Source: Paraspadella gotoi (taxonomy: Eukaryota; Animalia; Chaetognatha). From it: a stretch of DNA of 64,000 nt. Numbering within the stretch: position 1 is the stretch's first letter; each line of letters opens with the position of its first letter. The stretch covers positions 930,437 to 994,436 of the forward strand of contig JBJCIZ010000028.1 of the NCBI GenBank assembly GCA_051294375.1, written 5' to 3'. Of the stretch, positions 1 to 64,000 are shown piece by piece. The notes under the pieces were generated by a model, which saw only the letters and a list, made by a program, of their open reading frames with translations, was not told where the DNA came from and did no database searches. Both the position numbers and the translations under genes were made by a program.

Positions 1-3000
1 TCGAAAGTCGCGGACGACGAGACCAACGACTTGGAGGAAGGCAACGACGTCGCCGACTCCGTCTCCGAAGACGTCGCCGAAACGACGGCTCCCTCGACGG
101 CGCCGCCCGAAACCGGCGTCACCGGCGTCGATGGATCATCCCCAGTCGACGCCAACAAATATCTCTTGGCGACGACGACGCGTCCGAGTTCTTCCCTCGA
201 ATACGATCCCGTCTGCAATTACGAGGCGGAGACCGACGCCGTCAGAAAGCGGAAGAGCAACGAGGGCGCGCCGCCCGAAAATGCGGCGTCGGAGACCGCG
301 CCGGGGTCGGAGGGCTTGGCATCGTCGCCGGTTCGAGCGGAGAAGAAGAAAAAGTTTAACTTGAACCGCGCGGGGCCGTTTACTGGGAGGAGAGGAGGGA
401 AGAAGGAGGCGGGGGAGGAGAATAAGGGGGATGGAGTGGGCGAGGGGATTTCGAAGACGTCGACGAGTTCTGAAGGAGAAGAACCCGTTAAATCTCAAAG
501 AAGGAAGACTGAAAAATCGGAGAAGGCTGCGGCGGCGGCGGCGGCTGAAGCTGCGTCCGCTGCGAGAATCGACGTAAAGGTGGGAAAAGAATCTCGAAAG
601 GAGAAAAAAGAGAATAAAAGTAAAGGAGCCAAAACGACGACGACGACGAAGACGACGAAGACGACGAAGACGAAGACGAAAGAGGAAAAACTTAAAACCA
701 TCGACGACATTTCCGACGATTCGTTGGATGACGACGATGTTGGGGACGACGAAAAAGTTGAGGGAGTCGGTGCGACCGATTGCAAGAAGACTCGCCGTTC
801 CTCCTCGGAGGAGGAGAGAGAGATCATTAAGAGAGAGATTGAAAAGGGGAGGGGTTCGTCGGAGGCGAAGGCGACGGTAGAGGCGAAGGCGAAGACGACG
901 GCGGCGAAGGCGAAGAAGGACAAGTTAACGATGGCCGACATCTCGTCGGATTCTCTGTCCGAGGATGAGGACGAAAAACCGACGAAAATTGAAAAGAGGA
1001 AAGATGAAGCGAAGAAGAAGGAAGAGAAAAATGAGAATGGAAGAAGAGTTGACGAAAAGGAAAGAAAGAAAGAAGAGAAGAAAGGAAAAGAGAAGGAAGG
1101 AAAAGAGAAGGAAGGAAAAGAGAAGGAAGAAAAGGAGACAGTAAAACGGGACAATAAGCGTCATGAAAAGAACGACTCGCGAACCAAAGATCATAAGGAC
1201 AAGAAGGAAAGTCACAAGGACAAATCGCGAAAACACGAAAGTCGCAATGACAAGAAATCGTCGGAAAGACATCGCGAGGAACCGTCCAAGGACAAGTCGA
1301 CATCGTCGACGTCGTCTCATCGACGAAGCAAACACGAAAACAAACGTGAACGGGAAAACAAAGAAGAAAACAATGATTTTGCTGGGAGAGAGAAAGGAAA
1401 ATCTAAAAGGAAAGCCACGAGCGACGGGAAGTCGAAGGAAGACGGGAAGAATGACGGGAAGGAGACTGGAAAGAAAACTAGTAGTCGAAAAGACGGGGAG
1501 AAAAAAATATCTTCATCGAAAAAAGGAGACGCGAAAGTCGAAGAGAAAAACTCGAAATCTTCGAGCGAAAGGAAAACATCCGGCGGCGGAAATTCTCGGC
1601 ACCGGAGCGGCCGGAAAGATGGTGGGAGGAAAGAGGATAAGATTTTGAAGAAATCGAGGAGAAGGTCGTCTTCTTCTTCTTCTTCTTCCTCGTCCTCTTC
1701 TTCCTCCTCCTCTTCCTCCTCGTCGGAGGACGAAAAAGAAAAGCGTCCGAGCGTCAAGAGAAAAGTCAGCGACGCCGCCGACGCCGGCGCCGCCAAGAAA
1801 CGAAAGAAGGAGAGCGGCGCCGCGGCGCGCCCGGACCTCACGGACGACGCCATCAAGGAGGCGGAGGACGTTGAGAAGCGGCTCGTCAAGAAGATCAACG
1901 ATCAGCTGTTCGGAGATACGAGCAGCGAGGAGGAGGAAAAGGGAGGAAAGGAAAAGGGAGGAAAGGAAAAGGGAGGAAAGGAAAAGGGAGGAAAGGAAAA
2001 GGGAGAAAAGGAAAAGGGAGGAAAGGAAAAGAAGAAAATGATGAATTCCTCCGACGAAGACGATGAGGATGATATGAAGGATAGAGAAGGTGAGTGAATA
2101 AATCTTAGGTTCTGGGCGACTCGGGTTGACCTCGGTCATCAAGATATCCTCAGTCACAAAGAATCCTTTCACAGTAGGCAGACGACGATGACGACTGAGG
2201 CTTCACCGTAGTTCGGTGAAAGGATTCTTCGTGACTAAGCATATCTAAATTTGATATATAAATCTATATATCAAATTCATAAACGCCCCATCCTGCTTTC
2301 TTGTAAGAATCGGTAGGGCTCGAACTCGAGTCCTTAAGGTCGAAAATAGGGCGCCATGCGAGGTTAATTATAGGTTATAACAATACTTTCCAAGAACCCT
2401 TCGTCGAAGAAGCCGAGGAGGAAGAAGAGGAAGAAGAGGAAGAAGAAGTCAGCGAAGACGACGTCGATCTCTCCCTCGTCGCCGACGTCGTGTTCGACGA
2501 CGACGACGACGACGACGAAGCGACTCGAGGCAACCGAGTCTTCGACGAATGTCTCAAGATCTTCAACGAAGCGCAAAGCGACGCCGTCTCATCCTCTTCC
2601 GCTCAGAGGGTGAGAACGGGACTGGACTCGTCTTTAAAGATATCGTTTAAACAGTAAAAGATAGCGTTAAAGAAGTTGTTGCTGTTATTGTTGTTGTGGT
2701 GGTTCGTCGATGATACTTTTGGAATCGATCAAATTTTTCGCATAGTAAATATATAAATATATATGGTGATATATCTATGAAAGTGTCCCGGCTCCAGGTT
2801 GATGCGGTCGTTTTTATCCTGCGGCCGTATTTTTTATAAAGCTCCGTTTTATCCCACCCTGAGGTAATTTCTCTCTCCAGACCGCCGAGAGTCCCACCTC
2901 CTCCACGCCGGACGAAACGCCTCACGACGCTGTCGACGCCGCCGACTCTTCCTCCGCCGCTGCCAAGAAGCGCGTCGCTCGAACCGACCTTCCGACGCGG

Positions 3001-3799
3001 GTGGGAATGGCGAAGACGAACCCTTTCGCCGCCCGGCCCTCCCCCGCGCAGGTAAGGGGTGAAGAGAATATGAGAGTGAGGTCGCCGCGTCCATGCATCA
3101 CCCACCCTTTCTGTATTCCCAGGTGATGCACAACCGCTACTTGGCGATGCAGCAGAAGAAGCAGCCGCCTTTGTCGCCAAAGGCCAAGGGCCAATCGAAC
3201 GGTCCGCTGCAGGCCACCACCGCCTTTCTCAAGGATCTCCACAAAAAATTTCAGGTGAATTTTGGTTAAAAAGGAGACTAATACTGTATTAAACGAAAAT
3301 AAAAATATTAACGGTCAGTGCTACAATATGCAAATGAAATAATGGGTATATGCTTATGAGAATTGGAAGGCGATATGTTTAGATAACGTTATTTATTTGT
3401 CCTCCTTATTCTTCTCTTTTGTCGGGAAGAGTCCGCCTTATTTGTCCGCCTTATTCTTCTCTTTTGTCGGGCAGAGTCCGCCTTATTTGTCCGCCTTATT
3501 CTTCTCTTTTGTCGGGCAGAGTCCGCCTCGAGCTTCGGAGACAACGACGCCCGACGACGATCGCGTCGGCAGCATCTACTCCAAGTTGATGGGCGGAAAA
3601 AAGCCACGAGTCGCCGACGAATTCGCCGGAGGAGATTTGTCGGAAAATCTCGGCAAGGGTGAGCGAAAGATTTGTATCAGCTTCTTCAAAGTCGTCGAAA
3701 GCAAAGGGAAGATAAGTGATAAGTTTCATTATACTATATAGTATATAGTATATAGGATTTTTGTTGTTTTTGCCAAATTTTTATAGCCTTTTGTCTTTC

Positions 3800-3853
<54 letters not shown>

Positions 3854-6800
3854 CCTCTTATATCTTATCTTATCTTATCTTATCTTATCTTATCTTATCT
3901 TATCTTTCCAATCTCTTTCAGCCTCTAAAACGTCTCCTTCTCAATCTCCCAAAATATCTTCCACCACATCGACATCTTCCTCCAAAGTTTTCTCTCACGT
4001 GGCGCCGTCGTCGTCGTCGGCGTCGTCGTCGTTGACGTCGCCTTCGGCCGATACGTCGTTTATAGAAGCCAATTCCAGGTTTAATTAAGATTACGCTTTA
4101 GCTAATATCGTTTTGATTTATATTGTAACGTTGTTGTATTATGAGCAGGTTCGGCTTCTCCAATTACCGCGTGTCCACCGCGGGCGGGAAGAGGATCGCC
4201 CACGGGTCTTCCGCCGACGCGGGAGCGGGGGCGACGAAGAAGGCGAGGCCGACGATGCCGCAGGTTGGTGGGTAGGGGGGGGAAGAGAGGAGGAAAGGGT
4301 GAGGAAAATGGGAGGGGGTAAACGGAGGTAAGGATGAGGAAAAGGAAGGAAATGGAGAAAAATGGAGGAAATGATGAAAAAAAAAGAGAGAGAGAGAGAG
4401 AGAAAAAAGATGTGAAAAATGGGGAAAAGGATGAGAAAAGTATAGAAAATGGTTGAATGAAATAAAAGGAAAGAAAAGAAAGGAAAAGACAAAAAGAAAA
4501 GAAATGAGACGAAAGGACGATAAAAATGAAGGAAGGGATGTAAAGAAATGAAGGAAGAAATGTAAAGAAATGAAGGAAGGGATGGAAAGAAATGAATTTA
4601 TTGGGTTGAGGAAAAAAAGAGGGGGAAAGAAAAATAAAGACAATTCAGCAAAATGGAAAGAAAAATTTAAAAAAAATATAAAAAGCGATAAAAATTAATT
4701 CGAAAAAAAAAAAAGTAAAAAAGGGAAAAAAATGAAAGCAACCGTTTTCCGCTCATCCTCGAGAAAGGACTTCGCCGGCGGTCGCGTCCCCATCGTCATT
4801 CGTCAACGATACCTCAACATCCTCATCGACGAGACGCTGCAGATCGCCGATAGCGAGGACGACGCCTACGAACGAGGTAATAAGTGGTAGGGTAAGTTTA
4901 ATTCGGTGCCCGATTTAAATCCGTTACCCTCAATCTTTGGAATTCAGGTTTGACTTTGGAGAAAGAAGGGATTTACGAAAGGCGCCGCCGCCCACAAGCC
5001 AAGTCCGGGAGTCAGGGGATCTACGTCTCAATTCACGCCGTCATCGCTGTGAGGAGGACTATTTTTATTTAATTTTATATATAATAATTAATAATAATAA
5101 TAATAATAGTTTTGCTTTTCGAAAATTTATGTCATCAACGCATGAGAATGGATTATCAAGTTGTCATTCCAAAGTGGCGCGATAAATCTGTTCATCGATA
5201 ATATTCAAAAAATGCTATATTTAACAATATAATAATATACATTAATAACATTTTTTTCAGGATGAAAACAGCTCGTCGCACCGAAGTGGAAGGTGACTGT
5301 TGATGGAAGGGAGCAGGGAAGAGGACGGGAGAAGGAAAGAGGGAAGTTAGAGGAGGAAGAGGAGAGGGAATGATGAGAGAGGAAGGAGGCCGACGCCGCC
5401 GTTGGCGAGACAGTTGGCCGGCGGAAAGAAGAGGCTAAGGCCAAAGCCGTATGGAGTTACGTGCGTCGTATATTCACTTCATTAAAATGTATTATAGAAT
5501 AATGTACTTATCTATAATATAAAATATTATGGTTTGTTTCGTTTTTTTTTGTTCAGATGGGAACGAAACCCAAGCACCCGCCCAATTAAAGCGACGCGCT
5601 GTAAAGTTGGCACATTTATTTTTAATATTTAGTAATACTATTTAACGAAACATTGATACTTGGCGCTTTTCAGTATCCAAATCGCGGCTCCGTACGTTTG
5701 CAGTCGGGCAGTTTTTTCTCACGCCGCGCTAGTTGGGCGGGGAAGGCCGCCGCCAACACGACGTTAACTCGCCACAAGTCAAAAACGGAAAACCGATCAA
5801 CGTCGAGGGAAGCAGATCCGTCTGGTAATATTTAAATATACATTACCAATTAATTATTCTCTTATTAATACTTTCTGTTTTAGTTTTATTTTCCCTTTCT
5901 TTTTTCGCTGGTCTTTGATTTAGTTAGACCAAATTAAAAATAAAAAAAAACAAATCGTTGTGGAAACCGAGGAAGAAAATCTTTGTATAATTATTTATTA
6001 ATATGTTCATTTATTTGTGAATATTCGTCATAAAAAAGGAACCGCCTCTACGGTCACCTGAAAAAATACCTCTTTCAACGGAGGAACTCGAGCTCCACGG
6101 TTTCCCCCCGTTCCGCCCGCCAGAGCGGCAAGAAGAGAGGCGCGCCGCCCATCTTGAGCGAGGAGTACAAGAAGAGAGGGAGGATCATCCATGGGGACAA
6201 TCCCGTACACAATCCGGTCAGTTTGGAAGATGAAGTTTTTTTGAGTTCGATTTTCTAAGAAATCTTGCGAAATTGGCTAAGGCTTTTTTTTTCAAAGTTT
6301 CTCTCTACGTGGAAAGGAAAGAAAATGAAAACAATTGAAAAAGTAAAATAAGAAAAAGAGAAGAGTAAAATAATTCGCGAGTGTCTGATTGAAGTGCTTG
6401 GAGGTGATTTGTTATGAGGATCGCCGGCTGGGTGCGAAGGTGCGCTCGACGTCCTGATAAACTTCACCTCCAACAAGCTTTGAGGGAGACCTGCGTATGG
6501 CATTATCTTGTAAGAGGCCTTATCCACCCAAAAGCCTGTCCAAGAAAGTCAGGGGCGAGCAGTAGCCTTATTTTTATAATGAATTTAATAATTTCCAGTA
6601 TGCAGCTTATCCAATCTCCGTAGTAAAGAAAAAAAAAACGAAAGGAAAATATAAACTGAAAAGTCAAGGAGAAAAGAAGACCCAACTATTTCTCAATCGC
6701 TGCCTCCAGCCTTCCAGGACAAATACCTGTCGCTGCTCGATGCGGCAAAGGCCTTTCGGCTGCTGACGAGGAGGGTTCGCTACGAGCAAGCCGGAAGAGT

Positions 6801-9638
6801 CTATGCTTGCTACATTGGGGGTATAGTCCCTAACCGTCGCGTCAACAGGGCGATCTCTCTTCTTTTNNNNNNNNNNNNNNNNNNNNNNNNNTTTGCTTTC
6901 GAAAATTTATGTCATCAACGCAGAGAATGGATTATCAAGTTGTCATCAAAAGTGGCGATAAATGCTTCATCGATAATATTCAAAAAATGCTATATTTAAC
7001 ATCGTATATTAATATTAATCGATTAATATACATTTTTTTCAGACCTAAGTGAAAATGCTCCGCACGAGAAAGTTTTGTGGGAGGTGACATGAGGGAAGAT
7101 GTGAACGAATTTGCCAGCAGTGAGACCGGAGACTAGGGAAGAGGGAGTTATGAGGGTAGGGAAGAGGAGAGGGACATTAAAGCGTAAGAGAGATGATAGG
7201 GGAATGATAGAACATCTACGGAGGGCCGACGCCCGCCGTTGAGACCGGAGACCATTGTTGGCGGGCCCGGAAAAGAGGACGCAAGAAGTAGGCCGAAGTG
7301 CCAAGATCCGGGTTATTGCCTGGTCTCCTTTGGTATATCTTCGGCTTAAGACCAATTCACTCGATACAAATGCTACGTGTTATCTAGGATACCATCTATG
7401 ATAATAATTGTAAAATGATGGTTTGTTTCGTTTTTTTTTTTTTTGTTCAGAGGCGGGTGGCGGGGTCGTAACGAATGGCAGAAACCCAACGCACGGGCGC
7501 GCACCAAATTAATAGGCGAGGCGTTACGCGTACCAAGAGCTTTGTTGGTCACCACTAGTTTGTGTGTCTTTATAATCCTCGTATGTTAAGTAATACGTAC
7601 TGTTTGAAACGACAAACATTGGGATACTTGGCCTGTTTTCAGTAATCCAAGATCGGCCTCCCCCGCCCTCCGTCTGCGTGTTGGGCTGTATCGGGGTACC
7701 AGCTTTTCTATCTCACGCCCCGGCCATGTTGGGCGGGAAATGCCGCCCTAGCCACACGATAGTTAGCTCACACAAAGTCAAAAAGAAACGGATCAACGTC
7801 GAGGAAGAGATCGTCGTCGGTGTAATATTTAAATATACATTACCAATTAATTATTTCTTTATATAATACTTTGTGTTTTTTTTACGTTTTTATTTCCACC
7901 GTTGTCTTTTTCATCGAATGATGCTGGTTTTGATTTGATTATGACCAAATTAAAAGAATTAAAAAAAAAAAAGAACAAATCTTTGTGGAAACGAGAAGAA
8001 ATCTGTATAATTATTTATTATTTGTTCATTTATTTGTAAATATTCGTAATAAAAAAGGAACCGCCCTCTACGGTCACCTGAAAAAATACCTCCTTTCGAC
8101 GGAGGAACTCGAGCTCCACGGTTTCCCCCGTCCGCCGCCAGAGGGCAGCAAGAGAGGGCGCGCCGCCATCTTGAGCGAGGAGTACAAGAAGAGAGGAGGA
8201 TATCCAGGGGACAATCCCGTACACAATCCGGTCAGTTGGAAGATGAAGTTTTTTGAGTTCGATTTCTAAGAAATCTGGAAATTTGCCTAAGGCTTTTTTT
8301 TTCAAAGTTTCTTCTCTACGTGGAAAGGAAAGAAAATGAAAACAAATTTGAAAAAGTAAAATAAAAAAAAGAAAAGTAAAATAATTGCGAGTCTTGATTG
8401 AAAGCTTGTTGGAGGTGATTTTATGAGGATCGCCGGCGGGCGAAGGTGGCTCACGTCCTGATAAACTCACCTCCAACAAGCTTGCAGGGACCTGCTATGG
8501 CATTATCTTGTAAGAGGCCTTAAACCACCAAAGCCTGTCCAAAATCAGGGGCGAGATAGCTTATTTATTAAATGAATTTATAATTTCTATATCAGTTATA
8601 CCAATCTCATAAAGAAAAAAAAAACGAAAGAAAATATAGAACTGAAAAGAAGAGAAAAGAAGACCCAAATATTTCTTCAACCCCCTCCCCTTAAGGACAA
8701 AACCTGCTGCCGATGCGGCAAGGCCTTTCGCGTGGACGAGGAGGGTCGCTACGAGAAGCCGGAAGATTGCTTCTACCATTGGGGGAAGCCCTTCAACCGT
8801 CGCGTCAACAGGGGCGTCTACGAGAAGAAGTTCGTCTGCTGCGACGCCGACGAGGCGACGGAAGGATGCCAGGTTTAGTTTGGGGGGGTGGGACGGGGGG
8901 GGTGGATAGATGTCTTTTGTTTCGTTTAAGTAAAGGAGATGAATTTATGAATGAATGAATGAATGAGAGAAATAAAGTAAAGGGAAAGAAAGGAAGAGAG
9001 CGAGAAAGAAAAAGTTAGAGAAAGAAAGAAAAAAAAGGATAGAAAGAGATAAAAAGATAGAAAGAAAAAGAGATAGAACGAAAGAGAGAGAAAGAGAACT
9101 AGAAAAAATAAAAGAGAAAGTGAAAAAAAAAATAGAAGAGAGAGAAATTAGAGGAGAGACAGAAAAAAGAGACTGAGAGGAAAAAGATAGGAGAGAGGAA
9201 AAAAAGAGACTGAGAGGAAAAAGATAGGAGAGAGGAAAAAAAGAGACTGAGAGGAAAAAGATAGGAGAGAGGAAAAAAAGAGACTGAGAGGAAAAAGATA
9301 GGAGAGAGGAAAAAAAGAGACTGAGAGGAAAAAGATAGGAGAGAGGAAAAAAAGAGACTGAGAGGAAAAAGATAGGAGAGAGGAGAAAAAAGAGACTGAG
9401 AGGAAAAAGATAGGAGAGAGGAGAAAAAAGAGACTGAGAGGAAAAAGATAGGAGAGAGGAGAGGAGAGAGACTGAGACGGACACCAAGAGATAAAAAGGT
9501 TTTCATCTTTTCTCAGATCGCCTCCCATCACGTGATCGAAGGACACGACAACCCGCGTCGTCTGGCGGGATTCGTTCGCACGATGGCCAAATCCCCGCCG
9601 CCTGATGGCAACTTTGGCGTCTTCGCTCTCGACTGCGA

Positions 9639-9682
<44 letters not shown>

Positions 9683-9978
9683 CAGAAAAATAAAGAGAAA
9701 ACAATCATGAGAGAGCAAGACAGAGAAATATAGAGAAAACAATCATGAGAGAGCAAGACAGAGAAATATAGAGAAAACAATCATGAGAGAGCAAGACAGA
9801 GAAATATAGAGAAAACAGAAAACGAGAGAAAGCAAGACCGAAAAATTCAGAAAAATTCTTTAAAAATAAAAATAATAATAATCTAACAGAGGGATATCTC
9901 TGTTGTAAAGATGATTACCCTGATTACACATGACATCGGTCAATCTCATTTCAGACAATTCAGAAATTAATCTGCTAC

Positions 9979-10012
<34 letters not shown>

Positions 10013-13000
10013 TATATAATAATAAATTAAAAACCTTTAAGGTTTACACGGCGCGCGGCGCTGAATTGGCTTCGAGTCACCGTCGTCAAACGATCGCCTC
10101 AAAGTCGTTTAGGAAGCCTTCGTCAAACCTCCCTTTTCCCGTGGTTAGTAGTTTTTCCAGTTCTTTAATTTCTCATTTTTGCATTGCAGTTATTACTTTG
10201 TTTGATTATTTCTTTCTTGTGATCGTTTTCACGTCACTGGAACTCTCTTTCGGCGAAGCCCTCTTTTTCCTTGAATATTTTGGAGTGGTTTCCTTTTTAA
10301 CCTTTTTGTTTTTCTCCGGCTTTTAAATGTTCTGCACATCTTTCTTCAATCTTCTAATCCTCATTTTCTTCTTTTCTCCACTCGCTTTTCTTTTTTTTTC
10401 ATTCTCGCCCTTCCTCCCCTTCCCTCGAATCTCGTCGCCTTTCTTTAAACATTAACGCCTGACCAATTTGGGACCTTCCCCCCCTCCTCCCTCCTCGCAA
10501 CAGGTCGATGCACTACAAACACCTCAGTGGTTTTCTCAGCCGGGCCCGTCAACGGCGGAATGATGTCTGAGATAACGTGGACTCGAACTCGGAGAGAAGT
10601 TCCAGGCCGCCGTTTGCTCTCCTATGTCTTCCCCCGCCGACCCGAAACGATATTGAATTAGGCGGGAGCCCACTCCAGTATTTACTAAAATTCAATCTTC
10701 CTGACGAATTGATATAACATGTATTAAATTAATATTACCCAAAATCAGGCGTGCACAAAGTTGTTGCCCGGTCGAAACAACTTTGCACTCAGTTCTGAAA
10801 GTTGATCCACGACACTGGTCTGTCGACACCTCCGGTCGTTTTTCCGCACAACTCGGTCTGCCTAACTAGGGCAGCGAACAGTCTCAGGCTGCAATGCGCA
10901 CCATGGCTCTGGGGGAAAACGGACAACATTTAGATTTAGATTTTAACGGTTGATGAAACGAAACTAAGAATCATCAAAATAGTACACATGGTAGCCCGCA
11001 CAAACCCTCAACGTCCGCCACACTCCAGCCCGTACAACCGCTATCGCAATGCGGTACAACAACACATTAATAAAGAAATCAACAACCAACGACAGAAATG
11101 ACAAACCACAACAATTTTACGCAACCACAAAACTAGACAACACCGAGTCCAAAAAACAAAACCACAACGTTGGCGCTACTTTATCACGTGGTGGTAACAA
11201 ATAGCATAAAAAATAAATAACATAAACAGACAAAAACAACTGCCGAAACTGTTAGGAGTGTGGGACTCAGGTTTTAAATCTCTTTGTACCTTGTGTCTAA
11301 TATTATTCTATTTATATCTCAGTGATAGTAGCTCGACTGCTGCCTTTCTAGGTTTACCTGAGATTTATTACAATTAGCTAATAACTAAATAAAAGGAACA
11401 TATATTGCTATCTTTTATTTATATAATTTATTGTTTATTTAATACGCAACTATCTAACACTTAAATACATTGGAGCAAGAGAACTTCAGAGAGTATGGGA
11501 ACTCTAACATGAAGAGAGTACTTCCCTTGATCCAAGCTGGACCAATTTGTTTCACCTTTGATAATAATAAAGTATTTATGAGTTATGAAAAGGTCAGCCA
11601 GGATAAGAGATAAACTTCTTAATCATTAATTGACATAATAAATCTATCAATTATCACAAAATTAATCTTATGAATCATTAAACTACTAAACAATATAGAA
11701 AAGATAATGTAAAAATCCAATTATATGGCTATAAATATTACAGTTACAAAAATGCAATTGGACTTAAAAGATTTACTACTATATGTGCAATAAGATTGAT
11801 GATAATCTCAAATCTCATTTAGTATTATTCCTAAGAATGTATCTCTTACAAAACAAGGGGAAACGTGACAAGACAAACATAAACTAAAACTATCAATATT
11901 TTGAAATGAGGCTTTTCTTTTGCACGCTCTGCGGACTTTAGATTGCCTGGTATTATCTCCAAAAGAGTCTCAGCAGGACGAAAGCGTGACACGACTCGCC
12001 GAGGACGCTCGGAAGCTGCTTGAGGCTCATGCGGTTTGGAAAGTGCACAGAACGATCAGTGAAATTTCGAAGTCCAAACTGATCCGTCATAATCAGAAAA
12101 AAAAAAGAATGAATTCTTGTTGCAGATTAAAAACGAAGAACCGTTCAATTCGAAAAGCGTTATATTAAACGTCGCTTAAAAATTCCCAACCCTCAAGCTT
12201 TTAATATCGCCCAGTTTTAAACTCTTTAAAAATCACGGTCTTTCAAAAAGTATTATTCGATGCTTAAATTTTTATTTAGATTTGTTGGTTCCGTTAAGCG
12301 AAAAACAATATAATCCTTTTGTTAATACTACTTAAATTGTAATTTTATTTATTTTTTTTTTCGTCGGTCAGATTTATTATCCTTTTTTTTGTGAATTAGA
12401 TCGCAACAGGTTATTTCCATTCGAAATAGACTACGAAAGTTAAAGATACAAACGCGAGTACTACTAAAATATAAACTAATTGATTACTTTTTTCTGGATT
12501 CAGCTCTGCGAAGTACATATATTAATAATGATCAAAATGATGTTAGTCTAAGGTATTTAATGTATACGGGAAAAAAGGATTATTAAAATATGAGAATCAT
12601 CTGTTTTTATCGTCCGATGAGTTAAACAAAAATAATTGGAGCGGCCCTAGGCGCTTATTTCGCTATCTTTGGTATTCATATTACGGATGTATGGATTATA
12701 TTTTTATTTCATCAGCACAAGTTTGTACGAATTCGCCTAACTAAAGATTCAAATGCGATTTTATGCCTCTAAACGACTAAAAAACCTATCATTCTTAATC
12801 ATTATTCGATATCCTGGCGTCCCCTTTCGCCGCTTAAGAGTACGAACCTCTTTTCCTCCACGGTGTCGTCAAAAGGAGACAAAGTTTGAAGTCTTGTGCT
12901 TTTTTAAAAAAAGTCGTGGGGGAAAAGAAAAACATGGATGCGTCGGCTCGATTTTTATTGTCTCTTGGCTTCCTCGTTGTTCGTAACGCCTTACACGTTG

Positions 13001-15775
13001 TTCGCGTTCGTCATTCGAAGTTTGTTGTATAAGGATGGCAAAAATTACATAGGGTCGCCAAAGAAAACAAGGACGGGCAACAAAGATAACAAGGACGGTG
13101 CCAAAGATAACAACAGGACGCCAAAGATAACAAGGACGCCAAAGATACAAGGCAAAGACAGCGCCAAAGATAACAAAGGAAGGAAACAAGGCCCCGAACC
13201 GCCCCCTTTCCCGGACGCCGAGAAAAAGAGACTCTTGAGAGAAAGGGAAATAAGAAACGTGTGTGACACGCGTCACTACGAGACGGTGATAACGGAATCG
13301 ATTCTCGAGTTGGAGCTGTCGAACGACATATCCGTGTCGGAGGCTCAAAGGTGATTTGGGGCCTTTTTTATTTCGTTGTTTAAGTTTTATTTTTGAAATT
13401 TGTCACGGAATAATTTGTGGTTCATTCACAAATGAGATGAGTTCTTCATAATCTCAATTTACATATAGGAGCTGTTGAAGATCATTTATCTTATCTTTCT
13501 TTTTTACGTATAGTCTTATTTTTACGATTTTAGCTATACTTTTAATAAGTTTTATATAATAAATAGGTTTTTATAGTTTGGTTTTTTTTTCTTTCGCGTT
13601 AATTTAAGGTTTTATCGTTCTAACTGATCGCACAATTTGAAAGACAGTATTTTGGCTTTCGCGTTACCGAAGTTGGATTTGCAATGGCTTTTCCTCGTTT
13701 CGCGAAAAGAGAACGGAGTAAATTGGCCGCGCCCTTCATCCACGGCGATAAATTTACAAAATCTGCGCCCCCGGTTCATTCAACGTGAGAGAGATTACCT
13801 ATCGTGTTTGTCTCATTTCACTTCAACTTGATTTTTACAAGTACTTCACACTCTTTCCTTCCAGGACAAGACTGCTGCAGATGCTTCAAAGAATATAGAG
13901 TTCATCCCGACGGCCGCTTTACGACGATAAAAGAGAGTGCACCACCATTCCGGAAAACTTTTTCAGTCGCGGGTGGCAAGAAGACGTATCAATGCTGCAA
14001 CGCCCTCGGAAGGAAACCCTCGTGTTGTTGAGGTCCGAGAGTGGCCAATTTTCAGTAATACTTGATGAAGGCTTGTAAGTTTGCAGCCGAAACATGTCCG
14101 TTTTTTATTAAAATAAAATCGTTGTTCGAAAAATCATTTCAAAACTCTTCTAAATTATATACACAACGAAAGAAAGAATTATACCACAATGTCTAGTAAT
14201 TACTTTGGCAATAACAAAATGTCGAATCAGTCATTCCTCGACCATCGATTCGATTCCAGGTCGCCGAATGTCACGTCTGTCCATGGGCGTGGCCCACGGC
14301 GCGTCGACTATCGGCTTACGTCGAGATCTCGATGACTCGCGCGCCGCCGCGCCGAGGGGCAATCGCATGAGTCTTTCGCAGCTCTCAATAGGACTGCGAA
14401 ATGGTGCGAATTTGCCGAGTGTTGTTGAAATGGCACTACACAAAACAAAAAAAGAAAAAACAGGAACCCTCCATTTCAGGTTTTTCACGCGCGCACGGGT
14501 TTGATTTGGCGCGTAGTCACGGTCTCAGTTCGACAGAGATTCTCTCGAGGTTGGTCTACGACCGCTTTTTGGTCTCAGAACCCCCACGATCCCGTGGTAA
14601 GTCCTTCGGATGGTTTACTTTAATGAAATTAGTGTTATCTAGCATATCACACTCGTAGCCTATATATACATTACTCGGATTAATTATTCCCTTTACTAGA
14701 TTATTGGCAGGTACCACGCACTCGTGTTTCCGCAGGCTCGCCTCGAGTCGAAGACGCTCCGGAAGATGTTGTAGTCGACCTGNNNNNNNNNNNNNNNNNN
14801 NNNNNNNGATTTTAACGGTGACAACGAAACAAGAACAACTGCAAAAATAACAGCTACAACGAGCAACAACAATTAATAAGAAATCAACAACCAACGACAG
14901 AAATGACAACCACAACAATTTTACCAACCACAAAACTAGACAACCACGAGTCAAAACAACAAACCCACAACGGTGTAACAAAGCAATAAAAATAAATAAC
15001 ATAACGACAAAAACAACTGCCGAAACTGTAGGAGTGGGACTCAGGTTATGAATTATATATTATTTGTTACTTATATCTTCAGTGATAGTGCTCGCGCTGC
15101 CTTTCTAGTTTACCTGAGATTTATTACAATAGCTAATACAAATAGAAAACATAATTTATCTTTATTATTATAATTATTGTTTATTTAATACAACTATCAA
15201 CACTTAATACATTGAGCAAGAACTTCGAGATATGGGACTCTAAACATGAGAGTACTTCCCTTGATCCAAGCTGACCATTGATTTCTCACCTTTGAATAAT
15301 AAAAGTATTTATGAGTTATGAAAAGGTCAGCCAGGATAGAGATAAACTCTCAATCATTAATGACATAATAAATCTACTAAATTATTACAAAATTATCTAT
15401 GAATCAATTAAACTACTAAACAATATAGAAAAGTAATGTAAAATCCAATTATATGCCTATAAATATTACAGTACAAAAATCAATTGGACTTAAAATGATT
15501 TACTACTATATGCAAATGAGATTGATGAAATCTCAATCTCATTTAGTATTTTCTAAGAATGTATCTCTTACAAAACAAGGGGAAACGTGACAAAACAAAC
15601 ATAATAAAACATCAATATTTGAAATGAGGCTTTTCTTTTGCAGCTCTGCGGACTTTGATGCTGGATTATCTCCAAAAGATCATTCAGCAGGACGAAGCGG
15701 GACACGACTCGGCCGAGGACGCTCGGAAGCTGCTTGGAGCTCATGCGGTGGAAAGTCAAGAACGATCTCAAGTGA
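1..15775 (+). CDS. REXO1: RNA exonuclease 1 homolog (REXO1/EloA-BP1 family DEDDh exonuclease), long multi-exon form; 5' end outside window, middle and 3' exons partly in low-quality or duplicated sequence
   Basis: Clean exons 1-2089 (K/E/S-rich), 2395-~2610 (FDECLKIFNEA), 2881-3051, 3123-3254, 3520-3658, 4149-4264, 4768-4876 (GGRVPIVIRQRYLNILIDE), ~8059-8230 ([26 protein letters not shown]), ~8696-8872 (DKTCCRCGK...C.YHWGK...CC), ~9517-9642 ([10 protein letters not shown]). Noisy exons at ~10040-10870. Last exon ~15644-15775 ([28 protein letters not shown]). GT-AG junctions keep frame where the sequence is clean. Confidence 0.88.
1936..2031 (+). repeat. Coding 15-bp tandem repeat, (EKGGK) x6
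   Basis: gaaaagggaggaaag repeated six times in REXO1 exon, one copy with a variant base. Confidence 0.9.
2142..2277. repeat. Two adjacent intronic inverted repeats (MITE-like hairpin plus AT-rich palindrome)
   Basis: 2142-2172 pairs with 2216-2246 at 28/31 bp; aatttgatatata (2248-2260) is the exact reverse complement of 2265-2277. Confidence 0.8.
2305..2360 (-). mobile_element. tRNA-derived SINE head remnant
   Basis: Minus strand reads accttaaggactcgAGTTCGAGCCct (B-box-like); similar to 58328-58352 (+) accttaaaggactcgggttcccgccct and 51765-51790 (-) ctcgagttcgcgccct. Confidence 0.5.
3393..3527 (+). repeat. 45-bp tandem repeat x3 spanning a splice acceptor
   Basis: Unit ttatttgtccgccttattcttctcttttgtcgggcagagtccgcc; AG dinucleotides end at 3429, 3474 and 3519. 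Confidence 0.9.
3798..3906. repeat. Compound microsatellite (CT)n followed by (TCTTA)n
   Basis: Directly visible just upstream of an acceptor site. Confidence 0.95.
5110..8830. repeat. Redundant direct duplication of ~1.8 kb around a 25-N gap (probable assembly artefact)
   Basis: 5110-6866 recurs as 6892-~8830; each copy degrades with indels towards the gap at 6867-6891. Confidence 0.8.
9165..9480. repeat. Purine-rich 37-bp minisatellite, about 8 copies
   Basis: Unit gactgagaggaaaaagataggagagaggaaaaaaaga. Confidence 0.9.
9643..9845. repeat. (GA)n followed by a 38-bp minisatellite, about 3-4 copies
   Basis: Unit agagaaaacaatcatgagagagcaagacagagaaatat, directly after a donor site. Confidence 0.85.
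10938..14782. repeat. Indel-rich redundant copy of 14808-~18200 (probable raw-read gap fill)
   Basis: Colinear with the sequence after the 25-N gap at 14783-14807; exons are frameshifted here but clean in the second copy. Confidence 0.85.
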
Positions 15776-16558
15776 AATTCGAAGTCAAACTGATCCGTCA
15801 TATCAGAAAAAAAGAAATGAATTCTTTGTTCGATTAAAAAGACGAAGAAACGTTCAATTCGAAAACGTTATAAACGTCGCTTAAAAATTCCCAACCCTCA
15901 GCTTTAATATGCCCCCAGTTTTAAACTCTTTAAAATCACGTCTTTCAAAAATATTATTCGTTGCTAAATTTTATTTAAGTTGTTGGTTCCGTTAGCGAAA
16001 AAAAATATCGCCTTTTGTTTACTACTTAATTGTAATTTTATTTATTTTTTTTTTCGTCGTCAGATTTATTATCTTTTTTTGTGTTAATCGCAACAGTTAT
16101 TTTCCCACTTCGATAGACATACGAAAGTTAAATACAAGACGCGAGTCTACTAAAATTACTTTGAACTTTTTTCTGGATTCAGCTCGCAAGTACATAATAA
16201 TTGATCAAATGTTTAGCTAGGTATTTATGTATCGGAAAAAGGATTTTAAAAATGAAGAATCTCTGTTTATCGTCCGATGAGTTAAACAAAAATAAATTGA
16301 GGGCCCTGCGCTATTCGCTTCTTGTATTCAATTACGATGTATGGATTTATTTTTATTTTCCAGGCACAAGTTTGTCGAATTCGCTACTAGATTAAACGCG
16401 ATTTGATGCCTCTAACGACTAACCTATCATTCTTAATCATTATTCGATATCCTGGCGTCCCCTTCGCTTAGAGTACAACCTCTTTTCCTCCACGTGTCGT
16501 CAAAGAGACAAATTTGAAAGTCTTGCTTTTTTAAAAAAGTCGTGGGGAAAAGAAAAAC

Positions 16559-19109
16559 ATGGATGCGTCGCTCGATTTTTATTTTCTCTGCTTCCTCGTG
16601 TTCGTCACGACCGTTTACACGTTGTTCGCGTTCGTCATTCGAAGTTTGTTAGTAAATTCCAAGGGTGCCAAAGATAACAAGGACGCCAAAGATAACAAGG
16701 ATGCCAAAGAAAACAAGGACGCCAAAGATAACAAGGACGGCAAAGATAACAAGGACGCCAAAGATAACAAGGACGCCCAGACCGCCCCCCTTTCCCGACG
16801 CGAGAAAAAGAGACTCTTGAGAGAAAGGGAAAAAGAACGTTGTGACCACGCGTCACTACGAGACGGTGATAACGGAATCGATTCTCGATTGGAGCTGAAT
16901 CGAACGATCGATATCCGTGTCGAGCTCAAAGGTGATTTGGGCCTTTTTATTTCGTTGTTTAAGTTTTATTTTTGAATTTGTCACGGAATAATTTGTGGTT
17001 CATTACAAATGAGATTGAGTTCTTCAATCTCATTTACATATAGGAGCTGTTGAGATCATTTATCTTATCTTCTTTTCGTAATAGTCTTATTTTTACGATT
17101 TTTGCTATACTTTTAATAAGTTTTAATAATAAAATAGTTTTATAGTTTGTTTTTTTTTCCCCGTTAATTTAAGGTTTATCGTTCTACCGCCACATGAAAA
17201 AGTATTTGCTTTCGCGTTACGAGTTGGAATTGCATGGCTTTCCTCGTTCGGCGAAAGAGAACGGAGAAATTGGCCGCGCCCTCATCCACGGCGATAAATT
17301 TAAAAATCTCGCCCCCGGTCACTTCAACGTGAGAGAGATTACCTATCGTTTTGTCTCACTTCACTTCACTTGATTTTACAAAGTACTTCACACTCTTTCT
17401 TCCAGGACAAGACTTGCTGCAGATGCTTCAAAGAATATAGAGTTCATCCCGACGGCCGCTACGACGAAAAAGAAGAGTGCACTCACCATTCCGGAAAACT
17501 TTTCAGTCGCGGTGGCAAGAAGACGTATCAATGCTGCAACGCCCTCGAAGGAACCCTCGGTTGTGAGGTCCGAGATGGCAATTTTCAGTAATACTTGATG
17601 AAGGCTTGTAGTTGAGCCGAAACATGTCCGTTTTTTATTAAAATAAAATCGTTGTTGAAAATTCATTTCAAACTCTTCTAATTATTACACAACGAAAAGA
17701 AAGAATTATACCACAATGTCTAGTAATACTGGCAAATACAAAATGTCGAATCAGTCATTCCTCGACCATCGATGCCGATTCCAGGTCGCCGAATGTCACG
17801 TGTCCATGGGCGTGGCCCACGCGCGTCGACTAATCGGCTACGTCGAGACGATGACTCAAGCCGCCGCGCCCGAGGGCAATCATGGAGTCTTCGCCCTCGA
17901 CTGCGAAATGGTCCGAATTGCGATGTTTGAAATGGCACTACAAAACAAAAACAAAAACAGGATCCCTCCATTTCAGGTTTTCACCGCGCACGGTTTGGAT
18001 TTGGCGCGAGTCACGGTCGTCGACGATCATCTCGAGGTTGTCTACGACGCTTTGGTCAAACCCCACGATCCCGTGGTAAGTCCTCGGGAGTTTATTTAAT
18101 AAATTAGGTTACATATACATATATATATACATACTCGATTATTATTCCCTTTACTTTAGATTGACTACAACACTCGGTTCAGCGGCCTCACGTCGAAGAT
18201 GCTCGAAGACGTGAGGCGGACGAGAGAAGACGTTCAGAAAGAATTAGTCTCCATGTTTACCGCCGATACCATTTTAATAGGCAAGTCGTTATTAAAAGAT
18301 GAGTTAAAACTTTCGAATGACACGCAATCCAATAATAATTATACGTATAAAAAGCCAATGAAATTTGAATGCCATCATAGATCGGTCGGCAATGGGGGCT
18401 TCGAGCTCCCGCGACCCGCGTCCATAATCCAGAGCCGTCGAGCTCTTTTTGTATTTGGAGGCCATAGGATAAAGCAGAGGGGGTTGTAAGCGAAGACTCA
18501 GGCTTAGCTAATTCCATCGCGTCTTTCTTTCTTTCTTTCTTTCTTTCTCTCTTTCTCTCTTTCTCTCTTTCTCTCTTTCTTTTCCAGGTCACAGTTTAGA
18601 CATCGACTTGATGCAGTTGAAGTTGATCCACGACGTCGTCGTCGACACCTCCGTCGTCTTTCCACATCAACGCGGTCTCCCTCACAAACGAGGTACTACT
18701 TTTTTGCAAAGGAGACCCAAATATTGTAATGAGTAAACCGTTCGTAATGTAACAGTCCCGGATCTTGTCGGAAGTAACCTGCTACAGGCTATCGGTATAG
18801 AACCCCGGACCTTTTTCGTTACGAGGCGACTGATTCGCCTCCGGCTCCTGTCATGAAAGATTGATTGCTTTGATAACGACGACGACAACAACAACGATCA
18901 ACAACAAACGCTCACGCGCATAACTATCGAATTTATTGATTCGATTCAATTAACTCCCGACGTATACATTCTTTTCAGCCTTGCGGAATTTAATGTCGGA
19001 TCATCTCAAGAAAAAGATTCAACGGGGCCTCGATGGTCACGACTCGGCCGAGGACGCGCGCAGTTGCTTGGAACTCATGCGGTGGAAAATCTTGGCCGAT
19101 TTCCAATGA
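16559..19109 (+). CDS. Short REXO1-like DEDDh exonuclease paralogue (423 aa) with N-terminal hydrophobic segment
   Basis: Exons 16559-16931, 17174-17328, 17406-17567, 17785-17910, 17977-18075, 18160-18280, 18588-18692 and 18979-19109 join in frame. Motifs CCRC...C.HH.G...[33 protein letters not shown]. One GC donor at 18281. Confidence 0.9.
16667..16778 (+). repeat. Coding 18-bp tandem repeat, (AKDNKD) x6
   Basis: gccaaagataacaaggac units in exon 1 of the short paralogue. Confidence 0.9.
17590..17635 (+). ncRNA. Minimal type I hammerhead ribozyme-like motif (Penelope-type, variant core)
   Basis: TTGATGA-A-GGCT-tgtagttg-AGCC-GAAA-CATG-TC followed by AATAAA. Position 3 is U rather than C and helix I is imperfect. 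Redundant copy at ~14060-14100. Confidence 0.6.
18385..18440 (-). mobile_element. Possible tRNA-derived SINE head remnant
   Basis: Minus strand agctcgacgg (A-box-like) ... ggtcgcgggagctcgaagccc (B-box-like). Confidence 0.35.
18752..18850 (-). mobile_element. tRNA-headed SINE remnant with internally deleted twister-like body
   Basis: Minus strand aaaggtccggGGTTCTATACCgata-GCC-tgtagc-ag-gttac...ccgg-gactg; shares head and gggactg end with the 55470-55620 element. Confidence 0.5.
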
Positions 19110-19660
19110 GTCGTATTTATCATGGCGTTTTATCATCAAAGGCTGTGCGTTCAAGTGTGTGTCATTCTCAAAAATTTAGTCTACTTTGACTCGTTTGAGG
19201 ACTTGTTTTACGATTATGAGGGTAAAGATCCGCAGAGGCTTTTTTTCAAAAAATCACTTCGCATGTTCTCTTCCGCAGCTGGGATCGCTGCTCCGTCGAA
19301 AAAAAATACTAATTCGTGATGTTAAATGTCGAAATTCTTTAATAACTGGCTTTTTTTTTTGCCGCAGATGTTTTTTAGCGTTTTGTTATTTCGTTATCAT
19401 GTGATAATTTATATTCAAGTATCTTGTATTCTTTTCTACTTCCCAACCTTTTATTATACCACGGATGTTGGTTAATTTATTTTTTTGGTACCTTTTTGAT
19501 TTTGCGTTATTCTTTGTTTCACATGAATTTAGAACACGTTTTTGGGTCAACGAATTTGAACGACAAAATCGTTATCAGTATATCGAATTGACTCGGGGTC
19601 CCTCTCTCTCACTAAGTCCGTAATATTTGTCCATCTTCCGATGACCCACTGAACCGTATC

Positions 19661-22600
19661 ATGTTCGCTTTCTCGTGGGCGCGGTTCTTCGCCGGAGTCG
19701 TCGCCGTCGCCGCCTTCCTCGTCTACGAACCCCGAGTTCCTTTCGACGCCAACGATTATTGGATTCTCGTTTATATGGAGAGGATGGGGACGCTGAGGAG
19801 GCTCAAGAGGATGATTTGGGGAGGAAAACTGATAAGTGAGTCGGATAGAAGGGGTGGGGGGGAAGTTTTATGGGATGACGATTGGAACGCTGACAAGGAT
19901 CAAGAGGATGATTTGGCCTTTTAGGGAGGAAAACTGATTAGTGAGTCGGAATAGAGGGTGGGGGGGGGGGAAGATTTATGGGATGATGATTGGAACGCTG
20001 ACAAGGATCAAGAGGATGATTTGGCCTTTTAGGGAGGAAAACTGATTAGTGAGTTGGAAAAAAAAGGGTGGAGGGGGGGATGAGAATTGGGAGGATTATT
20101 TAGGTACGGTACGCGAAGCGTAGAGTGTCCTTTTTCCAGGGATCAAATAATTCTTCTATTTTGCGTCTAATGAGCTGATACTTAACGAATAAAATAGTCT
20201 CAACGTTGGTCTATTGCCCATTGGGTTAAAATTTTAATCGGACAATTCTAAACCACTTAAAAATAGGCCCAAAAAAAAAATTGAAAAGTTGCAATAATTT
20301 GATCATTTATATGTAGTACATTTTTAAATTTTATATATACGATACTCAAAAGGGTTTTTGTGGATGTTGTCAGAATATGAATATAAATTTGAACAGTTTT
20401 TATTTGCATTTACTAAGGGAAATATTTAGATGTTCATTTTTTTAATCAGTCATAAACTATTATATTAGTGAATATTATGATTTTATATTACAGTCTTAGA
20501 TGGCCTTCGGATTAGCTCTACAACATATATGAGTTTTCGGTCATTCTCAAAAAAAATTTTGTCACAGGTCAAATTTTAATAACAAAATTCAATTGTCATT
20601 TATACCTAAAATATCAATAACTTGATTGATTTTTAACCATAAAATAGCCAAAGCATACTTTATCCGCTGGTGGTCTCAAAAATTTAACTTAAAAATTAGC
20701 ATATCTCATTTGATATTTCAATATTTTTCTACTTTACTAAATTTCTCTTACTAATAAATTTTATGTTAAGTGCTAACAATTGCATGTATAAGCTTTAACT
20801 TAAGCTTGTTTTGGAGAATTCTCTAACTTTATTTCAAATTTATATTATTTTAAGATATTACTTTAAAAAGTATTTATTATACTTTATCAAATTTCAAATT
20901 TTTTTATTATTATAAAAGAGATTAGACAAGGATTCTAAATATATAAATATTTTTGTAATTAGATCATCCAAGGCCGAGATATGGCTTTTGAAATGTCAAA
21001 AAGAGAAAAAATACCTTTTTTCAACCCCAATAAAAAACTGTACAATCAACATATCTCTTAATATTTTAAAGAGAGGTAATATTTTCTTTCAAATTAACAT
21101 TCTTAAGTTTCAGATCAATCGAAAACTTTACTATTAAATCTTAAGGAGAAAGTTAATTTTTGAAAAAAAATCGATTTTTAAAAAAATAATTTGAGCTTAT
21201 TTTTATAATGATCGGATCTGCCCACGATCATCATCGGTAATTAGTTAATAATTAATCAATTAATACTAATTAATTATTAATTAATAAATAATTAATTAAA
21301 GTTAATTAATTATTTAATTAATAATTTATTTATTTAAGTTATTATTTAAACAGCAATAAATTTGATCAGAAATGTTTTGTTTTTGATTGATAATTGACTG
21401 ATTATTAATTATTGATTAATTAATTGACTAATGATTAATACTGATTAATTTTTGATTAATTAATACATCTTGCATTTACATTTAATATGAAAGGAAAAGA
21501 AGCATAATCAATTAGTAAAACAGTTTTTTTGTTTTTTCCATTTAACTCATTTCCACTCAAACGATTTTCATCGAAACTTGATTTCCAGTTTAATCACTTT
21601 TCTCCAAATAAAAAATTTCAAGTCAATCGCCACATCTACTCATGAGTAATTGGTGTTCAAATAGTGAAATTAATTTTTTTTGTTTTTTTTTCCATTTAAA
21701 CTCATTTCCACTCGGAACGATTTTTATCGAAACTTATATCCAGCTCAATCACACACTTCCCTACCTACACACAACATTTCATTCCAATCCATCAATCCAA
21801 TCACGAGTAATTGGTGTTTTTTGCTAAGGTGGACGGACGGACGGACAGACAGACATACGGATGGACATGTTTTTTTTGCATAGTTTATCTAATTCGATGT
21901 TCTGACATGATATAAGTGGAATGCCCGACAAATTATTCTAAAATGAATTATAGAGTCGGGATCTGCTGCAAGGAGATCGAACTAAAAATAGATAGTGATA
22001 ATGTAAAAGGTTAAAGTTACGATGTGAGAGAGAGCGAGGGAGAAGATATCCTTGTATGAACGCTATATTTTAAAATGGGCATAATCGGATTCGTCCCCAC
22101 CACGATGACCCTGGTGCAGAGTCTGACAGGGATGCTGAAGGCCCGCTGGTGGGTGCATTTTTCCTTTTGAGCTCCAATCACTCCGAAGAAGACGCTCCCG
22201 GTTAGCTACTTCCGGTTCCAGCTATCAATAAATCATCCATCCATCAATCCATCAATCAATCATCAATCAATAAATCAAAACTATCATCCAATCATCAGTC
22301 AATCCATCAATTAATCAATAAACAGTTTGCATCAACATCATAATTAAATTCAGCGCAATTCATAGAACAAGGGTAAAAGAAAATTATTGTTCTTTTCCTA
22401 TCACTTCATAAATTTACAACTTTATTGATTTTTCAGACAAAGAATTACAGATAAATGACTAAGAGACCGATGTAATTACGTACTAAGAATTAACAGTTAT
22501 AGTAATTCTCTTTTCTCTCTCTCTCTCTCTCTGTTAAAGACTTCTTGATGTTCACGCTTTGCGGCCCAAGGGGTTCGACGTGTCACTCGTCGAGAAAGTT

Positions 22601-25600
22601 CTGACGAGTCTTGGCAATATATTAGCATATTGGTCATAAAAAAATGTGGCAATAATGTGACAAAAACAGTAGCGAATGTAAATCTTAAAAACACATTTTC
22701 CAACGAGCGACGTTCAAAATGTCATTAACGACTGAAAATACAAATGATAAAAATTTGGAAAAAAGTAGATTTAATAATTGCCCCGTCTCAAAAAACTGCG
22801 CCGAGATAGAGAAAAATATGACCAACAAAGACAATTCTCTTTGCAATTCTCTTTCACACACTCCTCTCTCTCTCTCTCTCTACATTCTAAGACTTATTTT
22901 TTCAGCCTGATTTTCTATTGTCAATTTATGATTCATGAATATTAAGGAATAAATGAGTGTTTTAATTAATTGCATACATGATTCTTGGACTGATTGATTT
23001 AGTGATTGATTTATCTTTCAATAGATTGATTATTGTTATTGAGTGATTGATCCATCTATCAATTGATCAAATGATTGACTATTGGTTCTTTTACTGATTG
23101 ATTGATAGTTTATACAAATGATGGTTTTTTGCGTTTTTTTTTTATTTTTTTTTTCTTCATTTCTTTTTTTTCTTCATTTTTTATTCATTCATTTCATTTG
23201 AAAGAGAGAGAGAGAGAAAGAGGGAGGGGAGAGAAAAGAGAACATGAAAGAAGGTAAATGAGATACTCTGGTTAATCCTAAAAACTTGTCTCGAGATAGT
23301 CTGGTTAAACTCATTATTAGCTTGGACAGGGAAATACTTGGCCAGGTGACATGGGGTAGTCACTGTAGGATACAATGCCCTGAGCGCTAGCTTTTTGGGA
23401 GATGATTGTACTTCATCCAGATGTTCTAATTACATACAACCAGTTTGCCGGAGAGGCCCAATATAAAATTAGCATTCATATTCATCTAAATGTTCTAATT
23501 ACTTTTTTTTTTTTCTGAAAAGAAAACAGCAAACAAATAATTGGCGGGAATGGTTGCAAAAATATCTTATGTTAACAATAAACTAAACAAAAAAGGAAAA
23601 TAAAAAAGAAAAAAGAGATCAGGGGACAAAGTCAAGCAACTCCATCCACATGGAGACGGCAACTCAATCACGGGACTTACGGGAAGCAAGCAGGTCCCAT
23701 TCTCGCACTGAAGTAACAAAAATCTCTTCCAAAAAAGTGCTTAGACGTTTTGCCGATATCTAAGCCTGCATTCTTCTTTTGATTTGGCAAAGTCTTTTTT
23801 AGGTTTGGAGGAAAGCATCCAGGACCATGCCCCAAGGTAGTGACCAAAGGGATAAGCCACGTCGGCGGCAGTTTGCCTTCATACTTAGATGTTTGGCCAG
23901 ACGAAGCTCGTTCCAGGGCATATGTGGGGTTGAGGATGGTATTGATAACTTACAACCAGTTGTCATTTTAAAATATAGCGTTCATACAAGGATATCTTCT
24001 GCCCTCGCTCTCTCAACAATCGTAACTTTAACCTTTTACATTATTCATCTATTTTTTAAAATCGATTTTTTTTTCCAAAATTTACTTTCTTCTTTAAAGA
24101 TGAATAGTAAAGTTTTTCGATTGATCTGAAACTTAAAGACTGTTAATTTGAATGGAAAATATTACCTATTTTAAATATTAATGAGATATTTTGATGCGTA
24201 CAGTTTTTATTGGGGTTTGAAAAAAGGTATTTTTTTCTCTTTTGACAATTTCAAAATGCCATATCTCGGCCTTGGATGATCTAATTTACAAAATATTTAT
24301 ATATTTAGAATCCTTGTCTTAATCTCTTTTTATAATAATAAAAAATTTAAATTTGATAAAGTATTAATAAATACCTTTTTAAATTAACATCTTAAAAATA
24401 ATATCAATTGAAAATAAATGTAAAAATTCTCCAAAACAAGCTTAAGTTAAAGCCTTATACAATGTAATTGTTAAGCACTTAAAACAATAAAAATACTTAC
24501 CTAGTAAGGAGAAATTTAGTAAAGTAGAAAAAATCCTAAATATGCAAATGAGATTATGCTTATTTTAATTTAAATTTTTTAGACACCAGCAGATAAAGTA
24601 TGGGCTTTTGCTATTTTTATGGTTAAAAAATCAATCCAGTTCTCTGCATATTTTAGGTATAAATGACAATTGAATTTTTGTTATTAAAATTTTGACCTGT
24701 GACAAAATTTTTTTTTGAGATGACCGAAATCATATATGTTGTAGATACCGAAGGCCCATCTAAGACTATAATATAAAATCATTAATATTCACTAATATAA
24801 TAGTATGACTGATTAAATAAAATGACACATCTAAAATATTTCCCTTAGTAATGCTATAAAACTGTTCAAATTTTATTCATATTCTGACAAAATCTCAAAC
24901 TTTTGAATATTATGTAAAATTTAAAATGTACTACATAAAATGATCAAGTTATGCAACTTTAAAATTTTTTTTTTTGGCCTATTTTTAGTGTTTAGAATTG
25001 TCCGATTTAATTTATAAACCCAATGGGCAATAGACCACGTTTAGACTATTTTATGTTAAATATCAGCTCATTGGACGCAAAAATATAAGAATTATTTGAT
25101 CCTGGAAAAAGGACAATCTACGCTTCGGGTACTATAGGAAAATTAATGAGTTGAGAAGGGCTCGGAAAAGATTTATGAGGATTGGGAGGAAAAAGAAGGG
25201 TGGGAGGGAAGATCCATGAAATGAAGATTTGGCGGAAGATTTGGGGGGGCAAAACTGATAAGTGAGTTGAAAAAGAGGGGTGGGGGAAGATTTATGGGAT
25301 GAGGAGGATGATTTTGCTGAGGAAAGCTTAATAGTGAAGTTGCAAAGGGGTGGGATAAGGAGGATGATCAGGGGAGAAAGGATTTGGGTATTGTAATATT
25401 TCCGACTCGGCGACGACCTCCCAATCCTCCCCAGATCGCGAGCCTTACCCTTCCGGTGTGGCCCCCATCGATCCCGCCGTCAACGCCTTCAAGACTCGAC
25501 TCGACGATGTCGACGTCCGCATCTACGATCCCATCGATCGAAAGGAGAAGGGGCCGCTCTTCATCTACCTTCACGGAGGCGGGTGGGCCAAGGGCAGCAT

Positions 25601-27749
25601 CGATCAATACGATCTCACGGGTGAGGAAATAACCAGCTCCCACCGCTTCAATAATGATAACAATCTCGACGTTGGCTATCTTGAACCTATCTATAAAATT
25701 ATCAGAAAAACGACAATGCTTAACTTCAAATATGCGAATCGAATTTAAAGAGCCTAAATATATCTCAACAGTGTACCGACTCTCGAAATCCCTGCCCTCC
25801 TTTCTCTTCGTCTCCGTCGACTACCGCCTCGCGCCGGAGCACCTCTACCCCGCGGGTCTCGACGACGTGAGCTCCGTCTACAAGTTCCTCGTCGAACACG
25901 CCGCCAGCTACTTGATCGACGTGGAGAGGATCGTCGTCGGTGGAGACTCCGCTGGAGGTTGATGGGGGAGAGGAGTAGAGCGGATTTCGATTCGTTGGTG
26001 GATGGTAGGGGGATGTGTGTGTGTGTAGATAAGGTGCTTAAAACAGGCTGCGTATTGTAATACTTCTAACAGCCATATAAATAGGGTCGAGCATTTGAGA
26101 ACCAAGCTTGGCAGGTCGCTACGACTCCCTCAAAACTGTCGTCGTCACGCTTATCGAAAGGGCTGGAATCGATTCGTCATTAAACCGTTGGCCTTTTGGC
26201 CTCCATGAGACAAAGTGTCTCTAATTGGGGACGAACTTATGGGAAGAGAGTCAGAGGACCGGATTGAGAAGATTGATTTGCTATGTGAGCCAAGCTTCGA
26301 ATAAGTGTTGAATGGAAATGCAGGGGGGGGAACATCTTGTTTTTTTTCCCCGCGGGTTAATCTACGTTACTTTTTTTTTATTTCTGTAAATGGGAGGCTT
26401 TTCAATTATCTCGACAGGAAATTTAGCGGCGGCTTTGTGTCTCAAACTCCGCGACGAAAACGCGCGACGCCGCGCGGACGACGCGCTGCCCGTGCCTAAA
26501 CTGCAGGTAAATAACGTCGAATTAATCTAAAATCAAATCATTGGAAATCCAGTCTAATCAAAACTATCCATATGTAATCAATCAAAAAATCAATTGATTA
26601 AAATCGATAGAAATCAAATCAACTTATCGAGTCAATCGAACTCGATCAAATCAAATCAATGAAAATTAAACATCCAAATCAAATCGAATTGATTATAATT
26701 ATCAAAATCAAATTAATTAAAATCAACCGAATCGAAGAAAAATCAATCCATCCCCGACCTCTAAACCTCTAAACTTCCCATTCAGGTCCTGATTTACCCC
26801 GGCCTCCAATCGGCAGATTTCTCCACGCCCTCCTATTTGTCTTCCTCCGTGATGCTGTCCCGAGAAGTCGTGACCGCGTATTTGGCCAATTATCTCACCG
26901 GGTCGGAGGACGGTTACGAGGGAATCTTGAGGAGGAGGCACGTCTCACCCGAAATGGTAAGAACGGAATCGTTATTAATGTCCCTCGAAATATATAACCG
27001 AATGTCCTTCTTAAAATTTGTTTTTTTTTTAAAGTTGGACGGCCGCAATGATTTAAAAATAAGTTTAGAAGGTCTATGGTTCAAGTTATTTGGTGGAATA
27101 TTACTTAGCCTTACTTTTATTTTATACAAAGTAATTTTCTAAAAAATGTCATTATTAATATTAATTACTGAAAATATAATATTTGATAAGCTGTTGCAAA
27201 TTGTTCCAGAAACCTCGAAAAATCAACGTGAATCATACTTCGAAACGTAGACAAATTATACATATAATATATATATATATATATTATAATTATTTTCTAA
27301 ATTTATACAGCTACATGCAAATAAGATTTGTTAACATGCATTTTTTTCTCTCCTCATCCCAGCGTCGCCTGAGCAAAAAACACCTCAATCCCATCTTGAT
27401 CCCGGAAACTCTCAAGGCCGGCTACGTCCCGGCCGACGACGAAGACGACTACGACCCGGAATTCGCCGCCAAGTTCGAGAGGGCGGTGAAAGACCCTTAC
27501 ATCTCGCCGCTTCTGGCCGAGAGTGTCGAAAACCTCCCCGCCGCTTACCTCATAGCCTGTCAGTACGATCATCTCAGGGACGACGCCATATTTTACGCGC
27601 GGCGCCTCCGCGCAGCAGCAGTACCCGCGGAGCTGCGCGTCTATCGAGGAGCGTGGCACGGGATCATGTACAAGACGAACTTGGTCAAGATGAAAGGCGG
27701 CGAAGTCATTTCCGACGATTTGACGCAATATTTGGCGGAGAACGTTTGA
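19661..27749 (+). CDS. Arylacetamide deacetylase / neutral cholesterol ester hydrolase-like esterase (HSL/GDXG family)
   Basis: Exons 19661-19835, 25435-25620, 25772-25957, 26418-26506, 26786-26956 and 27363-27749 in frame. N-terminal signal anchor, HGGGW, VDYRLAPEH, GDSAGGNL nucleophile, CQYDHLRDD and AWHG triad residues. Confidence 0.92.
19804..20104 (+). repeat. G-rich ~105-bp minisatellite containing copies of the exon-1 donor site; continues degenerately at 25137-25390
   Basis: caagaggatgatttgg...ggaggaaaactgat(a/t)aGTGAGT occurs three times before the inserted element, with further copies after it. Confidence 0.8.
21490..21990. mobile_element. Helentron-associated (HINE/DINE-1-like) non-autonomous element nested in the TIR element
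   Basis: Two ~150-bp internal direct repeats (from ~21530 and ~21685), a (GGAC/AGAC)n microsatellite at 21829-21868 and a short subterminal hairpin gatct...agatc near 21960-21978. Confidence 0.45.
23300..23392 (+). mobile_element. Decayed twister-like SINE relative
   Basis: ggttaaactc (B-box remnant) ... tagc-ttg-GACAG-ggaaa-TA-cttg-GCC-aggtgac...gtcact-G-tagg-atacaatGC-cctg-agc-gcta; the P3-like stem nearly equals that of the 49715 twister. Confidence 0.4.
23640..23960 (-). mobile_element. Possible degenerate retroelement 3' fragment
   Basis: GC-richer island; minus strand gives an interrupted peptide (PHMPWNELRLAKHLSMKANCRRRG...) followed by a T-rich tail; no diagnostic RT motif seen. Confidence 0.2.
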
Positions 27750-28065
27750 AAGAGAGATAGAGAGACAAGACAGATTAAAAACGATATCTTCACTTTCCGA
27801 ATTCTTTGGAGGTTGTGCCTTTTTATATCTTTACCTTTTTTTTCTCAAATTTTCTTACACTGCCACTCAAAATGTGATCGGTTTATTTTACCAAAATTTT
27901 TCTCTTCTGTTCGAACTGGGTTTTTTTGATTATCAATCAAAATCTATAGTTTTTTTTTACACCTTACAGTTGATTCACTAACATTGAATCAATTTACTTC
28001 GAAAAACCCTGTAGACATTCTACAGCGCGTTTTTTCCCCAGGGGAATGATCCACTGGCTCCCACG

Positions 28066-30246
28066 ATGGCGTTGAAATCTAGAACGACGGGGCGAAGCTT
28101 CGCTCGATTCTATCGGCAGGACGCGGCTCTGCAATACGGCGCCGGCGCCGTAGGGCAGCGCTTCGTCGATCTGCGGAGCGACACTGGCGAGTTTGAAAAT
28201 GGGGTTGGGATGGATTTGGGATGAATAAATTATTTACTTATTTGTTTATTTAGATATTTAGATATTGTGGACGCAACAAGTTTCAGAGTAAGAACTCGTT
28301 GCGTCCACAATATATATTTTTTTTTGTTTATTTGTTTATTTATTTATTCGCTTAGTTATTTAGTCGTTTATTTGTTTATTTAAAATTTTGTATTAATGAA
28401 TCTATTTCCTCCCAACAAACCAAACCAAACCTCCTCCTCCAGTGACTCGTCCGTCGGCCTCGATGCGGGCGTCGATGGCGGCGGCGGAAGTCGGCGACGA
28501 CGTCTACGGCGAAGACCCGACGGTGCAGCGGCTGCAGCGGAAAGCCGCAGCCTTCTTCGGCAAAGAGGCCGCGCTCTTCGTCCCGACCGGTGAGTTTTTT
28601 GCGTCGAAGGGGATGATAAGAGCGGGGGTTCCCTTTGTCCCTGAGATTCGATCATGTTTCATTGGCAGAGAGAGAGAGAGAGAAAGAGAGAGTTTGAGTG
28701 TGTGCGTGCATGTGTGTGTGTATATCATTAGCCTGCTTCCATTTCGATTACGATACCGCTGAAGGCACAGTGTAACTGTTAGTAAGTAATTGGTGACAAA
28801 ATTTGGTTTATTTCTCCTCATCTTTCCAAATCTCTTCATCATGTGGCTGTCGCCACTAGCGTCAGTTGATAAGATGGCGTTGACCGGAAACAAGAATTGA
28901 CGTTGGCGTTCGTCAATTGGCAAAATCAGTTTATTTAATTGTTTATCAATAAAAACAATCATTTTATCAGTTATGTTATTTTTGACTTTTATATCTTTTG
29001 TTTTTAATGAATGACGAATGATTAGCCTCTGGTCGTCTGTCCGTTGGTTTTTCATATATTATTGATTAACTAACTTACCAAAAGTTATTAATATTTCATA
29101 CGTATCCGAATTCGAAAGGTAATTTATAGAAATCGATCCGACCACGACATGCAGATAGCATATTACAGAATTTTACAAGAGGAGCGAAGTATGCATCGGA
29201 GTCTCCAACGGCGCCCACGAATCAGGGCGTCAAGCGGACGGCGCCTTCGATGTCCGCACGAATTTTATCCCCGACATTTATTCTTGTATCTTTCAAGTCC
29301 GCCCTTTCCCCTCCAACGTCTCCCACCTCTTTCTCCCTCTTACTTACCTCATGACCTGACCACACCCACTTGGATTTTAAAAACTAAAAGGTACGATGAG
29401 CAACTTGATCGCCGTCATGTCCCACTGTCGCTCGCGGGGCGAAGAGATAATCGTCGGTCACAAGTCTCACCTCTATCTCTACGAACAAGGCGGCGCCGCT
29501 CAGATCGCCGGCGTCCATCCGCGCGCCGTCCGGAACCGCGAGGACGGCACGTTGGATCTGGAGGAAGTGAGAGCTGCCGTCAGGGAAGACGATCCGCACT
29601 ATCCCAGGTTAATTGTATGTTTGGTTAACATTTGTCACCTTTTTTCGTTTCTATCGAAAAACGTTGTCATGGTTACTTCTTTCGTCGTAGTTTTCTATCA
29701 GGTCGGAAATCTGGGGTGAGATGGGAGAGGCACGTTTAATAAGCTTTAATATCACTTGTTACCACGTACCGGATTAATTAATCAATGAGACAATGAAAGA
29801 AATCTCCTTCTGTTTTCTGGCCATCGATCGCTTCGTGATTTTTTTCAATTTTCCTTTCCGTTTTTCTCGGCGCCGGAATCCGGAACTTCCTTGGTTCCGG
29901 CCGTTCAGAGAAAACGGACGGATCAGCTCTCGCGGAAAGAGAAATCCTTTTTAAATTAAGCGACTTCAGGCGGTTCTGATTTCAACACTTGCGATCACGG
30001 CAATATGCAAATTAATTTTTTTTTCGTTTCGAATTTGAATAGATTCCCCTTTGACGATTTAGAAATTTTTTGATATTGTAAGGTAAAAAAACATATCCAA
30101 TAGCATTACTGTGGTTTCCTTGGGGAGTGGGGTCAAACATTGAGTTTTAAATTTTTCTCCGAATAAGACGAGAAGATTGAAGAAAGCTCTCGCGCGTAAG
30201 ATTGATCTCATCGTCATACCTCAACTTTTTCCGGTGAATCGCGTGT

Positions 30247-30298
<52 letters not shown>

Positions 30299-30593
30299 CT
30301 CTTCTCTCTCTTCTCTCCTCTCTCCTCTCTTATCCTCATCTCTCTTCCTCAACGGCCAAGACGCCCATTCGGCCAGATCACCGCCTCCTCTGCTCTGGAG
30401 AACACTCACAACGCCTGCGGCGGCCGCGTCCTCCCACGGCGCTTCTTGGCGAGGCGGCGGCGGTGGCGCGCGAGGCCGGACTACGCGTTCACTTGACGGA
30501 GCAGAGACTCTTCAACGCGTTGGCCGAATACGAGGAGGCACGCTCCGTCGTGGCGAGGCACTTTGACCCATCAGCATCTGCTTGTCAAAGGGT

Positions 30594-30650
<57 letters not shown>

Positions 30651-31718
30651 TTTGTTTGAAAATCGCTTCTCCAGCGTTATTTTTATGCGAGTTTAGAGCA
30701 AGAGCGAGAAAGAGAAAGAGAGATGGAGAAGGAAGGAGAGAAAGAGGGTACGAGAGTAAACAAAAAAATCTAGCAAGCAAGAAAGAAATAAACGATACGA
30801 ATATATCAATTAATCACGTAAGCAATTAACTAGTTTCTTACCTTCATGGCCTTTATTGCTTTATTGCTATCGTTTTATCAAAATCATTTTTTTCCCCCAT
30901 TTGTTATTTGTATCAAATTTTTCAGTTAAAGTTCTTTGTTGAATGTTCAATCGCTAGTTTGTATCCTCTCTTCTCGCCCACCCCTACCCCCCTTCCACCA
31001 CGTCTATCCACCACTCTATCCACCAAGGCCTCGGCGCCCCCGTGGGTTCCCTCCTCATCGAGCGACGCGGATCTCGTCTCCTTCGGCCTTCGACTCCGCA
31101 AGGTCTTGGGCGGCGGAATGCGGCAGGCGGGGGTCGTCGCCGCAGCGGGGGAGATCGCCTTCGACGCCGGACCCGAGAGGCTCGTCGAGGATCATCGAAA
31201 CGCCAAGGTGGGGGAGGGCTTTGGAGGGGGGGTCTTGGCTCGAGGAAGAGTCGATCGGCGACCGCAAATTGTCTTTTCGTTGGGCTTTGTTTTTAATGGG
31301 CATTGGCTCAGGAGGACTCGCCATTAGACCGATCTCCCTCTTCCTCTCCCTCTTGCCGGCAACCCCGCCAAGCCTGATTTCCAATGCTGGCGAGCAAAGC
31401 GAATATTGTTCATTATTCAATTCTAAATTAAAGAAAATTTGCAGCCTCCTTCTGCACAGTGCCTACTTATAGTTTCTGTCGATTCAACCTCCAGATCATC
31501 GCCTCGCCGTCGCTTCTCTCTCTTCCCCTCTCCTCACCATCGATCCTCGATCCGTCGAGTCCAACATCGTCATCTGCAAAGTGAACAAGTCGCTCGTCAC
31601 TCCGGCAGAGATCTCTGCGCGACTCGAAGCCGTCTCGGGACCCGACGAGGTTTCCTTGTTTGCTTTTTTCTGTCGCTGTTTCGCTCTTTCTAATTGCTGT
31701 CTAGATCTCTATTGTCAC

Positions 31719-31789
<71 letters not shown>

Positions 31790-32212
31790 GCTTATCTCTC
31801 TCTGTGAGTGTGTCCCTTTTTCCTCTTCTACTTCTGTTTCTCTTTTCTTTCCTTTCTTTATTTCTCACTCCCACTTTCTTTCTTCCCCTCCCTCTCTCCC
31901 TCACAACAATCCTCACACCCATTGTGGTTCATTTTCAAAATGAGATTCTTCATATCTTTTGATACGTTTTTTCATAGGAGTCTTATTTTACTAAATAATT
32001 CAGCCATAGGGGTTTGATTAATAATTTGAAGTTTTCCAATTAATATTCAAAGATTTCATCTCCAGCTGGCCGTCCTCATCAGCGGTATGTCGGCCACCGA
32101 CGTCCGCTTCGTGACCCACGTGGACGTCTCTCGCGAAGACGTCGCCGCCGCCGCGGAAAAGATTAAACGCGTCGTCCGCCAGCTGGAGAAAGAGAAGAAG
32201 GTCGGGGGATGA
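28066..32212 (+). CDS. Low-specificity L-threonine aldolase (PLP-dependent, THA1/GLY1 family)
   Basis: Exons 28066-28186, 28443-28589, 29391-29607, ~30378-30591, 31028-31207, ~31495-31649, 32065-32212. Motifs [50 protein letters not shown] (PLP lysine), [14 protein letters not shown]. Local indels are corrected by the other copies. Confidence 0.93.
28262..28313. repeat. Intronic 52-nt hairpin
   Basis: atattgtggacgcaac (28262-28277) is the exact reverse complement of 28298-28313; the stem extends to ~21 bp with one mismatch. Confidence 0.85.
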
Positions 32213-32697
32213 AATTATTGGATCTATTTGGACCCATATGGACCCTTTTGGACCCTTTTCTCGCGCGAGCCTTTAATTCCCCGATTACGTTGTGTCAGCA
32301 AAGGAAGAAGAGGTCGTCTTAACAATCCTCTTTTACAAAATCTTGGCTAATTACTTTCGTACGTTTTTTTACTCGTTGATTTTTAAATTATTACTTGGCT
32401 TATGAATGTTTTAATCATTGCTTAATTTAAAAAAAAAGATTTTCTCACAAATTACAACGATATTTTTTATCGTTATATCTCTTGCGAGGTATCAAGTTAT
32501 CAGTTGTTAAATACTCTGTCGTAATTCATTGTGATTTTGTTTTCAGACTCTCTCCCTCTCTCCCATTCATGGTTAAGCGATATTTCGAAAAAAAAAGGAA
32601 AAACAATTCCCCCTAACATACAATATTTAAAAAAAAACAAAAAAAACAACAGTTTTAAATTAATGATCGAGCGTCGACTTTAAAAAAAAAAAGAAGG

Positions 32698-35042
32698 ATG
32701 AAGATCTTCTGTCACCCTTCTTCTCCGAATTCTTTGAAACTGGTGATCGCCCGCGAGATCGGCGCCGTATCTCGCGCCGCGCCGGAGGTGGCGCTCGAGT
32801 CGGTTCACCCGGCGTCGCGCATCGTGCCTTACCTCAGAGAACCCCGGCTGCCGATTTAGAACTCGACGATGGGCAGGTGAGGTTATGTTAAAATGTTAAA
32901 TGAATGAAGTGGTTGCACTCTTTGTATTTTAACTGAATCAAATAATTTCAAGGCTGATAAAATGTGAAAATAATTTATAACCGGGAAATTTGGTTTCACG
33001 GACTAAGTTTTAAAATCGTATCTAATTTTTTAAAAGTTTTGACTCTTTGTCAATAAATACTTTAAATCGCGATTAAAAATGTTAATAATTTTTTCGATCA
33101 TTGAAAAAAAAAAAAAGAAAACTTTAAGGCGGACCAAAGCTCAGTTTCGCAACTTACAAATTGAATTCTGGAATCACTTTTTTCCTGCCCCTCCAGTTTC
33201 TCTTCTGCGAGAACGCGGCCTGCGCCTACTTGTTCCGGAAGTCGGGCGAGGCGCCGCTTGACAGAGAGGCCGAGGCTCAACTGGACTTTTGGTTGGAGTG
33301 GGAGGCAAACGACGTTGAGGAAAAGCTTGGACGATGGTGAGGGTTGTTGAGATATACTTTTAAAAATAATGTTTCTCTCTCTCTCTCCTCTTTCGGTTTT
33401 ATTCTTAGTCAGTAGTCACCCCCTTCCCCGATTCAAGGATGTCTTCACCCCCCCCTCCCCCCATATTTAATCCCCCCTCCCCCCATAATTAATCCCCCCC
33501 CCACTTTCCAGCCGCCACACTCCCCGCCCTCCTAACCCGGCTGGACTCTGCTCTCTCCTCCACCCACCTCGTCCCTTCCTCCGGCCTCACCGCCGCCGAC
33601 GTCGTCATTTGGGTCACTCTACTTCCGGTTCTCGGCGCCGCCGGAGACGATTCCGCCGCCGGACGCCGCTTGGAAAATCTCGATCGGTGGTTTCGAAGGC
33701 TGGAAGCTCAACCCGCGTTTCGGGTGAGGCTGGGAAAGAAGATAGAGAGAGAGAGATTTGCGACCAACTAACATCTCATTTGCATATTGTAGTAATTTGA
33801 TTAAATTCAAATTATATAAGTCTTTTGAAAATGTTAATTTAGGATGAATGTTACTATATAAAGAGTTTTATTTGTTAGGTGGTTTTTATGCGTATTTGGC
33901 TTTTCTTGCATTAGTAATCGAAATATATTTTAAAAACCTTTTAGCGTTTGATTTTAGTTATTTAAATAAATAAACGATATCGAAACTATGCGCATTGATA
34001 AGAGTTATTTTATTGTGTCAAGCAATTGATGTAATACATAGTTGTTCCTTGTTATTTCTTATTAATAATTTCCATCAGCAATCAATGTTAATTTCAATAA
34101 TGACATCAATATAATAATCTCATCAGATCGCGATTGATAAGTTATCGTCGGCGCCTCGACCTTCCCGACCGTACAACGTCCTCGAGGGAAGTTTGAGGAG
34201 GATCGAGAGAAGACGACGACAAAAACGACGACGAAGACGACTGCAACTGGCGGTAGGGTCGCTCCACGACGGCGGAAGTCGTTTTAATTTCATTTCGTTG
34301 TCGTTTCGCTTTCAGGCCAAAAAGTCAACTCTAACGAAAACCACGACCCTAGAGCGGCGGAGGAAGCCAAGTTCGAACTGACACCAGTGACCCCCGGTAA
34401 CTAACTTTCGAATACAAAGATTAAACATTGAACGAACGTTTAAAAAGAATTCCCAAACCCCTTTCGAAAGAGCGCGCGGATTCGGTGTTGGCCTCGTGGC
34501 AACCGACCTGCAGTCACCCCGATCCTCCGGCACCGACGCCGTTGAAGACTCGCGTCCACCCGATCCTGCCGGAGAAGGGAAAGAGGAACATTCTCATCAC
34601 GTCCGCTTTGCCTTACGTCAACAACGTGCCTCACTTGGGGAACATTATCGGTAAGTTGGGGGGGGAGATGGAAATGAGGATTGGGGAGAGAAGGGGGGAG
34701 GAGTTCGGGGAATTTGAAAAAAGATTGGAGATCGTTAAAAGTTTGTCACGATGGCTGCGGTTACGTAAAATCCTTTGATCTCATTTGCATATCGACGCGT
34801 TTGCAAGTTTTTTTTTTATACAAATTTATACAAATTTTGTTTTGGAGAAGCGATTGTTTTTGTATTTTTGTTAAATCATGAAAATAACTTCGAAACCCAA
34901 GTAACCTAAATCATAGCCTTTGACGAACTTTGGGGGAAACATTTCGGTATATGTCGTTCAGTCTTTGTCTTCTCGCCTCATATCTTAGCAATAGTCGGAA
35001 TGCCCTATGTTGCAGTATCGGGAGTATATGAAATTGTCTCAA
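32698..35042 (+). other. Truncated redundant copy of the 5' part of methionyl-tRNA synthetase, ending at a 25-N gap
   Basis: Near-identical to 43075-45536; contains [18 protein letters not shown]. Confidence 0.8.
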
Positions 35043-35221
35043 NNNNNNNNNNNNNNNNNNNNNNNNNCGGCGTTCTTGGCGGAGGCGGCGGCGGTGGCGC
35101 GCGAGGCCGGACTACGCGTTCACTTGGACGGAGCGAGACTCTTCAACGCGTTGGCCGAATACGAGGAGGACGCTCCGTCGGTGGCGAGGCACTTTGACTC
35201 GATCAGCATCTGCTTGTCAAA

Positions 35222-35294
<73 letters not shown>

Positions 35295-36115
35295 TTTGTT
35301 TGAAAATCGCTTCTCCAGCGTTATTTTTATGCGAGTTTAGAGCAAGAGCGAGAAAGAGAAAGAGAGATGGAGAAGGAAGGAGAGAAAGAGGGTACGAGAG
35401 TAAACAAAAAAATCTAGCAAGCAAGAAAGAAATAAACGATACGAATATATCAATTAATCACGTAAGCAATTAACTAGTTTCTTACCTTCATGGCCTTTAT
35501 TGCTTTATTGCTATCGTTTTATCAAAATCATTTTTTTCCCCCCATTTGTTATTTGTATCAAATTTTTTCAGTTAAAGTTCTTTGTTGAATGTTCAATCGC
35601 TAGTTTGTATCCTCTCTTCTCGCCCACCCCTACCCCCCTTCCACCACTCTATCCACCACTCTATCCACCAAGGCCTCGGCGCCCCCGTGGGTTCCCTCCT
35701 CATCGGCGACGCGGATCTCGTCTCCTTCGGCCTTCGACTCCGCAAGGTCTTGGGCGGCGGAATGCGGCAGGCGGGGGTCGTCGCCGCAGCGGGGGGAGAT
35801 CGCCTTCGACGCCGGACCCGAGAGGCTCGTTCGAGGATCATCGAAACGCCAAGGTGGGGGAGGGCTTTGGAGGGGTCTTGGACTCGAGGAAGAGTCGATC
35901 GGCGACCGCAAATTGTCTTTTCGGTTGGGCTTTGTTTTTAATGGGCATTGGCTCAGGAGGACTCGCCAATAGACCGATCTCCCTCTTCCTCTCCCTCTTG
36001 CCGGCAACCCCGCCAAGCCTGATTTCCAATGCTGGCGAGCAAAGCGAATATTGTTCATTATTCAATTCTAAATTAAAGAAAATTTGCAGCCTCCTTCTGC
36101 ACAGTGCCTACTTAA

Positions 36116-38068
36116 TCTCCGTCGACTACCGCCTCGCGCCCGGAGCACCTCTACCCGCGGGTCTCGACGACGTGAGCTCCGTCTACAAGTTCCTCGTCGA
36201 ACACGCCGCCAGCTACTTGATCGACGTGGAGAGGATCGTCGTCGGTGGAGACTCCGCTGGAGGTTGATGGGGGAGAGGAGTAGAGCGGATTTCGATTCGT
36301 TGGTGGATGGTAGGGGGATGTGTGTGTGTAGATAAGGTGCTTAAAACAGGCTGCGTATTGTAATACTTCTCACAGCCATATAAATAGGGTCGAGCATTTG
36401 AGAACCAAGCTTGGCAGGTCGCTACGACTCCCTCAAAACTGTCGTCGTCACGCTTATCGAAAGGGCTGGAATCGATTCGTCATTAAACCGTTGCCTTTTG
36501 GCCTCTTGGCCTTTTGGCCTCCATGAAACAAAGTGTCTCTAATTGCGGACGAACTTATGGGAAGAGAGTCAGAGGACCGGATTGAGAAGATTGATTTGCT
36601 ATGTGAGCCAAGCTTCGAATAAGTGTTGAATGGAAATGCAGGGGGGGGAGCATCTTGTTTTTTTCCCCGCGGGTTAATCTACGTTACTTTTTTTTTATTT
36701 CTGTAAATGGGGCTTTTTCAATTATCTCGACAGGAAATTTAGCGGCGGCTTTGTGCCTCAAACTCCGCGACGAAACGCGCGACGCCGCGCGGACGACGCG
36801 CTGCCCGTGCCTAAACTGCAGGTAAATAACGTCGAATTAATCTAAAATCAAATCATTGAAATCCAGTCTAATCAAAACTATCCATATGTAATCATCAAAA
36901 ATCAATTGATTAAAATCGATAGAAATCAAATCAACTTATCGAGTCAATCGAACTCGATCAAATCAAAATCAATGAAAATTAAACATCCAAATCAAATCGA
37001 ATTGATTATAATTATCAAATCAAATTAATTAAAATCAACCGAATCGAAGAAAAATCAATCCATCCCGACCTCTAAACCTCTAAACTTCCCATTCAGGTCC
37101 TGATTTACCCCGGCCTCCAATCGGCAGATTTCTCCACGCCCTCCTATTTGTCTTCCTCCGTGATGCTGTCCGAGAAGTCGTGACCGCGTATTTGGCCAAT
37201 TATCTCACCGGGTCGGAGGACGGTTACGAGGGAATCTTGAGGAGGAGGCACGTCTCGACCCGAAATGGTAAGAACGGAATCGTTATTAATGTCCCTCGAA
37301 ATATATAACCGAATGTCCTTCTTAAAATTTGTTTTTTTTTTAAAGTTGGACGGCCGCAATGATTATAAAATAAGTTTAGAAGGTCTATGGTTCAAGTTAT
37401 TTGGTGGAATATTACTTAGCCTTAACTTTTATTTATACAAAGTAATTTTCTAAAAAATGTCATTATTAATATTAATTACTGAAAATATAATATTTGATAA
37501 GCTGTTGCAAATTGTTCCAGAAACCTCGAAAAATCAACGTGAATCATACTTCGAAACGTAGACAAATTATACATATAATATATATATATATATATTATAA
37601 TTATTTTCTAAATTTATACACAGCTACATGCAAATAAGATTTGTTAACATGCATTTTTTTCTCTCCTCATCCACCCAGGCGTCGCCTGAGCAAAAAAACA
37701 CCCTCAATCCCACTTGATCCCGGAAACTCTCAAGGCCGGCTACGTCCCGGCCGACGACGAGACACTACGACCCGGAATTCGCCGCCAATGTTAGAGAGGG
37801 CGGTGAAAGACCCTTTACATCTCGCCGCTTCTGGCCGAGAGTGTCGAAAACCTCCCCGCCGCTTACTCATACGCCTGTCAGTACGATCATCTCAGGGACG
37901 ACGCCATATTTTAGCGCGCGGCGCCTCCGCGCAGCAGCCAGTACCCGCGGAGCTGCGCGTCGTATGCGAGGAGCGTGGCACGGGATCATGTACAAGACGA
38001 ACTTGGTCAAATGAAAGGCGGCGAGTCATTTCCGACGATTGACGCAATATTTTGGCGGAGAACGTTTG
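36116..38068 (+). other. Partial redundant copy of esterase exons 3-6
   Basis: Begins mid-exon at SVDYRLAP; frameshifted relative to 25811-27749. Confidence 0.8.
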
Positions 38069-38391
38069 AAAGAGAGATAGAGAGACAAGACAGATTAAAA
38101 ACGATATTCTTCACTTTCCGATTCTTTGGAGGTTGTGCCTTTTTATATCTTTACCTTTTTTTTCTCAAATTTTCTTAACACTGCCACTCAAAATTGTGAT
38201 CGGTTTTATTTTACCAAAATTTTTCTTCTGTTCGAACTGGGTTTTTTTGATTATTCAATCAAAATCTATAGTTTTTTTTTATCACGCTTACAGTTGATGT
38301 CACTAACATTGAATCAATTTACTGTCGAAAAACCCTGTAGACATTCTACAGCGCGTTTTTTCCCCAGGGGAATGATCCACTGGCTCCCACG

Positions 38392-40604
38392 ATGGCGTTG
38401 AAATCTAGAAGACGGGGCGAAGCTTCGCTCGATTCTATCGGCAGGACGCGGCTCTGCAATACGGCGCCGGCGCCGTAGGGCAGCGCTTCGTCAATCTGCG
38501 GAGCGACACTGGCGAGTTTGAAAATGGGGTTGGGATGGATTTGGGATGAATAAATATTTACTTATTTGTTTATTTAGATATTTAGATATTGTGGACGCAA
38601 CAAGTTTCAGAAGTAAGAACTCGTTGCGTCCAAATATATATTTTTTTTTGTTTATTTGTTTATTATTTATTCGCTTTAGTATTTAGTCGTTTATTTGTTT
38701 ATTTAAAATTTTGTATTAATGAATCTACTTCCTCCAACAAACCAAACCAAACCAACTCCTCCTCCAGTGACTCGTCCGTCGGCCTCGATGCGGGCGTCGA
38801 TGGCGGCGGCGGAAGTCGCGACCGACGTCTACGGCGAAGACCCGACGGTGCAGCGGCTGCAGCGGAAAGCCGCAGCCGTCTTCGGCAAAGAGGCCGCGCT
38901 CTTCGTCCCGAGCCGGTGGAGTTTTTTGCGTCGAAGGGGGATGATAAGAGCGGGGGTTCCCTTTGTCCTGAGATTCGATCATGTTTCATTGGCAGAGAGA
39001 GAGAGAGAGAAAGAGAGAGTTTGAGTGTGTGCGTGCATGTTCGTGTGCTGTAATATACATGTAGGCCTGCTTCATTTCGATTACGATACCGCTGAAGCAA
39101 CAGGTGTAACTGTTTAGTAAAGTAATTGGTGACAAAATTTGGTTTATTTCTCCTCATCTTTCCAAATCTCTTCATCATGTGGCTGTCGCCACTAGCGTTC
39201 AGTTGATCAGATGGCTGTTGACCGGAAACAGAGTTGACGTTGCGCGTTCGTCATTGGAAAATCAGTTTATTTAATTGTTTATCATAAAAACAATCATTTT
39301 ATCAGTTATGTTATTTTTGACTTTTATATCTTTTGTTTTTAATTGAATGACGAATGATTAGCCTCTGGTCGTCTGTCCGTTGGTTTTTTGCATATATTAT
39401 TGATTAACTAACTACCAAAAGTTATTAATATTTCATACGTATCCGAGATTCGAAAGGTAATTTATAGAAAATCGATACCGACCACGACATGCAGATAGCA
39501 TATTACAGAATTTTACAAAGAGAGCGAAGTATGCATCGGAGTCTCCAACGGCGCCCAGCGAATTCAGGAGCGTCAAGCGGACGGCGCCTTCGATGTCGCG
39601 CACGAATTTTATCCCGACATTTATTCTTGTATCTTTTCAGTCCGCCTTTCCCCTCCAACGTTTCCCACCTCTTTTCTCCCTCTTACTTACCTCATGACGC
39701 TGACACACACACCCACTTGGATTTTAAAAACTAAAAAGGTAAGCGATGAGCACACCTGATCGCCGTCATGTCCCACTGTCGCTCGCGGGGACAAGAGATA
39801 ATCGTCGGTCACAAGTCTCACCTCTATCTCTAACGAACAAGGCGGCGCCGCTCAGATCGCCGGTCCATCCGCGCGCCGTCCGGAACGCCGAGGACGGCAC
39901 GTTGGATCTGGAGGAAGTGAGAGCTGCCGTCAGGGAAGACGGATCCGCACTATCCCAGGTTAATTGTATGTTTGGTTAACATTTGTCACCTTTTTCGTTT
40001 CTATCGAAAAACGTTGTCATGGTTACTTCTTTCGTCTGTAGTTTTCTATCAGGTCGGAAATCTGGGTGAGATGGGAGTAGGCCACGTTTATAAGCTTTAA
40101 TATCACTTGTTACCACGTACCGGATTAATTTAATCAATGAGACAATGAAAGAAATCTCCTTCTGTTTTCTGGCCATCGATCGCTTCGTGATTTTTTTCAA
40201 TTTTCCTTTCCGTTTTTTCTCGGCGCCGGAATCCGAAACTTCCTTGGTTCCGGCCGTTCAGAGAAACGGACGGATCAGCTCTCGCGGAAAGAGAAATCCT
40301 TTTTAAATTAAGCGACTTCAGGCGGTTCTGATTTCAAACACTTGCGATCACGGCAATATGCAAATTTATTTTTTTTTCGTTTCGAATTTGAATAGATTCC
40401 CCTTTGACGATTTAAGAAATTTTTTGATATTGTAAGGTAAAAAAAACATATCCAATAGCATTACTGTGGTTTTCCTTGGGGAGTGGGGTCAAACATTGAG
40501 TTTTAAATTTTTCTCCGAATAAGACGAGAAGATTGAAGAAAGCTCTCGCCGCGTAAGATTGATCTCATCGTCATAACCTCAACTTTTTCCGGTGAATCGC
40601 GTGT

Positions 40605-40673
<69 letters not shown>

Positions 40674-40946
40674 TCTTCCTTCTTCTCGCTCTCTCTCTCC
40701 AAACGGCCAAAGACCCCATTCGCGCCAGATCCCGCCTCCTCTGCTGGAGAAACACTCACAACGCCTGCGGCCGGCCGCGTCCTCTCGCACCGGCGTTCTT
40801 GGCGGAGGCGGCGGCGGTGGCGCGCGAGGCCGGACTACGCGTTCACTTGGACGGAGCGAGACTCTTCAACGCGTTGCCGAATACGAGGAGGACGCTCCGT
40901 CGGTGGCGAGGCACTTTGACTCATCAGCATCTGCTTGTCAAAGGGT

Positions 40947-41004
<58 letters not shown>

Positions 41005-42102
41005 CGTTGTTTGAAAATCGCTTCTCCAGCGTTATTTTTTATTGCGAGTTTAGAGCAAGAGCGAGAAAGAGAAAGAGAGATGGAGAAGGAAGGAGAGAAA
41101 GAGGGTACGAGAGTAAACAAAAAAATCTAGCAAGTCAAGAAAGAAATAAACGATTACGAATATATCAATTAAGTCACGTAAGCAATTAACTAGTTTCTTA
41201 CCTCATGGCCTTTATGTGCTTTATTGCTATCGTTTTATCAAATCATTTTTTTCCCCCATTTGTTATTTGTATCAAAATTTTTTCAGTTAAAGTTCTTTGT
41301 TGAATGTTCAATCGCTAGTTTGTATCCTCTCTTCTCGCCCACCCCTACCCCCCTTCCACCACTCTATCCACCACTCTATCCACCAAGGCCTCGGCGCCCC
41401 CGTGGGTTCCCTCCTCATCGGCGACGCGGATCTCGTCTCCTTCGGCCTTCGACTCCGCAAGGTCTTGGGCGGCGGAATGCGGCAGGCGGGGGTCGTCGCC
41501 GCAGCGGGGAGATCGCCTTCGACGCCGGACCCGAGAGGCTCGTCGAGGATCATCGAAACGCCAAGGTGGGGGGAGGGCTTTGGAGGGGGTCTTGGACTCG
41601 AGGGAAGAGTCGATCGGCGACCGCAAATTGTCTTTTCGGTTGGGCTTTGTTTTTAATGGGCATTGGCTCAGGAGGACCTCGCCAATAGACCGATCTCCCT
41701 CTTCCTCTCCCTCTTGCCGGCAACCCCGCCAAGCCTGATTTCCAATGCTGGCGAGCAAAGCGAATATTGTTCATTATTCAATTCTAAATTAAAGAAAATT
41801 TGCAGCCTCCTTCTGCACAGTGCCTACTTAAGTTTCTGGTGATTTACCTCCAGATCATCGCCTACGCCGTCGCTTCTCTCTCTTCCCCTCTCCTCACCAT
41901 CGATCCTCGATCCGTCGAGTCCAACATCGTCATCTGCAAAGTGAACAAGTCGCTCGTCACTCCGGCAGAGATCTCTGCGCGACTCGAAGCCGTCTCGGGA
42001 CCCGACGAGGTTTCCTTGTTTGCTTTTTTCTGTCGCTGTTTCGCTCTTTCTTTTGCTGTCTAGATCTCTATTGTCAACTCGCTGTCATCTCTCTCTCTCT
42101 CT

Positions 42103-42153
<51 letters not shown>

Positions 42154-42584
42154 TTTCTCTCTCTGTGAGTGTGTCCCATTTTCCCTCTCTCTTTGTTTCT
42201 CTTTTCTTTCTTTCTTTTTTTCTCACTCCAACTTTCTTTCTTCCCCTCCCTCTCTCCCTCACAACAAATCCTCACACCCATTGTGGTTCATTTCAAATGA
42301 GTTCTTCATATCTTTTGATACGTTTTTCATAGGAGTCTTATTTTACTATTTCAGCCATAGGGTTTGATAATAATTTAGTTTTCCAATTAATATTCAAAGA
42401 TTTCATCTCCAGCTGGCCGTCCTCATCAGCGGTATGTCGGCCACCGACGTCCGCTTCGTGACCCACGTGGNNNNNNNNNNNNNNNNNNNNNNNNNACGTC
42501 TCTCGCGAAGACGTCGTCGCCGCCGCGGAAAAGATCAAACGCGTCGTCCGCCAGCTGGAGAAAGAGAAGAAGGTCGGGGGATAA
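38392..42584 (+). other. Redundant copy of the threonine aldolase gene (indel-rich)
   Basis: Same exon structure as 28066-32212; stop codon is TAA instead of TGA. Confidence 0.8.
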
Positions 42585-43074
42585 AATTATTGGATCTATT
42601 TGGACCCATATGGACCCTTTTGGACCCTTTTCTCGCGCGAGCCTTTAATTCCCCCGATTACGTTGTGTCAGCAAAGGAAGAAGAGGGTCGTCTTAACAAT
42701 CCTCTTTTACAAAATCTTGGCTAATTACTTTCGTACGTTTTTTTACTCGTTGATTTTTTAAATTATTACTTGGCTTATGAATGTTTTAATCATTGCTTAA
42801 TTTAAAAAAAAAAGATTTTCTCACAAATTACAACGATATTTTTTATTGTTATATCTCTTGCGAGGTATCAAGTTATCAGTTGTTAAATACTCTGTCGTAA
42901 TTCATTGTTGATTTTGTTTCAGACTCTCTCCCTCTCTCCCATTCATGGTTAAGCGATATTTCGAAAAAAAAAAGGAAAAACAATTCCCCCTAACATACAA
43001 TATTTAAAAAAAAACAAAAAAAACAACAGTTTTAAATTAATGATCGAGCGTCGACTTTAAAAAAAAAAAGAAGG

Positions 43075-46000
43075 ATGAAGATCTTCTGTCACCCTTCTTC
43101 TCCGAATTCTTTGAAACTGGTGATCGCCCGCGAGATCGGCGCCGTATCTCGCGCCGCGCCGGAGGTGGCGCTCGAGTCGGTTCACCCGGCGTCGCGCATC
43201 GTGCCTTACCTCAGAGAACCCCGGCTGCCGATTTTAGAACTCGACGATGGGCAGGTGAGGTTATGTTAAAATGTTAAATGAATTTTAAATGTATTTTAAC
43301 TGAATCAGATAATTTCAAGGCTGATAAAATGTGAAAATAATTTATAACCGGGAAATTTGGTTTCACGGACTAAGTTTTAAAATCGTATCTAATTTTTAAA
43401 AGTTTTGACTCTTTGTCAATAAAATACTTTAAATCGCGATTAAAAATGTTAATAAATTTTTCGATCATTGAAAAAAAAAAAAGAAAACTTTAAGGCGGAC
43501 CAAAGCTCAGTTTCGCAACTTACAAATTGAATTCTGGAATCACTTTTTTCCTGCCCCTCCAGTTTCTCTTCTGCGAGAACGCGGCCTGCGCCTACTTGTT
43601 CCGGAAGTCGGGCGAGGCGCCGCTTGACAGAGAGGCCGAGGCTCAACTGGACTTTTGGTTGGAGTGGGAGGCAACGACGTTGAGGAAAAGCTTGGACGAT
43701 GGTGAGGGTTGTTGAGATATACTTTTAAAAATAATGTTTCTCTCTCTCTCTCCTTTTTTCTTTCGGTTTTATTCTTAGTCAGTAGTCACCCCCTTCCATC
43801 AGGATGTCTTCAACCTTCTCACCCCCCCCCTCCCCCCATAATTAATCCCCCCCCACTTTCCAGCCGCCACACTCCCCGCCCTCCTAACCGGCTGGACTCT
43901 GCTCTCTCCTCCACCCACCTCGTCCCTTCCTCCGGCCTCACCGCCGCCGACGTCGTCATTTGGGTCACTCTACTTCCGGTTCTCGGCGCCGCCGGAGACG
44001 ATTCCGCCGCCGGACGCCGCTTGGAAAATCTCGATCGGTGGTTTCGAAGGCTGGAAGCTCAACCCGCGTTTCGGGTGAGGCTGGGAAAGAAAGATAGAGA
44101 GAGAGAGATTTGCGACCAACTAACATCTCATTTGCATATTGTAGTAATTTGATTAAATTCAAATTATATAAGTCTTTTGAAAATGTTAATTTAGGATGAA
44201 TGTTACTATATAAAGAGTTTTATTTGTTAGGTGGTTTTTATGCGTATTTGGCTTTTCTTGGCATTAGTAATCGAAATATATTTTAAAAACCTTTTTAGCG
44301 TTTGATTTTAGTTAATTTAAATAAATAGACGATATCGAAACTATGCGCATATGATAAGAGTTATTTTATTGTGTCAAGCAAAGGATGTAATACATAGTTG
44401 TGCCTTGTTATTTCTTATTAATAATTTCCATCAGCAANNNNNNNNNNTTAATTTAAATAAATAAACGATATCGAAACTATGCGCATTGATAAGAGTTATT
44501 TTATTGTGTCAAGCAATTGATGTAATACATAGTTGTTCCTTGTTATTTCTTATTAATAATTTCCATCAGCAATCAATGTTAATTTCAATAATGACATCAA
44601 TATAATAATCTCATCAGATCGCGATTGATAAGTTATCGTCGGCGCCTCGACCTTCCCGACCGTACAACGTCCTCGAGGGGAAGTTTGAGGAGGATCGAGA
44701 GAAGACGACGACAAAAACGACGACGAAGACGACTGCAACTGGCGGTAGGGTCGCTCCACGACGGCGGAAGTCGTTTTAATTTCATTTCGTTGTCGTTTCG
44801 CTTTCAGGCCAAAAAGTCAACTCTAACGAAACCACGACCCCTAGAGCGGCGGAGGAAGCCAAGTTCGAACTGACACCAGTGACCCCCGGTAACTAACTTT
44901 CGAATACAAAGATTAAACATTGAACGAACGTTTAAAAAGAATTCCCAAACCCCTTTCGAAAGAGCGCGCGGATTCGGTGTTGGCCTCGTGGCAACCGACC
45001 TGCAGTCACCCCGATCCTCCGGCACCGACGCCGTTGAAGACTCGCGTCCACCCGATCCTGCCGGAGAAGGGAAAGAGGAACATTCTCATCACGTCCGCTT
45101 TGCCTTACGTCAACAACGTGCCTCACTTGGGGAACATTATCGGTAAGTTGGGGGGGGAGATGGAAATGAGGATTGGGGAGAGAAGGGGGGAGGAGTTCGG
45201 GGAATTTGAAAAAAGATTTGGAGATCGTTAAAAGTTTGTCACGATGGCTGCGGTTACGTAAAATCCTTTGATCTCATTTGCATATCGACGCGTTTGCAAG
45301 TTTTTTTTTTATACAAATTTATACAAATTTTGTTTTGGAGAAGCGATTGTTTTTGTATTTTTGTTAAATCATGAAAAATAACTTCGAAACCCAAGTAACC
45401 TAAATCATAGCCTTTGACGAACTTTGGGGGAAACATTTCGGTATATGTCGTTCAGTCTTTGTCTTCTCGCCTCATATCTTAGCAATAGTCGGAATGCCCT
45501 ATGTTGCAGTATCGGGAGTATATGAAATTGTCTCAACATCCCTTGCCCACCACCCTCAACTCCTTCAGGCTGCGTCCTCAGCGCCGACGTCTTTTCCCGC
45601 TATTGTCGACTCACCAACGAAAACGTCTTGTTCGTCTGCGGGACGGACGAGTACGGCACGGCCACGGAGACCAAGGCGTTGGAGGAGGGTAAGTCATCAC
45701 CGGCTCTTGGGTCAGGGCGGAAGAGAACTCACCTTTCTCTCTCTCTCAAGGTCTGACCCCTCGCGAGATTTGCGACAAGTACAACGCCATCCACGCCTCC
45801 ATCTACGATTGGTTCAACGTGGGATTCGATCACTTTGGACGGACGACGACGGAGAAACAGACGGACATCGCGCAGGACATCTTTTGGAGGCTTCACGGGG
45901 AAGGACTCGTGCTCAAGGAGGCCGTGGATCAGCTTCATTGCGGAAGATGCGATAAGTGAGGATGTGGAAATATATGTAACGTTATATTAAACGAAACTCT

Positions 46001-48822
46001 TTCCAACGATATATTATCTATTTCTTTAATAATTAAGCTAGCTTGCTCCTGATTTATAGTGTATGCCTTTCATCCCTCCTACATTGGAATACATGATTTT
46101 TTTAAATTCTTCAAATTTTACAATGTTTAGCGCCTCTTTTTTTGGGTATCAATTTTTGATTCTTTCTTTTGTTTCTGTCTCTCTCTCTCTCTCCCTCCCT
46201 CCTCTCTCTCGCTCTCCTTCTCTCTTTCTCTCCCTCATCCCCCCCCTCCCTCCCCAGATTCCTGGCGGACCGTTTCGTGGAAGGGGTGTGCCCTTTCCCC
46301 GGTTGCGGGTTCGAGGACGCGCGCGGAGATCAGTGCGACAAATGCGGGAAGCTCATCAACGCCACTGAGCTCAAGTCGCCGAGGTGAGGGGAGGGGGGGT
46401 GATATTGTTTTCTTTTAGCAATATTAATACTACATAGTATTGGAGGGAAAATTCGTTTCTCATTTAGTTTATTAGAATGGTTAAGGAGAGATTAGCCAAT
46501 AATACGAAGTGAATGCGATTAAGGGTCGTTGGTCGAAAAAGAGATCGGGCAAAGGATTGCGCGGGCGAAGATCGAAAATGAGGGATTTTTGTCTCGGTTT
46601 CTAATTAAGTTATATAGTTTTATAGAACGTTTTAATGCTCACGTCTTTTGTCAGTCTTAATTCATTCCGTTCGTCTCAACAAAATAATCGATCAGCTGAA
46701 CTTTAATCGAACATAAGAACAACGAAATCCTCGGCTTCTCTCTTTCAGATCCTTCGTTAGTTTTAAATAGAAAAACAAGATTCACGAATTTTAATAAAAC
46801 TTAACAGATTCTCCTCGATCATTGAGTTTTCCCGACCGTTGTCATAATTTAATGCGCTTTATAATTAAATAAATTAATATTAAATCCAAATTAAATTAAA
46901 ATGAAAAAAAATATTTGAATCTTCCTCAGATGCAAGATCTGCAACGAGACTCCGTCCATCAAAACCTCGAATCATTTGTTCCTCGATCTTCCGAATCTCG
47001 CCGCCCGATTGGAGGAACATCTCGACGGCGTCTTCAGAGACGGTCGGTAGAGCCATTTGTGGTCCATGTGGTTGATGGAGTCGTGGGTTTTGTCGTTTAG
47101 TGGGTTAGGGTTTCCCGTTTTTTATGTTCCGGTGGTTATTTAAATTTGGCGGTTGTACCTATGTGTTGTTTTGATTATATCTGGGGCCCCACACTGTGGT
47201 AGCGGTTCTTCTTGTAGTCGTGGTTCAAGTCTCGTCCCTTCCACCCTCTCATAGGCTTGTGGACGTCGAACGCCAAGTTGATCACGAAGTCGTGGCTCCG
47301 CGACGGACTCAAACCAAGATGCATCACGAGGGACTTGAAGTGGGGGACTCCCGTTCCGCTAGAGGGATATCGGGACAAAGGTGAGTTAATGGAATTTTCT
47401 CTCTGGTGCTTCTCTCACCTTTTTCTCACCCGCGTTTGTAGTAGAATTCATTCGTCTCCTTGTTCATCAGTCCAACCGTGAGTCTATCAGTTTGTCTATC
47501 AGTACGTCCATCTGCCAATCGGACCCACAATCCGTCCGTCTATCCGTTAGTTTCACAAACAGTCCCTCTATCATTTTCTTCACCTTCTTCCCTCCATCCA
47601 TCTCCCCTCCAGTCTTCTACGTCTGGTTCGACGCTCCGATTGGCTACCTCAGCATCACCGCCAACTACACCGACCAATGGGAGGCCTGGTGGAAGAATCC
47701 CAAACAGGTCGAGCTCTTCCAGTTCATGGCCAAAGACAACATTTCATTCCGTCATCTTTCCGGCTTCGCAGGTAGAAAAATTAGTACGAAAAATTCCTAG
47801 GGATGGTTGTGCTATTTCTGTTCAAACACCAACTCTTCCAAAAACTTCATAACTTCTAAACCAACTCATTTTTTAGAAATTCTCTCTCTCTACTAATTTT
47901 GGACTGTAAAATAGACGATAAAAGCCGAGAGATACTTGAAGTTTTCTGTGACCCTTCTACTTCCACCAAAAACGCTTTAATCACCAACCACAAGTCCAAC
48001 TATAACCCCCCTTAATCGACGATAACCACAAGTCAGCAACCCACAAGTCATTCCTTTCTCCACTCGATCTTCTCTCCGCAGATTGGCGCTAACGACGGCT
48101 ACACTCTGGTCAACCACCTCGTCGCCACAGAGTATCTCAACTACGAAGACGGGAAGTTCTCCAAATCGCGAGGAGTTGGAGTCTTCGGCAACGACGCCAA
48201 GGACACGGGTGAGCGCATTCCCAGTTTTATTTTTATTTTTTTTATTGGTTCGCAGTGTCTCTTGCATCGTATGATATATCATAATTATCATTATCATATC
48301 TCCCTCTTCTCTTTTATTGACTCTTATTCTCTTCTATTTTCTATCTTTTCTTTTCTCCCTTTCCTAATTCTTCTCCTCTTTCTTATCTCTCCTGCTCTTT
48401 CATTTATCTTACCTTATAAACATCCACCACGCTCCCCAACTGCCTCTTCAGGCATACCCGCAGACGTCTGGCGTTTCTACCTCCTCTTCGTTCGACCCGA
48501 GAGTCAAGACTCCGCCTTCAACTGGGTCGACTTCGCGACGAAGAATAACTCGGAGTTGCTCAACAATCTCGGTGACATTCGACGATCCTTTCCCATCTCC
48601 CCAGATGATATCTCTTTCTCTTTACTCAATTTCTCACTCTATCTCCACCCTTTCCAGGCAACTTCCTCAACAGGCCTTACCCTTTCATCGTCTCCAAATT
48701 CTCTGGCGTCGTCCCCGCCTGTCGCCTGACGGAGGAAGACGTCGCCTTTATCGCCGCCGTCGACGACGAACTCCGGGTCTACCACGACCACCTCGCCGGC
48801 GTCAGGCTGCGGGACGGGATCA

Positions 48823-48882
<60 letters not shown>

Positions 48883-49451
48883 TCTGAAATATGAGTTGGT
48901 TTAGAAGTTTGGAAGTTCTCGTGTTTGAACAGAGATACCACACCATCCCTAATGTTTATTTCAAATATATTTATAATAATGAAACGAGCTAAATATTTCT
49001 TCTCAGATCCATCCTGGCCATCTCCTCCCTCGGCAACAAATACATCCAATTCCATCAACCTTGGAAACTTCTCAAGTCTCCCTCCACCGCCGCCCGCGCC
49101 GCCACCGTCGTCGCCGTCGCCGCCAATCTCGGCTGCCTCCTCGGCCTCCTCCTCGGACCCTACATGCCGGAGACCAGTCGGACGATCCTCTCCACGATCG
49201 TCGCTCTGGACGAGAAGCTCGAGATTCCGGGGAGATTCGTGCCGCTGCTCAAGGAAGGTCACGCCATCGGGACGCCGCAGCCGCTCTTCAAGAAAATCGA
49301 GCCAGAGTTGGTGGAGGAGCTGAAGGCGAGATTCGCCGGGCGGCAGGCGTCGCGGTCGCCGTCGAAGGCGTCGTCGCCGGCGTCGGCCGCGGATGTGGAG
49401 GCGGCCAAGGCGGACGTTGCGAAGCAAGGGGAGATCGTGCGGGAGTTAAAG

Positions 49452-49486
<35 letters not shown>

Positions 49487-50326
49487 TGCTGACAAGTTGA
49501 GGAAAAGTAGAAGGTTGGCAGAGAGAGAGTGAAAAGAAATCACGGTCATGGGACATGAGTTTAAGTTGGGGCCTCGGATAATGATTAAATTGTGGCAGCA
49601 AGACTTAAAGCTGCCTCACTGCTGTCCGTCCTCAGCCTCGTCTCAATGGCTGAGCAGGCTAAATCATCTCATTCCATCCGTGCGTCCCGGGTTCAATCCC
49701 TGGGTATCCCGGTTCTGGCTTAAATGTGACGGTGCCGGTATAAACATGCCAGTGACAGGAGGCGGTCACTGAGGGTCCGCAGCCCCTACGCCAGTTGGTG
49801 AGATACCCCGCGCCCCGGGTATCACAGGTTATCCTCCCGTTGCCATAAAATATTATTTAAATACATTTTTTATCAATTAATTTTAATTATTACATTCCCC
49901 CCTTTCCAGTCCAAATCCTCACCGAAACCCGAAATCGAGGCTGCCGTCTCCCTCCTCTTGGATCTCAAACGGAAACTGGCCGCCATTTCCGGCGAACCCT
50001 TGAACTCTAAGGAAGACAAAAAGAAAGCTAAATCCGGCGCCGGAAATCTCGTCAAATCTCCGGCGTCGAAACCGGAAGCGTCTCCAGCGGAGCCGACGCC
50101 GACAGACGCCGCCGAAGCTCAACGCCTTTCCCTTCTCGTCCAGGCTCAGGGCGATCTCGTCCGCGGACTCAAGGCGCGCCGGGATCCGGTCGCGGAGAAG
50201 GCGGAGGTCGACGCCGCCGTCGCCGAGTTGCTCGAACTCAAGCGGAAGATGTCGTTGGCGTCGGGGGAGACGGAGAAGCCCGTCGGCGGGGGAGGAAAAA
50301 AGGGGAAGAGGAACGAAAGTATATAA
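43075..50326 (+). CDS. MARS1: Methionyl-tRNA synthetase, cytoplasmic (GST-like N-terminus, two C-terminal WHEP-like repeats)
   Basis: About 15 exons. Motifs [18 protein letters not shown] (HIGH), [22 protein letters not shown]...[51 protein letters not shown] (KMSKS), [12 protein letters not shown], and QG.lVR.LK...aV..LL.LK twice. One frameshift at 47740. Confidence 0.96.
49635..49850 (+). mobile_element. tRNA-headed SINE-like element carrying a twister ribozyme
   Basis: A box TGGCTGAGCAGG at 49647-49658 and B box GGTTCAATCCC at 49690-49700; structured body, 3' hairpin gataccc/gggtatc and AT-rich tail; lies in intron 49452-49909. Confidence 0.7.
49715..49794 (+). ncRNA. Twister ribozyme, type-P5 permutation
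   Basis: P5 CTGGC/GCCAG; P2 ATGT/ACAT; GA-CGG; TAA cleavage motif at 49741-49743; GC-C; P3 AGTGAC/GTCACT; G; P4 AGGG/CCCT; loop TCCGCAGC. Pseudoknots are T1 CCG/CGG and T2 GC/GC. Confidence 0.8.
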
Positions 50327-50349
50327 AAAAAAAGAAAACTTTGTATCGG

Positions 50350-50352
<3 letters not shown>

Positions 50353-50409
<57 letters not shown>
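50353..50409. repeat. (GA)n microsatellite; many similar GA/TC tracts lie in introns (e.g. 30595, 31728, 48826)
   Basis: Directly visible. Confidence 0.95.
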
Positions 50410-50413
<4 letters not shown>

Positions 50414-50689
50414 AACGTTGTGTTAATTGTTTATTTAGAATTTTAGGATAAAAATTTCTTTTTGTTTTTTCGTTGCAGTGATGCGTCCAATGGTTTTTCC
50501 CCCCCCATCTCCCGAGAATTAGTCTAAGTTTTTTTTCTCTTCGTTATTTTTTTTTTTTCAAGTCTCAGATTTTTTTTTATAGTTCAAATGCTTTAGGAGT
50601 AATTATTTTTAGTTACGGTCCTCAATTCCTCATTCCACGCGGCTTGAAAGTTTGAAAGAATTTAAATTATTTATGAATTTTCAGATCTG

Positions 50690-52564
50690 ATGGCTGTGAG
50701 ACGTTCGACGGGAATCGTTTCCCGCCTTTTTTGTGGCTTTCGAAATGAATCTGGATTTAGTATTCGTTTCTTAGAAAAAGCAAAAAATCATTTTTCCATC
50801 TCCGTCGACAGCGGAATTGTCAAAACGCCCGTTAATGTTAACGAAAATGTCAATAAACTTATTCCTGACCTTAACTTGACCTCACCTCCTCCTCATTTCG
50901 ACCTTACCCTTTCTCCGGACGACGATCCTCGATCCATTCTCTCTTTCCTTCCCCTTTTTCGTCCCGACTTTTCTTCTTCCTCGATCGTTCGTCCATTGTC
51001 CGGCAGCGCCACCAACGCCCTCTTCGTCGTCGTCAAAACCGGCGCCTCTCTCGTCGTCCGCATCAACTGTCCCGACACCGTCGTCGACCGGAAACTGGAG
51101 ATCGCCAACTGGCGCCTTCTTGCGCGTCGCGGGTTGGCGCCTTCGCTTGTAGCCACTTTCGATAACGGAGTCGTTTACGAGTTTGTCGAGGGTCGGACGT
51201 TGACGAGGGACGATTTGAAGGATCTTTCAGTCACGCGATCGATCGCCTTCGAGATGGCAAAATTGCACAGAATTCGACCAGAGGTCTCGTTGAAAGTCGA
51301 ATCGGTTTTGTGGTCGTGGATGGACGACTACATCTCGCTCATTCATTCCGATCCGTGTTCGGACGAGATCTCCTCAGCGGAGAGTCGTCTCGCAATTCCC
51401 TCTCCTCAAACCCTTCGTAGAGACGTGGCCGATTTGCGTGGAAGGGTCGAGTCTTTCTCGTCTCCCGATTCCCCCTTCGTTTTTTGTCACAACGACCTCA
51501 ATCTCGACAACGTGGTTTTCCGAGAAATAGATTCGAGGTCGCGATTCATCGATTGGGAATTCGGAGGCTGGAACTGGGCGGCTTTTGACGTCGCTAACCA
51601 TTTTAACGAGTCTTACAGGTTAGGGTGCGCGAGGTGAGAAAAGAGTGGAAAAGATATTATGTGGAAGACGAAGCCGCGAGTGGATCGGATCGAGTGGGTG
51701 GGTGAGACGCCCCGTCCCGCTTTAACTTGTGTGAATATCAGCAGGGCGCGNNNNNNNNNNTGAATCAGCAGGGCGCGAACTCGAGGCTTTTGGTTTGGGA
51801 AGAGCTCGTGACGTTGTGACGTCGCGTTACATCATTTTTTTTGTGAATAGGATTTTTTTCACAGGTTAAAAGTACCTTTATTTTAAAAGTCTTCGAAACA
51901 ACATTAACTTAGGTTTCATATTTTTATTTTATTGAGGGCAGGTTAAGTTATTTTAGGCGATTGAAAACTAAAATTTATATAGCGCCGGAACGAGTTCATG
52001 ACCGCAAAATTTTACATTAATTTACGTGTATGTAGTCCAAGTTACAACAATAAAAAGTCTAATATAAAATTTGACTTTTATTATTTATTATTCATACATC
52101 CCGATTCTCGAACTTCATTCTTCATCATTCTCGTTCCGACGTCATTCCAATTCTCAAGACTCCTGTTGCAGACGGATTTCTCAGAAAAGCTCCGCGCCCA
52201 TGACGACGATGAAAGTTCTTTGACCCTCGTCGCCAAATTGTGTCCTTCGAGAAATGAAAAGTTGGACTGGATTCGTTTTTATCTCAAGTCCCGTCGCTTT
52301 TTCGACTCTTCCAAGTGGTCGGCCGATTCCGAAGGCGACGACGATGTTCTCTCCGAAGCATCGCTCATCTCCTCCCTTCGGGTCTCCGACGAGGATGCGG
52401 AGTCGTTTATGGGAGATGTCGAGCTACTGGACGAGGCGTCCCACTTGTTCTGGAGCCTGTGGGCTTTCTCTCAGTCTCGATCATCGAAAATAGGTGCCTC
52501 GTTCGGGAGGTACGCCGCGTTGAGGTACGGAAGAAGCAAAGCGCTTCGGGATAAGTTTTCGTAA
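50690..52564 (+). CDS. Ethanolamine/choline kinase-like protein, paralogue A (2 exons, N-terminal extension)
   Basis: Exons 50690-51618 and 52159-52564 (phase-2 GT-AG). Motifs LSGSATNALF, TFDNGVVYEFVEG, FCHNDLNLDN (Brenner motif), FIDWEFGGWNWAAFDVANHF, SHLFWSLWA. Confidence 0.88.
51765..51815 (-). mobile_element. tRNA-derived SINE head remnant
   Basis: Minus strand ctcttcccaaaccaaaagcctcgAGTTCGCGCCct; resembles the heads at 2305 and 55555. Confidence 0.45.
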
Positions 52565-53052
52565 AATGTCGTCGCGGAATCACTCGGTAAACGCGTAGTA
52601 CCCAAGGCCTCTGCTATAAAATATTAATCATTAACTCATGATAGCTGGAGGGAGAATCAATTAAATAATTATCAATGACGAAGGATTGAATAATCAAGGA
52701 ATATTTAAATTTATTATTTAAATAAGACATTAATCAATGAATTAAATCCACAAATGTTTATACGCAATTTCGCAAAAGTTTAATCGAGATTCCTGCTTTT
52801 TGCTTTTTGGATTGCAGCTTTTTGGTCAAGATCTCTTTTGGAAGCTTAAAGTGCTGGGCATTCTGACGTATTGTGATTCAATTTCAACCATCTTGATAAT
52901 TAAATCTCTTGCCGCTTATTAAATTAACTTCAGCACAACTCCTCTGTACTTCTCGGTTTAACAAAACGTGGCTCAAGAAACTAAAAAGCTATTTTTCCCA
53001 CTTTTCAATTCATTTAAATTTTTACAGAATTATTTATTAATTTATAAACAAA

Positions 53053-54165
53053 ATGTCTTCAAGTGAGACCAAATGCAATGAGCCTCATTTCAACTTAACC
53101 CTTTCCTCCGATCCCGATTTCGAATCCATCACCAATCTCCTCCGCCTCTTTCCTCTCGACTTCACTTCTCCCTCCACGACCGTCTCCAAATTGTCCGGCG
53201 GCACCAGCAACGCCCTCTTCCGCGTCTCCAACGACGGCGCCTCCGTCGTGGTTCGCGTCAACGGCGAAGACGCCGTCGTCGACAGACAGCGGGAGATCCT
53301 GGACCGGCGCCGATTGACGCGCCACGGAATGACGCCGCCCTTTCTCGCCACTTTCGACAACGGCGTCGTTTACGATTTCGTCGAGGGTCGAACGTTGAAG
53401 AGAGAGGATTTAAGGGACGGAATGATCGCGGGTCTCGTCGCTTTCCAGATGTCGAAGCTGCATTCGATTCGCCCTCGGAAATCTGAGAAAGTGGAATCGG
53501 TTCTCTGGCGATGGATGGAAGATTTCGTGTCTCTGATTCCATCCACGGGTCCAGTCTCGAACGTCATTCCGTCTCGCGAGACTCTGCGGGCCGAAGTCGA
53601 ATCCCTTCGCCGCAGAGCCGAGTCTTTCACCTCCTCCTCATCCTCTCTCGTCTTTTGCCACAACGACATCAGCTGCGACAACTCGATCTTCGACGAGAAG
53701 CTCGCCCAGGTGCGCTTCATCGATTGGGAATTCGGCGGATGGAATCGAGCGGCGTTCGACGTCGCCAATCACTTTACAGAATTCGTCGGCGGGTGGAGCG
53801 ACGAAGGGGAAGGGGAGGGATTCCAGATCGATTTTTCTTTGTGTCCGAATAAAAAGGAAAAGACACAATGGATTCGCTTTTACCTTCGATGCTGTTCCTT
53901 TATGAACTCCTTTAAATCAACTGTGGACGACGAACTCTCTCGACAACCCGTTTTCGATATTGCCGCGATTTCCGCTCAACGAATTTCCGAGGAAGAAGTC
54001 GAGGCGTTTTTAAAGGAGGTGAATGTGATGGAGGAAGCCTCGCATCTCTTTTGGAGTCTTTGGGCTTTGAATCAGGCGAGGGTGTCGAGCATCGGCGTCT
54101 CGTTCGGTAGATACGCCGACTTGCGGTACGAGCAGAGCAAGAAAATCGGGGCAATTAGTGACTGA
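53053..54165 (+). CDS. Ethanolamine/choline kinase-like protein, paralogue B (intronless, 370 aa)
   Basis: Single ORF with LSGGTSNALF, FCHNDISCDN, FIDWEFGGWNRAAFDVANHFTEF and SHLFWSLWAL. Confidence 0.92.
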   Translation: MSSSETKCNEPHFNLTLSSDPDFESITNLLRLFPLDFTSPSTTVSKLSGGTSNALFRVSNDGASVVVRVNGEDAVVDRQREILDRRRLTRHGMTPPFLATFDNGVVYDFVEGRTLKREDLRDGMIAGLVAFQMSKLHSIRPRKSEKVESVLWRWMEDFVSLIPSTGPVSNVIPSRETLRAEVESLRRRAESFTSSSSSLVFCHNDISCDNSIFDEKLAQVRFIDWEFGGWNRAAFDVANHFTEFVGGWSDEGEGEGFQIDFSLCPNKKEKTQWIRFYLRCCSFMNSFKSTVDDELSRQPVFDIAAISAQRISEEEVEAFLKEVNVMEEASHLFWSLWALNQARVSSIGVSFGRYADLRYEQSKKIGAISD

Positions 54166-54502
54166 AAAAATCACTCGCGAGTGAACTGTGATTTTTATCT
54201 GTGATATATCAGTCACAATTATGCCTTTTTCTCCTAGGTGATAAATCAAGAACTCAATCCATTTAACAAATTATTTTTTATTTATAAATTTCTTAAACAA
54301 ATTATGGTTTGTTTTATTTTCTATTCGTTTACAAATCAGGTACAAGAATAAACAATGCGTCGCCAAGGAATGTTCCTATGCGACAGCTCATGTTTAATGT
54401 CCCTTGGACAGTCTCCGCCTCATCAGCTTCCAATCCCTAACGTTTGACATCCCATCCCAACCCCCTATCCATTGGATACTGGATAGTATCCAATCCCCAG
54501 CC

Positions 54503-57500
54503 ATGTCCAACCCCGCCGGACATCGTTTCACCATCCGCGGGGTCGAAGTCGACTTCCCCTGCAAACCTTATCCGTCACAATTTTCCGTCATGGACAAAGT
54601 GATCACTGGACTCAAGAATCGAACCCACAGTCTCCTCGAATCCCCGACGGGCAGCGGGAAATCATTGGCGCTGCTCTGCGCCACGTTGGCGTGGCAGCGT
54701 CATCATCAGCGCCAATTGAATGAGAGTGGTGACGGGGTTTGCTATTGCGTGTGTCACTTTAGAGAGGCCGCTTCGGATGGCGAAGGAACGGAAGTCGAAA
54801 AGAAGGAAAGAGGGAAAAAAGAAAAGCGATCGAGAAAAGATCGAGAGAAAAACGGGGAATCGTCGAAAAGTAGTAGGGATGAAGTCGACGACGATGAGGA
54901 TTTCAAAAAGCCCGTCGTTAAAAAGCTCAGATCGAAAGTGAGAATCGAATACGAGGATGACGACGAGGATGAGGACGACCGTGACAAAAACGACGACCAC
55001 AACTCCCACGACGCCCAAGAGCTCGAGGAAGACGCCGACTCGGAAAAGGAAAACAAACGCGAACCGTGCCATTGCTGCGAAACCCCCGGTCGACCCTTCA
55101 ACTCCACCAAAGTAGTCGACGAAACTCTCGGGGGAAAGAAGAAAGACGCCCAGCAAGACGGTCCGGCCAAGATCTACTACGGATCCCGAACCCACAAGCA
55201 GATCGCCCAGTTGGTCCGAGAGTTGAAGAAGACCGTCTACCGCGGGGCCAAGATGACCATTTTGGCGTCGAGGGATCAGACCTGCGTGGAACCGGATGTG
55301 GTCAAGAGCAAGAACCGGAACGAGGGATGTAACGAGATGTTGAGGAGGAGGAAGAGGGGAGATATGTCGGGTGAGGAAATCGGTTATCGGTGAACGTCGA
55401 AAGCCTGATTGATAAAGTTGGTTTAATGTTTACATCTTAATCAATAATCGTTCTATATTAAGTTATTAAGCAGTCCCTGAGCTTCGGATCAGGCTGTAAC
55501 ACCGTGTTACAGGCGGGCTATGTGCCCTGTCCCTCTTAATTGCAAGACGACCATCGGGCTAGAACCCCGAACCTTTGGGTTGGGAGTTGAATGAACTTGC
55601 CTTCTGCACCAATTACCGCTATGAACAGTATCGCTTGATTACTTGCCAGCTTTTAAAAGTGCTAGGAAATGGTCAATTATGTAGCATTGTTAAATCTTTG
55701 AAAACGTGTTCCACCCTATTTAAACCTATTGTATTTAAATTTATTACTCGTACTTACCATCCCCCCTCAGGCAGCTGCCCCTACTACGAGAACGGGACCC
55801 ACCTGACCCACCGCGTCCTGGCCAAAAGCGGCCTCACCTCCGGCTGGGACTTGGAAGACCTCGTCAAGTTCGGCCGACGCCGCGCCGCCTGCCCCTTCTT
55901 CGGCGCCAAAGCTTTGAGGGAAGAGGCGGAGATCGTCCTCTGTCCCTACAACTACCTCATCGATCCTCTCATCCGCGACTCGTTGGAGATCAACCTCTCC
56001 GGTCACGTGATCATTCTCGACGAGGCCCACAACATGGAGGACACGGCCAGGTTTTGAAGGAGCGGAGGGGTGATGGGGAAAGCTCGGACATTGGATGAAC
56101 GACGAGTGTTCCAGGTCGCCGCATGCTTTTATTCATACTTGACCTTTAGCGGTGAAATCATTGGGCAATGAAATGTCAATGGGAACGTTAGTTTATCGGC
56201 TCCTTTTTCGGTCATGTTAATATACTATATCTTCAAATTTTACAAGTAGCCGTTGGTTAATTGAAGTTTGAACTTCTTCCACTTCCGGAGAAAAAAAAAC
56301 TAAATGGCCATAACATACACTTGAACTTTTTTTTTATTAGATGATAGGTTATTGTTGACTCTGCTTTGTCGCTCGTTTTAAGTCACAATCTAAATAAAAG
56401 TAGTTGAATTGTTATTACTGCAATATGCAAATTATATTAAGAAGTTCATTACGACTTGAATACTTGAATACATAAATAAATATTATTCCGTCTACGGCGA
56501 ATCGAAAATCCAGGAAAATCGAAATTTACAACGCTTTCTTTCTGGAGAAAAATGTGCTCGATTCGCAGCTCGAACCTTCCATCGCGAGCGTTTTCTTTTC
56601 AACCCCCCCCATTCCCCCCCAACCCCTCCAATCCTCCCTTCAGAGAAGCGGCAAGCGCGGAGTTCGGTCTCCCCGATCTCGAAGACGCCCTCGACGATGT
56701 GGCCAAATTCCTTCCGCTCGGGATCCTCGTCGAGGAACACGCCAGGATGCAGCTGCTCTTGAAACAGGTTTGACGGATCCTTCGTTGTCAGAGAGACCTG
56801 AAAAATACAAGTGTCAGGCGACGAGGAATAATAAGAGTGGGGGAAAAGAAGAGACGATACGTTTGTTAGGAGAATATTCCTAAGAAATTGAGCTCGGCCC
56901 AACTTGAATCTTCACTTAAGACCACCGACCTCCCCACCTCAGCTCATCGCCCTCATCCACGAAAACTCGAACAAACTCGAGCAGCGAAGTTGGGATCTCG
57001 AATCCAAAGTCTTAAGCGGCGAAGCGACGATCGAGCAACTCTCCCTCAAAGGCGTCGGCCCTTCAGCTTTTAAAGAGATGAGAAAGAGCATGAGGAAGGT
57101 GGCCAGCGAGAACTCCGATCCCCAAGGCGGGAGTCCGCCATTACTCTCCGGCTCGGAACCGACTTCGGCGCCGCCGCGTCTCCACCACTCCACCGTGGCG
57201 CTTCTCAAGAACGCCGTCATCATCCTCGCCTTTCTCTTTCGGGACGATTGCGTCAACGTCGTCGACTACAAGACCGTCGTCAAACGGGCGCGACGCCGTC
57301 CGAACGCTAGGAGTTTTCGGCGCCGTTCGGGAAACAGCGCGGTGAAGACTGGAGAGTGGTTGTCGACGAGCGCCGCTGGAGGAGGCGGCGGCGGCGGCGG
57401 CGACGACGAAGACTTTGAATACAAGATTCAGTTTCTTTGCTTGAATCCCGCCGTCGCTTTTACCAACATGGCCAGGGGTAAGATAATTTGGTTAATTACT

Positions 57501-60500
57501 TGATACAATAATTTTAAGTTAATAAAAGTTAATCAGAAAATTATTTAACGCTTTATTGCATATTGGATTAATAGATAATTATCTAGAAATGTTTTAAATT
57601 ATTTCTCAACTTTAGGTTTATTAATTTAACGAGAAAAAGATTGATTTTTTTTCACAACGAATAATTATTAGTTTTATTACATACATGTTTCGACTAGCAT
57701 TTCTGTTCTTCATCAGTGTAAATGGCAATTTATGAATTATTATTATTATATTAATTTAAATTTAAAAGGATTTTCTCAGGCGTCCGTTCCATCATCCTCG
57801 CCTCGGGCACCCTCTCTCCCATGGACTCTTTCCAATCCGAACTCGGCCTCAACTTCGACCAGCAACTCGAAGCCAATCACGTGATCAAGGACGGGCAGGT
57901 CTTGGTCTCCACGGTCGGGCAGGCTCCCAGCGGCGTCCCGCTCAAAGCCACCCACCAGAACACGGACGGGCTGGACTTTCAGGACGGACTGGGCGATCTC
58001 GTGCGCCGCATTTGCGAACGGACGGCCCACGGCGTTCTCTGCTTCCTTCCTTCGTATTCCCTGCTCAACAAGCTCCTCAAGCGGTGGAGGCAGACTGGGT
58101 TGGTCGCGGCTTTCGAAGGCGGGAAGAGGGTCTTCGTGGAACCGAGGGGAGGTGAGGGTTTTCGAGAGGGTTAGGGGTGGAGGGGACGATCGGGGATTTT
58201 TAAATTTAAATTATAATCTGTTGAAACGGATCTTTAAAATTGTCAAGAATTATTGGTTGGCTACTATGTCTCGTGTTAAGATAGTTGATGGTCATAAACT
58301 TTTGCCATAGCAAGCGAACCTTGTAACCTTAAAGGACTCGGGTTCCCGCCCTCCTAATGTCACTGTCAGACCCGAAGTTCAGATTACTGTGAACTACGAC
58401 CGGGTGGTTTTCCGTAATGTCCTCCAATATTATTATCTTGTTCAATTTAATAAGTTAATATTGTATTTATTTAAACTAATAATTGTCTTTATCCTTTTCG
58501 TTCGATTCAAAAGGCGACAAGGACGAGTTCGATCGCCTCTTGACTTCCTTCTACTCGACGATCGAATGCACCAACTCCGGTCCCGCCCCCAACGGTCAGG
58601 ACGGCGCCCTGCTCTTCGCCGTCTGTCGGGGAAAAGTCAGCGAGGGGATGGACTTTACCGGTTAGGGTGGAAGTGGAAGAGGGGGGGTTGTGGAGGGTCG
58701 GAGGGAGGTGTTTGAGGGGGATGACGTTTTGTTTAATGTCATAAAATCATAGTAATTTTATACCCGATTCTTTTTGGGTCCCTCGACTTTTCTTCTTTTC
58801 CTAGAAAAAATATTAAATTTAAATAATATACAATTAAACTAATAAAATAATGAATTAATTAACATGGATTAAATCTCCCCCCCCCTCCAAGACAACAACG
58901 CCCGCGCCGTCATCACGGTGGGCATCCCCTTCCCTTCCTTCGTCGACACGGCCGTGATGGAGAAGAAAAAGTACAACAATTTCTTCGCCTCTTCGCGTCG
59001 TCTCTTGTCGGGCGATAAGTGGTACGAGATACAGGCCTATCGCGCCCTCAATCAGGCGTTGGGCCGATGCCTGCGTCACAGGCTCGACTGGGGGGCCTTG
59101 GTTCTCGTCGATTCTCGGTTTAAGGTAAAGAGGGAGTGGATGGTAATGGAGATGTAATGGAGATGGTATTGGAGATGGTAAAGGATTGTGATTGAAACGC
59201 AGAGATTGGGGGGGAACAAATTCTTGAGAGGATTTTATTCTCCAATTTTTTTTTTTCTGAGAGTCTTTTAATTTAATATTCCTTTTCATCTAATAGAGTT
59301 AAGGTTTCTCACAGTAAACTGATATCCATCATTTTAATTATATCGCCAAAACGCAAGATGATCTTTGCAATATGCAAATGAGATTAACGAATTTTTCAAG
59401 GATAATATTGAATGTTAGTACCCCTTATTCAATATTTACAACATTAAATATCTCTGACTAGATGGAAAAGGTTCCAGTCTATCTTTGGAGAAAAATATTT
59501 GATTCATTAAAATGAGCAAAATCTTTTTAATCTCTTCAAAATAATTATACATACATTATTATACAATATACATACATGTATAAGTTTACGAGAACTTTTC
59601 ATTCTCTACTACCCAGGAAAACCCCCAACGCTACATCAGCGGCCTCTCCAAATGGGTCAAGAGCAAAGTCGTCCACTTCGACTCTTGCGTCGACTTTCTC
59701 CGCGAATTGGAATCGTTTCAAACGGCGCGGCGTCGAGAGGCTGCGGCGGCGGCGGCTGAAGCGGGCGGCGCTGCCGCGTCGTCGTCGATGCTGGACGCAA
59801 CGACGACGACGAAGCAAGAGCGACCTCTCCACCCGATGTTCACGACGCCGTCGTCTTCCTCGAGACGCAACGACGCCGCTGCCTCGACTTCCGCATATTT
59901 TCCGACGCCGGAACCGTCGGCCTTCCTCGACGGCGCCAGTCGAGCGGCGTCGGAGGAAGAAGACGACGTGGTGCGGGCTTTCGCGCGAATGAAGGAGGAG
60001 GTGGAGAGAGAGAAGAGAGAGACGGAGAGGGAGAAGAGAGAGACGGAGAGGGAGAAGAGAGAGACGGAGAAGGAGAAGATAGAGACTGAAAAGGAGAGGA
60101 AGGAGAAAGGTCGAAAGGACGAAGAGTTTTTCTTCACCGACAAAAACGGAAAGAGGAGATTCGATTGGAGGGCGAAACGAGCGGCGGTGGTGGCCGGAAA
60201 AGGTGGGGTGGGGTGGGGGGAGCTAAGGTTAAGGCTGGAAAAAACTGAGCGGAAGTTGTTATGCGTCTCTGCTGAGGTTGAGGGAGAGAATAGTGTAAGA
60301 AGATTGGAGGAGGAAGAAGAGGAGGAGAAAAACATAATCGTCATCATCGACGACGACGAAGACAACAACGACGCCGTCGTCGCAGCAGCAGCAGCAGCAA
60401 AAAGCAGCAAGAGTTGCTGCCTCTTGAGCGACGCTACGGAAGCGGCGCCGAACCGATCGAGATCCGAGGGAACTTTGTCCGCCTTCGTCGAGGCGCCGGC

Positions 60501-61644
60501 GCTGCTTGAAGCGGGCCGAGAAGAAGTCGGGTTCGAATCTTTGCCCACTGGAGAGTCACGACGAGAGATTCAAAGCCTCGAACAGCTTATCACCGATGTC
60601 GACGACGTCGTCCAGGTCGCGCCGAAGACTTCCTCGCCCAAAAGAAGGAATCTGTTCCCTCCGCCGCAAACGAAAGACTTTGGTTTGCTCGTGGACGAGC
60701 CTCTCGATCGAGTGGAGGCCGACGAAGACGCCTCCGACGGGGATCGATCCACTGACCTTTTCCTAGACGACGACGACGATGAACTATGTGACTTTTTCGT
60801 CGGCGGCGACGATGACCTCGGTGGATTCTTGGCACAGGGTGGTGAGGAGAAAACAACGACGACGATAATGTCAACGACGACGACCACGATGACGACGACA
60901 ACGGAAACATCCTCCACATCATCAACGACTCATTCCACGGATCGAAGAAACGCCAAACGTAATCCTTCCTCTTCCCCCGATAAAGACTTCGGATCTCGAA
61001 TTGCTGAGACTCCGTCCCCAGTCGTCGCCTCCTCCACAAAAACCGACGCGACCGACAATCCCGCGACCGACAATCCCGCGCCGACGATGCGGCGAAGAAG
61101 TTTGAAGCGTCTCAAGATGTCGGCCAAAAAAGCCGACGTCGGTAGAGACGATTCGATCGTCGAGGAAGAGAATCTCTCCCCTTGTCCGCCTTCCGTTTTT
61201 TGCCTCGCCTCTCATCCTCTCATCTTTTCTCGAGGAGAATCTTTTCGTCCTCTGCGTGAATTTTCTCTTCCTCGTCTGGATTCGTCGGCCGACGCTTTTC
61301 CGATTCCCGCCGATTGTCGACACCGCGCGGATCCGCCGCTGCTGACGCGGCGAGTCCAGCGGCGCCGCTGCTTTCGCGTCTCGATCGACGCCGCGGCGTC
61401 GACGTCTTCGAGCTTTAGCCCGCTCATCTCTCCCGGCGTCGACGCCGTCACTGGATTGCCCGCGGCACTGTGGAGCGAGGAGCTAGGGTGTGCGTTGCGG
61501 GCGCTGCGGTGCCGGATGTGCGAGTCCGGCACCGTGGCGGCGCTGGAGATTTTAAGTGATTCTTACAAGATTAAAAAGGGAGAGTTTATTTGCGTGAGGG
61601 ACGCGGTGAGGGTTTGTCCGCGATTGGTCGACCAGAAAGATTAA
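54503..61644 (+). CDS. BRIP1: Fanconi anemia group J helicase (XPD-family Fe-S DEAH helicase)
   Basis: Exons 54503-55370, 55771-56050, 56644-56767, 56943-57477, 57780-58151, 58514-58660, 58892-59124, 59617-61644. Motifs FP.KPYPSQ (Q motif), [18 protein letters not shown], four Fe-S cysteines, [47 protein letters not shown]. Confidence 0.93.
55470..55620 (-). mobile_element. tRNA-headed SINE with decayed type-P5 twister body
   Basis: Minus strand A box TGGTGCAGAAGG and B box GGTTCTAGCCC, then agg-GACAG-ggcaca-TAG-ccc-GCC-TGTAACAC/GTGTTACA-G-CCTGA-TCCGAAGC-TCAGG. Confidence 0.65.
57677..57721 (-). ncRNA. Minimal type I hammerhead ribozyme (Penelope-type)
   Basis: Minus strand TTACA-CTGATGA-A-GAaCAG-aaatg-CTaGTC-GAAA-CATG-TA|TGTAA. 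Intact core, 5-bp helix I, palindromic ACATGT helix III, GUA triplet, overlapping AATAAA. Confidence 0.75.
58305..58355 (+). mobile_element. tRNA-derived SINE head remnant
   Basis: tagcaagcg...accttaaaggactcgGGTTCCCGCCct; matches 2305-2360 (-). Confidence 0.4.
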
Positions 61645-61872
61645 ACGTTTCTGATTGGTCGGGATTCTGTGATACATTCTCTTTGTATTAGTCTTCGAGT
61701 TTTATAGCATTGAAACTTGATTGTTGAATTTTATATTTAAAAATTATAACTGGTTTTATTACTTAAAAAGTTGAATATACGAAATAATTCGAATAAAAAA
61801 AAAATATCCAACTCGTTGGATATTCAAACTAATTGTCCCTTTGCCGGGGGTACCTTTCTGGTCCTCGTCGCC

Positions 61873-62501
61873 ATGGCGACGGAATTCCCCAACGTGGCCG
61901 ACCCCTTCCAAGTGACCTCCAAGGAAGAGGCCGCCGTCGTCAAGTTCCTCGACGAGCAATTCCAGTTTCGCTTCACCGAAGCCGACAAAGGATTTCAGAA
62001 GTCACTCACCAAAGGTTTGGAAGGTGAATGTTGTTGTGGGGAGTTGTTGTGTGAGAAGGGAAATTGGTGGGTGTTAAATAGGTTCGATTGTTTTTCCGTC
62101 AGAAGCAGATTTGTGGTTTAATCCTAATGAGATGGGGTCTCTCAATATCACATTCATTATTTATTACTCGTTAATAACTTAAAATTAATTCACAATTTCC
62201 CCATTAATTAAACCACTCCAAATACCCAAAAAATCGCTCTTTTTCCACCCTAGACTCGGAAGATCCACTGATCGTAGAAAACTGGGCGGGATCCTCGGGA
62301 AGACGGAATCAACACAGGGACAAATTCTCTCGCGACTCTGACGGGAGAGGGAGAGGAAGAGGAGGAGGAAGAGGAGGGAGGAGAGATTGGGGAGGAGGAG
62401 GAGGTCGGGGCGGAGAGGGTCGCTACGAGCCTCGTGCCTGGCCCTCCCGCGATAATCGCTCCCACGACAGAGGAAACAGACGAGACGGATCTAACAGATA
62501 G
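61873..62501 (+). CDS. RAMAC: RNA guanine-7 methyltransferase activating subunit (RAMAC/FAM103A1)-like, paralogue 1
   Basis: Exons 61873-62014 (or -62023) and 62254-62501. KFLDEQFQFRFTEADKGFQ...PLIVENW...RRNQ...WPSRDNRS resembles human RAMAC as recalled (KFEEMFASRFTENDKEYQ...PPIVEEW...WPSDNRS). Confidence 0.8.
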
Positions 62502-62841
62502 ACTCATTGACTCGTCGCACAGATGGACGCACAATTTGTTAATGTCTCGTTAGTTGCTACTCTTCTACAACCTTTTTTTTTGTCCTGCGGCCCCTTTTCT
62601 TTATCCCAGTTACATTTTTTCATCCACCGTTTTATATATTGCATTCATTCGCTCGTACTTTTCTTTACCGATTCCGATTTGTTACGAATAATCACGATTA
62701 TTTATGAGACGTTTTCTTACTGCGTTAACTATTTTTTTTTGTGATTTCATGTTTCAATTCGTAGATTCGAGAAAAAAGTAAACAAAACAAAACTAAAAAT
62801 TAAAGGAGAAACAAAAGAGCAAAGTCCCCCCCCTCCACAAA

Positions 62842-64000
62842 ATGGCGGGTGCCATCCCGTCCGTCGCCGATCCCTTCAACGTGACCCCCGAGGAGGAATC
62901 CGCCGTCCTCGCTTTTTTCGAGGAGACCTTCCGGTTTCGTTTCACCGAACGCGACCCGGGATTCCAGAAGGCGCTCACCAAAGGTTCGAGAGACGCGGGA
63001 CGACCGAGACGACGTCTAAGAGGCTCCCCCGTTGGGCGGACGTCTGTGGAAAAAAAAAAAGGCCATCTCGCTCTCATATCTTTCTCTCTTTTCGAATGCT
63101 TGTATTTATGATTTTTTTTTTCCCTTCAGGGTTTTTTAATAAAAAAGAAAACTGACGCCAACGTCGATTGAGTTTTACGCGATTGAAACTTTTTACGAGT
63201 TTTACTTCTGTGAACCTTTTTTTGATTTTTCTATAAAAAAAAAACAAAAAAACCGTCGATTCGTTTTATATCAATTTGCATTGAGTTTATTACGCTCAGT
63301 CAACGGGTTTAAATATTAAATTTATTATTTTTAACGAAAAATTTGTCAAATTCCATGATGATTTATAATTCTGAAAAAGAAAAAAAAAATTACAACTTGG
63401 TTTATTTATTAAACTAGTAATTTTTAATTTTGCTAATTTCCCACTATTTGGCAAATTTTTCTACTAAGGTTGTTACCATTTACTTTTATATTCCTTATTC
63501 GCCTCTTCCTCTTTCTCCTTCCCCCCTTCTCCCCCCCCACAAATCCCAGACCCCGAGGAGCCTTTGATAGTGGAACGATGGGTGGGCGCGACCGCCCGAC
63601 GGAACCAACACCGCGACAAATTCGCCAACGACGTCGAATGGAGAGGAAGAGGAAGAGGAAGGGGGAGGAGAGGGTGGGGAAGGGGTAGAGGAGACGGAGG
63701 AAGAGGATATTTCTCGGGCGGAGGCTTCGAGGGAGGAAGAGGACGAGGAGGATTCGAAGGGAGAGGACGAGGAAGAGGAGAGAGGGGATTCGATAGAGGA
63801 AGAGGACGAGGAAGAGGCAGAGGAGAAAGTCGAGATTCGTCGCCCGGAATGGGAAGAGGGAGAGGACGAGGCAGAGGAGAAGATAGGGATTCGTCGCCGG
63901 GAATCGGAAGAGGACGAGGCAGAGGACGAGGCAGAGTAGAAGACCGGGATTCGTCGCCGGCCGTCGGATCTTCTAGAAAACGACCGGCCGACGCCGACAG
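62842..64000 (+). CDS. RAMAC-like paralogue 2 with expanded RG/RGG region; 3' end outside window
   Basis: Exons 62842-62983 and 63550 to beyond 64000. FFEETFRFRFTERDPGFQ...PLIVERW...RRNQHRDKF, then (RG)n and RDSSP repeats; frame stays open to the window end. Confidence 0.8.

Follow-up and report, generated by a model that had tools for sequence, protein, structure and literature searches.

The stretch of DNA analysed here (64,000 nt; hereafter the window) comes from the chaetognath Paraspadella gotoi and contains a gene for cytoplasmic methionyl-tRNA synthetase (MetRS), the last coding intron of which harbours a short repeated element (Table 1). The best named protein matches of this MetRS are those of a brachiopod (45%) and of beetles (45–50%), and a further search gave no match at E≤1e-30. 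A contig of the presumed RNA run X9 joins both exons around the intron (loose end at 49908), and the stop codon lies in the exon that follows. Together with the intron borders and the reading frame, this contig bears out the preliminary description, which had placed the element in sense orientation in the last MetRS intron. Contigs of runs X7, X4, X1 and X9 all cease to match the window at 50313, leaving 50314–50326 unmatched, and the loose end of X9 runs into an earlier stop; the MetRS C-terminus given by the window may be an assembly error or a rare allele. Directly after MetRS lie two tandem choline/ethanolamine kinase paralogues with long open frames (50690–51634 and 53053–54162). The window also contains an 8.4-kb tandem duplication (25811–34081 and 36116–44437; 95.6%) and a 1.1-kb duplication (33960–35042 and 44451–45536; 99.5%) that reaches into the MetRS 5' region. 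Both adjoin N gaps and are possibly haplotype or assembly duplications.

The extent of the element is seen in contigs from public sequencing runs of the same organism. Loose contig ends cluster at 49589–49591 and 49847–49848 (DNA runs X7, X4, X1 and X8), and the summed depth over 49591–49847 has a mean of about 3,700–8,600 times that of the flank in the four DNA runs, a ratio that does not equal copy number. The depth step and the loose ends replace the span of 49635–49850 proposed at first, while a depth thousands of times that of the flank agrees with the original view that the sequence belongs to a repeat family. An empty allele is present in run X7, where a contig joins 49586 to 49848 and skips 261 bases, with four letters fitting either side; the depth at this joint is 109.7, compared to 192.8 downstream. 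The insertion in the MetRS intron is polymorphic, with presence and absence both represented and a 4-bp duplication, the latter known from one locus in one of the five runs of the organism, among the joints listed.

Table 1. Features of the element and of the MetRS intron that contains it (positions within the window)
Feature	Position	Strand	Basis or remark
Host intron, last coding intron of cytoplasmic MetRS	49452..49909	+	GT..AG, continuous reading frame
Target-site duplication, left copy AAAT	49587..49590	.	empty-allele joint and sequence
Complete element (257 bp), likely a solo Helenus-type TRIM LTR	49591..49847	+	depth step and loose ends
Left end TGTGGCAGC	49591..49599	+	four bivalve Helenus LTRs open with the same first 8 nt
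tRNA-like head, D-arm and T-arm regions, acceptor stem lost	49640..49704	+	
A box TGGCT..CAGG, predicted Pol III internal promoter	49647..49658	+	fits Helenus TRGCY and YGG motifs
B box GGTTCAATCCC in intact T-arm hairpin	49690..49700	+	
Type-P5 twister fold	49715..49794	+	motif inspection, descriptor scan and Rfam scan
Twister P5	49715-19/49790-94		
Twister P2	49724-27/49744-47		
Twister G-A	G49728-A49729		
Twister T1	49730-32/49777-79		CGG/CCG
Twister P1	49733-34/49739-40		2 bp (U-A, G-U)
Twister UAA	49741-43		
Twister T2	49748-49/49782-83		
Twister P3	49750-56/49765-71		
Twister P4	49772-75/49784-87		
Predicted self-cleavage site U/A	49741..49742	+	predicted by homology: U-A site of the UAA loop, PMC8501958
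Hairpin 3' of the ribozyme	49798..49826	+	fold; z -1.26 for 49795-49850, not significant
Right end GTTGCCATA	49839..49847	+	imperfect inverted repeat of left end, 7/9
Target-site duplication, right copy AAAT	49848..49851	.	empty-allele joint and sequence
T-run (>=4 T) in flank, would end Pol III transcript of solo copy	49866..49871	+	

The element starts with TGT and ends with CATA, its right end being TA as opposed to the usual CA, and it has no tail; the terminal TGCCATA recurs in another copy of the element (X9). No TTTT occurs inside the element, the first run of at least four T being found in the 3' flank. A leader precedes the promoter, the element beginning 56 nt before the A box and 49 nt before the tRNA-like head. 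The depth over 49602–49629 equals that of the rest of the element, and most copies keep about 45–50 nt upstream of the head. Pooled flank consensuses indirectly suggest a weak RTAY-like target (agreement 0.41–0.5). No second copy of the element was found within the 64-kb window, and a search of the window for either element end with up to three mismatches revealed no other place in a credible context. Neither an internal region nor a PBS or PPT was present in the pooled loose-end consensuses listed.

Some copies depart from this form. Divergent pieces covering 49590–49858 display 12–19 gap positions and in some cases reach 49858, which suggests an older subfamily with a deletion, and internal deletions occur in many single copies. 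Near-identical fragments of the element (49589–49805) were also found at a depth below 25, and without the MetRS flank, in three runs filed under other organism codes (X10, X11 and X12). Trace host DNA is the simplest reading of these fragments; they may also reflect transfer.

ARAGORN called 0 tRNA genes, so the tRNA-like head stands without a tRNA call. The first 8 nt of the head are those of the tRNA head of Helenus-3_CGi, and three bivalve Helenus tRNA heads share them, at LTR position 45 there and at position 50 here.

Downstream of the boxes, the P2, P4, T1 and T2 elements pair in the order of a type-P5 twister, as judged by motif inspection and by a descriptor. Both the UAA cleavage loop (49741–49743) and the catalytic G followed by A (49728–49729) are present. 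Every part named in the preliminary description (the two boxes, P5, P2, GA, T1, UAA, T2, the C49750–G49771 pair, P3, P4 and C49780) was found where it had been placed. The A of loop L4, at the A28 position, is absent and replaced by C49780, with no family variant listed there at the level of at least 1–3%. The descriptor, for which the P2, GA, T1, AA, T2, P3, P4 and L4 layout was required in full, was composed after the site had been seen, following general twister rules. Across both strands of the 64-kb window it gave a single match (49724–49787, with a P5 of 5 bp), and it gave 0 matches in 217 Mb of shuffled sequence, of which 170.8 Mb had been shuffled in blocks and 46.3 Mb at the composition of the element. 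This supports the original assignment, in which A and B boxes of tRNA type are followed by a type-P5 twister that is complete.

The same descriptor recognized 10 P1-type sites among 50 viral loci that had been fetched by the P4/L4 letters of the MetRS-intron site. Rfam assigned all four of the viral sites scanned to twister-P1 (E from 5e-10 to 1.2e-7). T1 and P4 of the MetRS-intron twister recur in viral twister-P1 matches, and its CGG/CCG T1 pairing is found in three of the four twisters scored by Rfam. The MetRS-intron site itself gave no match at E≤10 to Rfam twister-P5, the covariance model that had been proposed as a check. With twister-P1, a 111-nt scan aligned the part from UAA to P4 at 17.6 bits and an E value of only 0.13. 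At the gathering threshold the whole window yielded 0 hits, a null result that is uninformative because this threshold likewise misses four of four viral twisters with E≤1.2e-7. Plain folding did not favour the twister fold (z -0.37). When the nested twister fold was imposed as a constraint, its energy exceeded the free minimum by 3.8–6.1 kcal/mol across three contexts, in calculations that do not score pseudoknots.

Viral scans for cores in P5 order passed 2 of 109 candidates (A form) and 0 of 98 (C form) through the pairing filter, and both of the former were tandem P1-type twisters; these scans provided neither a second natural C at the A28 position nor an independent P5 control. On the viral contigs, two type-P1 twisters were observed head to tail at L145:39-138 and at L177:20-119, the junction reading as a P5-order twister, and loci L044 and L045 represent further twister-like sites on one viral contig. 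A metagenome scan for a B box with a twister core retrieved 31 loci, of which 0 were twister-like by eye and 0 matched the element by blastn. A covariance model derived from the viral loci (alignment A1) was dropped as circular, because the loci had been chosen by the P4/L4 letters of the MetRS site.

Two caveats had accompanied the original assignment. The shortness of P1 stands (2 bp), a helix reported as non-essential (PMC8501958, PMC5113685). The concern over C49780, the equivalent of A28 in the rice twister Osa-1-4, is largely gone, because the A28C single mutant keeps a relative activity of 1.00 (PMC5113685, supplementary matrix) in an assay with a 2-hour end point, which hides rate losses and gives values without the T1 combination of the MetRS site. 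The A28C value was read by column count, with the register checked against the G30 mutants (≤0.05), C31U (0.84) and A40C (0.08), whose values accord with the published text. In the A28C row of the matrix, mutants of G45 and A46 have values of 0.03–0.13 (PMC5113685).

Variation within the family was assessed by counting as common those variants that reach at least 1% of depth and at least four contigs in X8, or at least 3% in a DNA run. Of the 10 commonly varying sites, none falls within the 58 twister positions that are paired or belong to the core (P=0.034), and none within the 81 positions of the twister plus the boxes (P=0.006). The test was post hoc and excluded a decayed X11 contig, the copy-private site 49829 and three core variants whose share is about 3.5% in X9 and <0.6% in the DNA runs. 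In X8, T49733A occurs in 35 contigs (depth 1417), to which A49740T (24 contigs, depth 547) and A49740C (22 contigs, depth 716) taken together correspond. On sequence grounds, and with the phase inferred, T49733A together with A49740T is a compensatory change in P1 (U-A to A-U) in part of a subfamily, and A49740C, again in part of the subfamily, is a change predicted to break the P1 register.

The element most resembles the Helenus group (TRIMp3; Kojima 2024). Helenus elements are short and non-autonomous; each of their LTRs encloses A and B boxes derived from a tRNA, and their PBSs are common to Gypsy elements. Target-site duplications of 4 bp accompany them in animals, and the group has LTRs of up to 323 bp, solo forms and as many as 5,575 LTR copies (PMC10886601). 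Their LTRs consist of TGT, a leader, a tRNA-like part, often a T-run, and then ACA, although those of Helenus-6_SaGl and Helenus-16_PHor end in CATA and ATA, respectively (PMC10886601). The LTRs of Helenus-2_SyJa and Helenus-2_SyUm from Synergus wasps, given in the supplement of that paper, appear by eye to contain a type III hammerhead immediately downstream of the B box, with a GTC cut triplet, a CTGATGA core, GAAA, three helices and a long loop–loop pairing. Both are devoid of a T4 run, and the hammerhead is unannotated in the accessible text of PMC10886601. The 257-bp repeat probably represents a solo LTR left by a mini LTR retrotransposon of the Helenus type. It cannot be filed as Helenus before an internal region is seen, and the class of its ribozyme is not that of the retrozymes.

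We propose that the element is a solo Helenus-type LTR and that, in a Pol III transcript with two LTRs, cleavage by the twister would release a unit-length RNA, which would probably be circularized and then copied and inserted by Gypsy proteins, a reading to which we give a probability of roughly 0.55. The boundaries, the high depth, the presence/absence polymorphism with its 4-bp duplication, the boxes and the layout of the twister are the observed parts of this explanation. Full-length master copies (LTR-PBS-internal-PPT-LTR) would reside elsewhere in the genome. Pol III would start near 49635–49640 in the upstream LTR and meet no T4 run inside the LTR, and in the resulting LTR-internal-LTR transcript the twister of each LTR would cut at U49741/A49742. 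By analogy with plant retrozymes, a host ligase would close the circle, a tRNA bound at the PBS would act as primer, and an LTR complete with leader and tRNA head would be regained as the reverse transcriptase travels round the circle. Gypsy integrase would then insert the cDNA with 4-bp duplications, and solo LTRs might arise from LTR–LTR recombination or from short cDNA. Removal of the tRNA head by cleavage, as originally put forward, would hold for solo copies only; in a two-LTR element the downstream LTR would resupply the head.

The MetRS copy would be a passenger: Pol III could produce from it an RNA of about 230 nt that is cut in two, but the copy could not propagate itself. An effect of an intronic ribozyme on its host mRNA has been reported for Cpeb3 (PMC10919898), and the copy described here could cut MetRS pre-mRNA. 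In X9 the element contigs have about 62 times the depth of the spliced MetRS contig; we make no claim on expression from this ratio, because the contigs give neither strand nor level.

Other explanations differ in how the element moves. Short fixed duplications combined with inverted TG-type ends point to an integrase or a transposase. One alternative is a MITE, a miniature DNA transposon bounded by 9-bp inverted ends and 4-bp duplications, which would have taken up a unit of tRNA head plus twister and would transpose as DNA. Its inverted ends, short fixed duplication, very high depth and uniform copy length, and the absence of an internal region from the sequences seen, all accord with such an origin. 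However, the inverted repeat extends to just 7 of 9 bp, the TGT start and the leader-plus-tRNA layout are those of Helenus LTRs, and DNA transposition gives no reason for keeping a promoter and a ribozyme; we consider a MITE improbable. By definition, a tRNA-derived SINE has its 5' end at the start of the tRNA-like head, an A-rich or simple-repeat tail and a longer, variable target-site duplication. The preliminary description took the element for a SINE with a twister. Such a SINE would depend on a LINE and its target-primed reverse transcription, with tandem transcripts perhaps serving as templates, like the Schistosoma hammerhead SINE; a SINE with Pol III and a hammerhead is indeed known in schistosomes (PMC6765202), and the internal boxes, the size, the high depth and a few single-locus tandem or back joints among the element contigs would be in keeping with it. 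Yet the 56-nt leader before the A box is retained by most copies, the copy starts do not coincide with the cut site, and there is no tail. The label is likely wrong, because copying of a Pol III transcript cannot restore the upstream leader, the tail is absent, and the inverted TG-type ends and the 4-bp duplication seen at one empty site are LTR-like; this origin is the least probable of those considered.

The remaining explanations accept the Helenus-type LTR and question what the twister does. It might serve as a leaky 3'-end former that replaces the T-run, the RNA staying linear and undergoing ordinary strand transfer; an uncut upstream LTR and a cut downstream LTR would leave about 100 nt of terminal redundancy. 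In many Helenus LTRs a T-run directly follows the B box (PMC10886601), while none is present here or in the Synergus hammerhead LTRs, and competing helices could make cutting partial. The yield of such a mechanism is nevertheless limited to p(1-p), and the ribozymes in plant retrozyme LTRs cut efficiently, giving rise to circles that accumulate and are thought to be copied by Gypsy proteins (PMC4918200, PMC12029980). Furthermore, fish Helenus LTRs possess neither a T4 run nor a ribozyme (PMC10886601), and because they work without both, a ribozyme is not required for an element of the Helenus kind and is not simply a substitute for the terminator. This role is unlikely, though it ranks above the other alternatives. 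The twister could also be a neutral or misfolded passenger, acquired for example from an RTE 5' end, where twisters are known to occur (PMC8501958, PMC7761336), or from a SINE. In a young family an intact core may merely reflect age, and the two-dimensional energy prefers other folds. Against such a passenger, common variants avoid the core and P1 displays the putative compensatory change, the RTE-linked twisters tabulated in PMC8501958 are P1-type, and a second ribozyme class, as seen by eye, occupies the same slot of the wasp Helenus; we hold this possibility to be as improbable as the MITE.

What eukaryotic twisters do biologically is largely unsettled, and the only association given in the accessible literature is with the 5' ends of RTE elements, which are of the non-LTR class. 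If the proposed reading is true, a twister in a Pol III-driven LTR would be a second and different role for them, and the element would join Helenus (a promoter, with no ribozyme described) with the plant retrozymes (a ribozyme, in plants, likely Pol II). The element is short, young and polymorphic, and so allows alleles to be compared with each other, both for replication through circles and for what an intronic ribozyme does to an essential gene. A broader view is more tentative, and we would place it somewhat below even odds: Helenus-type elements may have repeatedly placed a ribozyme behind a tRNA promoter (a P5 twister here, a type III hammerhead in Synergus), forming Pol III-driven animal LTR retrozymes, with the present family spreading via twister-made circular RNA. 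In that case no LTR retroelement based on a twister would have been known before this one, which would still be active and would place thousands of cleavage sites in host transcripts.

No twister-bearing LTR element or SINE was found in the accessible open literature (including PMC7761336, PMC5680766, PMC6765202 and 10.64898/2026.07.22.740005), subscription papers, Repbase and Dfam being outside its scope; within the same scope, this is in line with the original remark that no described SINE was known to combine an internal Pol III promoter with a twister. The accessible text of PMC10886601 does not mention twisters and has the word 'ribozyme' only in one reference title. Twelve twister-core words searched across the accessible Helenus supplement, where line breaks can hide words, matched no LTR in a twister context. 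The combination of a tRNA-type promoter and a twister inside an LTR was not found in the accessible literature searched.

Comparison with known elements places the MetRS-intron element closest to Helenus, with which it shares A and B boxes inside the (here putative) LTR (100–320 bp in Helenus) after a short leader, a TGT start, a 4-bp target-site duplication, the probable solo form and presumably a copy number in the thousands. It differs in the twister of about 80 nt after the B box, the lack of a T-run in the LTR and the right end TA, and is known here from the solo form. The Synergus Helenus-2 LTRs (about 275 bp) likewise have A and B boxes followed by an apparent self-cleaving motif and contain no T4 run, but their motif is a type III hammerhead as opposed to a twister, and the remaining sequence is dissimilar by eye. 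Cassandra and Ajax TRIMs also carry a Pol III promoter within the LTR; theirs is 5S-derived, with no ribozyme described in the accessible text, and the Ajax duplication is 5 bp (PMC10886601). The Schistosoma Perere-3 RTE variants resemble the element in having a twister with a weak P1 in an animal retroelement, whereas that twister is P1-type and begins a non-LTR element at its 5' end, where the target-site duplication adjoins the cut, and the one described here is P5-type, central and behind a promoter (PMC8501958). The Schistosoma hammerhead SINE (PMC6765202) is similar in being a short repeat of animals in which a ribozyme and a Pol III promoter occur together. However, this SINE and the animal non-LTR retrozymes carry type I hammerheads, occur as tandem repeats, are Penelope-linked and have no LTR, PBS or PPT (PMC6765202, PMC7761336, 10.64898/2026.07.22.740005), the absence of all three from animal retrozymes being stated in a review (PMC7761336). 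Plant LTR retrozymes, for one of which (NbRZ1) Pol II has been suggested (PMC12029980), bear hammerheads in LTRs of 300–400 bp and have 4-bp duplications and solo forms (PMC4918200). The MetRS-intron element matches them in the self-cleaving ribozyme motif inside the LTR, the 4-bp duplication, the probable solo LTR and a presumed dependence on Gypsy; it departs from them in its twister, its animal host and its somewhat shorter LTR of 257 bp, and circles, demonstrated for plant retrozymes, are a prediction for the present element. In the reading that we propose, the element is built like Helenus and would work like an LTR retrozyme.
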